From contig NW_003314422.1 of assembly GCF_000143415.4 (NCBI RefSeq), positions 63,956 to 127,955 on the forward strand: 64,000 nt of DNA, written 5' to 3'. The DNA is from Selaginella moellendorffii. Taxonomy: Eukaryota > Plantae > Lycopodiophyta. The translations under genes were made by a program, and so were the position numbers. The notes under the pieces were generated by a model, which ran no database searches, was not told where the DNA came from, and was given only the letters and a program-made list of their open reading frames with translations. This document shows, one piece after another, positions 1 through 64,000 of this stretch (within the stretch, counting starts at the first letter, position 1; the number at the start of each line of letters is the position of its first letter).

Positions 1-821
1 AATACGTCAAAAAGGCGGCGAGCAACGACGACGAATACCAGTCACCTTGCACTCGACTACACATTTGTAACTACGAGCTCGGGATAATATTCATAGATCC
101 GCCACCAACATACCAGGACGATGGTGATTCCAACACAACGAAACAACAAAACCATGGTGGAATCGATAGTTTTACACTGCCGTTTCGAGTACCGGCACCA
201 AAGTACAGCTCTTTAGACAGGCCTGCGACAGGCAGCGCAATCTTCCAACTTGTACAACAATTAGGGGAGGGGCAGCGATCCGTCCTAAACGAGGCTGGAG
301 AGCACGAAGGCGTGTCACTGTCGGACGTGGAGATTGATACACAGGAGCCGGAAGAGGACGATGCATCCTCGAGCGCGTGCTTATAAGCCAGGTACTTAGT
401 TCCCTAGTAGTTTGGAAAGTAGAATTGGTTCTAACAAGTTTCGCGACTACAGGCCACGAGGACGAGATTTCTTGGCGTGTTTCTAAGCCTAGCACTTTGG
501 AATGTAGAAAAATTTCGAGACTACAGGCGACGAGGACGAGATCTCCCCCGGTGGAGCGCGTGCTTACAAGCAAGGTACTTCTCTAGCACTTTATAGTTGG
601 TTCTAACTAGTTCACTTCTAACCACCTACACTGTTTGTATCAAAGACAGTCAGTCCATCGCTGCCACCTCGCCATCAGCCGTTGAGCTAATTTGCCACAT
701 CATCTCTTGGTTCTTGGCACTTTGATCTCGGGCTTTCTAGCGTCACAAGAGGTATGTGACGGGCAGCCCAGTAGCAGACCCCTTTTGATCGCCGCTGGCA
801 TTGTTTTCCTTTGCAAGATAG

Positions 822-1406
822 ATGGGGAGAGAAATGGAGGAGCTTGGCTTGCCGGTCGAGGTCCGCGACTACCTCCAGTCGGTCTCCAACGCCGAGGTCG
901 CCCTCTTCGTGGCGGACAAGCGCCCCGCCAGCGTCCGCGAGGCCCAAGACATGGTGGCCGAGCTCGGGGCGCCGCCGGTGAACAAGACTTTCATGATATC
1001 CTACGGCGACTCCAACGACTATGGCTTTTGGGCCCGCGGCACGGTCAACGGTCGCCCGGCGTCCTTCATGCCCAACTACGGCTCCGACGCCTTGGTCTCG
1101 GCCAGCGCGGTCAACCGCCTAGGGTTGACTACCACCCTGTGCCGCCCCTTCCGCGTTGACGGGTCGCCCGTGGTCCACAACCGCAAGGTGAGCGACCTAG
1201 TGTTCGAGCTGGATGGCGGGTACAAAGGCTGCATGGATTTCTACGTAGGGGATGGCGGGCGCAACGATTTCGTGTTTGGCAACCGCGATATGACCAAGTT
1301 GGGTACCGGGTGCTCGGTTTACTACGGGCGCATGCTGGTGGAGCTCAGGGGTGGAGACGGGACTTTTACCTCGCCCCTCTACGAGGGCCGTCCTGGGTTC
1401 CACTAG
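822..1406 (+). CDS. Retrotransposon-derived Gag-CA-like / retropepsin-fold protein, catalytic Asp replaced (putative domesticated pseudo-protease)
   Basis: Intact GC-rich 194-aa ORF. FWARGTVNGRPASFMPNYGSDALVSASAVNRLGL and DFVFGNRDM align to the retropepsin pattern (GxVNGxxxxxLVDSGA..ISxxxxxRLGL ... DVILGMDWL), with N in place of the catalytic D. Confidence 0.65.
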   Translation: MGREMEELGLPVEVRDYLQSVSNAEVALFVADKRPASVREAQDMVAELGAPPVNKTFMISYGDSNDYGFWARGTVNGRPASFMPNYGSDALVSASAVNRLGLTTTLCRPFRVDGSPVVHNRKVSDLVFELDGGYKGCMDFYVGDGGRNDFVFGNRDMTKLGTGCSVYYGRMLVELRGGDGTFTSPLYEGRPGFH

Positions 1407-1771
1407 GTGGGGAGCGATCTTCATTCTCACAAGCTCATTTTCATTTTCAGCAATGTGCTACTAGGTAGGAACCAAGTGGTAAGCATTCACTCACAGAACT
1501 CCTGTTCTTATTCTCGGTTCATTTTTAAAGAAAAACCCATCGTTTTCATTCTCACCAATGTGACTCTTTCTTTTCTTTTTGTTTTGTGCTGAAAATCGAC
1601 ATTTTCCAACCCAAGACTTAGCCTTGTTTTCTTTATACAATTCACTATGACTTTGCCCAATGCCAGGACCCTTCGGAGCACGCTGAAAAGTACAAACAAC
1701 GCGTTCTAGGAGTGAAGCTCGTATAGTTTGTTCATGAGCGATTTTTGCGTTAACAGCGATCTTATCAAAAG

Positions 1772-4700
1772 ATGTCTTTCGATCCCACGTCCGTGTTGCC
1801 AGCGGTCATTGCCGTGCCTATCAACGAAGCTTTCAAGCTCCTCATATCCGGGGCCTCCAAGTACTGGAATTTCCCAAGCGCGTCCAAGGCTGCAATTAAC
1901 GAGTACACGCCTATCTACAATCTTGCACTAATGCGTATTGCGGCCGTACAAGATCATGCTTCGGATGAATATCAAACACTGACTCGTTTTTGCGATTGTT
2001 TCAATGAAATGGAGCAGCATATCAAGAACGTCCACTCAGCTCATCCCAGGTAACATCCTCATCTGGAAAAATTCTGGAACACTAAACATCACTCTACTGC
2101 AGATACATCGGGGAGATTTTCCGCTTCTTCGGCGCCAGATCTAAACTCGACAGCTTGATGCCTATCTTAAACGCCCAGCAAGTTCTCGAGCGGCCTTTGG
2201 CTCTAGTCCACTCTCAGCAAATCCAGGCTTTGGACTCTCGGCCGCCCCATGAGTTTCAGTACCGCTGCCAGCCCCCAAGTCTTCCTCCAGGCATAAACTA
2301 CTTGATTGTTGGAAGAGACGAGGAGTTTTCCAGGTTCAAGTCACTGCTTCTGGACGAGGGAGGGCCAGAAAGGATTGGCTTGTTTGGCCCGAGCGGCGTT
2401 GGGAAGACGTTCCTGGTGACCCATCTGTGTCGCGACGGGGAGATCGCCAGTCATTTTGATGGCATCATCTGGATCAGTTTTGATTACAGAGAGCGCTTCG
2501 ATACGTTGGTCACTATGCAAGCAGACATACTTTCTCGGTTGACAGGGAACGATCGGAGGGTAGCATCGGTTGCAAATGGAAGCAGGGAGATTTTCAACTT
2601 TATAACCAGGAGCAGCCTCAAGAGATACATGCTTGTTTTGGACAATGTATGGAAAAAGAACTGGCTGCATCTTTTAGATCAGGAAGGTGACATGGGGAGG
2701 GGGAACAAGGTGGTGGCCATCGCCAGCAATGCCAAGCTATTTCCAGAGGATAGGTGGACTAGTGTCAAGTTGGATCCTTTGTCTTTTGATGATGGCTACA
2801 AACTCATTTGCATGCAAGCGTTTGGAGGAGAAGACCAGGTCCCAGACACCCTTGATAGAGATTATGTGGAGAAGATGGTTTGGCTGTGCAGTGGAGTTCC
2901 CAAGGCTCTTCAGGTGATGGGCAGATATATGAGAAGAAACAAGGATCGTCCTTGGTTTTATTGGCAGCATGTTCTTGACAATATCAACAGGTGGGAACTG
3001 GATGAATGGAAGGGCATATTTGAAATGGTGAAACTGAGTTTTATGGAGCTGGACGAAGATGCGCAGCTGCTCTTTTTTTCCCTCGCCCTGTTAAGAGATC
3101 CCTGGGATGAATCGAGCTTATTTCACCTGTGGCGAGCAATGAGGTGCTCAGAAGACGATAACCTTTGTTTTGAGTTGCATAAATTCAACGATGCCATCTG
3201 CAGGCTAGAAGATGCATCGTTTGGGCAGCGGCAGTGGGACGATCAAATCGTTGTCGACGATCTTATGATGAGTTTTGCTGACTACATCATAGACAACGAG
3301 CCATTATTTTTTACCACTTTAAAGATTTGCAGAGACACTCAAGGATATCTAGTTGTAAGTCAACCCAATGCTGAACAGATTGTGCTTGTCAATAAGATTA
3401 CTTCCCAGCCTCTCATTGAAGCTCCATCGCTTAGGTTCCTGCGTTGTCATGTAGCAACTTTCACGGAATCTTTTCTGGGGAAACTTGTGGAGCTCAGGTA
3501 CTTACACTTGGAGTCATGGTGTAGTGGCTTGTGGAATGCTCTTCGGAAGCTTTCTAAGCTAGAGGCACTCAGAATAGTACTACGGGGCAGAGAAGCGGAT
3601 GCCGTTATTGATCTCAGCTTTCTGCATGGGATGCATAACCTGAGCGAATTATACATTTACTATTACAAACTTCCAGTGGTAAACTTTGAGTTTGTGAGGA
3701 AATTAAGAAAGCTGAAGGTTTTACGACTTGAAGATAAACATGTGAATGTCAGATACGACGGGAAACTCAGGTGTCCTAAAGAAGATCTTATTCTCTCCAA
3801 AAACGCACTGGAATTATTCAAAACTTTCAGTGGGTCTAAGATGCTAACAATGCTACATCTTGGAGCTATTATTCTTACAGAGCTGCCGTGCCATATCAAC
3901 TTTCCACGTCTCACTAGCTTGCAAATTATGGTTGCGTCAAGATCCCTACCACCCAGCTTTGAAGAGCTTCAGAACTTGGAGAGCCTGGAATTAGACGGTT
4001 GTGGAGTGCTGGAAGAAGTGCCACGGTTGGGCAGGCTTTGCAACCTCCGGCAGCTTCAAATTTCGGGCTGTCCTACAATGGAACGCATTCCTGACTCTGC
4101 TCTTCAAGATGGTTTAGTGTCCTTCCCACGGCTTGAGCGCCTCAGCATTTCAGACTGTCCAAAGCTGGCTCACCTTCCTCACGTACAATCCACGAGACCG
4201 CTTGTTGTCCACCTGGAGGCACTACCAGCTTTAAGACAAATCGACGAGCAGTTATTCATTGATCCTCTTATTATTGATAACTGTGGGTTGATCCAAGAGG
4301 TTAATGTTGGAAAAAGCTTGCGCCGAGATCTTCCTATCTCCGTGTGTGAGAGCATAGACGACATTCCAGTGATAGGCAACCTTACACTAGGGGAACGGAT
4401 ACCCCCCATCTTCAATTTGATTGAATTCTCTACCTCGATGATGCTGCACATTATGGAGTGTGAGAAGCTGCTGCTACAAAAGCTTCCCAAAGCTCTTCCT
4501 ATGCTTCGTAAGCTCTCATTGGACAAGGTGACATCTTTGGTGGAGATTAATGACATGTTCTTGCCAAGACTGGAACGACTGACGATCTTAGATTGTGAGA
4601 TGCTGCACAACATTTCAGCTAGATTGCCATCACTCAAAGAGCTTGTGCTGCAGAACTTACCATCTTTGTCAAGAATTAATATGCAATCTGATCCAGAGGC

Positions 4701-5322
4701 AGTTTCAGATCCGGACAAGCTGTACAGCGTTCCAGCTCTTCCTTCTACAGTCATGAGGATTGAACTAGTGGCATTACTATCTTTGGTGGAGATTGGCGGC
4801 ATTATGCCGTCCAAAAATCTCGAAATGCTCATAGTATCGGATTGTGAGAAGCTGCGCAGCCTCCCAGCTCAATCTCTCAATGCCACCACGGCAGATCATG
4901 CAAAAGGCTATCGGCTTGTCTTAAAGAACTTGCCATCTCTAGTCGAGATTGGACAAGGTTACAGCATGTCAAGGGTGAGTATCTTGCACTGCGAGAAGTT
5001 GCACAGGGTTCCCTCCATTTCTGGGATGACGGAACTTCGACTGAAGAGTTTGCCATTGCTGGTCGATATCGAGGAAAGCTGTGCGGTAAAATTGTACATT
5101 TCGGACTGTGAGCAGCTGCAAAGAGTTCCTCCCATGCACGGACTTGAACGCCTTTCGCTGAAGAATCTACCATCCTTGATCCAGATTGATAGAGGTTCTC
5201 TATCCACAATCACACACTTGAAGATCTCGGGCTGTGAAAAACTAGACGAGGCAGAACAGATTGCACAAGAGTGGGAAGAAAGTGACGATGATGAAGCAAG
5301 CTGTCTGACAAGGAATTTTTGA
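1772..5322 (+). CDS. NB-ARC-LRR (NLR) immune receptor with RPW8/CC_R-like N-terminus; exons 1772-2049 and 2103-5322
   Basis: GT-AG intron 2050-2102 joins the 93-aa ORF in frame to the 1055-aa ORF. P-loop GPSGVGKT, kinase-2 LVLDNVW, GLPL-like GVPKAL, MHD-position VDD, many LxxLxLxxCxxLxxLP repeats. Confidence 0.9.
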
Positions 5323-5472
5323 TATCTAAGGAGATAAAGAACAATCCATTTTGATTGCAATACAGGTTCATAAACTACAAAATCAATCGAAAACAATCAG
5401 AGCCGAGAAAATCAAGAAACTCTGACCAGCTCTCCGCAGATTTCTAAACGCTGTCCTTAAAGGAAAATCCAA

Positions 5473-6078
5473 TTATTTGCCGAAGTTTTGTAATCGCCAC
5501 TTCCGCACAACCGGCCTCACATCCTCGACCTTCGCAAGGCCGAGCAAAAACGGGACGAGGTCCAGCAGCTCGCGATCACCGGGGTTGTCCCAGAAGCTCG
5601 AAACGGGCACCCAGTTATCCAGGTTCCACACACACTTAGACTCGGAGTCGTCCACAATCACCACCCTCTCCATCCCCCGCCCCAGCATCGACAAATCCTT
5701 GACGTGCCCAACTTCGCTGCTCCAGCTGCAATGCTCGGTATACAATCTGTGCGCAAACAATCTTCCCTCGGGGTCGAGCTCGTCCAGGATCGGATCCGCG
5801 ATGCGCCGGTCGCACGACGTGAAGACGACGATCTCGTAGACACGGGCCATTTGGCGGAGGAAATCGTCGACAAAGGGGCGCTTGAGAGTGAGAAGTGTGC
5901 CATCGGATCCACGGACTTTGGAAACGAAGTCGTACCTCTGGTCGGGGCTTGTGACGCTCGAGACGAGCGTGTGATTCATGTCGAGAACTAGGGTTGGCTT
6001 GCCTTCGTGCTCGGGGCGCTGATCGGGTGGGATGAGAGGACGCCATGGCCGCGGCTCGGAAGCTCTCGCCAATACCAT
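5473..6078 (-). CDS. SCP1/CTDSP-like small CTD phosphatase (NIF/FCP1 HAD domain), intronless
   Basis: KPTLVLDMNHTLV, KRPFVDDFL, YEIVVFTS, HRLYTEHC, VKDLSMLGR, VVIVDD, PVSSFWDNPGDRELLDL are the canonical NIF motifs. Confidence 0.9.
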   Translation of the reverse strand: MVLARASEPRPWRPLIPPDQRPEHEGKPTLVLDMNHTLVSSVTSPDQRYDFVSKVRGSDGTLLTLKRPFVDDFLRQMARVYEIVVFTSCDRRIADPILDELDPEGRLFAHRLYTEHCSWSSEVGHVKDLSMLGRGMERVVIVDDSESKCVWNLDNWVPVSSFWDNPGDRELLDLVPFLLGLAKVEDVRPVVRKWRLQNFGK

Positions 6079-6153
6079 TCTCTCTTCTTCTCCAAAACCC
6101 TGAAAAACCCTTTGTAATTGTAAGACCTTTAATAGTGGGGGTTTTTAGGGTTT

Positions 6154-6632
6154 ATGGCGATTCGCTTCTCTGGCTCGTCCTCGGAGGTGCTGCGCGTCTT
6201 CAACCGGGCGGTGGATTTGCTGGCGAGCAGCGCGCCGGAAAGCGACCAGGAGCTGCTGGAGATGGTGAGGAAGGCCAAGAAGGAGCAGGAGAGCAACATC
6301 TTCCATCCGCCCAAGAAATTGCGCACTGGTAAGGCATTTGATCGAGGGATTGATTGATCGACGTCCTTCTATGGCAGCGCGCGCGGCTGGAGATAGCGAT
6401 TCCACTGCTCCTGCTGCTACTGCTACTGCTGCGGCGTCCAAATTGGGAGCATCGTCTCGCCCATCTGACCAGCAACAGGTAGAATTCTACTCCCTCTCTC
6501 TCACACTCACAAATTTCTTGGATCCAGGCCTCTAACCAGCCGCCAAAGCCGAGTGGATTGGTGCGATTGGGCTCCAACGCCGGCGTCGCAAGGGGGCGCG
6601 TCGAGAAACCCAAGCGCAAGCCAGGGCGGTAA
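6154..6632 (+). CDS. Small orphan protein (~126 aa) with basic NLS-like segments; exons 6154-6328, 6378-6478, 6528-6632
   Basis: Two 49-nt GT-AG introns (6329-6377, 6479-6527) preserve frame through to TAA at 6630-6632. No recognisable domain. Confidence 0.55.
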
Positions 6633-6746
6633 TGCCCAAGAGCCCTAAATCTGCGAATATGCTGGATGATGCTTATTTAAAAAGCTCACAGAATATTCTT
6701 GTAACGGCACTCGAATATTACGTTAGAATGTTAGGGTTTATGGCCG

Positions 6747-9700
6747 ATGGCGGACGATATTTTGGAATTCGTGCGCCATCGCGTCTTCCCCGAGCGCCTG
6801 CACGCCATCGATGCGTCCATGAAGCTGCCATTCGCTCCCTCGCTTCTACTTGCAGCGTGCGATGATCCAGAGCAGCGGCATTGTGTGCTGGGGAATTTGG
6901 AAGATCACAGGTGCGTTTCGCGAGCGCTCGAGTATGCGCGGCTGGATTACGGGGAGATCTCGTGTAATATCGGTGCCGAAGCGGAGAATGCCGCGCCTAT
7001 GGACGAAGATGGATTGCTCGATGGCGGGGAAAGTCCGGACGAATGCCTGGCGTTTGAGCAGGCTACTGAGGTAATCTTCTAAGTTTTAAAGGATGTCTTC
7101 CTTCTTTTTGATGGATCGTCTCCTTTTTTATAGAAAGGGCGCGTTGAGCTTGTTATAACATCCTTGCTAGGAAGAGCTTCAAAAGCAACCTCGAATTCCA
7201 GCATGGGCAGTATTTGGAATAACACGGCATATCTATCCGAGCTAAGGTTGCTTCTTCCAATCGCTGTTTCACGTTGTCCAGGAATTTTCACTCCAGGTTG
7301 AATTCTTTTCTTCTTCTCTCTCTCAAGTCTTACATTCAATGTTTTTTTTTTCTGCAGAGCTACTCGTCAAAAGCTTGCTGACTGCTGCCTGTGGCATAGA
7401 GCTTCTTGTCACAACGCTCGCAAACAATCCATCCCTGGTCGAGCGAGCTCCAACACTCCTGGTGGACCTCGTGAAACGGGAGTTAGATCAAGAGTCAGCC
7501 CGTGAAAAGTCGCCTGCTGAGCCTCGTTTTAAGCCGTCACGCGAGATGGAAGCCGCCGTGTGGACGCTGTTCAAGCTTTGTCAGGTCTCTCGTTCGTTCG
7601 CCTCGACTTGCAGAGACGCGATGGTGGAGGCAATGGTTCTCGAGGAGCTGGCATTACTGGTGACTCTGGAGGTTTTACACGACGAGTTCGAGTTCCTATC
7701 AGAAGTTCTGTTCAAGAGCTTTACACTTGGTGGAACGGTACATAGCTTATTGCCATGGTTGGCGCAGTATCTATCGTCGAGAGAGAAAAGTTTGCTGCCA
7801 CTTCCGCGTATGACCGACAAGGAGGGTCTCTCGACGCCATCCGAAAGATTTGTTAACAAGGAATGGGTGACTTGCGAGCTCAGGAAGGCCTTGCTGAGGC
7901 ATGCGAGGAGGATAAAACAGAAAAAAGGATGGTGTCCTGAGCTATATGCACACTTGAAGATATATTGTGTCTTGATTCGAGTTGGAGACATCTCGCCATC
8001 GTTTGAAGAGGTACTCAAGTTTTCTTTCTTGTTTTGGTTCTGGCTTAATCTTTCGGCATGGCTGCAGAGTGATTTCTGGTTGAAAACAATTGCGCAAGAC
8101 AAAACAAAGCCACCCTGTTGTTCGCAACGTATTCTCGAACTTGGAGTTGCATATTTATGTTTGGTACCAGGTCTAGCTGGAAGCCCAACGAGACTGCTGT
8201 ACCATGGATGTGTGTCGTACTTGCTCTCACCCGTGAAGCAAGACAGCGGTTTTTCATCGACTGTGGAGCTTGCCATATGGTTGTCGGTGCAGCTATTTCT
8301 ACGAAACTTGAACAACATAGCCCAGGTAAATCCAGTACGCGCGTCTTTTCTATTCTATGCTCTTACTGTGTGGCAGTTTGTTAGGGAGTCACTTGGAATC
8401 CACGTGACAGTGCACCATGGTTTGATGCATGATTTTGCGTCGGCTGCTGGAATAACGTCCGACCCGTCGCTGATTGCAAATGCCGTTGCTGCACTTCGGC
8501 CTCAAGGTGCTCTTGCTGGGAACGTGTAATCAAATCACCATTTACCTTTCTCATTGACTGACTTTTGATTCTTGCAGGAAACAACAGAGTCGTGCACTAA
8601 TGTGTCTCACGCAACTACTTCACGCGGGTACGTTCAGTCGGTGCTTCACGGACATCCTAGGTGCAGTAATACACAGTATTTCAAGAGCACGCGAGCCTGT
8701 TTGTCGTGTAAGTTGGCCTCTGGAGTCTTTATTTTTCTTTTCTTTTTTGTCTTACAAGCTTTGCGTCGATTCTAGGAGGTAGTGCACTTGATCCAATCTT
8801 ATATGGATTTACCGGTTCAACAAGGAAATGCCAAAGGCCCTATATTCAAAGCGGTCGAGCTGGAGACGTTCTTATTGGATGCCATATCTCCTGGCAGCTT
8901 GTCTTTTTATAACAACTGTTCGGATGATGGTGAGATTCTTTTCCAGATTATTCATGTCATTAGCTCGCTCTCTTGCAAATAGGTCTGCGGGAAGCTGTCG
9001 ATCAGGCGCCGGCAGTTCTCGCGACATACTTCATTCTCTGCAGAGAACACCTCCTCAGAAGTTTGGGTGTTGACGACGATGTAAAGTGGTGGCCGGATTT
9101 GGTCTCAGGTACACCTTGGAGGCTGGTGCTCTCGTACATGGAGAAGTTCTCGTCGCAATACGAAAATCTTCTTCCTCAGGTAAGAAATCACCAAGTCAAA
9201 TTCATGCTAGAAGCCTTTAACGTTTGTATCTGCTGCTCCTAGTGGCTCGCTCTCGCAACTGCACTCTTCCCTGAAAAGTTCATCGTACTCAACCATCTTG
9301 ACCAAATGGAAGCAACGGACAGACTTATTGATACGGTAGGCGTCGACGTCGCAATGACCGACGAACATGCGGCAGACAGGGACTCTTTATCAGTGGACGC
9401 AATTCAATCGGCAAGAAAGAAGGCTCCAAGCGAACCACAACTTATTCTCCGTGTTCTGGACGGAATGCGTCGGCGAGCTTCTAGCTATGACTGGAAGTTG
9501 ACAGACGTGGTTGGAAAGCCCAGCTACTGGACGCTAGAGAGCACTCTTATCAAGGAATTGCTGCCGTTTTTATTGGACCCAACGTGCCCGCATGACGTAC
9601 AGGCAAAGTTTTGTAGCTGGTGGTACGCTTTGCCAGATGCTGCGAAGGAGCCTCTGATCATAGTCTTCTTCAAAGCGATTAAGGTCTCTGGCTCGGCCTA

Positions 9701-10682
9701 TACTGGTCTCTTGAAGGAAGACACGCTACTGAGCTACAGAACTTTGGTCCGGGATCCCTTGCTTTTCTTATCGTGCGACCCGAGGCTTTTTCGTACGCCG
9801 ATGCTAGCGTTTTACTTGGACACGCTAATGGAGATCCTGATAGTGAACAGGAGGCTGTGCGAGGCATCGATATTGGAGTCTGGGAAAGATGGCCTGAGGC
9901 GTGAAGAAATCGCCACGGCACTCGTTTCTCAATACAGGTATAGTTTATAGTTTTCAATTTTCTTTCTCGAGAGAGTAATTTTGTGTGCATGCAGCGCTGT
10001 CTGCCAGATTCTACTGGAGCGTTGTGATTTAAGCCAGGGGAAAGAGTCTTTGTCGATGGCGATGAACAAGCTTGTTTGTAAGACGGTGTCATCACTTCTT
10101 ACAGTGAACTCTCTACTTCTGAAGCTGATACATTTCCAGGCAAGTTTTTCCTTATCCCGTTTCATTCTACAATGCGCATTTCGAAATGTTTTGCAGGGAT
10201 ATGATTCAACGCGTATACCGGTGATGCTAGAGCATGTCCCTGCAATGGTCCACTGCCTTGATTTTCTAGACGAGTTATTACAACAGCAGCAGCAACACAA
10301 ACAAGTTTTTGCCATCCTTCTCGCCTCGCACGTCACTCGCTGCTATCCCGAAGCCAATCTAAGCTTCCAAGTGGCAGAGAGGGTAGGCAATTATCCACAC
10401 ATTGTTTTCATTGATACAAGCAATCTGTGTTGTGTGCCTCAGGTAGTCTCTCATGTTACATACATCCTGTCCAAGGTCGCTGGCAGCAGCGAGTTTTTAG
10501 CGCAGATTTTGCAGCCCGTCGCAGAGATTGCCACCACCTTCCCTGTGCTCGCTCCAAAAGTGGTGGCCATCTTACAGTCGTGTAGTCGAGCTGGAGCTTC
10601 GTTGAAGGCAGGAGGCCCTCCTCGAGACGCCAAGCTCGAGGCGGCCGCAGTGGGAGCTCTCGGCCTTGTGGTGGGAACTTGA
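6747..10682 (+). CDS. INTS2: Integrator complex subunit 2 homologue, multi-exon
   Basis: C-terminal exons (DPLLFLSCDPRLFR...REEIATALVSQY|SAVCQILLE...KLIHFQ|GYD...VPAMVHCLDFLDELL...KQVFAILL) match metazoan INTS2 (DPLIVLRCDQRVHR...REELKNALLAAQDSAAVQILLE...KLVHFQGYP...IPSMHICLDFIPEL...KQIFAIQLL). Many short introns. Confidence 0.85.
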
Positions 10683-11499
10683 CCAAGCGAAAAGAAAGAG
10701 GTAAAGCGACTGGAATCGCAAAGCAAAGCTCCAGAGACAAGGATGCATTTGTTAAGAGGAGGAGGCAGCTCTTTCTAAATGCCTGATTATGTGTAAGCAA
10801 GACAGCTCCAAGATGGAAAGTGTGGCTTCTTCTGTCTTTCTTTAACTCCAAAGTAGGTCACAATTCAACACCAAAGATGCGCTGCAAATGAACAAATACA
10901 GGAAAAGAGTGGATCAGTGGCCATCCGACAACTTGTGCAATGAAGGGCTGTAGGGCAAGGGCAAGGGAGTGTCAGGTGGTCATCTCTTCCTCCAATCGAT
11001 CCTTTGTGAGGATCTTACAACGGTTCATCTATTCCACATAGCCAGCAATATAAGATGACACTTACAGCCACATCTGGCATAAGAAACTATTCTTTTTAAT
11101 AAGTAAAGAAAGATAATTTGTCTTGTAAAGGGCTTTAAGAATTTTGTGCTGGCCAGTAGCTTGTTGTAGACGTACTATGGAATTTGTGGCAGATAATCCA
11201 TTAAAATAAGGGATGACATAAACTATAAGAATATTTTAAGAATATTCCATGGTCTGTGCAGTAATGTGTTCATTGGAGCAGCACATTCTTTTAGGATGAC
11301 AAATAAGTGGGATATAGATCTTGACGAGGAGTATGGCATTAGTGATGATTGCTATGACAAGGAGGAAGAATCTCTTGATACTATTGTTGTGTGGCAAAGA
11401 TGCTAAATATCTAAGGTTTAAAGTAATATTAAAGAGGTTAAAGATTCTATCAATCTTATTAAAAACTTCTTACTTCACAATCAATCTTGTGTCTGTGAT

Positions 11500-14284
11500 T
11501 ATTATTGGTACATTAAACATGCCAAGGATTATGGTATTATAGAATGGAAGTCATCACTAAATGTTTGTGATAGTTAGGAGGCCAATTCTTGGTTGGAATT
11601 ATGGAAAAGTTATTGGTCTCATAACCTTTGTAAGGATAAAGTGAAGATTAAGTTAATTCTAAATTGACTTCTTGGAGTGATTTGATTAAAATTTTCTATA
11701 CTTTGTTTATTAAAAAGTTTGAAGAGGTTGATCTCATGAACCAACTTCTAGAAATCAAGCAAGGGATTTTGTCTTTAGATGTATATGCACACAATTTTTG
11801 CTTTAGTCTTATAAGCACTTATAATGAGCTGTTAAAAGTGCAATGTTTCATCAAAGATTTGAGCTTAATGGATGTGTAGCAAAAGGTAAAAAAGATTTTC
11901 TAGCAATGTTAACTAATGCTATCACTAAGGCTTAAATATTTTTGCCCAAACTATCAATCAACTTAGTCAACTTTGGTCAATAGGATGATTTATAGGGTAG
12001 TTAATATGATGACCAACCCAATGGTTCATATTTAGGGAAGAAACAACTATTGTTCCATCATAACTCAAAAAAAAAAGATGGTAATGAGGTTAAAAGAAAT
12101 CATTTATATTAGCAAGAGAAAGATAAGGTAGAGGGCAATTGTTTTCATTATCACAAAGCTAGACATCATAGCAAGGATTGTCTTCTTATGAAAGGATCAA
12201 AGAATATTAAGGTGAGTATGGTGGAATTTATTAAGGATACAACTCAGGCATCTATTGTGGTGGCTCTTTCACACATTATGGCAAAAGTTCAAAAATTTAA
12301 GTCTTGAGTGTATATTAATTTTGTAGAGCTCAATGGTTTTATGCACAATCAACTTGTGAAGGCCAAAAAGGACATTCAGGGTAGTGTTGTTAGTATTCTT
12401 TTTTATCTAGGTGCTACACACAACTTTTTGAGCTTTAAAGTGGTGAAGTAACTTGGTTTGCTTATAGAAAAGAGTTTGATAATCTATGAGGTGGTTATGG
12501 TAGATGGATTTAGCACTTATGTTTACTGTGAATAGCCTCCGAGTGTTCTTTTGATGGTTTAAGGGATTCTTGACCATCCTTCACTCTAGGTTATGGATCT
12601 TGGTCACACAGATGTTATTTTTGGGAAGGAATAGTGATAGGAAGCCAAGGATCAATTGAGAATTTAATGTTTTGCATATCGAAATTAGTGGCATGTGAAA
12701 GAGATTGTCATAACAGACAATAATGATACTTCATTGATTAATACTTTGGAGTTGGTGATATGCACACATGAGATCTAATTCTTTTGTGGTTTGTTTCTTT
12801 CTAATATACTCATATTTAATTTGGCATATGTTCGTGGGCATGGGGCTCAGATGGATTGCATTCAAGAGGAGTTCTAGACGTATTTCCAGATGAATTGCCT
12901 GATGGTTTGCCTCCCAAACATAGAATTCAACATGAGATTAATTTGGTTCTTGGAGCTACTCCTTATTAACAACAACTGACTCACACTAGTCTTGCTGAAG
13001 ATGAGGAGATTAATAGGCAACTTGTTGAGTACCTTTGGAAGGGGTGGTTATAGATAAAGAAGTCTCCTTAAGTTGCTTTAGTGGTGATGGTTAAGAAGAA
13101 AGATGATATATGATATCTCTATGTGAACTATAAGGGATTGAATGATAAGACAATGAAGAATATGTTCCCAATCCTTATATTAATGATTTTCTTGATTGTC
13201 TTTATGATGCTTGATGTTTTTCAAAGATTGATTTGAGGCAAGGGTATCATTAGATTTGTGTCAAGCCAGAGGATGTTCCAAAAATTACATTTTAGATGAC
13301 AAGGTCACTATGAGTTTTTAGTGATGTCATTTAGTTTGATGGATGCTTCTACAACTTTTCAGAAATTAATGAATCAAATTCTACAACCTTACTTGGGAAA
13401 GTTTGCAATTGATAATTTTGATGATATCCTGGTGTTTAGTTCTTTAGTGGAGGAATATGAGATGCATGTACAAAGTGTTTTGCAACATTTGAGGGATAAT
13501 AAGCTCTACTTTAAGTTATTTAAGTATGAGTTGTTTTTGGAGAAGATTGAATATCTCATACATTTGATTTTAGTATATGGAGTGAAAGTTAATCCCACAA
13601 AGATCCAAATTGTGGTTGATTGGCCTATATCTTCAATAGTGCATGATCTCCGTTGAGTAGATATGTGATGTGATGTGTGACTAAGAAGTTGCAAGATGCA
13701 ATATGATGTTATTTGGCATGTGTATAGCTATATTTGGTGCTAAGTTCATAATGCTATCTCTCATATTGCAAAAGGATAGTTGGAGTCAATTTTAGTTTCC
13801 CATTTTTTTGAGTTCATGACATTTGATTTGATAGGGCATTTTCCACAATTGATTGTTGGTAATGAGTATGTCATTATTGCTTCTAATTATTTGACTTGCT
13901 ATATAGATGTTAGTGCTTATTTGTAACTATTATTAGATACTTTTTTATCAATCGAGTGGTATTCTAGCATTCTTGTCCAAAATGGATTCTCTCAGATAAT
14001 GGTCCCACATTTATGGCTAAGGTATTTTACATTTTAACATCTCAACTAGGGATACACAGCAATGTCACAAGTGCTTATCATTTATAGATAAATAGTTTGG
14101 TGGAACAATTCATTCAAACCTTCAAAGGAATAATTGTAAAGTAAGTGAACTTTTAGTATTCAAATTGGGATGGTTATTTGCTGTATCTTCAATATGCATA
14201 TGTCACAAGGATATAAAATTCTGTTGGTGCTTCACTATATAAACTTCTATATAGTCATGATCTAGTACTGCCAATGGAGTTGAG
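11500..14284 (+). pseudogene. Heavily decayed Ty3/gypsy internal region (gag, protease, RT, integrase remnants)
   Basis: Remnant motifs LGATHNF (~12400), FSKIDLRQGYH (~13220), FDDILVFS (13321 ORF), ILSDNGPTF (~13990); many stops; CpG-depleted. Boundaries approximate. Confidence 0.85.
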
Positions 14285-15287
14285 TTTACTGTAAGCGATT
14301 AATTTTTCCATTATACTTTAGTCACTTAACCACACCTCTGACCACTTCGAAGAGTCTCACTCACCACCTCCATAAGTCCTACTTTGGACTTGGGCTTGCT
14401 AACCCCGAGAATGGCATCTCCGCCACTCAACCTTTGCACTTGGTCCAAGTGCTCCACGTGTCCGATCCCATGACTGACACCCCAAGGCACCACCAACACA
14501 TCAGCCCGTTACACTAAGGCCATGCCCATTCACCTTGGTCACACTGGTGGTCTAACACCACCTACACCACAGTCCCGTCTCTCAAAGACTGGGCCATCCG
14601 TCCATGAGGGATCATCCCCGATCCACTCCTTAGCATCCTTAGGATGTCCATAGACATGGGGATTAGCCTTCCCCAATATCCGCTTTTCGGTCCCTACCAA
14701 GTCCCTTTCTGGCCATGGCCGTATTTGCCAACACTGCCACTGGATCAAGGCCCGCAGGCCCGACCTCTAAGTCCCTCTATCCTTTGGGACTTCCTCACCA
14801 TGTGACCGTATCCTAGGTCACTACACTAGAGGACTGCTCCTCTTCCCTTTCACCGTTTGGGACTTTGGGGACAGCATTTCGGAACACCGTGGCCTTACGC
14901 AAGCCTCATGGGTACTCTCCCCGCCTTTCGCCTTTAGGTGCTCTAGCCATGGGCTTAGAGCGAGGTTCCGTTGAGCCATGACAGGTATCCAAGTAGGTAG
15001 TGCCACTCACACTTGGACTGGGAGCATCGGCCAGTCGATCTCCCGGGGGAACTAGAGCCGACTCTTGAACACTTCACCAAGCTACCCCGCTTGTCGGCTT
15101 GTGTTCACTCTAGTCTTGGACTTCCCAGTGGGCAGCTCATCACCCAACATTGGGTCCGGCCTTCCTGGGCCAAACTGGCCTTTCCTGGCTAAACTGGCTC
15201 CACTGCAGTCCTCCCCCTACTATACTTTTGGAGCTCACCAAACCCCCCAGGGTCTGGGAGACGAACGCTTTGGGCTTTCACCCTCTC

Positions 15288-15683
15288 AGACTCGAACTCG
15301 GACTTGGCCTCGGACTCGGACTCGGACTCGGACTCGGACTCGGACTCGGACTCGGACTCGGGCTCAGGCTCGGGCTCGGGCTCGGTCTCGGTCTCGGTCC
15401 CGATCTCGGTCTCGGTCCCGGTCTAGGTCTTGGTCCCGGTCTCGACTTCGGACTCCATCTCGGGTCCATCTCGGACTCCATCTCGGACTCCATCTCGGGT
15501 CCATCTCAAGTCCATCTCGGGTCCATCTCGGGTCCCATCTCGGGTCCATCTTGGACTCCATCTCGGACTCCATCTCGGACTCCATCTCGGGTCCATCTCG
15601 GACTCCATCTCGGGTCCATCTCGGATTCCATCTCGGACTCCATCTCGGGTCCATCTCGGACTCTATCTCGGACTCCACCTCGG
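15288..15683. repeat. (GGACTC)n hexamer and (GGACTCCATCTC)n 12-mer satellite within LTR B; resumes at 18222-18335
   Basis: Directly visible tandem array. Confidence 0.95.
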
Positions 15684-18221
15684 CATAGTTACGAACACGA
15701 ACACGGAACACGAACACGAGCCTCAGATTTCAGGAACTCGAACACGGAACACGATCACGGCCCACGATGGCTCACGAATATTCTACTGAATATTCTAAGA
15801 ATATGTTATTTAAAAATTATATTCTATTTCTTATTATATTATTATAGGAATATGCTATATTTTATTATATTATTCTTAATATTTTTATTTGCACATAAAC
15901 TACTTCACACTTTTAAACTACTCAAATATCCTGCATCTCATCGTCATCTTCAACCTCATGATCTTCGACCTCACGATCTTCGACATCATCTCCATCTTCC
16001 TCTTCCTGTCCTAACTCAAGCTCGTCTTCAGGATGAGGAACTGTCTCCAGGACTTTGTAGCTTACAAACTTGTCGTAATCACGATCATTTTTGCAGGTTA
16101 ACAACCTGGTGTTGCAAGCCACAAAAACCAGATCCGCTGTCCTGTCCATGGTAAGTCTGTTCCTCTTTTTTGAAGAAACATGCTCGAAAGTACTGAACAA
16201 TCTCTCCACCGAGGACAACGAGCATGCCTGACTTAGAACTCGAATGGCCAACTTCTGAAGAGCTGGAGTTTCATAACCATAGTCCTCCCACCAACGTACA
16301 GCTCCCCTCTTAGTGTGATCAGCCTTAGCATCATATGAGTTGAAAATGCCTCCTATCCTCCGGTAAGTTAAAAGCTCATCACGTATCACATCCCTCTCAC
16401 TGGATGTAAACATGGCCAGCAGATAAGCATTCCAGTCCTTTATGACCTCTCTGTTAGCATGCTTTTCATACTCCTGAAACTCGGGGTCCAACATGTATGC
16501 CACCGAGTGCATGAGCGAGTGATACTCATGCCACCTATTAGACATGATCTGATGAAGTTCCCTGTACCTGCCATAATCCGACTGTCCTTCCTCTAAACTT
16601 GCATCCAACCTGTTCATGCACTCATATATCTTTCCAATCGCAGGTATATCACCGTCCACAACACGAAGAAGCAGCATAACATCCTTGGACACCTCTAGCA
16701 TGTCCTTAACCTGTTGCCAGAAACTGTCATCAAAAACCGTTGCATAACTGTCCCTTCCTGCTCTCGACTTCGACTCAGGCCTTGCTCTGTACGCAGGGCA
16801 TACGAACATCTGTTGTAAAGCTTCTCGGAGCTCCACCAGCCTCTCCATCATAATGAAGTTGTAGCCGAACCTGGTATCACAATAACGCAGCAATCGCTTG
16901 TGATTAAACTCCGCCAGCAGTGCCACTATATGAGAGTGGTTTCTAACGAAGATCACCAAAGACTTTCCACGCTCCAGAAGTGTTGCCATCCATGGAAGTA
17001 CACCGAAGTCTTTCAAGGCATTGTTCAAGCAATGGGCAAAACATGCTGCCCATTGAATTTTCGGGTACCTCTGTTGCAAAAGTGCTGCTGCTGCTCTGTT
17101 TGCATTTTCCCCATCGGTCACAACCATGACAATGTTCTCTGCACCTACAATGTTAATGCCTTCTTCCCAACAGCGCAGAGTATTTTCAGCTGTTTTTCCT
17201 ATTAAGGAAATGTCGATAGCCTTCAAAAAAGCTCCTCGTCCTTGACTATATGCCACAAGCCCCATGATATGCCGATTCCTCCTATCTGCCCACCCGTCTG
17301 CGCATATGGTTGCACCCCTCTGCTCCCACTGCTTCCTCAAGGACGCCATCTCAATGTCAATGAATCGTTTCTCTTTCACCAAAAGCTTATCCCGGAGATC
17401 ATCATATTTTGGTGGTGCATAAGGCACACCATGCCTGGCAACTTCCTGTATCATGTTGAGGAAGTAAGGTGACCGAGCCTTGACAAATGGAATGTGTTCA
17501 TTCCAGAAAAATCTTCCGATAGCCACATCAACTCGGTTCTTCCGCTCAGGATCCATCGAATCAACAATATGGACTTGACTCTGTTTGCTAAAAAACAGGG
17601 AACTGCAGCCACTTCCACTTGACTGGGATGATACCACCGGTGGAAATCCTTGGACATTGCCATCCATTCTCATAGAAGCACCACCAGATTCATTCGGCCG
17701 TTTCTTCCCCCTTGCCCCTTTCTCGGAATCAATAACCTTTTGCATATTGAGCAGATCCGCTTTCTTGTTACCTGGGATGAGAGGACAACTCACAATATCC
17801 TTGCTGCCTGGGCCTTCTCCTAACAGATGAGCTCGCACACGATCAACACCACTCAGTTTGTTCACCATTGGGCAGTATTTGCATGACCATAATTTGTGGC
17901 CATGCCCCCTGCTCTCAAGAACACTTACCTCATCCCACCATCGCGAAGAAGGATGCTTTCGCAGTATGCTGGATTGCTGCGCCATGCTTGTTTGCCTTGG
18001 ATTGCTGCTGCTGTGCCCTGAAATGGTGCGCCCTGGCTGGATTGTCGTGTGATGCCGTGCGCCCTAAAACCAGAATATTCCGCGCGAGAATATTCTGAAC
18101 AGTGGTCCGTGTTAGTAACACGGACCACTGTTCACGAACACGGCCGTGGGAACACGACCCATGGCCGTGTTCGTGAAACACGGTGAACACGGCCGGGATC
18201 CCGGCCGTGTTCGTAACACGG
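15684..18221 (-). mobile_element. Autonomous hAT DNA transposon, 16-bp imperfect TIR, apparent 6-bp TSD CCTCGG
   Basis: Left end CATAGTTACGAACACG; right end reverse complement CCGTGTTACGAACACG. Subterminal GAACACG repeats at both ends. CCTCGG at 15678-15683 and 18222-18227. Confidence 0.85.
15922..17985 (-). CDS. hAT transposase (BED finger, DUF659, hAT dimerisation domain), intact 687 aa
   Basis: WSCKYC...HL BED finger; ICADGW; VVTDG; CFAHC; WWEDYG..PALQKLAIRVLSQ..S.SSVERLFS...KKRNRL. Confidence 0.95.
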   Translation of the reverse strand: MAQQSSILRKHPSSRWWDEVSVLESRGHGHKLWSCKYCPMVNKLSGVDRVRAHLLGEGPGSKDIVSCPLIPGNKKADLLNMQKVIDSEKGARGKKRPNESGGASMRMDGNVQGFPPVVSSQSSGSGCSSLFFSKQSQVHIVDSMDPERKNRVDVAIGRFFWNEHIPFVKARSPYFLNMIQEVARHGVPYAPPKYDDLRDKLLVKEKRFIDIEMASLRKQWEQRGATICADGWADRRNRHIMGLVAYSQGRGAFLKAIDISLIGKTAENTLRCWEEGINIVGAENIVMVVTDGENANRAAAALLQQRYPKIQWAACFAHCLNNALKDFGVLPWMATLLERGKSLVIFVRNHSHIVALLAEFNHKRLLRYCDTRFGYNFIMMERLVELREALQQMFVCPAYRARPESKSRAGRDSYATVFDDSFWQQVKDMLEVSKDVMLLLRVVDGDIPAIGKIYECMNRLDASLEEGQSDYGRYRELHQIMSNRWHEYHSLMHSVAYMLDPEFQEYEKHANREVIKDWNAYLLAMFTSSERDVIRDELLTYRRIGGIFNSYDAKADHTKRGAVRWWEDYGYETPALQKLAIRVLSQACSLSSVERLFSTFEHVSSKKRNRLTMDRTADLVFVACNTRLLTCKNDRDYDKFVSYKVLETVPHPEDELELGQEEEDGDDVEDREVEDHEVEDDDEMQDI

Positions 18222-20979
18222 CCTCGGACTCCATCTCGGGTCCATCTCGGGTCCACCTTGGACTCCACCTCGGACTCCATCTCGGGGTCCTTCTCGGACT
18301 CCACTTCGGACTCCAACTTGGGTCCATCTCGGACACTTCCACGTGTCATGTGTTGGTCCTTTTGGGTCCCTTTTTGGAGCCTCGCTTATTGCTCTCTTTG
18401 TGCTTGTTCCTCGAGCACTTCGTTAGGAGTTCCACTCCCGCTCTCGACCTTTCAAGGCAGAGCTTTTAGTCCAAACGTGTTACGCTCGTTTGGCTTTTGC
18501 TTCGGCCACTACCACGTGGCGCCCCTCTGGCTCCACTTTGGGGCCTAGGGATTTTGTGTCTCACATTTACCTTCGCAATTGCTATAAGCTGCTGATGCTA
18601 AGTCTTGGAATTAATATTTGACGAGCATTCTTCCACTTGTTTAAATAGAGTGTACACTTAGGCCATATACAAATGGGATAAAAATAAAAAGACCTGTGCA
18701 GCTTCTTAGGCATATAATGATGCCCTATATGCCTGCATAAAATAGGAGAATCATGGTATAATAAAGAAGGCCATCCTCAATGTGATATTGAGAATGTAAA
18801 TGCTAAAATAATAAGTCATTAATAAATGATGTAGAATTTTCAAACATATCATAAAGCTTTCAAATCCATGGCTCAAACTTTTGAGCTTCACAAACCTTAT
18901 AAAAAGAAGCTAAATTTTGTGGTGCACCTTGTGGACACTAAACATCAAGTATAACAACTATTGACGACATGGAATCCTCTTCAGAAAATCCACAAATACT
19001 AGAATATTAGGGTCAACAAGAATAAAAGAAAAGAGTGAAGAAGGAAAAAAAGCTCAAAAAAAGGCATTAGCATAAATTATAGAACTCTTATAGTGATGAA
19101 CAACCTCAAAATTATATATCTGAAGCTTTAAAGCCCACTAAGTAGTATGACCAACCAAGTTCTTCAATTTAATAACAAAGGAACTACAACATAATCACTT
19201 TATAGTAATGTTTGAGAACCATATAAATATGCATCTCGAAACCCCAAACCATTGCTAAACACTCTTTCTCTATTGTGGAATAGCTTATCTCCGTTAATTG
19301 TAATGTATAACTAATGTATATAATGGGATGACACTAAGGCACACTCATGCTTTCTTGCATCCATACACCCTAAAACCGATATAAGAAGCATCTATATATA
19401 AAATGAAAGGTTGAGTGTAATTAGGATATGCCAAAATTAAATAAGTCATCAATAAGCTCTTTGAGATCTATAATTGCCTATTTGCAATCTTTAAACCATA
19501 TGAAAGATAATGTTGATGACTTCAGTAATACTCGCAATGGTGCAATACAATCAGAAAGAATTAACAAAACAATTGAAATATTGCACCTTGCCCAAGCACT
19601 ATACATTATTCAAGCTGTGTTCTTAGATGCAAAGATGCATTCCCACGTCCCCTCTAAGTGGATCAAAACATCTTCAATGAAGTCAACAGTCACCTTGGCA
19701 TATCATAAAGAACTTCATCCTACTGAAATGTTACTAAAACATTATTTAAACTAAACGACATCACCAAGAACTTGTATAAACTAAATAATGTACAAAAAAC
19801 ATTCTTAGAAATATCATCTTTAGCCATCGGCATTTGTTAGTACCCAAAAGAAAATTTTAGTAATTCATTTGGAGGCATGACTTGTGACAAGCTACATGAA
19901 GATGACATGAAACTTCAAAGAAAATTATAAATCTCTTGCAATGGTGAAGTAGACCATAAAGGGGGGTGCTCTCCAACTGATGTAATATTCTATCTGATTG
20001 GGCATCCAACTAGTTAATGTGGCACCAACCAAGTTTACTAGTCACATTTAATTGTTTTTATAACTCTAAAGCCTAGATCACTTCAAACCTTAGTTGAATG
20101 AGCTGGAAATCCTTAAATGTTTCTTGGTGTAATCAATAAAAACTTTTAAATATTTACATCCAACCATACAAGAAACAAAGACTGACCAAAACCACATCCC
20201 TATTTTACACTTGATTGACTCACATCTTACAATGCTCTAATCAAGTTGCTATGCTATTGGAGTATATTAGTGATGATTCCTTGATCAATTCTAAGGATTT
20301 GAGAGTGGAGATGAATCTTCTAAATCAGTATAGTTTACATGCTTAAATCTCTTTTTGATATATGGGCTCTTCACTATATTGTTCCCAGGATCAAGAAATG
20401 TTTGCTATACAATCATCACTTCATCAAAGAACTTGTGACACATCTATATTTTTAGCATAGAACGTTTGCCATTGACTCTTATGTAGCAATTGATTAATTG
20501 TTTTTTATAAATTGATAAAGACTTTTGTTAAGGAGGGAAATTCAAAAAGAAGAATGCTAGCTACCAACATTAAACACAAAACTTTGCATTCAAAAGTTTT
20601 AGCGCTTAATCTTTGTAGGAGGGAAAAGTTTATTATGTTGTTTGGATATTGTGCTTACTAGGCACCAAGAAAAAAGAAAAATCTAACTCAAGCAACAGCC
20701 TTACCTCTGAGAACAAAGACAACTCATATAGCAGCTCAGCTACAAGCACGTTCAGCTCCAACTTACCAAAGAGTGGCTCATCAATCCACATCACAAAAAA
20801 AAGTTTCTTACACTTTTACTGTACCTATGCATGAAATTTTTGCATCTTTGTTAGAGGCTATAGGGAGCATTCCTATAGAAGAGGACACACTTGAGCTTGA
20901 TTTATCTCCTGTTCATAATTTTCCTCTCTTGCCTTTTGATGACAAGCTCCCACCTAAAAAGAAGAAAGCTACAAACCTT

Positions 20980-22290
20980 TAGACAACCATAGACATCGAT
21001 AAAGCTATAGTTGTTGTTGATGAAGGCTCCAAATCAATTCAAGAATCTGCTTGAGAGTTTGGTGTGACAACACTACACAATTGGCTTGATGAAGTACAAA
21101 GCAAAAAGGTGGTAGCAACAGGATCTTTACAGATGAGGAAGAGGATGCCATTGTATATTAGATTATGCAACATCAAGCAAGTGGTTGGTTGGTGGCATGG
21201 ATTTAAAAAGTGTTAACCTCAATTAAGTTTGTGTTCTCCATAGTCTTTGGGGTATGCTTGAGTATCTGCAATCACACCAGCAGTTGTCAAGCCTTTCTAT
21301 GCAAGGTGGCAAGCATTGATAGCGGAAAAGAACTATTCACCTAGTTGAATTTTCAATGTTGATGAAACTAGGATATCTGCAAAACAAAGATCTAGGTTGT
21401 CATGCGGTATTCAACAAGCAAGCATGCACAATTTTTAGTGTTGTTCCAAATGAGTGTCAAAGGATAATAGTCATTTGTGCTATTGCTGCAAATGGCCAGA
21501 AGCTTCCAAATCACTGCATATTCCGAGGGCATAATCAAGCAGTAGGTTGGTTGGAGTTCTGTGAGCTTGGAACATCCATGCAAGTACAAACCAATGCATG
21601 GATGAGAAATAATGGGCTTATTTGCTTCCTTGAACACTTTGCAAGAGTCATCCCAGGTGGCATTTCTCCAACAAATCAAGCTTGCATTATGATGGATGGT
21701 CATGGCTCTTATCATACTTCACATCATATGCAACCTCTTGATGTGTGCTACTTTGGACCTTTCAAGGCAGAGTTCAAAGCCATCCATACTGAATGTATAG
21801 AGACAGGATTTCATGGACACACTCTAACAAAGATCTTAGCAAGAGTGGTGAGAAGAGCACTTGACAAGGCTCTAACTTCTGCAAACACCATTGTTGGCTT
21901 TAAAAAAACCAGACTCTGGCCTATTGATTGTGCAGTTATAGATGCTAAATTTCACATGGATGCAGCTCTACAAGACACAGGTAAGAAACTTTAAAAAGAT
22001 GAAGATGAAGAGACTTACATTTGACATAAGTGTAAATGACAATAGCGATGATGATTTGGAACTGTTGCTAAGTGCTACAGTTGCTATGGATGTAAACTAT
22101 ACAATGGAAGAAGCTGAGAAAAGCTGATGGGAGAAGGCAATATTGAGGCAACTTAAGGCAGAACAAGCAGCAATAGAAAAAAAAAAGCACAAAAATTGGA
22201 GAGGGAAATGGACAAATAAGTTGGACTTGCTGTAAGGAAAGTTTCAAAGAACCTTTACAAGCAAGGATTAGAAACAACTATGCAAGAATA
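20980..22290 (+). pseudogene. pogo/Tc1-mariner (DDE_1) transposase remnant
   Basis: HTH-psq-like start near 20990; FNVDET; ICAIAANGQKLP; MMDGHGS; HMQPLDVCYFGPFK; GFKKTRLWP. Frameshifts and stops present. Confidence 0.8.
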
Positions 22291-23310
22291 TAGAACAAAC
22301 ATCTTCTTCCAATCTTTTCAACAAGACTTTGAGCTAGATCTTGAGCCCGGGGAGAAAATTCTAGTCTGGCACTAGAGCTTCCTTACAAATAACTACCTCT
22401 ACTCATTGATTCTTAACTGATTTTGTGTACTCACAATAACTATGTGGACGAGAGAGGCAACAGCCAGCCCCAATATTGATCCATTGTGGCCAAAACTAAA
22501 CCTTTTGTTATCTGTTCCTAGTTTCCTTAAAACTCAAGTGGTTATAGAGTGTTTGACTATGGTTTTGAATGGTTAAGCTTTATATTTTTGTACTGTTTTT
22601 CTCGCTTAAATATATATGAATTTCCACGTTAAAATTTTTTTTGGAGATAGCCCACACTAAGCATATGCCATGAGGAAAAATAATTTTGATTGGAAATTTA
22701 AAAACTTATACATTAAGAAATTCTAATCAGTTGAAGAACAGCCCCTTGATTTTTTTGCTTGTTGAGTTCACGTCCTCCTGGCCAACTTTGCCACCTTCAT
22801 TGTTCATGTGGTTTATTCTTCAAACAGGAAATTTAAAAACTTCATTTAATTGTATACGGTATCACAAATGGGAGTTTTAATTAACTTTCAAGCCTGTGTA
22901 GCTATATGAGAGTCACTGCTGTGATTCCTAGGCCTGTACCTCTCCTGACTCGAAAAGCACACACCCCCACACACTTTTCTCGTCAATATCTCTGGCTCTG
23001 TCTCGGGCAGTGTGGTTCTTCTTTTTCCCTAGAACCTCGATAGGAGAAAGTTGGTCTCTGTTTGTTTGCTAGCTAGGCAGAGGGAGATAGGCCTAGAGAA
23101 GAGCGAGCAAGATAAAAAAAAAGAATTAAAATTCCTCTCTGTCTGTCAACAATGCAGTGGAGGCCTCGCCAGTGTTGATTCTGATCTGATCCAGGTCCTT
23201 TCTTGGAATTTTTCTTGCTTGGTTCCAAAACCATACTGGGTTTCTGGAAAGGGATCAGAGTTTCCAGGTCGAGAAAAGTAGAAAAAGAAAAAGGAGAACA
23301 AGAGAAAACA

Positions 23311-24234
23311 ATGCCTGGGTTTGGCTCCTCGTGGCTCTCTTCGTCCCCATTCAGGCAAGTATAGTTTTGAACAGTCAAAATGGATTTGTTCTGTTCTTTT
23401 TTTGTCTTTCTTTTATATGCTGTGAATCGATCAAATCGAGTGTAAATCTTTGGAATGTTTCCAGGGGCAAACGCAGCACGGACTCATCGTCTCCTGCCAA
23501 GTACCAGCGCTCAGCAAATGCCACGACCAAAGGCGAGCAGCACACGGCAAAGCAGCCAAAGTTTCAGGTGCGTGTGCATGAGCTTTCATTCCATTTCTTT
23601 TTACCTTTTCTTTCTCCTGAGGGAACGCCCCAGAATCTAGAAGGAGTTTTGTGAAAAAATTTAATGTTTCTTTTCAAAACGAAGAAGCCCAGGAAACTCA
23701 CACAAAAGCTTCGCTGTGTTTTTTCTCTTTGTTTTTTTTTTTTTACAGTTCCAGACTCTTGTGTTCAAGGTTCAAGTCCATTGCGATGCGTGCATGGGGA
23801 AAGTGAAGAAGGCAATTGCCAGCATTGAAGGTAAGGATCTCATTTTCCATTAGAATCTTTCAGTCTATAAAAATCCCTCCTTTGTGAAAATTGTAGGAGT
23901 TGAATCGATTTCTGTCGACTTGAAGCAGAAGAGGATCACTGTTACGGGTCACTTTGATCAGCAAAAGCTCCTCAAGAGGGTGGCCAAGACTGGAAAACAG
24001 GTGGAGCTCATCACCACCAAAGATGGAAGCAGCAGCAAAAACACCACCACCACCAACAACAACGGCATGATCGATCAGAAGCCTCTCATGGTTTTCCCGA
24101 TGGATTCCAGCGCCACAGGAGCAAACGCTCCACTTTTCTCCCTGCAATTCTCGCCTGCCGAAGCCATCAACAGCAACAGCAACAGCAGCTTCATGTTCAG
24201 CGATGAGAACGTAAACGGCTGCTGCATCATGTAA
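23311..24234 (+). CDS. Heavy-metal-associated isoprenylated plant protein (HIPP); exons 23311-23354, 23465-23567, ~23755-23830, 23897-24234
   Basis: HMA motif VQVHCDAC..KVKKAI, C-terminal FSDENVNGCCIM (CaaX). The first exon requires a GC donor at 23355 and is less certain. Confidence 0.85.
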
Positions 24235-24583
24235 CTTTTGGGTTATAAAAACATCCTTGCTTTAGCCTTTGTTTTTAAAATCCTACTTCCCTGATCGATC
24301 GAGCAGATGTCAATTCGTGGCGTGGCATGGAATTTTTATTCGCACCCGCGAATCCAGCATCCCTCGGGGAACCAAAACCGTAAAAAAAAAGAGAACAATC
24401 CACACCCGGAAAAATCTTCCCGTTTGAGAGGGATCAAACTCAAGTGCCGGCACGCAAGGATTTCAAACGAAAACCGTGATGATGTTATCGTACAATGGAA
24501 AGAAACATAACCAAACGAATCTAATGCTAATCTCTCAAGGAGATCATCAAGAGGGAAAAAAAAGAAGAAATGAGCCAAAGAGC

Positions 24584-25562
24584 TTACATGATAGAGCAAC
24601 TGTTTGCATTGTCGTCGCTAAACATGTAGTCCATGTCGCTGCGAACTTGGGGTGTCACGCGATGGATGTACGGAGCCATATGAGCGGTGTTTTGCTGCGA
24701 CCTCTTGTCGACCTGGATGGTGTACGGCTTGGTCGTGGCGACGTGATGATCCGCGATGATCAGGGCCGGCTTGCTGTTGTTGCTGTTGCCGCCGCTCATG
24801 TGGCTGATTCCGGACGAATCTTTGGATCCCACAAGCTCCACGCTCTTGCCCGTCTTGGAGACCTTCTTGAGCACCTTCTTGGGGTCGATGTAGCCCGTCA
24901 CGGACACCTTCTTTTGCTTTTGGTCAACGGAGATGGAGTCAACACCTGTTTGAACGGTTTTGAATCAGTCCGGGCTGGATCACGATAAAAGATCTTTGAA
25001 CATATACCGTCAATGTCTGCAATGGCCTTCTTCACCTTTCGTATGCAAGCATCACAGTGGATCTGAACCTTGAGAACAATGGTCTGCGAGAAAAGTATAA
25101 AATCACAAAGGAGCAACGGAAAGATGAGGAAGCTGCTGTCTAGCAAGAGCAGAGACTTCCATTCTGTACCTGATACTTGTTCATTTTGTAGGCTGGCTCC
25201 ACCTTGCCGCCCTTGTGCTTCCCATGGAGGGAGTATAAGTTGTTGGTGTTGCGATAATAGTCCGAAGATTTGGGAGTGGAGTAGTAGACAGACTTGCCGT
25301 TGTTTGCAGCAGCAGCAGCAGCAACAGCGACGGCGGCCGGGGAGTAGTAATTCTTGCCGGATTTACCATGGCGGCTGTGGTTTTGGGCGTGGCCGGGCTG
25401 ATGGGACGAGTAGTAACTCCCCTTGTTGTTACCAGTGGAGTAGTAATCCGGTGACTGGAGGCTGGATGAATCATACTCTTCCAGTTCTTCGTCGCTGTAA
25501 CTTACGTCTGAGAAGTAACTCTTCGGCGACCCCTTGCTCTTCTTCCCTGAAGACTTGTACAT
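24584..25562 (-). CDS. HIPP paralogue; exons 25562-25170, 25083-25008, 24945-24584
   Basis: HMA motif VQIHCDACIRKVKKAI, C-terminal FSDDNANSCSIM. GT-AG introns keep frame. Confidence 0.9.
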
Positions 25563-28500
25563 TTCCTTTCTCTCTCTCTCTTTCCCTTGTTTTGCTTCTG
25601 ATCCTGATCTAACTAGAGCTTTCTATCGAGGAGACGAGAAGAATGTAGAGCTTAAACTACAAGAGGCGTAAGAAACACTCGAGACTGGAAGTCTTTATAT
25701 ATCCTCGATTGATTTGGCGCTGCTGAACAGAGAGTGAGTCTAGAGAAAGAGAAAGAGTGCACAGACAACATGAGCTCTACGCATTCTCAGGCGGTCAGGG
25801 GACAGGCGGTCTAGCTAGCATTAGAAGGACCTGGGAACTACACTTAAATGCAAAACATCCATGCTTTGTACTTAAGTCTCCTGGTTTAAGTAGTCGGTCA
25901 GGTGTTGGCCTAGATTTTCACCAGTCTTCCAGATTTCAAAATCTATCTTTTCTTGAAAAGAAATCTTACCTAGTATGGATTGAGACGTGTGTCCATGGTC
26001 GGCATGCTCACACTGTCTTGGAAGAAGGGTCCAACGAGAGGAAGCCAACACATTAGAGAATCATACTTCTAAAGAAGGGTATTATGGTGTTATTCCACCT
26101 GTAATTAATTCTCGATTTTACGAATTTAAGTTAAACTAGCATAAATATTACTTTATTTCAAACAATTTTGAATTTAACTATTGTGTGATTATGTAAATGA
26201 TAATGGATATACTTGGAATATTCTTGGGTATTCTAGTATATTCTTATGTTTATTATATACATATTTAAAACTTATAAAAGTTCTTAAGCTCTAGCATATT
26301 TTACAATCTAATGGTTTTGATATTAATCTTCTGTTTATAAATTATAAATATTCTTATAATTTCTTGTAGTGTTTTAAATTTCAATGGATAAAAATATATT
26401 TTTTTTTGCATTGAGGCTTCCTTATGGGCAATTGCAAATTTGAAGTTGAGGGATCATGTTAGGGTCTAGTGGAGCTCAGTATTAAACTTTTCTATGCTGG
26501 ATGTTGAAAGATGTAAATGCAATGTCTATAAGAATTCTTAATTAAAAATTCACATCTTCTTATGCTCACAGGAATAATCTCTAAATTGAAATCTAAGTAT
26601 GTGCTTTAAAACCATTCAACATTTCCTTTGGATTCTCACATCAACTTTCTCTATTTCTTGCCTGGTGAGCAATCTCTATTACAATTTGGACACGTTCAAG
26701 CAATGTGGTTATAAGAACAACTAAATCTATATATCTAGCAAGGTGAAAAAAGTATTCAATCCTTGTTTGTAGAAATTTAATGATTTCTTTTACAAATCCA
26801 TTATTTTTTCCTAAATTACTGATCAATTTGTAAATTTAAGTATAAAATATTTTAGATCTTGATAATAGAAGAATTTATATAACTGGTATAAAAATACTAG
26901 CATATTGAATAAATTTTAATAACAATTTATCATTTATGTCATAATACGTAATATCATACTCCCTTATCTAAATCTACTTTTCATATCTAGCATCTAGGTG
27001 TCATATATTCTTTTTCTAGAATATTACTTAGGATTATGCTTTTGATCTAATGGTTGAAATTTAAAAATTCAAAACATGTCAAACACTTCAATTTGACACT
27101 CTAATCAAGTTAGGTTAATACCACTGTTTATTTTGTACTTTTTAGCTTGCCAAGAATTGGGTGTGCAATAACAACTAAATCAATCAAGTAGACAAGATCA
27201 AAATCTTCAAATTCCACACATAGGTGTTACCTACCTACAAGTAAGTATAGACACCTTTACTTTCTTTATTTCCAAAGACAATTGCTATTGTAATTGTAAT
27301 GGAGCTAGTGTGCTTGGTGATTGATTGTCCTCAGATGGATGGATTGGATGGATATGAGAATTGGTAGTAAAAGCATGAGGAGTTATACCATATGCTATAA
27401 ATGCCACTATCAACTAAATTTGATTGTTCAACTACAATTTCATAGCATTGAGCAATCACACTAATTGCTGCTCTAGAGTCAAAAAAGGAAGAGGCTATTG
27501 CTCTATCATAAAGATGAATAAAAAGAAAAAAAAAAGCAAAAAAAAATAAATTGAAAAAGCTATAAGAAAAGCTCAATTTAAATAAAATCCTAAATCCAAG
27601 CACTCCTCAAGGACAATCAAAATTGCCCCTTCCACCAATGTGAGTGCATAGAAGATAGATTGGAATATAGAAATGTGCATATTAATTAGCCCAAAAACCT
27701 TAGTTTATATACAAAAGCAAATGGTCCAAATTGAAATCAATTCACTACATTAATATTAGTATATGGCATCATAACTGTACACTTTGACCATAAAACACAA
27801 ATTAAATACTTAAAATATTTTTTATTTGTGAATGACAATGTTTATTTATTTATCCATCAACTTTTCTCTATTTTGAGCTTGTATTAAAGTCATTGATTTT
27901 ATTCTCTATAGCCAAGTCAAGATGCTCTAGATCCTCCTTCCAATTTAGCTAAACATGCAATTTGACCAATCCAAGGACAAAGTCAGTCAATCAAAATTTT
28001 CAAATTCCATAGCACACCCATAGGTATTACATACCTATAAGTATTGGCTTTTAGTAAAGACACCTTTACTTTCTTTATTTCCAAAGATAATTCTATTTGT
28101 CGCGAATGTGACTTCGGTTATCAAAAGTTACTTATCGGTCAGTCCTTACGGACTCTCTTTCTTTACTGCTACGACGGCAGAAGGTCAGTATTGCTGGACC
28201 TGTTATCAATCTTCGTCTAAGCTAGTTGAGAAACTGGTCTTCATGTGTGCACTTGACCAAATGAGCATAAGGAAGGAATTCCTAAGTGTGTATTTAGTTA
28301 AACATACTTGACCTGGTTAGAGAAACTCATTCGTTGACTTGCACTTGCTAGTGTTGGGAACCCCCGCGATATTGAACTTGGTCCCTCAATATTTGCTAAA
28401 TGATAGCTTACCATGTCTGCCAAACACCCTCGCTATCATGCCCTTAGCATTAGTCTCAATTCGGTCCCAAATGTTATTTATGAAAAGTGTCTAGATTTGC

Positions 28501-31500
28501 TCATTTGGCATATTTACGGAATATAGAGATTGTATTCCAATACCAAGACCAACACGCAAAACAGAGCCAAACAGAGTCTACTGCTATTTCAACATACCGG
28601 TGGCCTAAAGTGAGGATATGGGTACTCCACTAGCTAACATGGAAAGTTGCTCTGTAGTCTGGTTCCGTCACTCCTTGGCTCCATGCTTAGGAGTTTGGCA
28701 TTGTTCCTTTGTTTAGTGGCCCAAGGCCATGAACCTCGGGTTTTGCACCACTGTCCTTTGGACACATGGCATATAACACATGGCATGTGTCACGTGGCAT
28801 AAAAAGGGTTAAGGTTCTGCTTCGTGGTGTTATCCTATGGTAAATCACCATAGGATAAAGGGTCAAAACCACGTGCGCTACATTTGGTATCAGAGAGTGA
28901 GTCTCGGTGAGTTTTATCCAATGAGACTGGGCAACTAGTCTCGTTGCATACGTAGAGATGAAAATGATAATCCGAGTGGGTACATGTTTGGGTGTAAGGG
29001 CTTCGCATTCGTTTTTTGGGTATGGATTTTGGTTACCTTTCGTACCATATTGCATGAGCTTGCTCTTGGGCTCACTAGAGGGATTGTTGTTCCATTCGCA
29101 TGAGTTTGCGCTTGGGCTTGTGAGTGAGGCACATTAGCACAAGTTTGAGCTTGGGCTCATGAGTGAGGTGCATTAGCAACTCAAGGTTGCACTTTGAGTT
29201 GGCAGGATTAATGTTAGCCTATCAGTGGTTCCATGAGTTGTTTCAATGGTTCCATGAGTTGTACCTTGTGCCATGGGTGAAAGTAAACCTTCCCTGGGTT
29301 TGTTATGAGTGGTAAATAGGCTGGTCCGTAGCTGTTTAGCACAGCACTAGTGGATCCTTCCTAAGCATGATTACAAGTGAATCAACCAAGACTATAGAGA
29401 TTAGTCTATTGGTTCAAGTTGTCATTGCCGTGCTCTCTCATAAACTTTTCTTGGATTGGACCGAAAGTAGTGTGAAAGCAAGTTTGAGGTTTAGTCAAAT
29501 ATGAGACCGAAAAGAGAGTCATCGGGGACGAAAGATCAAACACGAAAATCATTTCCTCTTTTTGGAGAGATGATTTGCAACAAGGTGTGACTCATTGCTT
29601 GTATTCATATTATGTAATCAAGAGTTCTTACCTTAATGCATGTTGGAAATGATGGTCTTACAATTGGCAAGTTGTGGGATGGATAGTGGTGAAGCGCTAT
29701 ACCATTTTGTCTAGGCTTGCTATTGGAAAACTTGGGTTGTAATGCTTAATTCTTTTCCGGGACTTTACTATTGCCCCTTGGGTAGCTTGGTGTTAGATTA
29801 GTTTTGAGTTTGGTTGAAAAGAGAGTGGCATGAATTTGTTTGTGTTGTGAACAAAAGTTAGTGATATTGAGTGTTGTAAATCTCTATTGGTGGGGTGTGG
29901 CATTTATGTTGCATTTTGTCGAATCAAGTTGACACTTGATACTCACATAAATCTTTGTAGTAGTGACATGGGCATTGCATAGTGTTGCTTGATTGATGAT
30001 CAAGACATTGTGATTTTTCATATCATATCTATGTGATAATGAGTAATGTGTTTACAAAGTTGCTTGGTTAAACAATGATCAACCCCAATGTGGTTGATGG
30101 TGAAACTAGTTTACTTGCAAATAGTAGCATTGTAGTAACTTTGACTGGATTCCTGATGGTGATTCATTATACTAAGCTTAAGTTAGTTCCTTAGTTTCTT
30201 GAGTTAGCCCATTGAGGTGTTGGAAAAGGTTATAGCATTCACTTGCTATGGCTTATCAATTAATCCATTAACACTTGGAGTAGATTGTTAGATGGAAAAT
30301 GTGTGTAGTTGAGGCATTGATATTGCTAGCACTTGTGTTAGTGGAAGTGGCATTGTTGTTTTGAGTGATGAGGAATTTTCCTTAGAGCTTGATTTTCCAT
30401 GTCATTTTTCTTGTTAATGTTTTGGCTTCACATTGGATCTTGAAAGTGGTAGAAGAAGAGTGTTAGTGCAATATGGATATCTGAAGATATAATCTTCGTG
30501 ATCAAGCCTTGGATGTTCATTTTGCATTTTGCGGATATCGGTGTTGGATGTTGGAAAAATGGGCAAAGATGTTCGAGGCTTAAACATACTATGGGTCATG
30601 AGAATTTGTGTTGAGGTGAACCTATGTGAAGTTGTTAGTAGGAGGAAGTTGGTTAAGTCTTGAAAGTTTGTATTTCTGGACTGAGAGTCATTCTTTCTCT
30701 AGGATGGAAAAATTTCCACAAATTTTCTTAGATTTATCCAATGGATAATTTATTGATCATTTTGTCTGAAAACCATTCCGATTTTGTAAGCTGGTACAAA
30801 CTAGTGAAGGGCTTGGAGTTGGCTTCGGTTAGCTTAAACCTTAGTATGTAGTTTGTATGATGTGGCCCAAAAGGGATGCTGACTTTTGGGGCTAAAGTAA
30901 TTGAGTTGGATAGAGTCTAGAGTTGGTGTAAGAAACTGGCCATTGCACTTTTCCCAGAAAGGTGACCCTTGTGTGTTTCTTTTATAGCATTGTGCTTGGT
31001 GGCAGGTTGCACTTTGCATTTAGTTAGACTCTATGAGAGTAGTGGGCTCTCACTGATCTTGACTTAGTCTTGGTGGCCTTACGCCTTGGCTGAGGATGAT
31101 GATGTCTAACTTAGTTGTTTGTAGTTGAGATGTTGGTACTCATATTATAGCTTTGTCTAAATGGAGGTTGTGTACCAATATGAATCCATCTCATGGTCAT
31201 CACTTTAGTTTCGAAGTGTTGATCATGCATAGCTAGCTTCTTCAAGGCATGCTTAAAGTTATTGGCTAAATGCATTGGTGTGCTTGTCACGGTTGAGTTG
31301 GATTTGAGTAGTCATTTAATTCATGTTTGTCCATGAACCTTTATCTCATACTTGGGGTATTACATTCATGTTAGATAAGTGTATGACTCGATGACGTGAG
31401 TTTAGTGCTTAGGTCTTGTGGAAGGCAAGTTGAAGAGTGATTGTTGGTTGCTTGACAACTAATGATTGCTTGTAGACTTCATCGAAGACTGTGACATTTG

Positions 31501-32054
31501 CTTCGCTCGATGATGATGTAGTAGTGATAAGTTTGCTTTACTGGATGGTGTTGCGGAGGATCGTATTGTTAGACTTACATGGGTTTTCCATGTTGGCATA
31601 TTGACTCCACCTAAGCTCTATTTCGTTAAAGTGGGAATTGTCATTATCCCACTTGTAAAATAAGGTTTCCAAACCTTTATATAGTATATAAATATAACAA
31701 AATTCAACTGCATTGAGGCACATGCCATTTTATTTTAAACAAGGAAATGTCTACTCAATCACTTCTCCTCCCCCTGCCACTGCTTCACCTCTCTCTTCTC
31801 CTTGTCATTGTCGTCCAATTTCTTTCCATCCTTTTAATATTGGTTCAGTTGCTCCGAGTCTAGGTAGAGCCCAAGTCCCCATTCAATCTTTACTTTCCCC
31901 TTATTAATAAAACAACTTCGTAGACTTCCAATAACATGCTGTAACACTTCTAGTATAATGCAAATCCTCTCAAAGAATTGTCTTTTAATATTAATACAAT
32001 GGCATGGAACCCCATGCCATAATAAGTTACATTTTTAAATAAATACATGCCATC

Positions 32055-35000
32055 TCAGACTGTTATTTTTTGCCTCCAACGCCTATACAATAATCTTGGA
32101 ATTTCATCACTCTCCACACTATTAGGATTTAAACCCAATAGTAATGCCATCTCTTCTCTAATACGTCCACGCTCATGTTCAGTGGTCGAAGAACTCATCC
32201 GGTTGAGCAGATTATGGAGATGCGGATAGTGCTTGGCTAGACAATATACATGCCATAAATGATGACTGGTGTCTGTCCAATCAAATAGCTTTTGATATAC
32301 CATTCCATCTGCCATTTGGTTGATTTCTGCAGCCACCTCCTGGACTGGCCGGTTCTCTATCACCATCGCTCCAAGCCGTTTTGCAAGGTCCCCCAGAACA
32401 TACGGTTTCTTCTCCCTAGTTTCCATACTGCAAGAGATGGGGTGCACTGCATATGTGTGCGTGTTCGCTGCAGTTTTAATCGGCGAGTCATCGATGATGA
32501 GGATTTCACTTGACCTAGCAGTCCGGTTCATCACTACAGCCTCTGGCTTGACGAAGATGGGCTTGCTACCCCTCACATGGACCATAGTCAAGCAATCCTC
32601 CTGCGTTAGGAGAAAGTCAAATGGTAATATTACTCGCGTCTGATCGTGCATCATCTGTAGCAACGTTAATGCATTGTGGCGCATCATGGATGTCCAAACT
32701 CCCAATTGCAAATTGAACCTGGCCCTCTGTTTTAAGTGTCGCATGGTCATTATTAGATCCCGCAGTTTCTCCCGTGTGATTAATGTGAATCTGTCTCTTT
32801 TGACCAACTTGCGACTGCAGGCTTTGGAGGGTGCAGTGACATTCGAGGACGAGCCACGCTCATGGGAGAAAAGGACACCGTTCAGATCAAAAATGATACA
32901 GTACCTTCGCCGTGACTCTGAAATGAAATGCGTCAGCATAAAAAATGGTACAAGTCAATTTTACCATCTACAATATTAGCGAATGGTGCTCCCGATGGTC
33001 GTTGAGAGGGTTTTGGTCGAGGAAACGTGAAGGGCGGAAATACTCTCCTCTGCAATGTGGGGTCAATCGCATCCGATGGTGTGTGGGCACATGCCATTTC
33101 AGCTGTAGACTCTGGTACAACTGGCTCAACAGTGGCATGGGGTGGTTCTGATGGCGTGTGACCACACGCCATTTCAGCTGGTGCCTCCGTTGGCAAAGTG
33201 GACATGACCGAACAGGCAGCAGGGGCGGTGTAGGGAGGTTCCAACGGCGCGTAGTCAGACGATTGGGCACATGTTGAGTCCGTTGGAAATGAGGATACGA
33301 CCGGCTCGGCGGCTAGGGCAGCCTTATGCGGGTCCAATGGCGCCTGGTCACCGTCAGTTGGATACGTGGACAAGATTGACTCAGTGGTATGGGCAGCATC
33401 AAGTGGAGCGTGGTCAGCTTGCTTAGCGTTGATATGGATAGTAGCCTCCACCAGCTCTGATGACTCTTGCAGGCAAGTAGAGTCCACTGGCGGATCCATA
33501 TGCATGTCCAAATATCTCCCTTCGATTGAGATGGTATCCTCCCTACTGGCTACTAAAAACAAACTCATTAGCACATTGAATCGACTATACTGTATTTACC
33601 ATCAACTGCTATTGAGGAACTAGGACCGATATCACTTGGGCGCACTGCTGATTCTGAAGGATTGGACATACGTTTCGACCCTTTCTTGGCACTATCCTTC
33701 CTCGACACTAAAGGCTAGAGTTTGTATCTTAATTCAACTGAATAATCTTTACTTACCATTTGCTTTGCAACCTACATGGACAATGGTAAAAGGTTAGGAA
33801 TGGATGTACTATTATTTACCTGATGGTTTGTCTTGTATGACCTTCCTCCGCTGCTCTTTGGCCACCTCAGGCTGGCCATCGTCGTCATCATCGTCGTCGT
33901 CGTTATTGTGATTGTCACCATTGTGAGGACCATCCAAGTCCTCTTCGTCCTCCTCTTCTTCGTCCTCCTCTTCTTTGTCCTCCTCTTCGTCCTTCTGCTC
34001 TTCCTGCTCATTATCTTTCTCTGGCTCCTCATCCCCCTCCTGCATTTCTTCCATAGGCTGCTCAGGCTGGATGGCTTGTTCTTCTAGGACCATCTTGGGA
34101 AAATCATCTGGCCGAGTCTCCATCTCAAAATACAAGACATCCATAGCCTGTTTTAGTGCGTGACCTAGGACCGTATCCTCACCCGATTGTCTTAACATGG
34201 TTTCTGCACGTTCTTGCACCCTTCGAAGATGACGAGATGAGAAAAACGTGGCCCTGACTTGAAAAGCATCCCTCATCCATTGTACCTCTCCATTGAGATT
34301 GGGGAAGGGGAGTCTGCCATAGGAATCTGAGTCAGGAGGTGGTGACCGCGAGGCATTACCTATCATCTTTTCGTTGCCCTTCTTCCTTTTCGAATCAAAC
34401 GCCTCTTATCCCGACGATTGTCCAACGTGCTTTCGCTTTTTATGACCACTGTCAGTTTGAGCTTGGCTGGTGCTTGCCTGTTTTGCCTTTGAAGAAGTGT
34501 CTCCTGCAAGGAATGGCATGAGACCACACGCCATTGCAAATATAATTTGTACCTCCTTTTTTCCTATTGCTTGTCTGTTTGTCCTTCTTTGACGCGCCAC
34601 CAGTGCGCTTTTCAGTCCTCGTGTCTGAATATTCACAACGATCTATAATCAAAATGGCGTGAGGCCTCACGTGACCTTACCTTGTGCAGGTTGTGAGCTC
34701 GGCCCAACATGGGTATCTTCAACAGTAGCTGTTAACGCCGTTTCAGCATCTGGGGGTGGCCACGCTCCTGCATACAGAGCTTGTGAGATAACATTTAAAC
34801 TTAAAGTGCGTACTCACCAGGTTCGCAGAGAAGATACTGTTTTTCTTTGGCAACTGTAATTATATGCTCCATTGAAGTCACCTCTTCAATGGAGTTTGTC
34901 ACCGCAACACACGGGACACCCTTGAGTAGTGCGGCTCGAAAGAATAGTCCGCCGCAGTTGTACTCGACAACGCATTTGCCCTTGGAGTCGGAAGCAGGTG

Positions 35001-37374
35001 ACCCACCCGCTATTGCGTTGAAGACCCAGCTGAGCATTTCCCATGCTGCACTTGGAGCTTTCTCTGGATTCGAAAGCTCCATAGCCGTCTTCAGTTCCTC
35101 AGGCACGGGTAAATTGACCTCCCTCAGATCAATTCGATCGGCCTTGTCGAACGAAGCTGGGAAGTCACTCTAGTCCCACTCTGCTGCAGGACCAATAACA
35201 AGGGCGAGTGTGAAGATGCGGACATTCGTCGGTATCTTCTTCTTAGCCATTATCCCATGGATCTCCTGCATCTCCTTGCCTTTCAACCGAGCCTTCACCT
35301 CGTTCAAGGCCTTCCAGAACTTGTGATAGGATTCGGAGTCGTAGATCATATAGTGGACTGAAGATTCCACCTCCGCAAGTCCCACCATTAAGTCAATGAT
35401 GGAGCTGACTTCGTCTGCATGAGTGATCTCCTCGTTTGTGAAGTCCATCACACAAAAGATGTTCTTGACCTGCTCATCTCCACGGGAAACGATGCTCCTC
35501 CACCTTTGATCCTCATCCGAATTCACGTATACCCGGTAAGGTTCTCGATAGGCCTCTGCTGCGGGGTCGAGCTGTTTCTGAAGCCGGCGGTCGACATCCC
35601 TTTTAATGAAATTTGGATACTGATCCAACTTCTCAGCTTTATTTTTCGTGGCATCCCGCAGCAGATCGATGAACTTGGGGCCCCCCTTCACGTACTCGTC
35701 GATGTCTTCATTTGACAACTCCAGCTCTTCCATCATCTCTTGCGTGGTGTCAATGCTCACCCTCTCCACGGCCACTTGCTCGAAGATCCAATCCTTTAAT
35801 AGCGCACGAGCTCTCAGAGTCGTGCACAAGTCCTCGTATGTCACAATATGGCCGGGAGTCATTTTGGTCTTGTTGAAGACTACCTCACCACGTAGAAGAG
35901 CATTAGCCACTGTCAGAAGGTCGTCGTCGTCTAGAGACCGTGAGAAACGCAAGGTGTTGAGCTTCAAATCATTGGGCTTCCGGCCGTCCTCCACACCCAT
36001 TGAGTTTAGCAACTCCCCGTCATGGTACCTCCTCAGCACATCTACCCATTTGTCAAAAACAACTTTTGTCGCGAGTAGAATGTTATGGATGCTGAGTGTG
36101 TCATTGACCCCCAGTGTTTTCGAGAGAAGACTCGAGAATTCCTGCAATGGAAATGGCGTGAGGCCACATGCTATGCCACATGCAATGAGGCTTACCTGCC
36201 AGGCGCTAGTTGCTAGTGCACGTCCTTGTCCTGGTTTTTGTGGCTTCTTCAGTTGAACCCAGAGCTTCTGTGTTCGTGCCAATGTCTCGTGCAGACCTGA
36301 TTTGTAGCACGTTTCTTGCTTGACATTCTGCGCGTGGGAGATGGATATGATAGATCGGAGGGGCGAGTTGCCTTTTATCAGGCGGACAACTCTTGTCTTG
36401 AAGACTTTCTTCACCTCCTCGCCCACCATAATATCCACAACTATCTCTTGCATCGCCAAACTAGAATGCTGCCCGGAGACGGCATAGAACCGGATGTTCT
36501 GATCGTCCAACACCTTCCTATTGATGAAGTCTGGAAACCTCGTTTCGCCCTTCATTGTTCGGTAGTAGGGGATCACGTCTGCGATGTCGGGTGTTACTGG
36601 ACTTGCCAGCATCTTCTGCTTCAGTTTCTCCACCCACTCATCAGATACTAGCCTGTGGTTGTATTTGCTTTGGATGTCGATATGGCTCACGTCGATTGTA
36701 TATACTTTGTTGGAATAGTAACAAGTACTATTATCTGCGACGATTTTTGCTGCCTCTTCTTGCTCTTTCTGCTCTTTGCGGCTCTTCTTTTTGGTGGGTG
36801 TAGTGTTCGAACCCGAGGCAATGGCATCACCGAGTAGCTTCTTTTTTGGAGCAAGAGAGTCGGACGTCGGCTTGAGCTTGACCACCCTTTTCTGCTTCGG
36901 GGTAGTTTCCAGATCGACCCCCTTCCCCTTCGCTTCACGAACTGGAGGCACTCTCAACGGCTCAATGTTGGAATATAGTTTTTGAACATCGCCGTAGGTG
37001 AGGTCCGTGGATTCCATGTGATCTTCATAGACCCGCAGCGTCTTTGAAATTGTGGGCCTCCTGGACAACCTCTCCCTAGCTCCCTCTAGGAATTCCTCAT
37101 AGCCGCTGCCCCCTTCCGGGAAGCCGCTAGGATATGCAAGGTGGATCTTGAAGGCGGATGCTGTCTCTACCACAAGTGCCAGTCCATATTCTTGCATGGA
37201 ACTGCATGGAGTGTTTGTCACTTGGATGAGGATCCCCATGCATTCTTTTCTCCCACCATCTGTGTTGTACAGCCTCAGATCCTCGCCTTCCATCCCGAAA
37301 GTCCAACTGGTGAGCTCCTCCCCCTTCTCTGCATCCACATTGACAGTGGCTGGAAGAAGAACGCAATTCCTCGC
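32055..37374 (-). pseudogene. Transposon cargo gene, at least 9 exons, ~1640 codons: ParB/Srx-like domain, degenerate MTase-like region, acidic/repeat linker, FCP1/NIF HAD phosphatase; two premature stops
   Basis: Exons 37374-36196, 36141-34818, 34767-34681, 34624-34553, 34503-33820, 33771-33757, 33707-33600, 33552-32965, 32917-32055. All introns are GT-AG, 47-56 nt and frame-preserving. In-frame stops TAG (35172-35170) and TAA (34408-34406). True start uncertain. Confidence 0.7.
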
Positions 37375-39909
37375 CTGTTCAGAAATGCACAACAATTAGA
37401 GCTGACAGATGAAAAGCTAGCAGCTGGAAATAACGTAAGGCCACACGCCATTCACCACTGCATCAGATGTCTTGAGGCTGCATCCTAAGATGGCGTGAGG
37501 CTACACGCCATTTGTAACCGGACTGCACTCGAGAGCCCAATCGGTGCATGCCAATGTTGCTACTGAATGGCATGTGGCCTCATGCCATTTTCTACTTGGC
37601 CTAAAAGACTTACCATTTGAAGCCGAATGGAGGCCGTGACAATCGAGGCCGGACTCGCTGGCGAATGTGCACTGTGTGTGCAACAGATCGTAGCAGCAAG
37701 GCTACTCTGCCACTTACAGTTGGAGAGTGGTGTTGAAATCTCCCGGGACGCCAAGTGGGCTGCGTGTGGGTGGCGGAGTGGGCGGCGGAGTTGGCGGCGA
37801 AGTTACAAACTGGGTGTGTTTTGAAGTGGACACCGATGCACATGAGCACGATGCGAGCGCGAGTGTGATGCAAGCGCGAGTGGACGCCGATGCACACGAG
37901 AAACCTGTAGAGAAGGTAGATGAGCGCGAATGTGAGTGTGATTGCGAGTGGGAGCGCGATGCGAGTGCGAGTACGATGCAAAATGCAAAACCTAACCTCA
38001 CACGCGCGAAATGTCACGACGGTTGGTAATCCCGCCACGTCATCATTCCTCGGACTTGGGTGCCACCATTAATTTCTGGATCGCCGCGCGCATGCATGCA
38101 CGTGAAATCCAAAAGAAATCCGCAACGTCATCATTCCTCGGACTGCATGCACGCGAAATCCAAAAGAAAGATCATGATTGGGATATCATTTAATACCCTC
38201 GCTATATTTATACCATGCATGATTGGATATTCCAAAGCATCTTGTATTTCCACGCGAGATTTTTTTGAGTTTTCTGGAGATCCAACCGTTAGATCGCAAC
38301 TAGATTTTACAGAATGGTATACAATGTCTTTCTTGATGACCCTGCAAAGAAGCATCTCGATCAGACACCACATGAGACCACACAAGCCTTACAATGTTTC
38401 AGGGGCATTTGCCATAGATCCGACCGTTATTTTGCTCCAAGATTTTACAGTTTGGTGTGAATTGACCTTTCCATCGACACTGCAAAGGGACATCACAATC
38501 AGATGTGGGATCACAAGAAACTAACTTCACTAACTCTGGTTTCACCAAGATCTACATAAGGAGTTATGAAATGAAAGGACCCTCTCTATTGAAATGTGTT
38601 TATGGTCCTAGGGGCATTGTGACATATCAAAGGATTTTGCATCAAGTTCTGTATTTGCATGTTTATCAAGCTACTGAATTGCTAAATCCTAAACCCTAAA
38701 CATGTGGCAAATGCTGCGTGAAGAAAGATGCCCTTTCTAGGCAAATGCTGTAAGAGGCAGATGCCGAGCAGATGTATCTCAGGCTAGCGAAGGGGACAAA
38801 CGAAAGTTAGCTATAAACATGACGGGATGCAAATAGATTACTAGGCTGGTCCTGCGAAAATCAAAAACCATAATTGAAAACATTGAAAATGCAAAAAGAA
38901 AGGTTTATAATATTTTTGAATTTTAAGCAACCAAAGGAATGTAAGTAGGGCATGTGTTTGTAAGTTTAAAAATGCCTCAACCACTTAAATTCCCAAGTAA
39001 ATAAAGCTGTTTCTATTTTTGGTACAGGTAAACTTTATAGCGTGTGGGCTCATGCAATTTTGAACCCAAAAATGCACCAAAAAATGCTCGACTAGCATTA
39101 TTCTTTGAATGGCGTGTGGCCTTATATTGCCATAAATGGACGTACACACACAGCATAATTATTCCTTTACACGGCGAATAATCTTGGTGCGGATCGCTGA
39201 CATGGCATGGCAAAGTTCGAATCACTGACATGGCACAGCTGGATCGAGGCAAGGACATGATGTGACAAAGTTCAACCTCCGACAGTAAAGTCTAGAAGCT
39301 ACTCAGTTTGAAATTTGTCAAAGGAATCATAAGATCTGGTTTGTCAGAGGATTTGATGTGACGTTCAAGCGTGTGTTATTTTTGAATTCTCGAACTCATT
39401 CCTAGGTCTATCATTTTTGTGCGCCGCGTTCTTGGTTCCGCTGAGCGCAGTGAGCGCTGCTTGTGTAAGCGGCGTTGTGAGCTGTGGTTTATGCGTCTAT
39501 GAGCGGTTGAGGCATTGCGAGCGCCATTGCGAGTGGCAGTTTGTGCGAGCGGCGCTACGAGCAGTTGCGGTGTTGCGAGCGGCACTACAAGTAGTTGCGG
39601 TGTTGCGAGCGGCACTGTCTTTGGTGTGGCTACCGCTTCCTCTTGATATTCGGCACTTGTGCTTCCTGGTATGTTCACCATGGAATGGCTTAGGACCACA
39701 TTTAGAAATGGCATGAGGCCACATGCCATCTTGGGCCCTTGCAATTTCATGGCTAACGTATTGTCATGTATGTTTTTACTTGCCTGCAGCTGTGTGTATA
39801 TCAAGATGGCATGAGGCCTCATGCTATTGAGGTTGTTTGGTATGTTATGATTTAGGCCATTCTCCAATCATTTTTTGTATGGTCTTAACTTCTTTTCTAC
39901 ACTTTCAGA

Positions 39910-42808
39910 ATGGCCTCCGCAAGTGCGACGCATGTTCCTTCCGTGGATCTTAAGAACCGTGCTACATGGATTCAGGCAAAGGTGTTTCTAAACAACCCCG
40001 AGGGGGAGGTGGTAGCTGAGGGTTTAGCCACAGTTGTCGATCCAAGAGATGCGGTTGCTAATCAAGAATTGGGCTGGGATGATATTGGAGTTGCGATTTT
40101 AGAGGTTGTTGACACAGAAGAAAACAGTCTGACTATTGGAAGCATTGTGCGGTGGAAATTGAGGCACTTAGTGTTTGAGAATGTGAAGGATTCACAATCA
40201 AACACCACTACAACTGATGACAGAACATCTCTTCATGGGAAAAGAAAGTACACCTTCCTAAAGCGCAGCCAAAGGGATCTGAGCAACGAACCGAAAAGGC
40301 AGAAAATGGCGATGGAGGTTCGAATGGTCTCGACAGTTGCTTGTTGCAAGAGGAGGTGCTGTCAACATGTTGATTGGGATGCTATTGAAGAGGAGAGAGC
40401 AAGATACAAGACATTGTAGTGGAAGGTAGCTCGCAATTTTGTGTATGAGGCATTACGGTCATCTGTTGATGCTTCAGAACATCAGGTGGGGGGCATGGTC
40501 TTCCAGAGGGGTTTGGTCTGCATGAAGGCATGGAGAATCATTTATGGAGTCCCTCGAACCACATTCTACAGAATCAAAACTGAGTTCGAGGAACAAAGGG
40601 TTCAACAGGCAGTCCATGGGAACGACGGTACTCACAAAACTAGGGGTTATGTTGTATATGGAGAGGCAATCTTCAAGAGGTTTGTCGAGACATGTAGCGA
40701 GCAACAACCACATAAAACCCGCCTCTTGGAAGATGGAACTCGAGACACCCAACGAGTTCTCCCTTCCATGTATACCAAGGGGGCCATATTGGAAGATGTG
40801 AATCGGGAACTCCAGAGTAATGGCTACAGGAAGCTGAGCCAATCTTGATTTAGTAGATTGTGGAGCAACAGGTTCAGGGATGTGAGTATAGGAAAGTACT
40901 CCAGCTTTTCAAAGTGTGACGAGTGCACTGCTATCAAAATGGCTTTGTCGAAGAATTCTTGCATCGCTCAAGAGCGAGAGACGTTGGTTAGAAGGCGGCT
41001 CGACCACAACATCGAGCAGAGAAGCTGCAGGACTGCATATTATCATAACAGGATTCTCTCCATGGAGAGACCTGACTCTTACCTCTGCATCATCCACGAC
41101 AAAATGGACCAGAAAAAGACGTGCTTACCTCGACTCAATCCTGCCCCCAAGGCAATCTCTTCATCCATGCAGCTGCCTGTGTCTCTGTTTGGCATAATCG
41201 CTCATGGGCATGGTGCCCAGAACTATGGGAACTTCTTTGTACCTCTATGGCGTGGCGGCGGTGCAAACATGATGATTGCGTCCCTAGCAAAACACTTAAG
41301 GTCTCTGCAAAGTGTGCAGACTGAGCTGAACGGCCAACCCTTGCATAAGGCCCTTGTCGATCGAACCCCATACAGGGTTCAGCTGGAGGAGGAGCAAAGG
41401 CTTGCAGTATCGAGTGTGGCCCCATGCCATCCCAGTGAATATGTTGGCCCTCAGATTGTAGGGTTATCACGTGAGGCCTCATGCCATTCCGACGAGGCTG
41501 GTCGCCCGGTGAATGCACAGCCTCATCCAAATGAAGCAGAATCTCAAGGAAGTTCTTGCGGCCGATGTGGCCTTCCACCCCATCTTCTGCTCCAAACAGA
41601 CAATGCTGGCAGTGAGAACAAAAACACGTACGTCTTTGCGTACTTGGCGATGCTTGTTGCCAAAGGCATATTTGAAACGGTTACACTTGGCTTTCTCATG
41701 GTTGGGCACACTCATGAAGACGTCGATGCCATGTTCAGTCACCTGGCAGAGTCCCTCCGACGATCCAATGTCCTCACCCGCCCACAACTTTACGATGAAT
41801 TCCAAAATTGCATCAAAGGCACTGTTGAAGCTGCACTTGTGACAGAGGTTCCAGACTTTAAGGGGTTTGTAAGAGGCTACATCAGGGACGGATCCGAAAC
41901 GCTGATTGGCCACTCCAAGCCTCTTCAGTTTCATTTCAGCATGCGTGACGGTGCTCAAGTGATGAGGTACAAGATGAGAGAATGGGACACAGTGTGGCTG
42001 CTAGTGGACGGCATTGAACTCTTCAAGAGAGATCCCATAACTGGGGAACCTATGATTCCTCAGGGTCCCCCACGGCCGATGCACCCGGATGGACTCAAAG
42101 ACCAAGAAAGTATAGTGGCCGAGATTAGACAGCATATTGCCTTCTGGAAGAGGGGGTTGGTGTTTGGTGGAGAATCCTATTTTCAGAGGTGCAAGACTTT
42201 GATCGAATACTGGGAGAAGATTATATCTGCTATCCAAAATGGGCCGGTTGTATATGAAGATTTGGAAGAGTCCTTTTGGCCAGAACCCAGAGCACTAGAT
42301 AGTAGCGGAACAATGTCCTCTGGAAATGCAGTGACAGATAACGATGTTGAGGATCACTATTGTGGGCCGAGGAACAAGAAGCCGGATTCAGCATTCAATC
42401 CAGTATAGGTCTGCAAAGGAATGGTCGTACTTGTCAGACCCAGTAATAAAAAACAAATGATATGGGTGGGGCGCTGCATCACTGATGCAGAGGAGGACGC
42501 GGAAACTAACTCCTTCAATGTAACTGTGGAGTGGTTCAAGCCAAGTTCCGGATATACGAAGGATTGCCTAGAAAAGAGATGGGTGCTGAATCCAAGGGAT
42601 CCCAATATGAGCATATCGGTGGATAATGTTGTGCATGGTTGGATGCGGAAGCAGAGTGCCACCATCACCTTGCCAGACCATGCAAGAGATGCAGCAAGAG
42701 CATTCATAACCCAGGTTCAAGGTGAGATTCATTAATATTCCTTTACTAAGTTTCTAATGTATTTTATTTCAAGGTGAACAATCCGAATCTGAATCAGAGG
42801 AGGCGTGA
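39910..42808 (+). pseudogene. Sola-related DDD transposase (GHTHEDxD family), one reading frame broken by three in-frame stops
   Basis: ORFs 39910, 40441, 40858 and 42421 share one frame (stops at 40417, 40846, 42406). Motifs FSKCDEC, IIHDKMDQ, LQTDNAGSENKN, FLMVGHTHEDVDAMFS. Probable last intron 42722-42773. Confidence 0.8.
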
Positions 42809-43015
42809 TGGCATGTGGCCTGAGATGATGTGACATATGCATTTACCAATCACATGTGCATAAATCTAATAATATGGCGTGTGGCCCATATTAATGGCAC
42901 ATAAACCCATATTGTGGGCTTACGTGCTTTATGTACCATCATTCCCTTGCAGCGTGTGTGTTGGTTTCCTTTTATAACACAACGAACTCCATATTTTAGG
43001 GTGAAGAGCGTTTTC

Positions 43016-43273
43016 ATGGCAAGCACAAAATCTATAAGTGAGGCAGAAAAGGAGACGGAGAAGGAGATAGGTGAAGATGTAGAATATATAAGTCTTCCAA
43101 ACTCTCCGTACTATACTCCAGGTGATCATTTTTCTGAACAAACGGCAATATTAACAACTATCGAGAACGCCCCAGTAATGTCAGAGACAACAATCCAAAG
43201 CAAAACAACTGACCCGGAGAAGGATGATAGTACTGCTGAGAGTACCAAAAAGGAGGTGTCCACTAGCGCTTAG
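43016..43273 (+). CDS. Possible short acidic ORF inside the TIR element
   Basis: MASTKSISEAEKETEKE... preceded by an AG acceptor-like site; no homology recognised. Confidence 0.25.
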   Translation: MASTKSISEAEKETEKEIGEDVEYISLPNSPYYTPGDHFSEQTAILTTIENAPVMSETTIQSKTTDPEKDDSTAESTKKEVSTSA

Positions 43274-46200
43274 GCTTATAATGGCGTGTGCCCTCATGCC
43301 ATTTACTTGATCACCAAATACCTTTTTCCCTTTGCACTAGTATATCTTAATACCGGTCTGAGAAATAGAATAGCATGTGCCCTCAAGCCTTTTACTAAAT
43401 CACCTTTGACAGAAATGCAAGCCTCTATGTCGTAAAAAAAAGGTACTAGAGAAATTCCTTAATAATATGAATGTTATTTAGTTTCATGAAAATACACTAA
43501 GGGTCAAAGGAGTTAAATGACTTCTCCAGACTAGCAATGCCTCTTGCTACACCTTCACAATTAGATTCGTTAGAAAAAGATAACATTGAATAATATCTAA
43601 ATGTTCTCACCATTAAGTTATATGTCTGGCTAATAGGAATGACGTTCATCTTGGAAAGCTCACCACACACTCAATGAACAAACAAATAATGTGTGCGCAC
43701 ATGCCATCACTCTTCTTTAGCTTCAGATTCGGCTTGTTCACCTTGACAATGAGATTTATTATACAACCAGATGGACTCAGTCTGGACACAAAGTCATCGC
43801 GCTAGTCACCATGCCCCAGATATGTCTAGCCCCTGGACAAAAAACATATAATTTCACGTCATTTTCAAATACTTGAAAATTTGTACCTATTCCCATTTTA
43901 CTGAATAAATCCCACTTTAACGAAATAGAGCATACCTTTATCAATACCATTTAGTTATGTTTCGTTTATAGTATTGGATTTCTTTGAGTCTTGGATGTGG
44001 TGAATCAGTCCTTGATGAAGTGTTATTTGTAACTAAGTTTTGTTAAAGGATTGGTCTCGGATGCTGGGTAAAGTATCTTCAACCTTGGTTAGCTTAGTTG
44101 CTGGAAAGTTTTGAGTGATGATTCACTCTTGCCTTCTTGTAGCTTTATTCTGATGTTAATGGCATTGAAGTGATGCTTTGTCGTTGACATTATTGGTGTT
44201 GAGATTCAAGTGAGATGAGATGTCTCTCTGTAGGATTGATATTGAGTCTCATTAATCTCGATGCAATTAGTGTTGATGCTTGAGCTATAGTTTTATGTTA
44301 TTGGCATTTATGCATTTGCTAGTTAGCAACTGTATTGACGTTCAAACGAACTGAGTGGCAAGTTTGAGTTAGTTGTGTTCTAGACGAGATTATTTAGTAA
44401 GGGTTGAGCTTTGGCTTTTCCTTAAAAAGTGATTCAATCGTGGACTATACTAGCTTTACGAGAGGAAGAGTTAGTGATCGATATTAGAATGTTTGAATCC
44501 TTATTGGATTTGAGTTGGAATATATCGATTATGGATGATTCTTTTTGTGCTTGTTATGAAGTGAGTTACATCTTGCTAAAGATAGATTCATAGAGGATTG
44601 TTTAATAATCACTTGTTGAGCATAACTTCATTGTGTTTGGCTTTTGGATTGATGCAAATATGCTCTTCATTAGCTTTGGCATTATGAAGTTTAGATTATG
44701 AATGTGTTGAAGAGAATATTGTGGGTTATATCATGATTTCTTCTTTAGCATTGAAGTTAGTTCCTACAAGACTTGTGATCATTATTAGGCAAGACTTAGT
44801 TATATGCTTCTTTAAGCTTTTGGTTCTTTGAGTTTTGTGCTTATTGTTTCATTTGTTAAAAGATATTGGGGAAGACATTTTGGCTCATTCGCTTCAATGT
44901 TGAAGTTGGCTTTTGCATTTAGCAATTATTGGTGATGATTGACTATCATCTAGGATAATTGATTATCCTTGTTAGAGGTTTACTTGATTGTTGTTGATAT
45001 AGAATGACTCGTTGTTCTTTGGGATGGTGGATTCTTTCATTGATAATGATTATGCATCTCTTTCTTGATGGGATGATTGATGATCTTTTATGATAGTTTG
45101 CTGTTCTCTTTGATGGCTTATGGCTTTTCGCAATATCACATGTACTTTGTGGTTTGCTTTGGATTGGTCTCTTGGGTTTGAGACATTAGTAGGATGTTGC
45201 TGACACTTGCTTGAGCAACTCTGGTTCCTTAGTATTATTGACTGGGATCTATTCAGATTGGCTTCTATGATAGTTAGCATAAATGGGTGTTTGTTGGTCT
45301 TACTGCATTCATTTTGTTTTGTTGATTATTGCTCGAGTTAGTTTTGAAAGGTTGGGATGTTATTTCTTTTGGGTGATACATTCATGAGCAATGTGTTTGT
45401 CAGTCAATGATACTTTGTGTTCTTTGAGTTATCTTTAGTAAGTTGGTTGGAATACTGTCTGCCATCTTTAGTACTTAAGTTTTATCATTGAGTTTTTTTT
45501 ATGATATGCTAGCTATTGAATTTTGTTGGATGGTGAATTCTATATTTTCCAATGATAGTGATCTTGGTGGTTCCTATCCACTAATATTGGTTTATCGGAT
45601 GATAACTTACTTGGAATACTTTCGTATTCTAATGTAACATATATTTGCTGATAATTAAGTCTCTAAGATATCATTGTCTATGACTTTGATATTGTCCATC
45701 TATTGATCTTTAAGTTTAGGCCAGTATAGGCAGACTGACTTTGACACTTCATGTGCATGGTGAAATCTCTAATCATGGGGTAGCTACTATCAACTAGTCA
45801 CATAACCCGCCTCTTTGTCGATGTTCCTTATTCTGTTAAAAGGGCGTGACCGTGTAAACAACTCTAACTACCTGTTTACAGTAGTGTATCTAAAACTTAT
45901 CAACGGGTTTAGTTTCTTTGCTCATGAGGGTTGGGGCCTTTAGCTTCTCTCTCTATGCCACATGCGGGCAGGGGCGTATCACACTTTTGTAAGTTGGGTG
46001 ACACCCAGAGCAGCAAGGGTGGCTGACTCTATTGGTCATTTCCTTGTCGGCGACGGCTGGAAGGTGTCTGAGTTAGTAGCACATCTGCGTTAGACAAAAA
46101 GGTTACCTTAACTCATTTAAGTTGGTGCATTTCTCATATAGTGTGAATACTGTGAACTTTTTCTGGAGTTGTTTCCTTGGCAGTATTCTAGACTCGAGTG

Positions 46201-47242
46201 TGCATCGATGAGGATGTCGATCTTCCCTAGGGGGGGAGAGTGTCGCGAATGTGACTTCGAGTATCGAAAGTTATCTGTCGGCTAGTCCTTACAGACTCTC
46301 TTTCCTTACTGCCACGATGGCAAGAGGTCAGTATTGCTGGACCCATTATCAGTCTCCGCCTAAGCTAGTTGAGAAACTAGTCTTCATGTGTGCACTTGAC
46401 CAGATGAGCATAAGGAAGGAATTCCTAAGTGTGTATTTAGTCAAACATACTTGACTTGGTTAGAGAAACTCATTCGTTGACTTGCACTTGCTAGTGCTGG
46501 AAACCCCCACGATATTGAGTTTGGTCCCTCAATATTCGCTAAATGATAGCTTACCGTGTTTGCCAAACACCCTCGCTATCATGCCCTTAGCGTTAGTCTC
46601 AATTCGGTCCTAAATGCTATTTATGGAAAGTGTCTAGATTTGCTCATTTGGCATATAAATAGAATATAGAGATCAGCCTGAACACAATGGCGTTCATCCT
46701 GTGTCCAAATTCACAATCTGGCGCCATTCCATAATTCCATATTTAGTAAGCTTCGAACTTGTCCCAGAGACTAACTCCTGATACTAAGGGAGGCTTGGGG
46801 TGAAAGCCCAAAGCGTGTGTTCTTCAAGGGGGGGGGGGGGGGGGGGGGCGGGGGGTTGTGGGGGGTTCCAAATGTATAGTAGGGAGATAGTGGGTAGGTT
46901 GGGTATGGCCGACCAACATGAGGCATAGTTTAACTCCCGCTTGCGTGTTTATCCTTGTTCTGCGTTCGGCTTGGGTTTAAGCCCAAGTTCCATTCCATGC
47001 TAGCTGGTGGAGTACCCATATCCTCACGTTAGGCCACCGGTTTGCCGAAATAGCACTAGACTCTGTTTGGCTCCGTTTTGTGTGCTGGTCTTAGTATTGG
47101 GATGCTGGTTGCTCCAGGACTATTCCAAGTCGCTCTGGGCTCCTGTCCCTTTGCTCCTTGGGCTGTAGTTGCTCCATGGTCCGGTTCCATCACTCCTTGG
47201 CTCCATGCTTAGGAGTTTGGCACCATTCCTTCATTCAGTGGC

Positions 47243-50200
47243 CCAAGATGGACTCGAGATAGACCCGAGATGGAGTCCGAGATGGACCCGAGATGGAGTC
47301 CAAAATGGAGTCTGAGATTGACCCGAGATGGAGTCCAAGATGGACCCAAAATGGAGTTTGAGATGGACCCGAGATGGAGTCTGAGATGCGACTAAGATAG
47401 AGTCCGAGTCCGAATACTAATACAGGCTGTTGAGTGAAAGCCCAAAGCGATCATCCCCCAAGGGGGGGGGGGGGGGGGCAAGGCGGCTGTGGGGGGTTCA
47501 AAGTGTGGGGGTTGGATCCCAGTGGAGCCAATTTGGCCAAGAAAGGCCAGTTTTGCCCAGGAAGGCCATACCCAACTATTGGGTGATGGGATGACCACTG
47601 GGAAGTCCAAAGCTAGAGTGAATATAGACCGACAAGCAGGGTAGCTTGGTGAAGTGTTCAAGAGCCGGCTCTAGTTCCCCCAGGAGACCGAATGGTAGAT
47701 GCTCCCAGTCCAAGCGTACTACCTACTTGGATACCTGACATGGCTTAACGAAACCTCGCTCTAAGCCCATGGCTAAAGCACCCAAAGGCAAAAGGTAGGG
47801 AGAGTACCCACAAGGCTCGTGTAGGGCCACGGTGTTTCGAAATGTTGTCCTAAAGGCCTAGACTGTGCAAAGGAAGAGGAGCAGTTCTCTGGTGTAGTGA
47901 CCAAAGATACAATTGTGTGGTGAGGAAGTCCTAGAGGACTGTGGGACTTAGTGGTCGGGCTTGTGGGCCTTGATCCAGTGGCAGTGTTGGCGAACATGGC
48001 CATGGACAAAAAGGGACTTGATGGGGACTGGAAAAGAGATATTAGGGAAGGCTATTCCCCATGTCTACGGGCATTCTAAGGATGTTAAGGAGTGGATTTG
48101 GGGTGATCACTCATGGACGGATGGCCCAGTCTTTGAGAGACAGGACTGCGATGTAGGTGGTGTGGGACCACCGGTGAGACCAAGGTGAATGGGCATGACC
48201 TTAGTGTAATATGCTGATATGTCGGTGGTATCTTGGGGTGTCGGTCATGGGATCGGACACATGGAGCACTTGGACCAAGTGCAAAGGTTGAGTGCCATGG
48301 ATGTCATTCTCGGGGTTATCAATCCTCAAGTCTTGAATTGGACTTATGGAGGTTGTGAATGAGACTCCTTCAAGTGGTTAAAGATGTGGTTAAATGACTA
48401 AAGTAGAATGGAAAAATTAGTCACTTACAATTTGGTATCAGAGCTGTTCCTTAGTCTGACTTTTATTTGTGGCCAAGTATATCACCACTTGTATTGGAAT
48501 TGGAAGGTCCTGGGTATGGACCTATTTTTGAAGAGTAGCATGTCGAGAGGACATGGCTCTCCACTCAAGTTCATGCGTGAACTTATGGGCAATGTGGTGG
48601 ATAGAAAAGGGGCTAGTAAGGGAATGACTTTGGGATCTTGGGAATAATATAAAGGTTTCCTCAGAGAGTTAAGGATGTGATCTAGATAAGTGTTTGACTC
48701 AGCAAATTGGCTAATGTAGTTATGGTAAATAACTATAGTTGGGATCACGGGAAAGATAGAGACTCCAAAATAATAAAGGAGTCACAAGATTATCCTCATA
48801 TAATTGAGGTTGGTGTTCATGAATTTGAGACCAAAATTAATGATTGTAGGAGGTCAAATACGGAAGAGAACACAAGTCCTTGAAATGGCAGTCGGGGCTA
48901 CCTTTAATAAATGCTGGAACAACCCAAAGAATTCGGGGTGTACTTAGAGGATGAGTTGGTATTCTCATCATATGGATAAGTAGTCCTAAGGTGCAAAAGT
49001 TGCCCTCAGAGAACAAAATCAAGTGTTGGAGTAACACTTGCAAAGATAGTCCTTGTGAATAGGATATAAACGTAAGAAGTTGTATTCCAATGAGCTGGCA
49101 CCTCAAAAGTAGTACCTTACGGGTTAGTGGATTAACCAAGTCTAAAAATGCTAGATGACTCGAGTAAAGTCAAGGAATGGTCCTAAAAGATTAATAAAAG
49201 CATTTGGACTAAGGTGTGTTGTGCCCCACGAAGGTTGGGGAGGATCATAAGATTCAAGTATGAGAACAATGAGTATCTCATGGATGGTAAAATGTGCCAT
49301 ACTAAAGTTGTGGGGAAGGTGTTCCTAGAAGAAAACAACTTGGACACAAAGTTGTGTGTAAACTCTATGATGTAGTGCTAACGGATAGTTGGCATGAGAA
49401 AGAACTGTATTGGTTTTGGCAAAGACCTAGACACAAGTAAAAAGTGTTATAAAGGTAGGCTCATGGAGCCGATGGTGTGGAAACACCAAATGTGCCAAAG
49501 TGTGATGTCTTAAGGTAAGTTGGCAGGTTCATGAGAACCCCTTCCCAAAGGAATCCTAATAAAAATGGGAATGGTATAACCTAAGTTGGAAGGCATGCAA
49601 TTGGAGTGTGGTGACCCAGATAATGATGGAGGTGTGGAAGCACCAATAATGAGTTGTAAGATTTAACAATTATGAGGCAATTAAGCAAATGGTGCAAAAT
49701 AGTCAGTTAAAATGGTAGAAGGTAACTACCCAAAACTTCCCAATGGCATAAAGAAGTTTGATATACCCTTATGGGGGATAAATTGCTTATGTTGCAATAT
49801 AATAAGTCAATGTTGTAAATAGGAATGCTCATTGTTAAAGAGGCCATCATTAGGACACTCAAACACTCTAGAACACCAAGAGGTGGTGTTTGGTGTCGCA
49901 AGGGCAATAGATAAGGCACAAAGGACTAAATCCTTAGCGAATGATGGATAAAAGATGTTATCCAAAAGTCCAAAGTTGCGAAGATGGGAGAAGACCGTCT
50001 GCTTAAATTAGATAAAACCAAAAATGAAATTTTGGCAAGGCTAGTGATAGGCATATAAAGGCCTATAAGTAGCAATATTAATTCTGATGTGTGGGATTAT
50101 AAGGTGAGCATACCTGAATTGAGGAACCACTCCCTAGGCTATTGAGTAAGTTCATCCCTAAGAATACTTATTAAGGCATGGTAGAAAGTGCAAAGCTATC
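47243..50200 (+). mobile_element. 5'-truncated LTR (family B, ends 48429), PBS and decayed internal region, interrupted by the chromovirus
   Basis: Homologous to the reverse complement of 14290-15680. Ends CTTACA at 48429; PBS TGGTATCAGAGC at 48433-48444. Confidence 0.8.
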
Positions 50201-51418
50201 TGTAAGGAACCAACTCGCCGAGGTGTCGTAGGCTAAAGGAACCCCGAAAGCATGACCAAAATGACAAAGAGTTCATCGGATGGGACCAAGTCGAAGATCG
50301 AGTCCAAGACCGACTCTAGGACCGAGTTCGAGATAGAGTCCGGAATCGAGTCCGAGACCGACTCGGGGACCGAGTTCGAGTCCGAGTTCGAGACCGAGTT
50401 CGAGACGGAGTCCGAGATCCGAAATCGGGTCCGAGGTCGAGTCCGAGGTCGAGTCCGAGGTCGGGTCCGAGATCGGGTCCGAGATCGAGTCCGTGATCGA
50501 GTCCGAACCCGAATCCGAAGTCGGATCCGAAATCGGGTCCAAGATCGAGCCAGAGACTAAGTCCAAATACTAATACGGGTCAAGGGGTGAAAGCCCAAAG
50601 CGTGCGTCTCCCAGGGGGGGGGGGGGGGGGGGCCTTCCGGGGGTTCCCAAAGTCACTCGGGGGTTAGGTAGGGCCTCCGGCCCGGTTTTGAAGGGACTCT
50701 CCAGTTGGGCTTCCAAACCGACTTGAGGTTGAGACTGGGACCGAGGGGCCTTGGGTGGGAGTGAGCATGGACTTGGCTGGTGCCGGAGGGGCCATCCAAG
50801 GAAGTGCTCAAGAACAGCTCCCACTCCCAAAAGGGAAACCGATTGCGGTGCTCCCGGCTCATGTGGAGTGGTGCCCCACTTGAGTACCATGCGGCTCATT
50901 GGTCCTCGCCCTTCCTAGGGGCTTGGGCCTTCCTTCGGGATGGAAGTGGGGGGCGAGAGGTACCCATACCGGGCCGCTAGGCCACGGTGTTTCGCCCCGG
51001 CGTCCCGAAGCAAGTGTTGCACTCAAGACTTGGGATTTAGAGGGTCCCATGATCAAGTCTTGTGGTACCAAAGGATGTTAGGAACCTGGAAGCTTGGTGT
51101 GCTTGGCTGCTTGTGCTTGCGGGGAGTGTAGCCGAACCTTAAGTCCAGTCTAACCCGGGGAGGGGGATTGGGAGTGATTTGGGAATCCGTGGATGGAAGG
51201 CTAACACTCCGTTGCTCGTGCAGTGAGTAGCTGAGACCAAGTAGGAGCTGGTACCATAGGCGAGAACCTTGGCAAGGGAACTTAGCAAAAGCCAAGGCGG
51301 TGTTGGACGGATAGACGAGGTAAGCTGGCAAATTGGAAAGGAAAAATTTGTGGTTTACAATTTCGTATCAGAGCCTTTATCTCAGTTCTAGCGAAGGATA
51401 GAGGCGGATTGCTAGGAG

Positions 51419-54400
51419 ATGGCAAGGGCAGGACGTAAGCGAACCCAAGCGGAGACGGAACCTCCGCCGGAGCTGGAGCCTCCGGTCGAACAAGAGGCTA
51501 TGGATGAGGAATCCTTGCATGAGGAGGACTCTAGTGAGGAAACTTCCAAACAGGAGTCCGGTGGCGAGGTTCGGTCGTCCAAGGCTCGATTGGACGTGCT
51601 AGAAGGACAGTTGGCACAGACCAATACCCTGCTGGAAACTCTCGTACGCAAGCTAAAGCGTGACGAGAGGCAGAAGAAAAAGAAAAAGACTGCGGATGCT
51701 AGCAGCGCAGAAGGTGCGGATCTTTCGGCCGGGACTGAGGCAAAACCAGACAAGGTCGAACAGACTGAAGTAGAATCAGTCCCTCAGGCAGTTCCCAAGT
51801 ACAAACCAAAGTCCCCACCGGTCTTCAAGGGAGTGAACGACTATAAGGTGGTGGAGGATTGGTTTTACGATATGGAGGACTACTTCCGAGCGTTGCGGTT
51901 ACCGAGCTCGGAGAAGGTCCCATGTGCAAAACCATACTTGGCAGATAATGCCAAGTCTTGGTGGAGAACGACGGAGGCCAACGAAGGACCAGTGGCCACT
52001 TGGGACATGATGAAGGCGAGGATCCGCGCAACATATGTTCCTCCGAATGCCACTCTGCATCTGAGAGATGAGCTGAGTAGGCTGAAGCAGACTGGAACCA
52101 TCCAGGAATATGTGAATGGGTTCATGGCAAAGAGGATACTTGTCATGGACATGGGGGATATGGATGTGTTCCATGCCTTCATATCAGGTTTGCAAACCTG
52201 GGCTCGCGGTGAGGTGATGCGGTGGAACCCGACCAACTACAAGGAAGCGTTGGATGCGGCCATCAAGGTGCATTTCAACGATAACCTGCGAAAGGGGAAC
52301 ACGACGGGGTCGGGATCCACGTTTAGCAAAGGGGCCAAACCAAGGGGAACATATAGCAGGGGGAAATTCAAGAAGAGTTTCTCTAAGAATGAGTCCTCGG
52401 GGTTCCGGAAAGGCAAATCCGGTGGCCAGCGAGCGAGTACGTGGGGGAGTCAAGCGAAAAAAGACAAACCCACGGATAAGAAGGTCAAGTCGTATAGTAG
52501 CGTGGGAAACAACGTATGCTACAACTGCGGCGAAGCGGGACACTTCTCGAGGGAATGTCCCTACCCGAAGAAGGCCAGAGCCAATATGGCCATCAAGTCG
52601 GGTGAAGTCCAAACTGAGGTATGTGATCCAGTCCCTAACTCAAAGTTACTCATTACACGAGCAACTTTGGTAGAGAGTCGTTCGCGACATCTACTAGCCC
52701 TCCAAGGGAAGTTCGAAGGTAGCTTTGTTAAGATCCTTATTGACACGGGTGCTTCGGATAATTTTGTGGCTGCAGACATAGTCCGGCAAGCCGGACTAAC
52801 GGTGCAGCGGCTAGGCGAACCAAGGACTATAGAGTTTGTTCAAGGTAGCCAAAGCACCGATGAGGTACTTCGACAAGCGAGAGTCGAAGTGGGGACATCG
52901 AAAGTGGACATGGATTTCACCGTCTTGGATATGGCGGGATTTGACGTGATCTTCGGAATGGATTGGTTTAATCGGTTTGTGGTAGCCCTGCATGGACAAG
53001 GTAGGAACCTTGTGGTATTGGCGAATGCCCAAGGAAGAAGATCTAGGGTGGAGGCCCAAGATCTAAAGGTAGGGCAAAGCAAGGCCAAAGAATCCTGCTT
53101 AAACCTGGTGTCCACGAGAGGACAACTCACTAAAGGAACTAAGGCAGCCTTTTTGTGCTTACTCTCGGTGAAGAGTGACAAAAAGACAAGAACGGAAGAA
53201 GTGCCTTTAGTGATCCAGGGAGTGTTGGACCAATTCCAGGATACCATGCCGGAGGAGCTATCGGCGGGGTTGCCCCCCGCACGACCGATAGAACATAAGA
53301 TTGAGCTGGTCGAGGGCGCTGAGGCGGTGGTTCGTCCACCCTATCATTTGAACGAAAAAGAACTCAAGGAGCTCAAGTGCCAACTAGAGGAGTTGGTGGA
53401 CAAAGGGTATGTTAGGTTGAGCAAGTCGCTGTATGGGGCGCCGGTATTATTTGTGAAAAAGAAAGATGGATCTATGCGCATGTGCATAGATTACCGGTTG
53501 CTCAACAAGTATACCAAGAAGAACAAGTACCCTTTGCCAAGGATTGAGGACCTGTTCGATAGGTTGGGAAAGGCAAAATACTTCTCGAGGATTGACCTAA
53601 GGTCAGGATACTACCAGATCAAGGTAGCTGAGGAAGATGTCGAGAAGACAACCTGTCGAACGAGGTATGGAAGCTTTGAGTTTCTGGTGATGCCCTTTGG
53701 GCTGTGCAATGCGCCGGCAACGTTTTCGGCGTTGATGAACCACATCTTTGTACCCTATCTGGATCACTTCGTGGTCGTCTATATTGACGACATCCTGATC
53801 TATAGCGAGACGCTAGAGGAGCATGCCGAACACTTGGCGAAGGTGTTTGAGAAACTAAGGGAACACAAACTGTATGCTAAAGAGAGCAAATGTGACTTTG
53901 CTCAACAAGAGGTAAAGTTTCTCGGGCATGTTGTGGGCCAGGACGGGCTCAAGGTGGACCCGGAGAAGGTCCAAGCGATCCAGGAATGGGAACGACCATC
54001 GAATGTACATGAGTTGAGGGCGTTCCTGGGGCTATGCAACTACTATCGAAAGTTTATCAGACACTATTCGAGAGTAGCCCTGCCCTTAACGGACCAAACA
54101 GGAAAAGGGAAGATGGTATGGACAGCAGAATGCGAGGCGGCATTCGTCCACCTCAAAGGGAAGTTGAGGAAGGCTCCGGTGTTGGCATTACCAGACTTTG
54201 GTAAGGACTTTGAGGTAGACACGGATGCTTCGGACTTTGCATTGGGCGCAGTTTTGAAGCAAGACAACCATCCAGTAGCGTTCTTCTCGAAGAAGCTGGA
54301 CAAGGCTCAACGGAAGTGGCCTGCCCACGAGAAGGAATTGTTTGCGGTGGTCAAGGCGCTCAAGGAGTGGCGACACTACCTTGGGAGACACTTCAAGGTT

Positions 54401-56191
54401 TACACGGACAATGTGGCAACGAAACACTTCTTGTCACAGCCCGACCTAAGGGGAAAACAAGGTCGGTGGGCCAATGCTTTGGCCGAGTTTGATTGCGAGA
54501 TCCTGTACAAGCCTGGGAAGAGCAACATCGTGGCAGATGCGCTAAGTCGAAAAGCGAGCTTGAAGTTGGCGATATCTAGCGCGACAACAACCTTTTGGGA
54601 CGATGTGCGGACCGCATACGAGAGTGATGGTCTAGCACAAGAAGTGTTGCTGAGGAATCTGGAGGCGCGGAAAGCTCACCAGAGAGGTGAGCTGCCAATG
54701 GAAGAGAAAACGGGCTATGCGGAACGCAACGGACTCATATATTACAAGCAAACGAGGGTGTATGTTCCAGAAGGGGAACTAAGGAAGGTAGCCTTGGAAG
54801 AGTGTCATGACGGACCTCTCGCGGGACACGGCGGAGTGCCCAAGACGATGGGCTTACTCAAAAGGAAGTATCACTGGCCAGATATGGCTAAGGACGTCCA
54901 AGACTATGTAAAGACATGTCCAACATGTCAGCAGGTCAAAGCCGTGACGAAGGCTAGTGGGGGCTTGTTGCAAAGCATCCCCATTCTAGATCATCCGTGG
55001 AAATGTCTCACGATGGACTTCATCACGGGACTACCCCCAAGCGAGGGGTTCGATGCGATATTCGTGGTGGTGGACCGATTTTCAAAAATGGCACATTTCA
55101 TACCCACCACGACGGATGTGGATGCGGAAGGTGTGGCGAAGCTGTTCTTCGAACAAGTGGTTCGAGTGCGGGGAAGGCCGGAAGAGATTATCTCAGATCG
55201 AGATAAGATCTTCACCAGTAGGTTCTGGAGGACACTCCTAGAACAGTATCGCACCAAGTTGAAATTCAGCACAGCCTATCACCCACAGACAGGTAATGGG
55301 TATTGAGTCAAGATTGATGGCACTAACACTTCTTGACAGACGGACAAACGGAAAGGGTGAATAGGCAGCTGGAGGATTATTTGCGATGCTATGTCTCGGG
55401 AGACCAGACCGACTGGGTAAGTCATTTGGGACTTGCGGAAATGTGTTATAACAACTCACCACATTCGAGCATCGGGGTGAGTCCATGGGAAGTCATCAAT
55501 GGGCGAGCTATTGAAGGTCCTGTGGAACTCGGCGTGGCCGAGTATCATGGAGAGTTACCCGCAGTGGAGGCATTCACGGCGGAAAGACTCAACATTTGGA
55601 ATCTAGTGAGGGATTCCTTGGAACGGGCTCAACAAAGGCAAACTAAGTACGCGAACCAAAAGCGTCGGGATGTGGAGTTCCAAGCTGGGGAGAAGGTGTG
55701 GCTGAACACCAAGAACCTCAGGCTACCAAGTGGGATCAGCCGGAAGTTGACCCAAAGGTAAAAATGCATATATTCCTGTAAATGAATTGATCTTGAGTTC
55801 CTTAAGCAGGTTCGCGGGGCCTTACGAGATTGAGGCTCGAATCGGTAAAGTGGCTTACCGTCTCCGACTTCCTCGAGAGATGGGGAAGATGCATCCCGTG
55901 TTCCACGTGAACTTACTCAAGCCGTATTTGGAGGATCCGCTTCGCAAGGACCAAGTAAGACCTTTACCTGAGGTTATCCAAGGGGAGGAGGAATATGAAG
56001 TCGAGGCCATCCTCAATGCGCGCAAGAGCAAGCGACAAGGACGCGAGGTGAGAGAGTTCCATGTGAAGTGGAAAGGATTTTCACACTACGAAGCAACATG
56101 GGAACCGGAGGAGAACCTAGCGAACGCGCGAGATCTAGTGGAGGAATTTCTGCATGGCAGAACTCTATGTACTTATGCAAAGTTCAATTAA
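51419..56191 (+). CDS. Gag-Pol polyprotein (gag, CCHC knuckle, protease, RT, RNase H, integrase, chromodomain); exons 51419-55292, 55340-55757, 55810-56191
   Basis: [41 protein letters not shown]...VKWKGF...TWEPEENL. Two GT-AG introns restore HPQT|DGQTER and KLTQR|FAGPY. Confidence 0.9.
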
Positions 56192-56281
56192 AAGTATCAA
56201 TTTGAGAAGTTGAGCAATGGCATATGTTGGGACCCGAAGGCGCGCCGAAGGTAAGCTAATTAGCATGGGTTAGCTAGATCG

Positions 56282-56420
56282 ACCAGGCGTAGGGAGCTAC
56301 GCCCGACTCCCTGCGGGGATGTCGAATCCGTAGACGTATTCTACGGAGGTTGGGTTCGAGTCCCAACCCCCTAGTAAAGCAAGGCTGGGTTCAAGTCCCG
56401 ACCCTATACTAGGGCGTGGT
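56282..56420 (+). other. Multi-hairpin, tRNA-like structured element in the chromovirus 3' UTR
   Basis: Consecutive stems at 56286-56303, 56304-56324, 56327-56347, 56348-56368, 56383-56403; two TTCRAGT T-loop-like loops. Confidence 0.6.
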
Positions 56421-56511
56421 GAGGTGAGGAGTATAGGGACACCTATATTCCGTTGTCATGGGCTTTTGGCCGGGGAGGCTAACTTAGGCACACCGCTAAG
56501 TGGGGGGATGC

Positions 56512-56611
56512 NNNNNNNNNNNNNNNNNNNNNNNNNNNNNNNNNNNNNNNNNNNNNNNNNNNNNNNNNNNNNNNNNNNNNNNNNNNNNNNNNNNNNNNNN
56601 NNNNNNNNNNN
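56512..56611. other. Assembly gap (100 N) adjoining a poly-G tract
   Basis: Run of N. Confidence 1.
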
Positions 56612-58596
56612 GGGGGGGGGGGGGGGGGGGGGCTGCAGGGGGTTCCAAAAGTATAGTAGGGATAGTGAGGTCCAGGAACCAGTTTTGAAGGGACTCTCCA
56701 GTTGGGCTTCCAAACCGACTTGAGGTTGAGACTGGGACCGAGGGGCCTTGGGTGGGAGTGAGCATGGACTTGGCTGGTGCCGGAGGGGCCATCCAAGGAA
56801 GTGCTCAAGAACAGCTCCCACTCCCAAAAGGGAAACCGATTGCGGTGCTCCCGGCTCATGTGGAGTGGTGCCCCACTTGAGTACCATGCGGCTCATTGGT
56901 CCTCGCCCTTCCTAAGGGCTTGGGCCTTCCTTCGGGATGGAAGTGGGGGGCGAGAGGTACCCATACCGGGCCGCTAGGCCACGGTGTTTCGCCCCGGCGT
57001 CCCGAAGCAAGTGTTGCACTCAAGACTTGGGATTTAGAGGGTCCCATGATCAAGTCTTGTGGTACCAAAGGATGTTAGGAACCTAGAAGCTTGATGTGCT
57101 TTGCTACTTGTGCTTGCGGGGAGTGTAGCCGAACCTTAAGTCCAGTCTAACCCGGGGAGGGGGATTGGGAGTGATTTGGGAATCCGTGGATGGAAGGCTA
57201 ACACTCCGTTGCTCGTGCAGTAAGTAGCTGAGACCAAGTAGGAGCTGGTACCATAGGCGAGAACCTTGGCAAGGGAACTTAGCAAAAGCCAAGGCGGTGT
57301 TGGACGGATAGACGAGGTAAGCTGGCAAATTGGAAAGGAAAAATTTGTGGCTTACACTATCTTTCTAGTCTGGAGGAGAATAACTAAAGGAAAAGTGTGA
57401 GGCCAAAACTAAGTAGTAAGGGGATAGAACCAAACCATAGAAATCGAAAAGCATAACCAAGGGTGGTTATCCCAGTTGGGAGTGGAGAATCAAGTGGGCG
57501 CTCAACCATGTTGTTACTAAGGGTGCAGACCATACTTGAGCTCACGAGTTGAGCTCAATTTTCAATTATAATTTAGTACAAACATTATAAACTTTAAAAT
57601 TTTGAGGTTATGGTGAACCTAATAATTTCATAACTCTCTATATATTATATAGATAAAAATGTTCTAAAGGACACTTCTTGTTCTAATAATTTAAATATTT
57701 ACTACATGCAATGATAGGGACGTTTGTTAGAACATAAAATAAAATGTTTGCAAAAAGAGTATTCTTGTCACTTCTTTAAATTTGTATTCTGTGCTTTCTG
57801 GCTAGTAAATGTCAAGTTTGTCAGAATTAAAAAATTATTAAATTTGAAATAAGATTCTATATAAAGCCATATAACCATTTGAAAGGAAAAAAAAACTATT
57901 GATGTAAGCTTATTGCATATAAAAGAAAGACTTGGTTCTTTCTAAAATGCATTTTTGAAGGGTTTGTCATAGCATACTGTCTAGAATTTAGAAATCTTCA
58001 TTCACACTCTTATTTGAAAAAAGGGAAATACACACAAATGTCTATGGGTTTTAGTGTTGGTAATTTTAACTCTTGCAATCTTTCTTCCCAGGATTCAAGG
58101 GCTAGGAGATGCAATAACTATCCCATTGCACAACATAATTAAACCATACAAGAGAATGAAAGAGAGGATTGTGAGGATAGTGATCATGAGTTGGAAATAA
58201 ATGCAATGACAAAGGGTGTAGCAAACTAGGTGAAAAAGAATGCCCTCTTACTGATTGAGTGCAATTCTGCCACTTTCAAGAAATGCCCTATATGTTTTCT
58301 AGCGTTTGGTGGAAACAATGGCAATTATCAGTATGATGGTATATATGCTCTCACGACACACTGCAAGATCACACACCTGAAAGACTACCATAAAATCTTT
58401 TTTAAAATGGTAAAGACAGAAATGGAGACACACGAGTACTATGGGCAGTATTGCAAAAAGAACACTTAGAAGCCTATAAAATAAAAAGTGAAATGAAAAA
58501 GCATATTTTTAATAATTATATAAAGTATAATAAGTTTTATTGATAGAGAATAAACATCGATAGTGTCGAAGAAATCTAGTTATCTCCAAAAGTTTT

Positions 58597-61500
58597 CTAC
58601 AACTCAGCAATAGTAAGGCTTGCTTGGTGTATATAAATATCCACTTTAGGATCCTGATGCAAGATGTTGATGAAGATGTAGTACATATGTTTGCAAGGAG
58701 CATATGCCTTCCTATGTTCCTCGCGCTTCATAAAGTTTGGACATGTGCAAAAAGGAAAGTCGTGAATGGCAATTATGTACTCTCCACCTTCTGTTTTGAC
58801 TATGTACTCCTTTGCAAGCGTAGTGATGTACATCGTGGAGAGAATCTCACACTCAAGTGTTTGAGCCAAGTTTATTTTACCTTGCTTCTGCTTGGAGACA
58901 TTACCAATAAATTTAACTGCCTTACCTTTTCGTGCTGGCCTCCTGTGCATCTCTGTAGGAATAGTCTTGGTTCTGTTACTCATGTCTCCAACTCTCCTCT
59001 CAAGATTGAAACCAGATTTCTCAGGGTTTTCAATCTCATCCGAGGTGAGCGCGACCTCTTTAAGTATTGCATCAGGTTTAGTCATTATAGTGTCTTCAAG
59101 CCGCATTGTATGGTTGGCATCGGTGTTGCAACAATATAGCCAGCACCATCTCGAAAATTCTACTTGCTTTCGTTCCCCATAGAAACATGGGGCTGGAACA
59201 AAAGAAAATTTGTCACCACGAATCCAGGCCCAACACTTGCCCCTCGGAAGCATCCCAACACACCTTACATTCGATTTTGCTAGCACGCGTCAGATTGCCC
59301 ATTGCTTTGGCTTCACGCTATGGTAAGCAATTTCAATTTGTTGCAATGCACTCTCTTCATCAGCCACTTGAGGTGGCTCAGTTCAAGAGTGATGTCTTGG
59401 AGCAAAATGGTACTCGACATCAGGCTTGTGAGAGCTTTTCGCTCCAAGGTTCGTACCAACATCTTCCCTAGCAAAGGAAAAACAACGCTTTGAGCAGACA
59501 ATCTTCATATCACCAATAGAACCTCAAAGAGTGTATTTCATAGATGTGCCACGAACCACTTCCTCAACTACAGTTGCCATTGTTTGAGCGGGTGGAGTTA
59601 ATTTTCTCTTCATCCTATCATGTAACATCTCAATAGAAGGCCCTGTTCCCATGTATCTTCCTTCCTCGAATGCCAGTGCTTTTGAAGATTGCTCTATAGC
59701 ACGTATCAAATCTGATAGACAGGCTTCGTATAGACTTATCTTCCCTTTCCCTGCCTCAGAGGAACGCCAACTCCAGTGCTTACTTATTGGAGAGATTCAC
59801 AGTTGGGGTGTATGTGAGGTCCTCAAGTGGTTGATCCTAATGGAAAAAGCAATATTAAAAAGTAATAAAAGGAGAAGAAAAAATAGAAACCAACCTAAAA
59901 AGAGTGATGTCCCCACTGAAACATCTTAACTTCCCACCACCTTAACCATGACTCAAGTTGTGGTAGGCAATTTACATATGTATGGCCATCTTCATGCCAC
60001 CATAGCCTTGGACTTCCTAGTGGTTATCTCATCACCCAGCACTTGGGTACAGCCTTCCTAGGCCAAACTAGCTCCATTGTTTGCACAGCTCCTTAAATAT
60101 TGGTTGAAACTCTAACTTGATAAAGTGGCAGTGCTGGTTTAGGCTTTGAGCCCAATGGAACTCACAAGTCCTCTCACAACCTTCCAATGGCTGACCATTC
60201 CCAAAAACTGCTTGGACACCATTCCAGTTTGCACTAGCCCTATCTGCCATGAAACCGCAAAAGTTTGCAAGCTTATCAGTCCACTTTAGGACAATATCGG
60301 AGAGGGACTTCCAAAATATTTCCTGTGCTGTCTGGTCTTGTACTTTAAACTCTGCTGTCGCAATTGTTAAGTTACAACGTAGCCTATGAAAACACAAATA
60401 TTACAAAAATTTCAATATAATGAGAATAAAAATTACCTTGGATCATACACATGAGCTCCCATGGTTGTCCAACCGGATACACGCTCCATATGGTCAAAAT
60501 GTACCCATGCATTTGCAAAGTCATTGGAAACATTCATATGTCTATTTAGGAAACAAGATCTACACTAGAGGCAGGGTTCATGGTAAATATTTTGAAGATG
60601 AAGGGGCGCTCTTGTTCATTCACAACTTGGTCTGGAAAGAAATTTCCGTGGATGAACTCATATGGACAAGTCTGTTTCAATTCAAGGATGGAGTTAATTT
60701 TTTATTGTAACTTCCCCTCTCGAGATTCACACATCCAAGATTTTGTCCTAAACAATATAATGTAAGAAAAAATTATTATTATAACGTATGAAATATAACA
60801 GATGTACCTCCTTAGGCTAATAGTAGGTTGTACTCCTTGTAGTAAGTCCCGGAAGCTAGCCTCGTTTAGTTGAGTCTTTTGGCAACCTGGATTGAGTAAA
60901 GTGTTTGCAATAAAATCCTTGAGGACAGTCTTCTGAACATGCTTTGGAGTTATAGATGAGTTTCTCATAATCTCTTCCTGCACAGCATCTTTGAAACGGT
61001 TAAGAGAACTCCTTTGTATCCCTTCCTACATTGGATGCATGTGTGTGCCAACATGCACTACAGCTCTTCCAGCCACTCCATCATGTGGAAGAAAGTAGTA
61101 CATATTAGCCTCGCAAATAGCACGACATAGAGGAGCATTTTTGCAGAATCAACATTTGAATCCAACATCAATGGTGTCACAGGCTGGAGGATTGACTGTA
61201 GACCCTTCAAAAAATATAGAGTTTTTACAACAGTCTCGATTGCATGCTTCATCCACACAATCTAAATGCCCGCCACAATGAATTATAGACATTGTGCCTT
61301 CAAAATGTTGGAAGTGTGTAGTCTTAATCTTGCACCAATTGTGGACATCCTGCTTAGTTTCCATCCCCTTTCGTTTGGAATATGCTATTGACAAGAGGTG
61401 GTAGCTCGAAGAAAATGTTGCTGTTGTAGGAGGATGGAAACTCACTCATAAGCCTATACAAAAACAAGTGCACATCGATTGAGAGGCATGAAAACTGTAA

Positions 61501-61800
61501 AGCATTGCTTACGGCTTTGAATATTGCTAAAGTTGGAGTTGAAGCTGGAGCTGGAGCTGGTGAATTTGGCATCGACACTAGCATGACTTCTCCACTTGAA
61601 CTAGAAAAGGATGAAAGGATAACGATTAACTCTTACTTCACATTCACTTTGGCTGGAGTGCATTTTGACATTTTAACTGGAGATCCAAACACTCGAATCT
61701 CCTTTGACTTGGAATTCTGTAAATCCCATTATTGTCCACCCTCGCCCACACCAAAAAGAAGAAACTCTGAGTATGCAACTATACCAGTGTTGTTGCGAAT
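58597..61800 (-). pseudogene. Mutator-like (MULE) transposase remnant with SWIM zinc finger
   Basis: GFMADRASANWNGVQAVF...CEFHW (MULE domain) and CTCPNF...CKHMYY (SWIM); fragmented. Boundaries approximate. Confidence 0.8.
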
Positions 61801-62747
61801 CACAGCCTCTAAAGAAATAGAGCCAAGACGAAGATTAAAATGCTGACGTAAAAAACTTTCATAAACAATACTCTGAGAGAATGAAAGAGGTGGGTGATCT
61901 TGAAAATGAAGAAGAAACCTCTCCATCCTTCTCAATAAGTTTTGGAGTTCTCTCTTTTTATGTTACTTGTAAAAATCCATAGTGAAACATAATTAAAATT
62001 TAAATAGAGTAATAAGAAGACAAAGTACAAAATGAATTTAAATTCTATAGCAAATTTAACATATTCAAGTGTGACAATATTAATATTACTATCATCTATT
62101 ATGATGTTTGATGCATGTATACACATAGATCCAAGGAAGGATTTTCAGCACGTGAAGTTTGATAGTTAATAACGATACCAATAATGACATTCTGCTATAG
62201 CGTGTCAAAAAAAGAGATCTAATCTGACTGTCTGTATGTGTGATATGTCAAGTTGTCAAATTTTAAGTGGTAGATGATAATAAATCTCGTCAAATCCTAT
62301 TCTTCACTGACAAATTTGATTCGTAGTACAACTCAAGTTTATCCCCCCCCACGAACACTGCTCAATGACATTAAAAGCATGTGCCTATGTTTTAGGATCT
62401 AATACAACAGGAAATAAATTTCTGGATGAGGATTCATCCATTCATAGATGGATATAGTACAACATATTTTAACATGCCTTATTTATACTCTTTAAAGTTC
62501 TTGTAAAGATTCCAAAATATGTACAAAATATTGATGAGAATGCATCCTTTCTAGATAATTTGTAAAATATAATATCATATCTCTAATAACAGAAATGTTG
62601 ATAGATGCTAGTTATATCATCATTAAAATATACAAAATAAAGAAGCATAATTTACTTATAATAATAATGATAAGATAAAATAAGTTCAAAGATATTGTGA
62701 TGGTTGAGATTTAGGTTATTCGGAATGAACAGCCAGGATGAGAGATT

Positions 62748-63010
62748 GGTTAGGGTTAGGGTTAGGGCAGCTGTCAGGATTAGGGTTAGGGTAGCTGCCA
62801 AGATTAGGTTATTTTTCGCACCATTAGTGGAGCGTGTGAGAGATCGAGAGATTGAGTGCAAAGGAGATTGAAGGATTGAGCACAAAGAAGATCGAGGGAT
62901 TGAGCATGAAGGAGAGATTGAGCGCGTGAGCTGGAGAGATTGAGTGCACGAGCAGGAGAGATCGAGCACGCGAGCGGGAGAGATTGAGTGCACAAGAAAT
63001 CTAGCACGAT
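62748..63010. repeat. Short (TTAGGG)n tracts followed by degenerate ~20-bp GAGATYGAG repeats
   Basis: GGTTAGGGTTAGGGTTAGGG at ~62748 and TTAGGGTTAGGG at ~62780; repeated GAGAGATTGAGTGCA. Confidence 0.7.
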
Positions 63011-63109
63011 CAAGAAATTGGGAAGGAAAGATGCTATCAAGGGTGAGTTTCAATTTGATTGCTTCCACTTCCATTTTTTTCTTTTTGCTTCTTTCTTGAT
63101 TGCTTCTTT

Positions 63110-63870
63110 AGGGCCGGCCACCTCGGGCAGTTTTGCTGGCCGAGGGGCCAAGGTTATTTGAATAACCTTGGCCCCTCAGGTGGCCAAACTGCCCAAGGTC
63201 GAGTGCGGGCCAGCCACCTCAGGCAGTTTTGCTAGCCGAGGGGCTAAAGTTATTTGAATAACCTCGGCCCCTTGGGTGGCCAAACTGCTCGAGGTCAAGT
63301 GCGGGCCAGCCGCCTCAAGCAATTTTGCTGGCCGAGGGGCCGAGGTTATTTGAATAACCTTGGCCCCTCAGGTGGCCAAACTGCCCAAGGTCGAGCTCGA
63401 GCTGGCCACCTCGAGCAGTTTTGCTGGCCGAGGGGCTGAGGTTATTCAAATAACTTTAGCCCCTCGGCTAGCAAAACTGCCTGAGGTGGCTGGCCCGCAC
63501 TCGACCTTGGGCAGTTTTGCTGGTCGAGGGGCCGAGGTTATTCAAATAACCTCCGCCCCTCGGGTGCCCAAACTACTTGAGGTTGAGCTTGGGCCTGCCA
63601 CCTCGGGTAGCTTGGCTGCTCGAGGGGCTGAGGTTATTCAAATAACCTCGGCCCCTCGGGTGGCCAAACTGCCCGAGGTGGCTGGCCCGCGCTCGACCTC
63701 CGACAGTTTTGCTGGCCGAGGGGTTGAGGTTATTCAAATAACCTCAGCCCCTCGGCCAACAAAACTGCCCGAAATGCCTGAGGTGGCCAACTCGAGCTCA
63801 ACCTCGGGCACTTTAGGGGCCGGAGGGGTCGAGGTTATTTGAATAACCTCAGCCCCCTAGGCAACCAAAG
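63110..63870. repeat. Tandem array of eight 96-bp internally palindromic units
   Basis: Core GGTTATT(TG/CA)AATAACC at 63152, 63248, 63344, 63440, 63536, 63632, 63728, 63833, each flanked by ~35-bp inverted arms. Confidence 0.9.
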
Positions 63871-64000
63871 GGAGTCTAAACCCACTTGATTTTTTTGTTT
63901 CTCTTTGACTGTTTGAATTTTTTATTATCTTTATTTAGTTTGACTAACAAAAATTTTTCTCTTGCAAAAAAGGAAAATTGTAAACACATAAAAAGGTTGT

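Follow-up and report, generated by a model that had tools for sequence, protein, structure and literature searches.

A DNA transposon of Selaginella moellendorffii carries dispersed 22-bp palindromes that may be landing sites for its own predicted ParB-like protein

Introduction

The design in which a transposon carries a ParB-like accessory gene is already known from algae, namely Ectocarpus Sola1-1 and Bostrychia PAG3. For the ParB-methyltransferase protein of Sola1-1_Ec32, binding to and modification of the transposon that carries it have been proposed (as described in PMC12477816), and the inverted-repeat arrays beside PAG3 have been put forward as PAG3 binding sites (10.1101/2025.02.11.637652). 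As these two sources present it, self-binding by the algal accessory proteins is a proposal. The latter cites VANDAL/VANC as the one known case of a transposon system that both binds its own sequence and modifies it. According to the account in PMC5735166, VANC21 removes methylation and has its binding motifs in introns and spacers. VirB is described as a ParB-type anti-silencer (PMC10770331), and the function of DUF3723 is listed as unknown in the Starship description (PMC9156397).

Here we describe a DNA transposon of 12,321 bp, defined from sequence within a window of 64,000 nucleotides, the whole stretch of DNA that was analysed. It belongs to a many-copy family, and the present copy is decayed. 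What is new is that protein and site form a defined, testable pair in an element that has many copies and probably belongs to a land plant.

Results

The transposon and its decay

The element has 24-bp inverted ends and a 4-bp target-site duplication (Table 1). In the empty-site register, 11 of 17 fell at 43938, whereas none of 13 other offsets exceeded 7. At the single mismatch between the inverted ends, an X4 loose end shows that another family copy has the matching base. In the transposase frame, DUF7869 was matched at about 41572-41982 (PF25273, E 4.4e-43), and no MULE family was matched by the element frames in Pfam. DUF7869 is, we presume, linked to Sola1 transposons. Of 45 changes examined in the present copy, 24 lie at CG and 11 at CHG sites, against a background of 16% each. 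The copy has thus decayed at methylatable sites, and whatever protection it may have had must have failed or lapsed in this case.

Table 1. Features of the transposon, with the starts of all 21 palindrome copies (window coordinates)
Feature	Position	Strand	Basis or remark
Left target-site duplication ACCT	31609..31612	+	sequence; empty-site register
Whole DNA transposon	31613..43933		inverted ends; run X4 contigs begin at 31613, exit window after 43931
Left terminal inverted repeat, 24 bp, without palindrome copy	31613..31636	+	sequence; run X4 contigs
Half-site palindrome copy, left non-coding end	31707..31728		6 mismatches
Palindrome copy past cargo stop codon	31999..32020		4 mismatches
Cargo (accessory) gene, predicted ~1,640 aa, about ten exons	32055..37616	-	exon paths; 3' intron choices not unique
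NIF/HAD phosphatase-like domain, end of cargo gene	32457..32903	-	PF03031 E 6.4e-6, above cut-off
Coding copies 33076, 33151, duplicated low-complexity linker	33076..33172		2, 1 mismatches
Copy in predicted 49-nt intron 34552-34504	34513..34534		1 mismatch; frame breaks if intron retained
Copy in predicted 56-nt intron 34680-34625	34654..34675		3 mismatches; frame breaks if intron retained
Methyltransferase-like domain (permuted N4C/N6A type), catalytic motif missing	34846..35547	-	structure comparison; motif columns
Helical domain aligned to ParB/Noc/KorB DNA-binding domain, split by motif-bearing intron	35809..36303	-	structure comparison
Copy in predicted 54-nt in-frame intron 36195-36142	36153..36174		1 mismatch
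ParB-like N-terminal (nucleotide-binding) fold	36310..36711	-	predicted structure and motifs
Copies 37430, 37490, 37567, predicted 239-nt first intron 37613-37375	37430..37588		3, 1, 0 mismatches
Copies 39037, 39109, 39708, 39806 between both genes	39037..39827		3, 6, 0, 1 mismatches
Transposase frame, in-frame stops 40417, 40846, 42406	39907..42732	+	frame scan
Coding copies 41409, 41466, low-complexity part of transposase frame	41409..41487		3, 2 mismatches
Right-arm copies 42808, 42874, 43281, 43370, 43686	42808..43707		5, 7, 1, 4, 5 mismatches
Right terminal inverted repeat	43910..43933	-	one mismatch, at 43932 in present copy
Right target-site duplication ACCT	43934..43937	+	sequence; empty-site register

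The palindrome is confined to the element

Matches to ATGGCRTGWGGCCWCAYGCCAT in the window number 2, 8, 10, 14, 16 and 18 at up to 0, 1, 2, 3, 4 and 5 mismatches, respectively. All 18 lie within the element and none was found in the remaining 51.7 kb, which bears out the confinement of about 20 copies proposed in the sequence-only reading. Markov simulations of the element (200 runs per order) gave 0.07 expected matches at 5 mismatches for order 1 and 0.12 for order 3, with maxima of 1 and 2; this count test is post hoc because the consensus came from the same copies. Eight copies with at most one mismatch over 22 bases cannot have arisen by chance. A match was present within 5 bases of each of the 21 positions listed in that reading. 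Both W positions, taken there as optional, are present in every copy, so that the length is fixed at 22 bp. Its division into near-full and partial copies needed two corrections: 39109 is a half-site and 41409 is near-full. With a matrix built from the 21 copies, 20 scored above the best site outside the element (15.3-35.1 compared with 11.9), while copy 42874 was borderline at 11.8. In viral and metagenome contigs, collections poor in plant DNA, the exact pattern had no match; a scan of the same collections for related loci gave 66 pattern matches and no relative, which says little.

It had also been suggested that binding could be methylation-sensitive. This found no support, as 8 of the 21 copies, including both perfect ones, carry no CG, and CHG occurs in only 2; methylation-blocked binding is rejected. 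At the 7 copies checked, the mixture of CATG and CGTG is a fixed trait of the family majority. Family differences were listed over 2,551 bp, and only 1 of 35 falls in the 7 copies located there; that one restores the consensus.

Placement of the copies

Only 4 of the 21 copies are coding, compared with a coding share of 62.5% for the element (P 6e-5). The other 17 are non-coding, and 6 of these lie in predicted introns. The copies are dispersed rather than subterminal, as first described: 16 are more than 1 kb from either element end and 5 are within 1 kb. Seven surround the divergent promoter region. The three short cargo introns said to hold a copy are predictions backed by frame and homologue tests; splicing of intron 36195-36142 lifts the score by 10-23 against 5 of 5 homologues. 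For the first intron, the frame is open from the ATG across 37613-37375, and other splice paths are open too. Several further short introns predicted in the cargo gene hold no palindrome. The peptides MACAHTP and MACGHTP (copies 33076 and 33151) and EASCH were recovered as reported, and a fourth coding copy was added at 41409; copies 41409 and 41466 directly precede the DUF7869 match. In family contigs, additional sequence lies between two palindrome copies at 39806/39824, and copy 42808 appears truncated by a deletion in the present copy.

The accessory gene and its product

The cargo gene of the present copy has two in-frame stops, at 35172 and 34408; the family majority alters base 34407, in the second of them. 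Contigs from run X20 are unspliced and their RNA origin is only guessed, so they are uninformative on expression or splicing. Searches of Pfam, PHROGs and PDB sequences with the cargo protein gave no ParB or methyltransferase match. Three word-indexed protein searches returned none, none and 2 matches, and phmmer returned 13, of which the repeat proteins P0003 and P0007 were left out as spurious. The cargo model was built from a 28-sequence alignment and has a middling mean pLDDT of 61 (33 without alignment). Its predicted N-terminal fold matched 7bm8_A (Z 10.9, rmsd 2.2, 98 aligned) and 6ryk_B (Z 10.0, rmsd 2.9, 99 aligned). The match to 6t1f_B (Z 9.2, rmsd 5.1, 156 aligned) covers model residues 26-324 and extends into the DNA-binding domain; domain orientation in the ParB/Noc/KorB alignments is uncertain (rmsd 5-11). 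The Foldseek top 10 are all ParB, Noc or KorB, with a best E of 0.0024 and none reaching E 0.001. Together with the top 14 VIA rows, in which PadC also figures, these matches span the DNA-binding domain.

A conserved R, GxH and N were observed in the ParB-like region across 9 distinct protein clusters. The box II motif GxxR is absent: all 14 rows, from 9 clusters, have GQHS, GQHT or GLHS instead, and the present copy has GQHS. For ParB-fold proteins, PMC12704722 defines GxxR and describes an R-to-A change that abolishes nucleotide binding. No ATPase family was detected among the nine element frames scanned for a ParA partner, and a ParA-binding motif pattern was not seen by eye in the cargo translation. 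A canonical ParABS system is rejected. The earlier parS-like reading is nevertheless substantially strengthened by the predicted ParB N-terminal fold and the predicted ParB/Noc/KorB-like DNA-binding domain, and the copies avoid coding DNA.

The methyltransferase-like region matched 1g60_B (Z 8.2), 8urk (7.8) and 1boo (7.8), with Z 7.7-8.2 when 2zie is included; these scores are tied with an unrelated NADPH-binding Rossmann domain at 8.0, and pLDDT there is mostly 30-60. The motif [DNSH]PP[YFW], which defines the catalytic site of permuted N4C/N6A DNA methyltransferases (PMC4738411), is absent, with DFTN here and, in every one of 13 homologue rows, DLRR, DSAN, DSTN, DATT or DAAH. An active methyltransferase is rejected. 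The NIF/HAD phosphatase-like fusion is also present in a fern protein (P0014/P0029).

Discussion

As the element encodes a predicted ParB-like protein, the palindromes are likely that protein's landing sites. We give about an even chance to the complete reading, in which binding would probably serve a VANC-like self-protection. A protein dimer would read both half-sites, and coating of the 12-kb element might keep it out of host silencing. Sites would accumulate where the code tolerates them, in introns, spacers and loose linkers. The freedom of C or T at the CG position would allow methylated and deaminated copies to be read alike. The degenerate methyltransferase and the phosphatase may make the protein a reader or recruiter and not a DNA writer; the loss of the methyltransferase motif counts against an anti-silencing chemistry of that kind. 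CTP-gated sliding of the ParB or VirB type could take place as well, but we do not build on it, since the key GxxR arginine is absent.

A bolder version seems to us unlikely. It holds that the nucleus hosts true ParB/parS-like loading and spreading, in which a nucleotide-gated dimer with an altered GQHS pocket would load at the ~20 palindromes and shield 12 kb from silencing. The module, including Starship DUF3723, would then be a general self-recognition device swapped among unrelated eukaryotic transposons.

The same protein might instead bind the palindromes for a mechanical or regulatory job, either condensing the element so that its ends meet or controlling the divergent genes as KorB does. 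This shares the site and fold evidence with the anti-silencing reading and draws on the presence of KorB among the best structural matches (Z 9.3), the copies around the divergent promoter region and the degenerate methyltransferase. On the other hand, the sites run throughout both genes and both arms, beyond promoters or ends, and published relatives bear chromatin- or DNA-modifying domains. We hold it to be unlikely.

It seems rather improbable that the palindromes are internal binding sites of the transposase, with the ParB-like gene a bystander. Confinement to the element would suit any reader that the element encodes, the five copies near an end would fit, and a 2026 preprint reports a transposase able to activate its own copies (10.64898/2026.08.24.746577). 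The motif is absent, however, from the inverted ends, most copies lie far inside, and a symmetric 22-mer suits the ParB-like domain of the same element.

We consider it highly improbable that the element gathered host transcription factor sites for its own expression. The half-site holds what we take to be E-box-like and RY-like words, and this role would fit the six copies placed in introns by prediction and the four that lie between the divergent genes. Usual host sites are shorter, whereas here about 20 copies keep a fixed 22-bp two-fold spacing, four are retained within coding sequence, and none lies near host genes or other transposons in the 51.7 kb outside the element.

That the copies are micro-MITEs, each inserted independently, or RNA hairpins acting in splicing, has next to no probability: two deletions in the present copy end at palindromes according to family contigs and, of the three motif introns, one gives a better fold than its shuffled versions (z -2.5), but the other two do not (z 0.3 and -0.2), W positions pair in only 7 of 21 copies and R/Y positions in 9, short introns without the motif exist, so that a hairpin role is poorly supported, while micro-MITEs are rejected by flanks with a mean identity of 26% (maximum 70%, only the pair 33076/33151 looking duplicated) and by flanking duplications, named beforehand as the decisive sign, that are distributed as in the random control (13 of 21 copies have no duplication and one has 4 bp, while 62% of control sites have no duplication and about 4% have at least 4 bp).

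The candidate site combines length and sharp definition with ~20 copies, and the family itself has many members. Since its candidate reader lies in the same element, direct tests are within reach for binding, for nucleotide use and for anti-silencing. If the favoured reading is true, self-recognition in plant chromatin draws on a bacterial segregation module put to new use, and the Starship gene DUF3723 could gain a function.

Compared by description, one of the most similar systems is Sola1-1_Ec32 of Ectocarpus, likewise a large DNA transposon with a 4-bp target duplication, ends starting with AA and an opposite-strand accessory gene with ParB-like and N4C/N6A methyltransferase domains (PMC12477816). 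The arrangement opposite the transposase is as in such algal accessory genes, and the 4-bp duplication (ACCT, empty-site register) is a Sola1 trait. The single site ACCT departs from the Sola1 preference AWWT/AWDT given in PMC3845634, and the Ectocarpus family is described as having a different bias (PMC12477816). That element differs in being from a brown alga, in its 21.5 kb and in its 282-bp ends; the main text of PMC12477816 reports no palindromes for it (one supplement mention concerns another family), compared with ~20 dispersed sites in the present element. The present cargo has lost the catalytic motif and carries a fused HAD phosphatase, and algal ParB-methyltransferase proteins were not among the named matches.

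PAG3, of a red-algal Plavaka element, is alike in its ParB-like N-terminus and nearby inverted repeats, and unlike in its EnSpm/Plavaka transposase and 2OG-oxygenase effector (as described in 10.1101/2025.02.11.637652). Its repeats are described as tandem arrays next to the gene, whereas single copies are spread here across introns and exons. With the bacterial ParB/parS, Noc, KorB and VirB systems the locus shares the predicted N-terminal fold, the helical DNA-binding domain and several palindromic sites in cis, here putative cognate sites. Unlike bacterial ParB, the cargo is a eukaryotic gene with introns, ends in methyltransferase-like and phosphatase domains, and lacks the GxxR arginine, a ParA partner and a ParA-binding motif. 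In one comparison, language-model features of cargo residues 215-560 matched DUF3723 clusters at 0.95-0.97. DUF3723 genes are described as accessory genes of eukaryotic transposons, the fungal Starships (PMC9156397); the cargo has no Pfam match to PF12520, and the link is a lead only.

VANDAL21 of Arabidopsis likewise is a plant DNA transposon with an accessory gene, VANC21, and a motif specific to the element that occurs in introns, between genes and in terminal non-coding DNA (as described in PMC5735166). It is Mutator-like, its motif is a 9-bp non-palindromic one expanded by tandem repeats, and VANC is not reported as ParB-like in that description. The motif here is instead palindromic and 22 bp long, the sequences flanking its copies are mostly unrelated, and it has not been tandem-multiplied. 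The VANDAL/VANC trait that the locus does display is an element-specific motif enriched in non-coding parts (17/21; 0 outside in the window).

Confinement of the palindrome to the transposon

The sequence-only reading listed 21 copies of a 22-bp palindrome, ATGGCRTGWGGCCWCAYGCCAT, and these 21 sites were taken into the site analyses. A scan of the whole 64-kb window found eight copies with at most one mismatch and 18 with at most five. As had been proposed, all 18 lie within the element; none occurs at this threshold in the remaining 51.7 kb, host genes and other transposons included. Markov simulations gave a chance expectation of 0.07-0.12 copies at five mismatches, and at six mismatches 4 of 24 matches fall beyond the element, which is noise level. 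Scored with a matrix made from the 21 sites, 20 exceed the best outside site, and the site at 42874 is borderline. Every full copy is exactly 22 bp long. The palindrome is real.

The element and its family

Contigs of the sequencing run X4 start at 31613 and depart from the window after 43931. Contigs of related flanking repeats, followed onward from 31612, line up with the window at 43938: 11 of 17 bases agree there, and none of 13 other offsets gave more than 7 identities. This fixes the target duplication at 4 bp. X4 holds 2.5 million letters of contigs in all, yet all 30 bins of the stretch are covered, and contigs of a second run, X1, number 60,093 on it. From this cover we infer a many-copy family, although depth does not equal copy number. 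The DUF7869 transposase may be of the Sola1 type. The flanking DNA resembles a decayed LINE, judged by a motif and by a joint translation.

Table: Features of the window and of the element
Feature	Position	Strand	Description
NB-ARC and LRR gene	2086-5322	+	intronless, 1,078 aa
Host NIF phosphatase gene	5476-6144	-	E 3.5e-49
hAT element	15273-18347		transposase frame open for 713 aa (15925-18063); each end with arrays of 11-12-bp repeats
Arrays like those of hAT element	47233-47413; 50275-50573		
Two small genes	23300-25620		tail-to-tail, similar frames; products resemble heavy-metal-associated domain proteins
Direct repeats	28098-28397; 46241-46540		90% identical; surround LINE-like DNA and element (three-level nest)
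DNA transposon	31613-43933		12,321 bp; inverted ends of 24 bp with one mismatch; duplication ACCT
Cargo gene (predicted)	37616-32055	-	single frame, about 1,640 codons with two stops, once GT-AG introns are joined
Cargo introns, frame broken if kept	34817-34768; 34680-34625; 34552-34504	-	
Cargo intron, in frame	36195-36142	-	
Cargo residues 215-560	35716-36753	-	language-model features match Ascomycota DUF3723 clusters (0.95-0.97)
Divergent intergenic region	37850-38000; 38036-38143; 39480-39620		GC-rich microrepeats and short duplicated word; length varies in family contigs, joint back 838 bases (39090 to 38253)
Transposase frame	39907-42732	+	DUF7869, E 4e-43, three stops
LTR retrotransposon	50682-56978		300-base repeats 99% identical; long gag-pol-like frame; contains the window's 100 N
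Repeat units	63017-63880		seven overlapping matches spaced 96 bp; units also match as inverted repeats

Between 37400 and 39950, one of the 35 listed family differences falls within the seven palindrome copies there, and it restores the consensus; the mixture of CATG and CGTG thus belongs to the family. Eight of the 21 copies, among them both perfect ones, contain no CG. Given these CG-free copies and the family-wide mixture, the earlier suggestion that binding is methylation-sensitive is unsupported, and the tolerance of C-to-T changes at the sites suggests indifference to methylation. The window's copy was itself probably methylated once, since 24 of 45 C-to-T type differences in the rows shown lie at CG and 11 at CHG, where 16% each would be expected.

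At 39806/39824, 39916 and 42820, contigs of the family contain sequence that is missing from the window. The window's copy has therefore lost segments, two of which end at a palindrome, and additional palindrome sites may exist in the family. Deletion joints at 37585/39828 and 39806/39824 end at palindrome copies, which suggests that the palindromes are also recombination points yielding shortened derivatives.

The cargo protein

The cargo gene model is predicted, and other splice paths are possible at both its 3′ and its 5′ end. In the family majority, one of the two stops has a different middle base. Splicing out the in-frame intron raised the score against all five homologues, and several unspliced homologue calls start or stop where this intron falls. 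A search of 1.8 billion protein sequences gave 13 matches at E ≤0.001, of which 11 were kept with their cluster members; named relatives come from Selaginella, Calypogeia and Adiantum. In the S. moellendorffii homologues P0002, P0015, P0016 and P0017 the greater part of the ParB N-terminal fold is missing, and their annotations fall on just two scaffolds; they may represent a domesticated single-copy derivative.

In a structure model built from 28 sequences (mean pLDDT 61), the predicted N-terminal fold resembles the ParB family (Z 10.9, rmsd 2.2), and the alignments run on through the predicted DNA-binding domain at higher rmsd. The ten best Foldseek matches were all ParB-family (best E 0.0024, none below 0.001), as were the 14 best VIA structures. 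The next predicted domain is similar to permuted N4C/N6A methyltransferases (Z 7.7-8.2), tied with an unrelated Rossmann domain. The PP-aromatic motif (defined in PMC4738411) is absent from 14 of 14 rows; by motif, the domain is not an active methyltransferase. The motif GxxR, as defined in PMC12704722, is replaced by GQHS, GQHT or GLHS in all 14 rows. The protein falls outside the canonical ParB proteins. Within the pocket, an arginine, GxH and an asparagine are conserved, and the pocket is therefore likely still in use. The gene ends in a NIF phosphatase domain (E 6e-6), as does the fern protein; the host NIF phosphatase gene belongs to the same family, and the element may have captured the domain from a gene of this kind.

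Reading of the palindrome

The accessory protein is probably the reader of the palindromes, whatever its job. The leading reading, with about an even chance, is that it would bind them as a dimer and, once bound, keep silencing off the element, much as VANC21 does through a motif located in introns and spacers (PMC5735166) and as the ParB-type VirB does in bacteria (PMC10770331). A mechanical or regulatory job for the bound protein is an unlikely alternative. Somewhat less likely still, the transposase would be the reader: the copies are dispersed rather than subterminal, as first proposed, with 16 of 21 lying over 1 kb away from both ends, and the terminal inverted repeats lack the motif. On the predicted gene model, four of the 21 are coding, against 62.5% of the element (P 6e-5), all four within stretches of low complexity; the others are in predicted introns (six), between the genes (four) and in the arms (seven). 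Reading by host factors is improbable.

Least probable are mobile or hairpin units: target-type duplications, which the sequence-only reading had named as the mark of independent micro-MITEs, were looked for at the 21 sites and occur at chance frequency with flanks 26% identical, and as an RNA hairpin the W positions pair in 7 and the R/Y positions in 9 of 21 copies, with one of three motif-bearing introns folding better than shuffles. Placement, flanks and pairing fit a reading as double-stranded DNA.

For binding by the accessory protein, CTP-gated sliding is not assumed because the GxxR arginine is missing, whose loss abolishes nucleotide binding in the ParB-fold proteins tested (PMC12704722). 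That a ParB-like system would load and spread in plant chromatin, and would explain DUF3723 as well, is unlikely. DUF3723 is described as a Starship gene that is conserved but has no known function (PMC9156397); given the match to cargo residues 215-560, it may likewise be a module of the ParB type.

Comparison with known systems

The design is already in print for algal accessory systems; for green algae, Iyer 2011 is cited. Sola1-1_Ec32 of Ectocarpus carries on the opposite strand a gene for ParB plus methyltransferase, whose product has been proposed to bind the element that encodes it and to modify it (PMC12477816); supplement rows there give a 4-bp duplication and ends beginning AA. The red-algal PAG3 is described as adjoined by tandem inverted repeats (10.1101/2025.02.11.637652). 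No such element or dispersed sites were found for land plants in the literature searched, a scope outside which most subscription journals and Repbase lie. The Selaginella element is not a member of VANDAL, but its system would work like VANC and like the algal accessory systems.

What the first reader, a model, noticed from the sequence alone, without database searches (positions are those of the whole stretch)
32055..37374. Seven separate ORF fragments splice into one ~1640-aa protein, including a 15-nt microexon
Eight GT-AG introns of 47-56 nt (one phase 0, then seven consecutive phase 1) join all minus-strand fragments without a frameshift, including microexon 33771-33757. Only two in-frame stops interrupt it. 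An ORF track would miss the link between the N-terminal ParB-like part and the C-terminal phosphatase.
Basis: partly seen in the sequence, partly recalled or inferred. Interest (0 to 1): 0.8.

Follow-up and report, generated by a model that had tools for sequence, protein, structure and literature searches.

The report
Decayed multi-exon gene inside a transposon
The spliced reading frame exists, but it is a broken copy of a passenger gene (ParB-like, methylase-like and phosphatase-like parts) carried by a 12.3-kb DNA transposon of the clubmoss Selaginella, and only its first intron and first half are backed by relatives.

Summary
The arithmetic is correct. Eight GT-AG introns of 47-56 nt join nine minus-strand exons (37374-32055) into 4920 nt, with internal stops TAG 35172-35170 and TAA 34408-34406. 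A predicted structure confirms the ParB/sulfiredoxin fold. Pfam confirms a weak NIF/FCP1-type phosphatase domain. The window is Selaginella moellendorffii, where ~58-nt introns occur in host genes. The gene lies inside a 12,323-bp transposon (31612-43934) with 28-bp inverted ends, about 16 copies of a 24-bp palindrome, and a divergent DUF7869 transposase gene carrying three in-frame stops. A 97%-identical sister copy fixes the right end and reads through two of those stops, so this copy is decayed. Stop 1 sits inside a methyltransferase-like domain that relatives read through. Intron 1 is conserved in position in distant relatives. Introns 2-8, the 15-nt microexon and the link to the phosphatase have no outside support. 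The small exons are all multiples of three, so the frame does not need them. The model has no start codon. A rival model is a ParB-methylase-like gene ending just after exon 2 plus a separate phosphatase gene. The domain combination on a eukaryotic transposon appears undescribed. Interest is moderate.

The parts
31612..43934 (.). Whole element: a 12,323-bp TIR DNA transposon copy holding two divergent genes and all copies of the palindrome
   Evidence: The ends form a 28-nt inverted repeat, 93% complementary. Homology to sister copy L005 stops exactly at 43934. The palindrome family occurs only between 31706 and 43396.
31612..31639 (+). Left terminal inverted repeat, TAAGCTCTATTTCGTTAAAGTGGGAATT
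   Evidence: It is the exact reverse complement of the right end of sister copy L005.
43907..43934 (-). Right terminal inverted repeat
   Evidence: TA lies at both junctions in the window and at the one junction seen in L005.
36196..37374 (-). Exon 1 (393 codons, no ATG at its start): poorly modelled N-terminal part, a K-rich linker, and the ParB/Srx-like domain
36325..36717 (-). ParB/sulfiredoxin-fold core (residues ~220-350), motif F-Y-A-V-S-G-Q-H-S
   Evidence: pLDDT 80-90. Foldseek top hits are Noc 7ol9 (E 4.7e-5), ParB, KorB, PadC and sulfiredoxin. G-Q-H is invariant in 9 family members; the Arg of the DGQHR/GxxR motif is Ser or Thr.
36142..36195 (-). Intron 1 (54 nt, phase 0, in-frame and stop-free) containing one palindrome copy (36152-36175)
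   Evidence: Its position is conserved in L002, L003 and in the ORF ends of P0002, P0003 and P0006. The corresponding introns of L002 and L003 hold those loci's own palindromes.
34818..36141 (-). Exon 2: helical middle region plus the methyltransferase-like domain, interrupted by stop 1
35170..35172 (-). In-frame stop 1 (TAG, codon 717)
   Evidence: It lies where P0001, the L002 ORF 4713-5948 and the L004 ORF 2846-4327 are continuous.
34897..35064 (-). Beta-class N6/N4 DNA-methyltransferase-like motif X + motif I (KAPSAAWEML...VVEYNCGG...)
   Evidence: The family profile hits only M.RsrI in the PDB (E 0.006). Relative L004 hits Pfam N6_N4_Mtase at E 8e-5, 23.1 bits, below the 26.7 cut-off. L004 also hits six PADLOC type II MTase models. 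No DPPY-type motif IV was seen.
32055..34767 (-).
   Evidence: Codon signal is present only for exons 5, 8 and 9. There is no outside support.
34406..34408 (-). In-frame stop 2 (TAA, codon 920). It is 40 nt upstream of ATG 34366, in a stretch without coding signal
33757..33771 (-). Proposed 15-nt microexon
   Evidence: Flanked by ...ATGTAG and GTAAGT. The frame does not need it: a single intron 33819-33708 or 33819-33553 also keeps it. Codon score is 0.1.
32457..32903 (-). NIF/FCP1-like HAD phosphatase domain; motif I reads D-L-N-G-V and motif IV reads I-I-D-D-S-P
   Evidence: Pfam PF03031, E 6.1e-6, 26.4 bits, cut-off 21.8. Sequence.
39910..42735 (+). Intronless transposase gene (DUF8039-like N-terminus, DUF7869 core with conserved D...DN...E, BAH-like C-terminus); in-frame stops at 40417-40419, 40846-40848 and 42406-42408
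   Evidence: Pfam DUF7869, E 4.4e-43. Stops. The sister ORF P0026 is continuous across the first two. Conserved acidic residues. The BAH-like hint is weak (E 0.29).
31706..43396 (.). About 16 copies of the 24-bp palindrome AATGGCRTG-N6-CAYGCCATT (9+6+9). Starts: 31706, 31998, 33075, 33150 (both in exon 8), 34512 (intron 4), 34653 (intron 3), 36152 (intron 1), 37429, 37489, 37566 (upstream of exon 1), 39036, 39707, 39805 (upstream of the transposase ATG), 41465, 43280, 43369
   Evidence: 13 matches against 0 expected in shuffles. Family D1/D4. Hairpin energies down to -14.9 kcal/mol.

Best explanation
Region 32055-37374 is a decayed copy of the second, intron-containing gene of a 12.3-kb terminal-inverted-repeat DNA transposon (31612-43934) in Selaginella moellendorffii. 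The element's other gene (39910-42735, opposite strand) is a DUF7869-type DDE-like transposase.

The passenger gene encodes a ParB/sulfiredoxin-fold domain followed by a helical region and a degenerate beta-class N6/N4 DNA-methyltransferase-like domain. That pairing is known from phage and plasmid ParB-methylase fusions. In this element it is most likely continued, through short lycophyte-type introns and low-complexity linkers, into a NIF/FCP1-like phosphatase domain.

Shown here: the frame and introns, the two folds/domains, the element's borders, the sister copy, the conserved intron 1, and non-conservation of stop 1.

Inferred: the gene once made a single nuclear protein serving the transposon, acting on the element's DNA or chromatin or on the transcription machinery rather than on cut-and-paste chemistry. 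This copy is dead: it has two nonsense codons here, three in the transposase, and no start codon. The element-wide palindromes are cis sites, most simply for the transposase.
For: - The splice model is reproduced.
- A host gene in the same window has a 58-nt intron.
- Introns 5-8 are 29-33% GC against 46-54% in the exons.
- ParB/Srx fold.
- NIF domain.
- Methyltransferase-like motifs.
- Relatives are collinear across intron 1 and across stop 1.
- TIRs and palindromes.
- Sister copy L005 is 97.3% identical and ends at 43934. It is open where the window's transposase has stops, and it has its own 7-bp deletion.
- Other DUF7869 loci have their own 24-bp (9+6+9) palindrome arrays.
- The species is identified.
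Against: - No relative has a NIF domain after the methylase-like part.
- No transcript data exist.
- Codons ~850-1000 (exons 3-5a) show no coding signal.
- The model has no ATG.
- The ParB-like gene and a DUF7869 gene are seen together only in this window. Relatives L002-L004 show no transposase within reach, and L006-L008 show no ParB-like gene.
- The methyltransferase assignment rests on sub-threshold hits to one ~50-residue region. The structure model of that domain was poor (pLDDT 44).
Confidence: 0.7

Rival explanations
1. Two genes, not one. The ParB-methylase-like gene ends just after exon 2: with intron 2 retained, TAA 34803-34801 closes the frame 6 codons on. A separate phosphatase gene starts at ATG 34366. 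'Introns' 3-4 and stop 2 would then lie in an intergenic spacer that carries two palindromes acting as promoter-proximal sites.
For: - P0001 ends at about the position where exon 2 ends.
- In the Calypogeia locus L003, similarity to the relatives ends at ~12130 and the locus's palindromes begin ~270 nt later.
- There is no coding signal between codons ~850 and 1000.
- Palindromes lie 146 and 287 nt upstream of ATG 34366. This resembles those 55-192 nt upstream of exon 1 and 105-203 nt upstream of the transposase ATG.
- No relative has a NIF domain.
- The intron 4 donor GTACAA is weak.
Against: - Only about 430 nt separate the two units.
- The whole stretch can be kept in one frame with three well-formed short introns and a single stop.
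- Relatives L002 and L004 continue for more than 200 residues past the methylase-like domain in the same ORF, into acidic low-complexity tails like the one in exon 5.
Confidence: 0.3
2. An intact, expressed host gene whose two stops are sequencing errors or are read through.
For: There are no frameshifts in 4.9 kb, and the large exons keep codon bias.
Against: - The locus lies between transposon ends confirmed by a second copy at another site.
- The neighbouring transposase in the same copy has three stops, and the sister copy reads through the first two.
- There is no start codon.
- No protein from this locus is in a collection that does contain other proteins of this scaffold.
Confidence: 0.03
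3. The chain is a reader's artefact: unrelated ORFs stitched together by chance GT-AG pairs, with no gene downstream of exon 2.
For: Many in-frame GT-AG joins are available (21 for one junction). The small exons carry no signal.
Against: - Exons 5, 8 and 9 are long and open (182+, 195 and 287 codons) and have positive codon scores on the same strand.
- Exon 9 has a Pfam domain above threshold.
- The introns are AT-rich, with GTAAGT/GTAAAT donors and YAG acceptors, and match the host's size class.
Confidence: 0.03

Closest known systems
Prokaryotic and phage ParB-domain + N6/N4 DNA methyltransferase fusions (Pfam ParBc + N6_N4_Mtase; the phage ParB-terminase-locus methylases discussed in PMC4738411)
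   Same: The domain order is the same: a ParB/Srx-fold domain first, then a beta-class methylase with motif X and motif I at its C-terminal end. The family profile's only PDB hit is the beta-class enzyme M.RsrI.
   Different: This one is eukaryotic, intron-containing and transposon-borne. The ParB motif has Ser/Thr where the Arg of GxxR/DGQHR sits. No DPPY catalytic motif was found. Scores are below family thresholds. A phosphatase module may be appended.
FCP1/SCP1-type (NIF) CTD phosphatases
   Same: It matches Pfam NIF above threshold, with HAD motif IV (IIDDSP) and a motif II Thr in place.
   Different: Motif I is D-L-N-G-V, not DxDx(T/V). A host NIF gene in the same window (5476-6078) also has Asn there (D-M-N-H-T), so this may be a lineage trait rather than decay. 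The domain is very divergent: it has no PDB sequence hit and only E 0.054 against the host gene.
Two-gene plant DNA transposons with an accessory protein (En/Spm TnpA/TnpD; VANDAL VANC anti-silencing factor). This comparison is from general knowledge, not tested here.
   Same: A transposase plus a second element-encoded protein, and short sequence motifs repeated across the element.
   Different: The protein families are unrelated. Here the motif is a 24-bp palindrome and the accessory protein is ParB/methylase/phosphatase-like. No function was tested.
GingerRoot DNA transposons of Selaginella (PMC6839031)
   Same: Lycophyte/bryophyte plus animal distribution, TA...TA termini, and sizes up to ~12.9 kb.
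   Different: GingerRoot has a 6-bp target duplication, 100-150-bp TIRs and an integrase-like DDE. This element has 28-bp TIRs, no 6-bp duplication (TCCACC against CCTTTA), and a transposase matching only DUF7869, with no rve hit.

Membership tests
ParB/sulfiredoxin (ParB/Srx) fold superfamily | The ParB N-terminal domain / Srx fold | tested here: met
   The AlphaFold model of exon 1 has residues 220-350 at pLDDT 80-90. About the first 40 Foldseek PDB hits are nearly all Noc, ParB, KorB, PadC, sulfiredoxin or SbnI; the best is E 4.7e-5, probability 1.00.
ParB/sulfiredoxin (ParB/Srx) fold superfamily | Nucleotide-binding GxxR / DGQHR-type motif with its arginine | tested here: not met
   The family alignment gives an invariant G-Q-H followed by Ser (Thr in P0003). 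The window reads V-S-G-Q-H-S.
ParB/sulfiredoxin (ParB/Srx) fold superfamily | Sequence-level family match (Pfam ParBc or NCBIfam) | tested here: not met
   No Pfam, NCBIfam or PADLOC hit for exon 1 or for relatives.
ParB/sulfiredoxin (ParB/Srx) fold superfamily | Binding to a palindromic parS-like site; CTP-dependent clamping | not testable with these tools
   Palindromes are present, but no binding data exist. Palindrome arrays also occur in DUF7869 loci where no ParB-like gene is in view.
Beta-class N6/N4 DNA methyltransferases (Pfam N6_N4_Mtase) | Motif X plus motif I (AdoMet-binding FxGxG) at the C-terminal end of the domain | tested here: inconclusive
   Relative L004 hits at E 8e-5, 23.1 bits, below the 26.7 cut-off. 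The family profile hits M.RsrI at E 0.006. L004 also hits six PADLOC MTase_II models. The window itself reads VVEYNCGG and gives no Pfam hit.
Beta-class N6/N4 DNA methyltransferases (Pfam N6_N4_Mtase) | Catalytic motif IV (D/S/N)PP(Y/F) | tested here: not met
   It is not present in the window translation or in relatives. The aligned strand ends read MDFTNEE, ADLRRCQ and CDSANGV.
Beta-class N6/N4 DNA methyltransferases (Pfam N6_N4_Mtase) | Methyltransferase fold of the whole domain | tested here: inconclusive
   The model is poor (pLDDT 44.5). Beta-class enzymes (1nw6, 1g60, 9c3s, 5hfj) appear among the Foldseek hits, but with E >= 0.05.
NIF / FCP1-like HAD phosphatases | Pfam NIF above the gathering score | tested here: met
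   26.4 bits against 21.8, E 6.1e-6, profile positions 1-126 of 160.
NIF / FCP1-like HAD phosphatases | Catalytic motif I DxDx(T/V) | tested here: not met
   The window reads F-D-L-N-G-V-L. The canonical host NIF protein in the same window also has Asn at that place.
Cut-and-paste TIR DNA transposon | Terminal inverted repeats at borders that are confirmed by an independent copy | tested here: met
   28-nt TIRs. Sister copy L005 diverges from the window exactly after 43934. The left border rests on the TIR alone.
Cut-and-paste TIR DNA transposon | Target-site duplication | tested here: inconclusive
   TA is present at both junctions here and at the one junction seen in L005. TA, TWA or none cannot be told apart, and no empty site was available.
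Cut-and-paste TIR DNA transposon | Element-encoded transposase with a catalytic acidic triad | tested here: inconclusive
   DUF7869 match at E 4e-43. In 12 diverse members the invariant residues are D (DKMDQ), D-N (LQxDN) and H-T-H-E-D. There is no match to a solved transposase. The family is multicopy in liverworts and present in animals.
Spliceosomal introns of the host | GT-AG, host-typical length and composition | tested here: met
   All eight are GT-AG and 47-56 nt. A host INTS2 intron at 9938-9995 is 58 nt.
Spliceosomal introns of the host | Conserved position in homologous genes, or transcript evidence | tested here: inconclusive
   Intron 1 is conserved in L002, L003 and the ORF ends of several relatives. 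Introns 2-8 have no homologous sequence to compare, and no transcript data could be reached.

The most novel reading that the evidence does not exclude
A lineage of eukaryotic DNA transposons has adopted a phage/plasmid-type ParB-methylase module, here extended by a CTD-phosphatase-like domain, as a sequence-specific accessory factor. That factor recognises the element's own fast-evolving palindromes, in the manner of ParB and parS. One copy of the palindrome is kept inside the conserved first intron of the factor's own gene in three distant lineages. The factor would use these sites to regulate the element's transcription, splicing or chromatin state, for instance to counter host silencing.
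Probability: 0.12. Interest if true: 0.85.

Novelty: new variant of a known kind. Interest (0 to 1): 0.55.

Why it matters
If the single-gene reading holds, this would be, as far as the literature searches here show, the first eukaryotic transposon protein described that combines a ParB/sulfiredoxin fold, a methyltransferase-like domain and an FCP1-like phosphatase. It would point to bacterial or phage partition/modification modules being recruited by eukaryotic mobile elements.

Independently of that, the work outlines a poorly characterised transposon group: a DUF7869 transposase with element-specific 24-bp palindromes, found in lycophytes, liverworts, cnidarians, amphioxus and sponges.

For genome annotation, it shows that an ORF track or a prokaryote-style gene caller splits such genes. 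Several database 'proteins' in this family end at an intron donor.

The copy in the window itself is dead and has no expected function.

Tried and rejected
- The word-index protein search with the 741-aa ORF, and with a family alignment, found nothing new.
- A JGI metagenome scan with the F-x-[AT]-[IV]-S-G-Q-H-S pattern found 66 pattern matches but no relative. A first attempt failed because no conserved stretch was available.
- Direct sequence searches of exon 1, the NIF exon and the transposase against PDB sequences gave only noise.
- The window has no Rfam family, and no second copy of the gene.
- I tested whether the N-terminal domain of the ParB-like proteins is the same as the DUF8039-like N-terminus of the transposases. 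hhalign gave probability 0.2%, so this is rejected.
- I tested whether the element's NIF domain was recently captured from the host NIF gene 26 kb away. Similarity is only E 0.054, so this is rejected.
- I tested whether the element is a GingerRoot. TIR length, target duplication and transposase type do not fit.
- I looked for a DUF7869 gene beside the ParB-like genes of L001-L004, and for a ParB-like gene beside the DUF7869 genes of L005-L008. Neither was found within the DNA available.
- A search for a 5' exon with a start codon upstream of 37374 found nothing significant.
- The structure of the methylase-like domain came out at too low confidence to use.
- Reaching the allelic site on the other S. 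moellendorffii haplotype was not feasible with exact-protein look-ups.

Full report
**1. The observation**

Nine minus-strand exons between 37374 and 32055 are joined by eight GT-AG introns of 54, 50, 56, 49, 48, 49, 47 and 47 nt. The first intron is phase 0 and the other seven are phase 1. The joined sequence is 4920 nt, or 1639 codons plus TGA. The only internal stops are TAG at 35172-35170 (codon 717) and TAA at 34408-34406 (codon 920).

**2. How much of this exceeds chance**

Log-likelihoods are +45, +21 and +25, using a model trained on other coding sequence of the window.
- *Introns.* Introns 5-8 are 29-33% GC against 46-54% in the exons. Donors are GTAAGT/GTAAAT-type and acceptors are YAG.
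- *Intron size.* A host gene in the window (INTS2) has a 58-nt intron at 9938-9995, so this size class is normal here.
- *Small exons.* Exons 3, 4, 6 and 7 (87, 72, 15 and 108 nt) score about zero. All four are multiples of three, so leaving any of them out also preserves the frame. The microexon therefore cannot be inferred from the sequence.
- *GT-AG joins.* In-frame, stop-free GT-AG joins are common. There are 21 for the exon 8/9 junction alone.
- *Start codon.* The model begins at an acceptor-like AG. The first in-frame ATG is codon 28, whereas relatives have 40-60 more residues at the N-terminus.

**3. Organism and setting**

The window carries an NB-ARC/LRR gene, an INTS2 gene, a hAT transposase and a Ty3/gypsy element. 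A 201-aa window ORF (5476-6078, minus strand) is present letter for letter in the NCBI part of the protein collection. Its 90% cluster representative is a Selaginella moellendorffii 'probable C-terminal domain small phosphatase'. The window is therefore S. moellendorffii, a lycophyte known for short introns (the latter from general knowledge).

**4. The locus is a transposon copy**

- *Ends.* A 28-nt inverted repeat (93%) sits at 31612-31639 and 43907-43934.
- *Palindrome.* A 24-bp palindrome, AATGGCRTG-N6-CAYGCCATT, occurs about 16 times, only between 31706 and 43396. Shuffles give 0 expected against 13 strict matches. Its R/Y variation lies at CpG positions.
- *Second gene.* The opposite strand holds a DUF7869 gene (Pfam E 4e-43). 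It is one 2826-nt frame (39910-42735) with three in-frame stops.
- *Sister copy.* A search with this ORF found a Logan contig, L005. It is 97.3% identical over 39806-41799, has an internal deletion, resumes at 43800, and loses all similarity exactly after 43934. That fixes the right border.
- *Decay.* The sister's ORF (P0026) has sense codons at the window's first two transposase stops, and it carries a 7-bp deletion of its own. Both copies are decaying independently. The window copy has five nonsense codons in its two genes and no frameshift.
- *Junctions.* TA is found at both junctions here and at the one junction seen in L005. The target duplication (TA, TWA or none) cannot be settled.

**5. 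What the gene encodes**

- *(a) ParB-like part.* Sequence libraries are silent. HMMER against 1.8 billion representatives found 14 weak relatives (best E 1e-7). They come from S. moellendorffii (P0001), the liverwort Calypogeia fissa (P0008), and unnamed metagenome or read-assembly contigs. Their alignment shows an invariant G-Q-H inside F-x-A-[IV]-S-G-Q-H-S-x-x-A-A-K. With that alignment, AlphaFold models residues 220-350 at pLDDT 80-90. About the first 40 Foldseek PDB hits are nearly all ParB, Noc, KorB, PadC, sulfiredoxin or SbnI (best E 4.7e-5). The fold is therefore ParB/Srx. The arginine of the GxxR/DGQHR motif is replaced by Ser or Thr.
- *(b) Methyltransferase-like part.* After a helical region comes a segment that looks like motif X plus motif I of beta-class amino-methyltransferases (KAPSAAWEML...VVEYNCGG; ILDFFSGGQ in a relative). 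In relative L004 this segment hits Pfam N6_N4_Mtase at E 8e-5, below threshold, and six PADLOC type II methylase models. The family profile's only PDB hit is M.RsrI (E 0.006). No DPPY motif is present, and the structure model was too poor to use. I call this a degenerate methyltransferase-like domain. ParB + N6/N4 methylase is a known prokaryotic and phage pairing (PMC4738411).
- *(c) Phosphatase part.* The last exon matches Pfam NIF above threshold. HAD motif IV is kept, but motif I reads D-L-N-G-V. The canonical host NIF protein 26 kb away also has Asn at that position. It is otherwise barely similar (E 0.054), so this is not a recent capture of that gene.

**6. Tests of the splice model against relatives**

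- *Intron 1.* Several database 'proteins' of the family stop at ...W-K-V*. This is what results from reading into a GT donor placed after the W-K/W-Q that ends exon 1. In contig L002 the next ORF starts at the residue after that point. In the Calypogeia locus L003 the two exons are separated by about 240-270 nt at the same place. Intron 1 is therefore old, even though in the window it is in-frame and stop-free.
- *Stop 1.* It falls inside the methylase-like domain. P0001, the L002 ORF 4713-5948 and the L004 ORF 2846-4327 are all continuous and collinear across that position.
- *Downstream of exon 2.* Nothing can be compared. No relative has a NIF domain, and no similarity was found to exons 3-9.

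**7. The main rival**

If intron 2 is not removed, the frame closes six codons later (TAA 34803-34801). That is about where P0001 ends. In L003, similarity to the relatives ends at ~12130 and that locus's palindromes begin ~270 nt further on.

Codons ~850-1000 have no coding signal. ATG 34366 follows stop 2 by 40 nt. Two palindromes lie 146 and 287 nt upstream of that ATG. This resembles the groups upstream of exon 1 and of the transposase ATG. That pattern suggests a three-gene element in which stop 2 is simply non-coding.

Against this, the spacer is only about 430 nt and can be bridged by three well-formed short introns. Relatives L002 and L004 also continue past the methylase-like domain in the same ORF, into acidic tails like that of exon 5.

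I put the single-gene reading at about one half and the two-gene reading at about one third. Either way, the statement that this is a decayed transposon passenger gene with ParB-like and methylase-like domains holds (confidence 0.7).

**8. Palindromes in related loci**

- DUF7869 loci L006 and L007 carry about 15-20 copies each of their own 24-bp 9+6+9 palindromes upstream of the transposase gene: CCCTATGGCTATGTGGCCATAGGG and TAGCTTGGTCTTAGGACCAAGCTA.
- The ParB-like loci L002 and L003 carry different palindromes: CAACGCGGCGTTG in about 21 copies, and TGCCTCGAGATCGTCTCGAGGCA in about 11.
- In the window, L002 and L003 alike, at least one copy sits inside the conserved intron 1.

The simplest reading is that these are element-specific cis sites of the transposase, because arrays exist where no ParB-like gene is in view. 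A ParB/parS-like relationship is not excluded. I list it as the novel case at low probability.

**9. Comparison with the literature**

The searches found no description of DUF7869 elements or of a eukaryotic transposon with a ParB-like gene. GingerRoot of Selaginella lepidophylla shares the host range and TA...TA termini. It differs in target duplication (6 bp), TIR length (100-150 bp) and transposase type.

**10. Verdict**

The feature is best described as a pseudogenised, intron-containing accessory gene of an uncharacterised DNA-transposon family, with an unusual domain combination of apparent prokaryotic ancestry. It is a new variant of a known kind. Interest is moderate. It would rise if transcripts or intact copies show that the three domains are made as one protein.

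Noticed in passing
window 5473-6078 (-): A host NIF/FCP1-type small CTD phosphatase gene (Pfam NIF, 167 bits). Its motif I is D-M-N-H-T, with Asn at the position of the second catalytic Asp, the same substitution as in the transposon's NIF-like domain. This ORF identified the window as Selaginella moellendorffii.
   Followed up: partly
window 63122-63851: A second, different array of 24-bp 9+6+9 palindromes (CCGAGGTTATTTGAATAACCTCGG and variants, 7 copies roughly 100-190 nt apart) runs to the window's end. It has the same architecture as the palindromes of the DUF7869 elements, so it may be the edge of another element of that kind.
   Followed up: no
window 28098-28725 and 46241-47247: The transposon is flanked, 3-4 kb out on each side, by related segments. 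There is a 300-nt direct repeat (90%), an 81-nt direct repeat (86%) and a 111-nt inverted repeat (89%). G-runs (46821-46875, 47462-47506) and a 23-nt tandem repeat (47233-47413) are also present. This is probably another repeat family or LTR-like sequence into which the element inserted.
   Followed up: no
L001 10001-11425 (S. moellendorffii GL377575.1), proteins P0001/P0017: A 451-aa paralog covers only the helical and methylase-like parts. It sits among ordinary host genes (ArfGap, VQ, SCAR), has no palindromes nearby, and is present on two scaffolds. It could be a domesticated or relic copy.
   Followed up: partly
window 32965-33552 (exon 8), palindromes at 33075-33098 and 33150-33173: Two palindrome copies 75 nt apart lie inside an open coding exon, each translated as A-E-M-A-C-x-H-T-P-S. 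They are part of a degenerate ~25-residue Pro/Thr-rich repeat. The extended palindrome ends in ...CCATTTCAG, which mimics a plant splice acceptor. Palindromes end 11 and 8 nt upstream of the acceptors of introns 1 and 4.
   Followed up: partly
window 39910-42735 (+) and relatives P0027, P0054: The DUF7869 transposases end in a conserved segment (G-x-F-V-L-V-R-P...W-L-G...V-x-W-[WY]-x-P) that weakly resembles the BAH domain of plant EBS (profile against PDB, E 0.29). The family is greatly expanded in the liverwort Riccia sorocarpa and is present in Exaiptasia, Branchiostoma, a sponge and Tribonema.
   Followed up: partly
window 2155-5322 (+), 15922-17985 (-), 51419-55306 (+): An NB-ARC/LRR resistance-type gene, a hAT transposase with DUF659, and a full-length Ty3/gypsy polyprotein ORF (gag-protease-RT-RNase H-integrase, 1295 aa without stops).
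   Followed up: no
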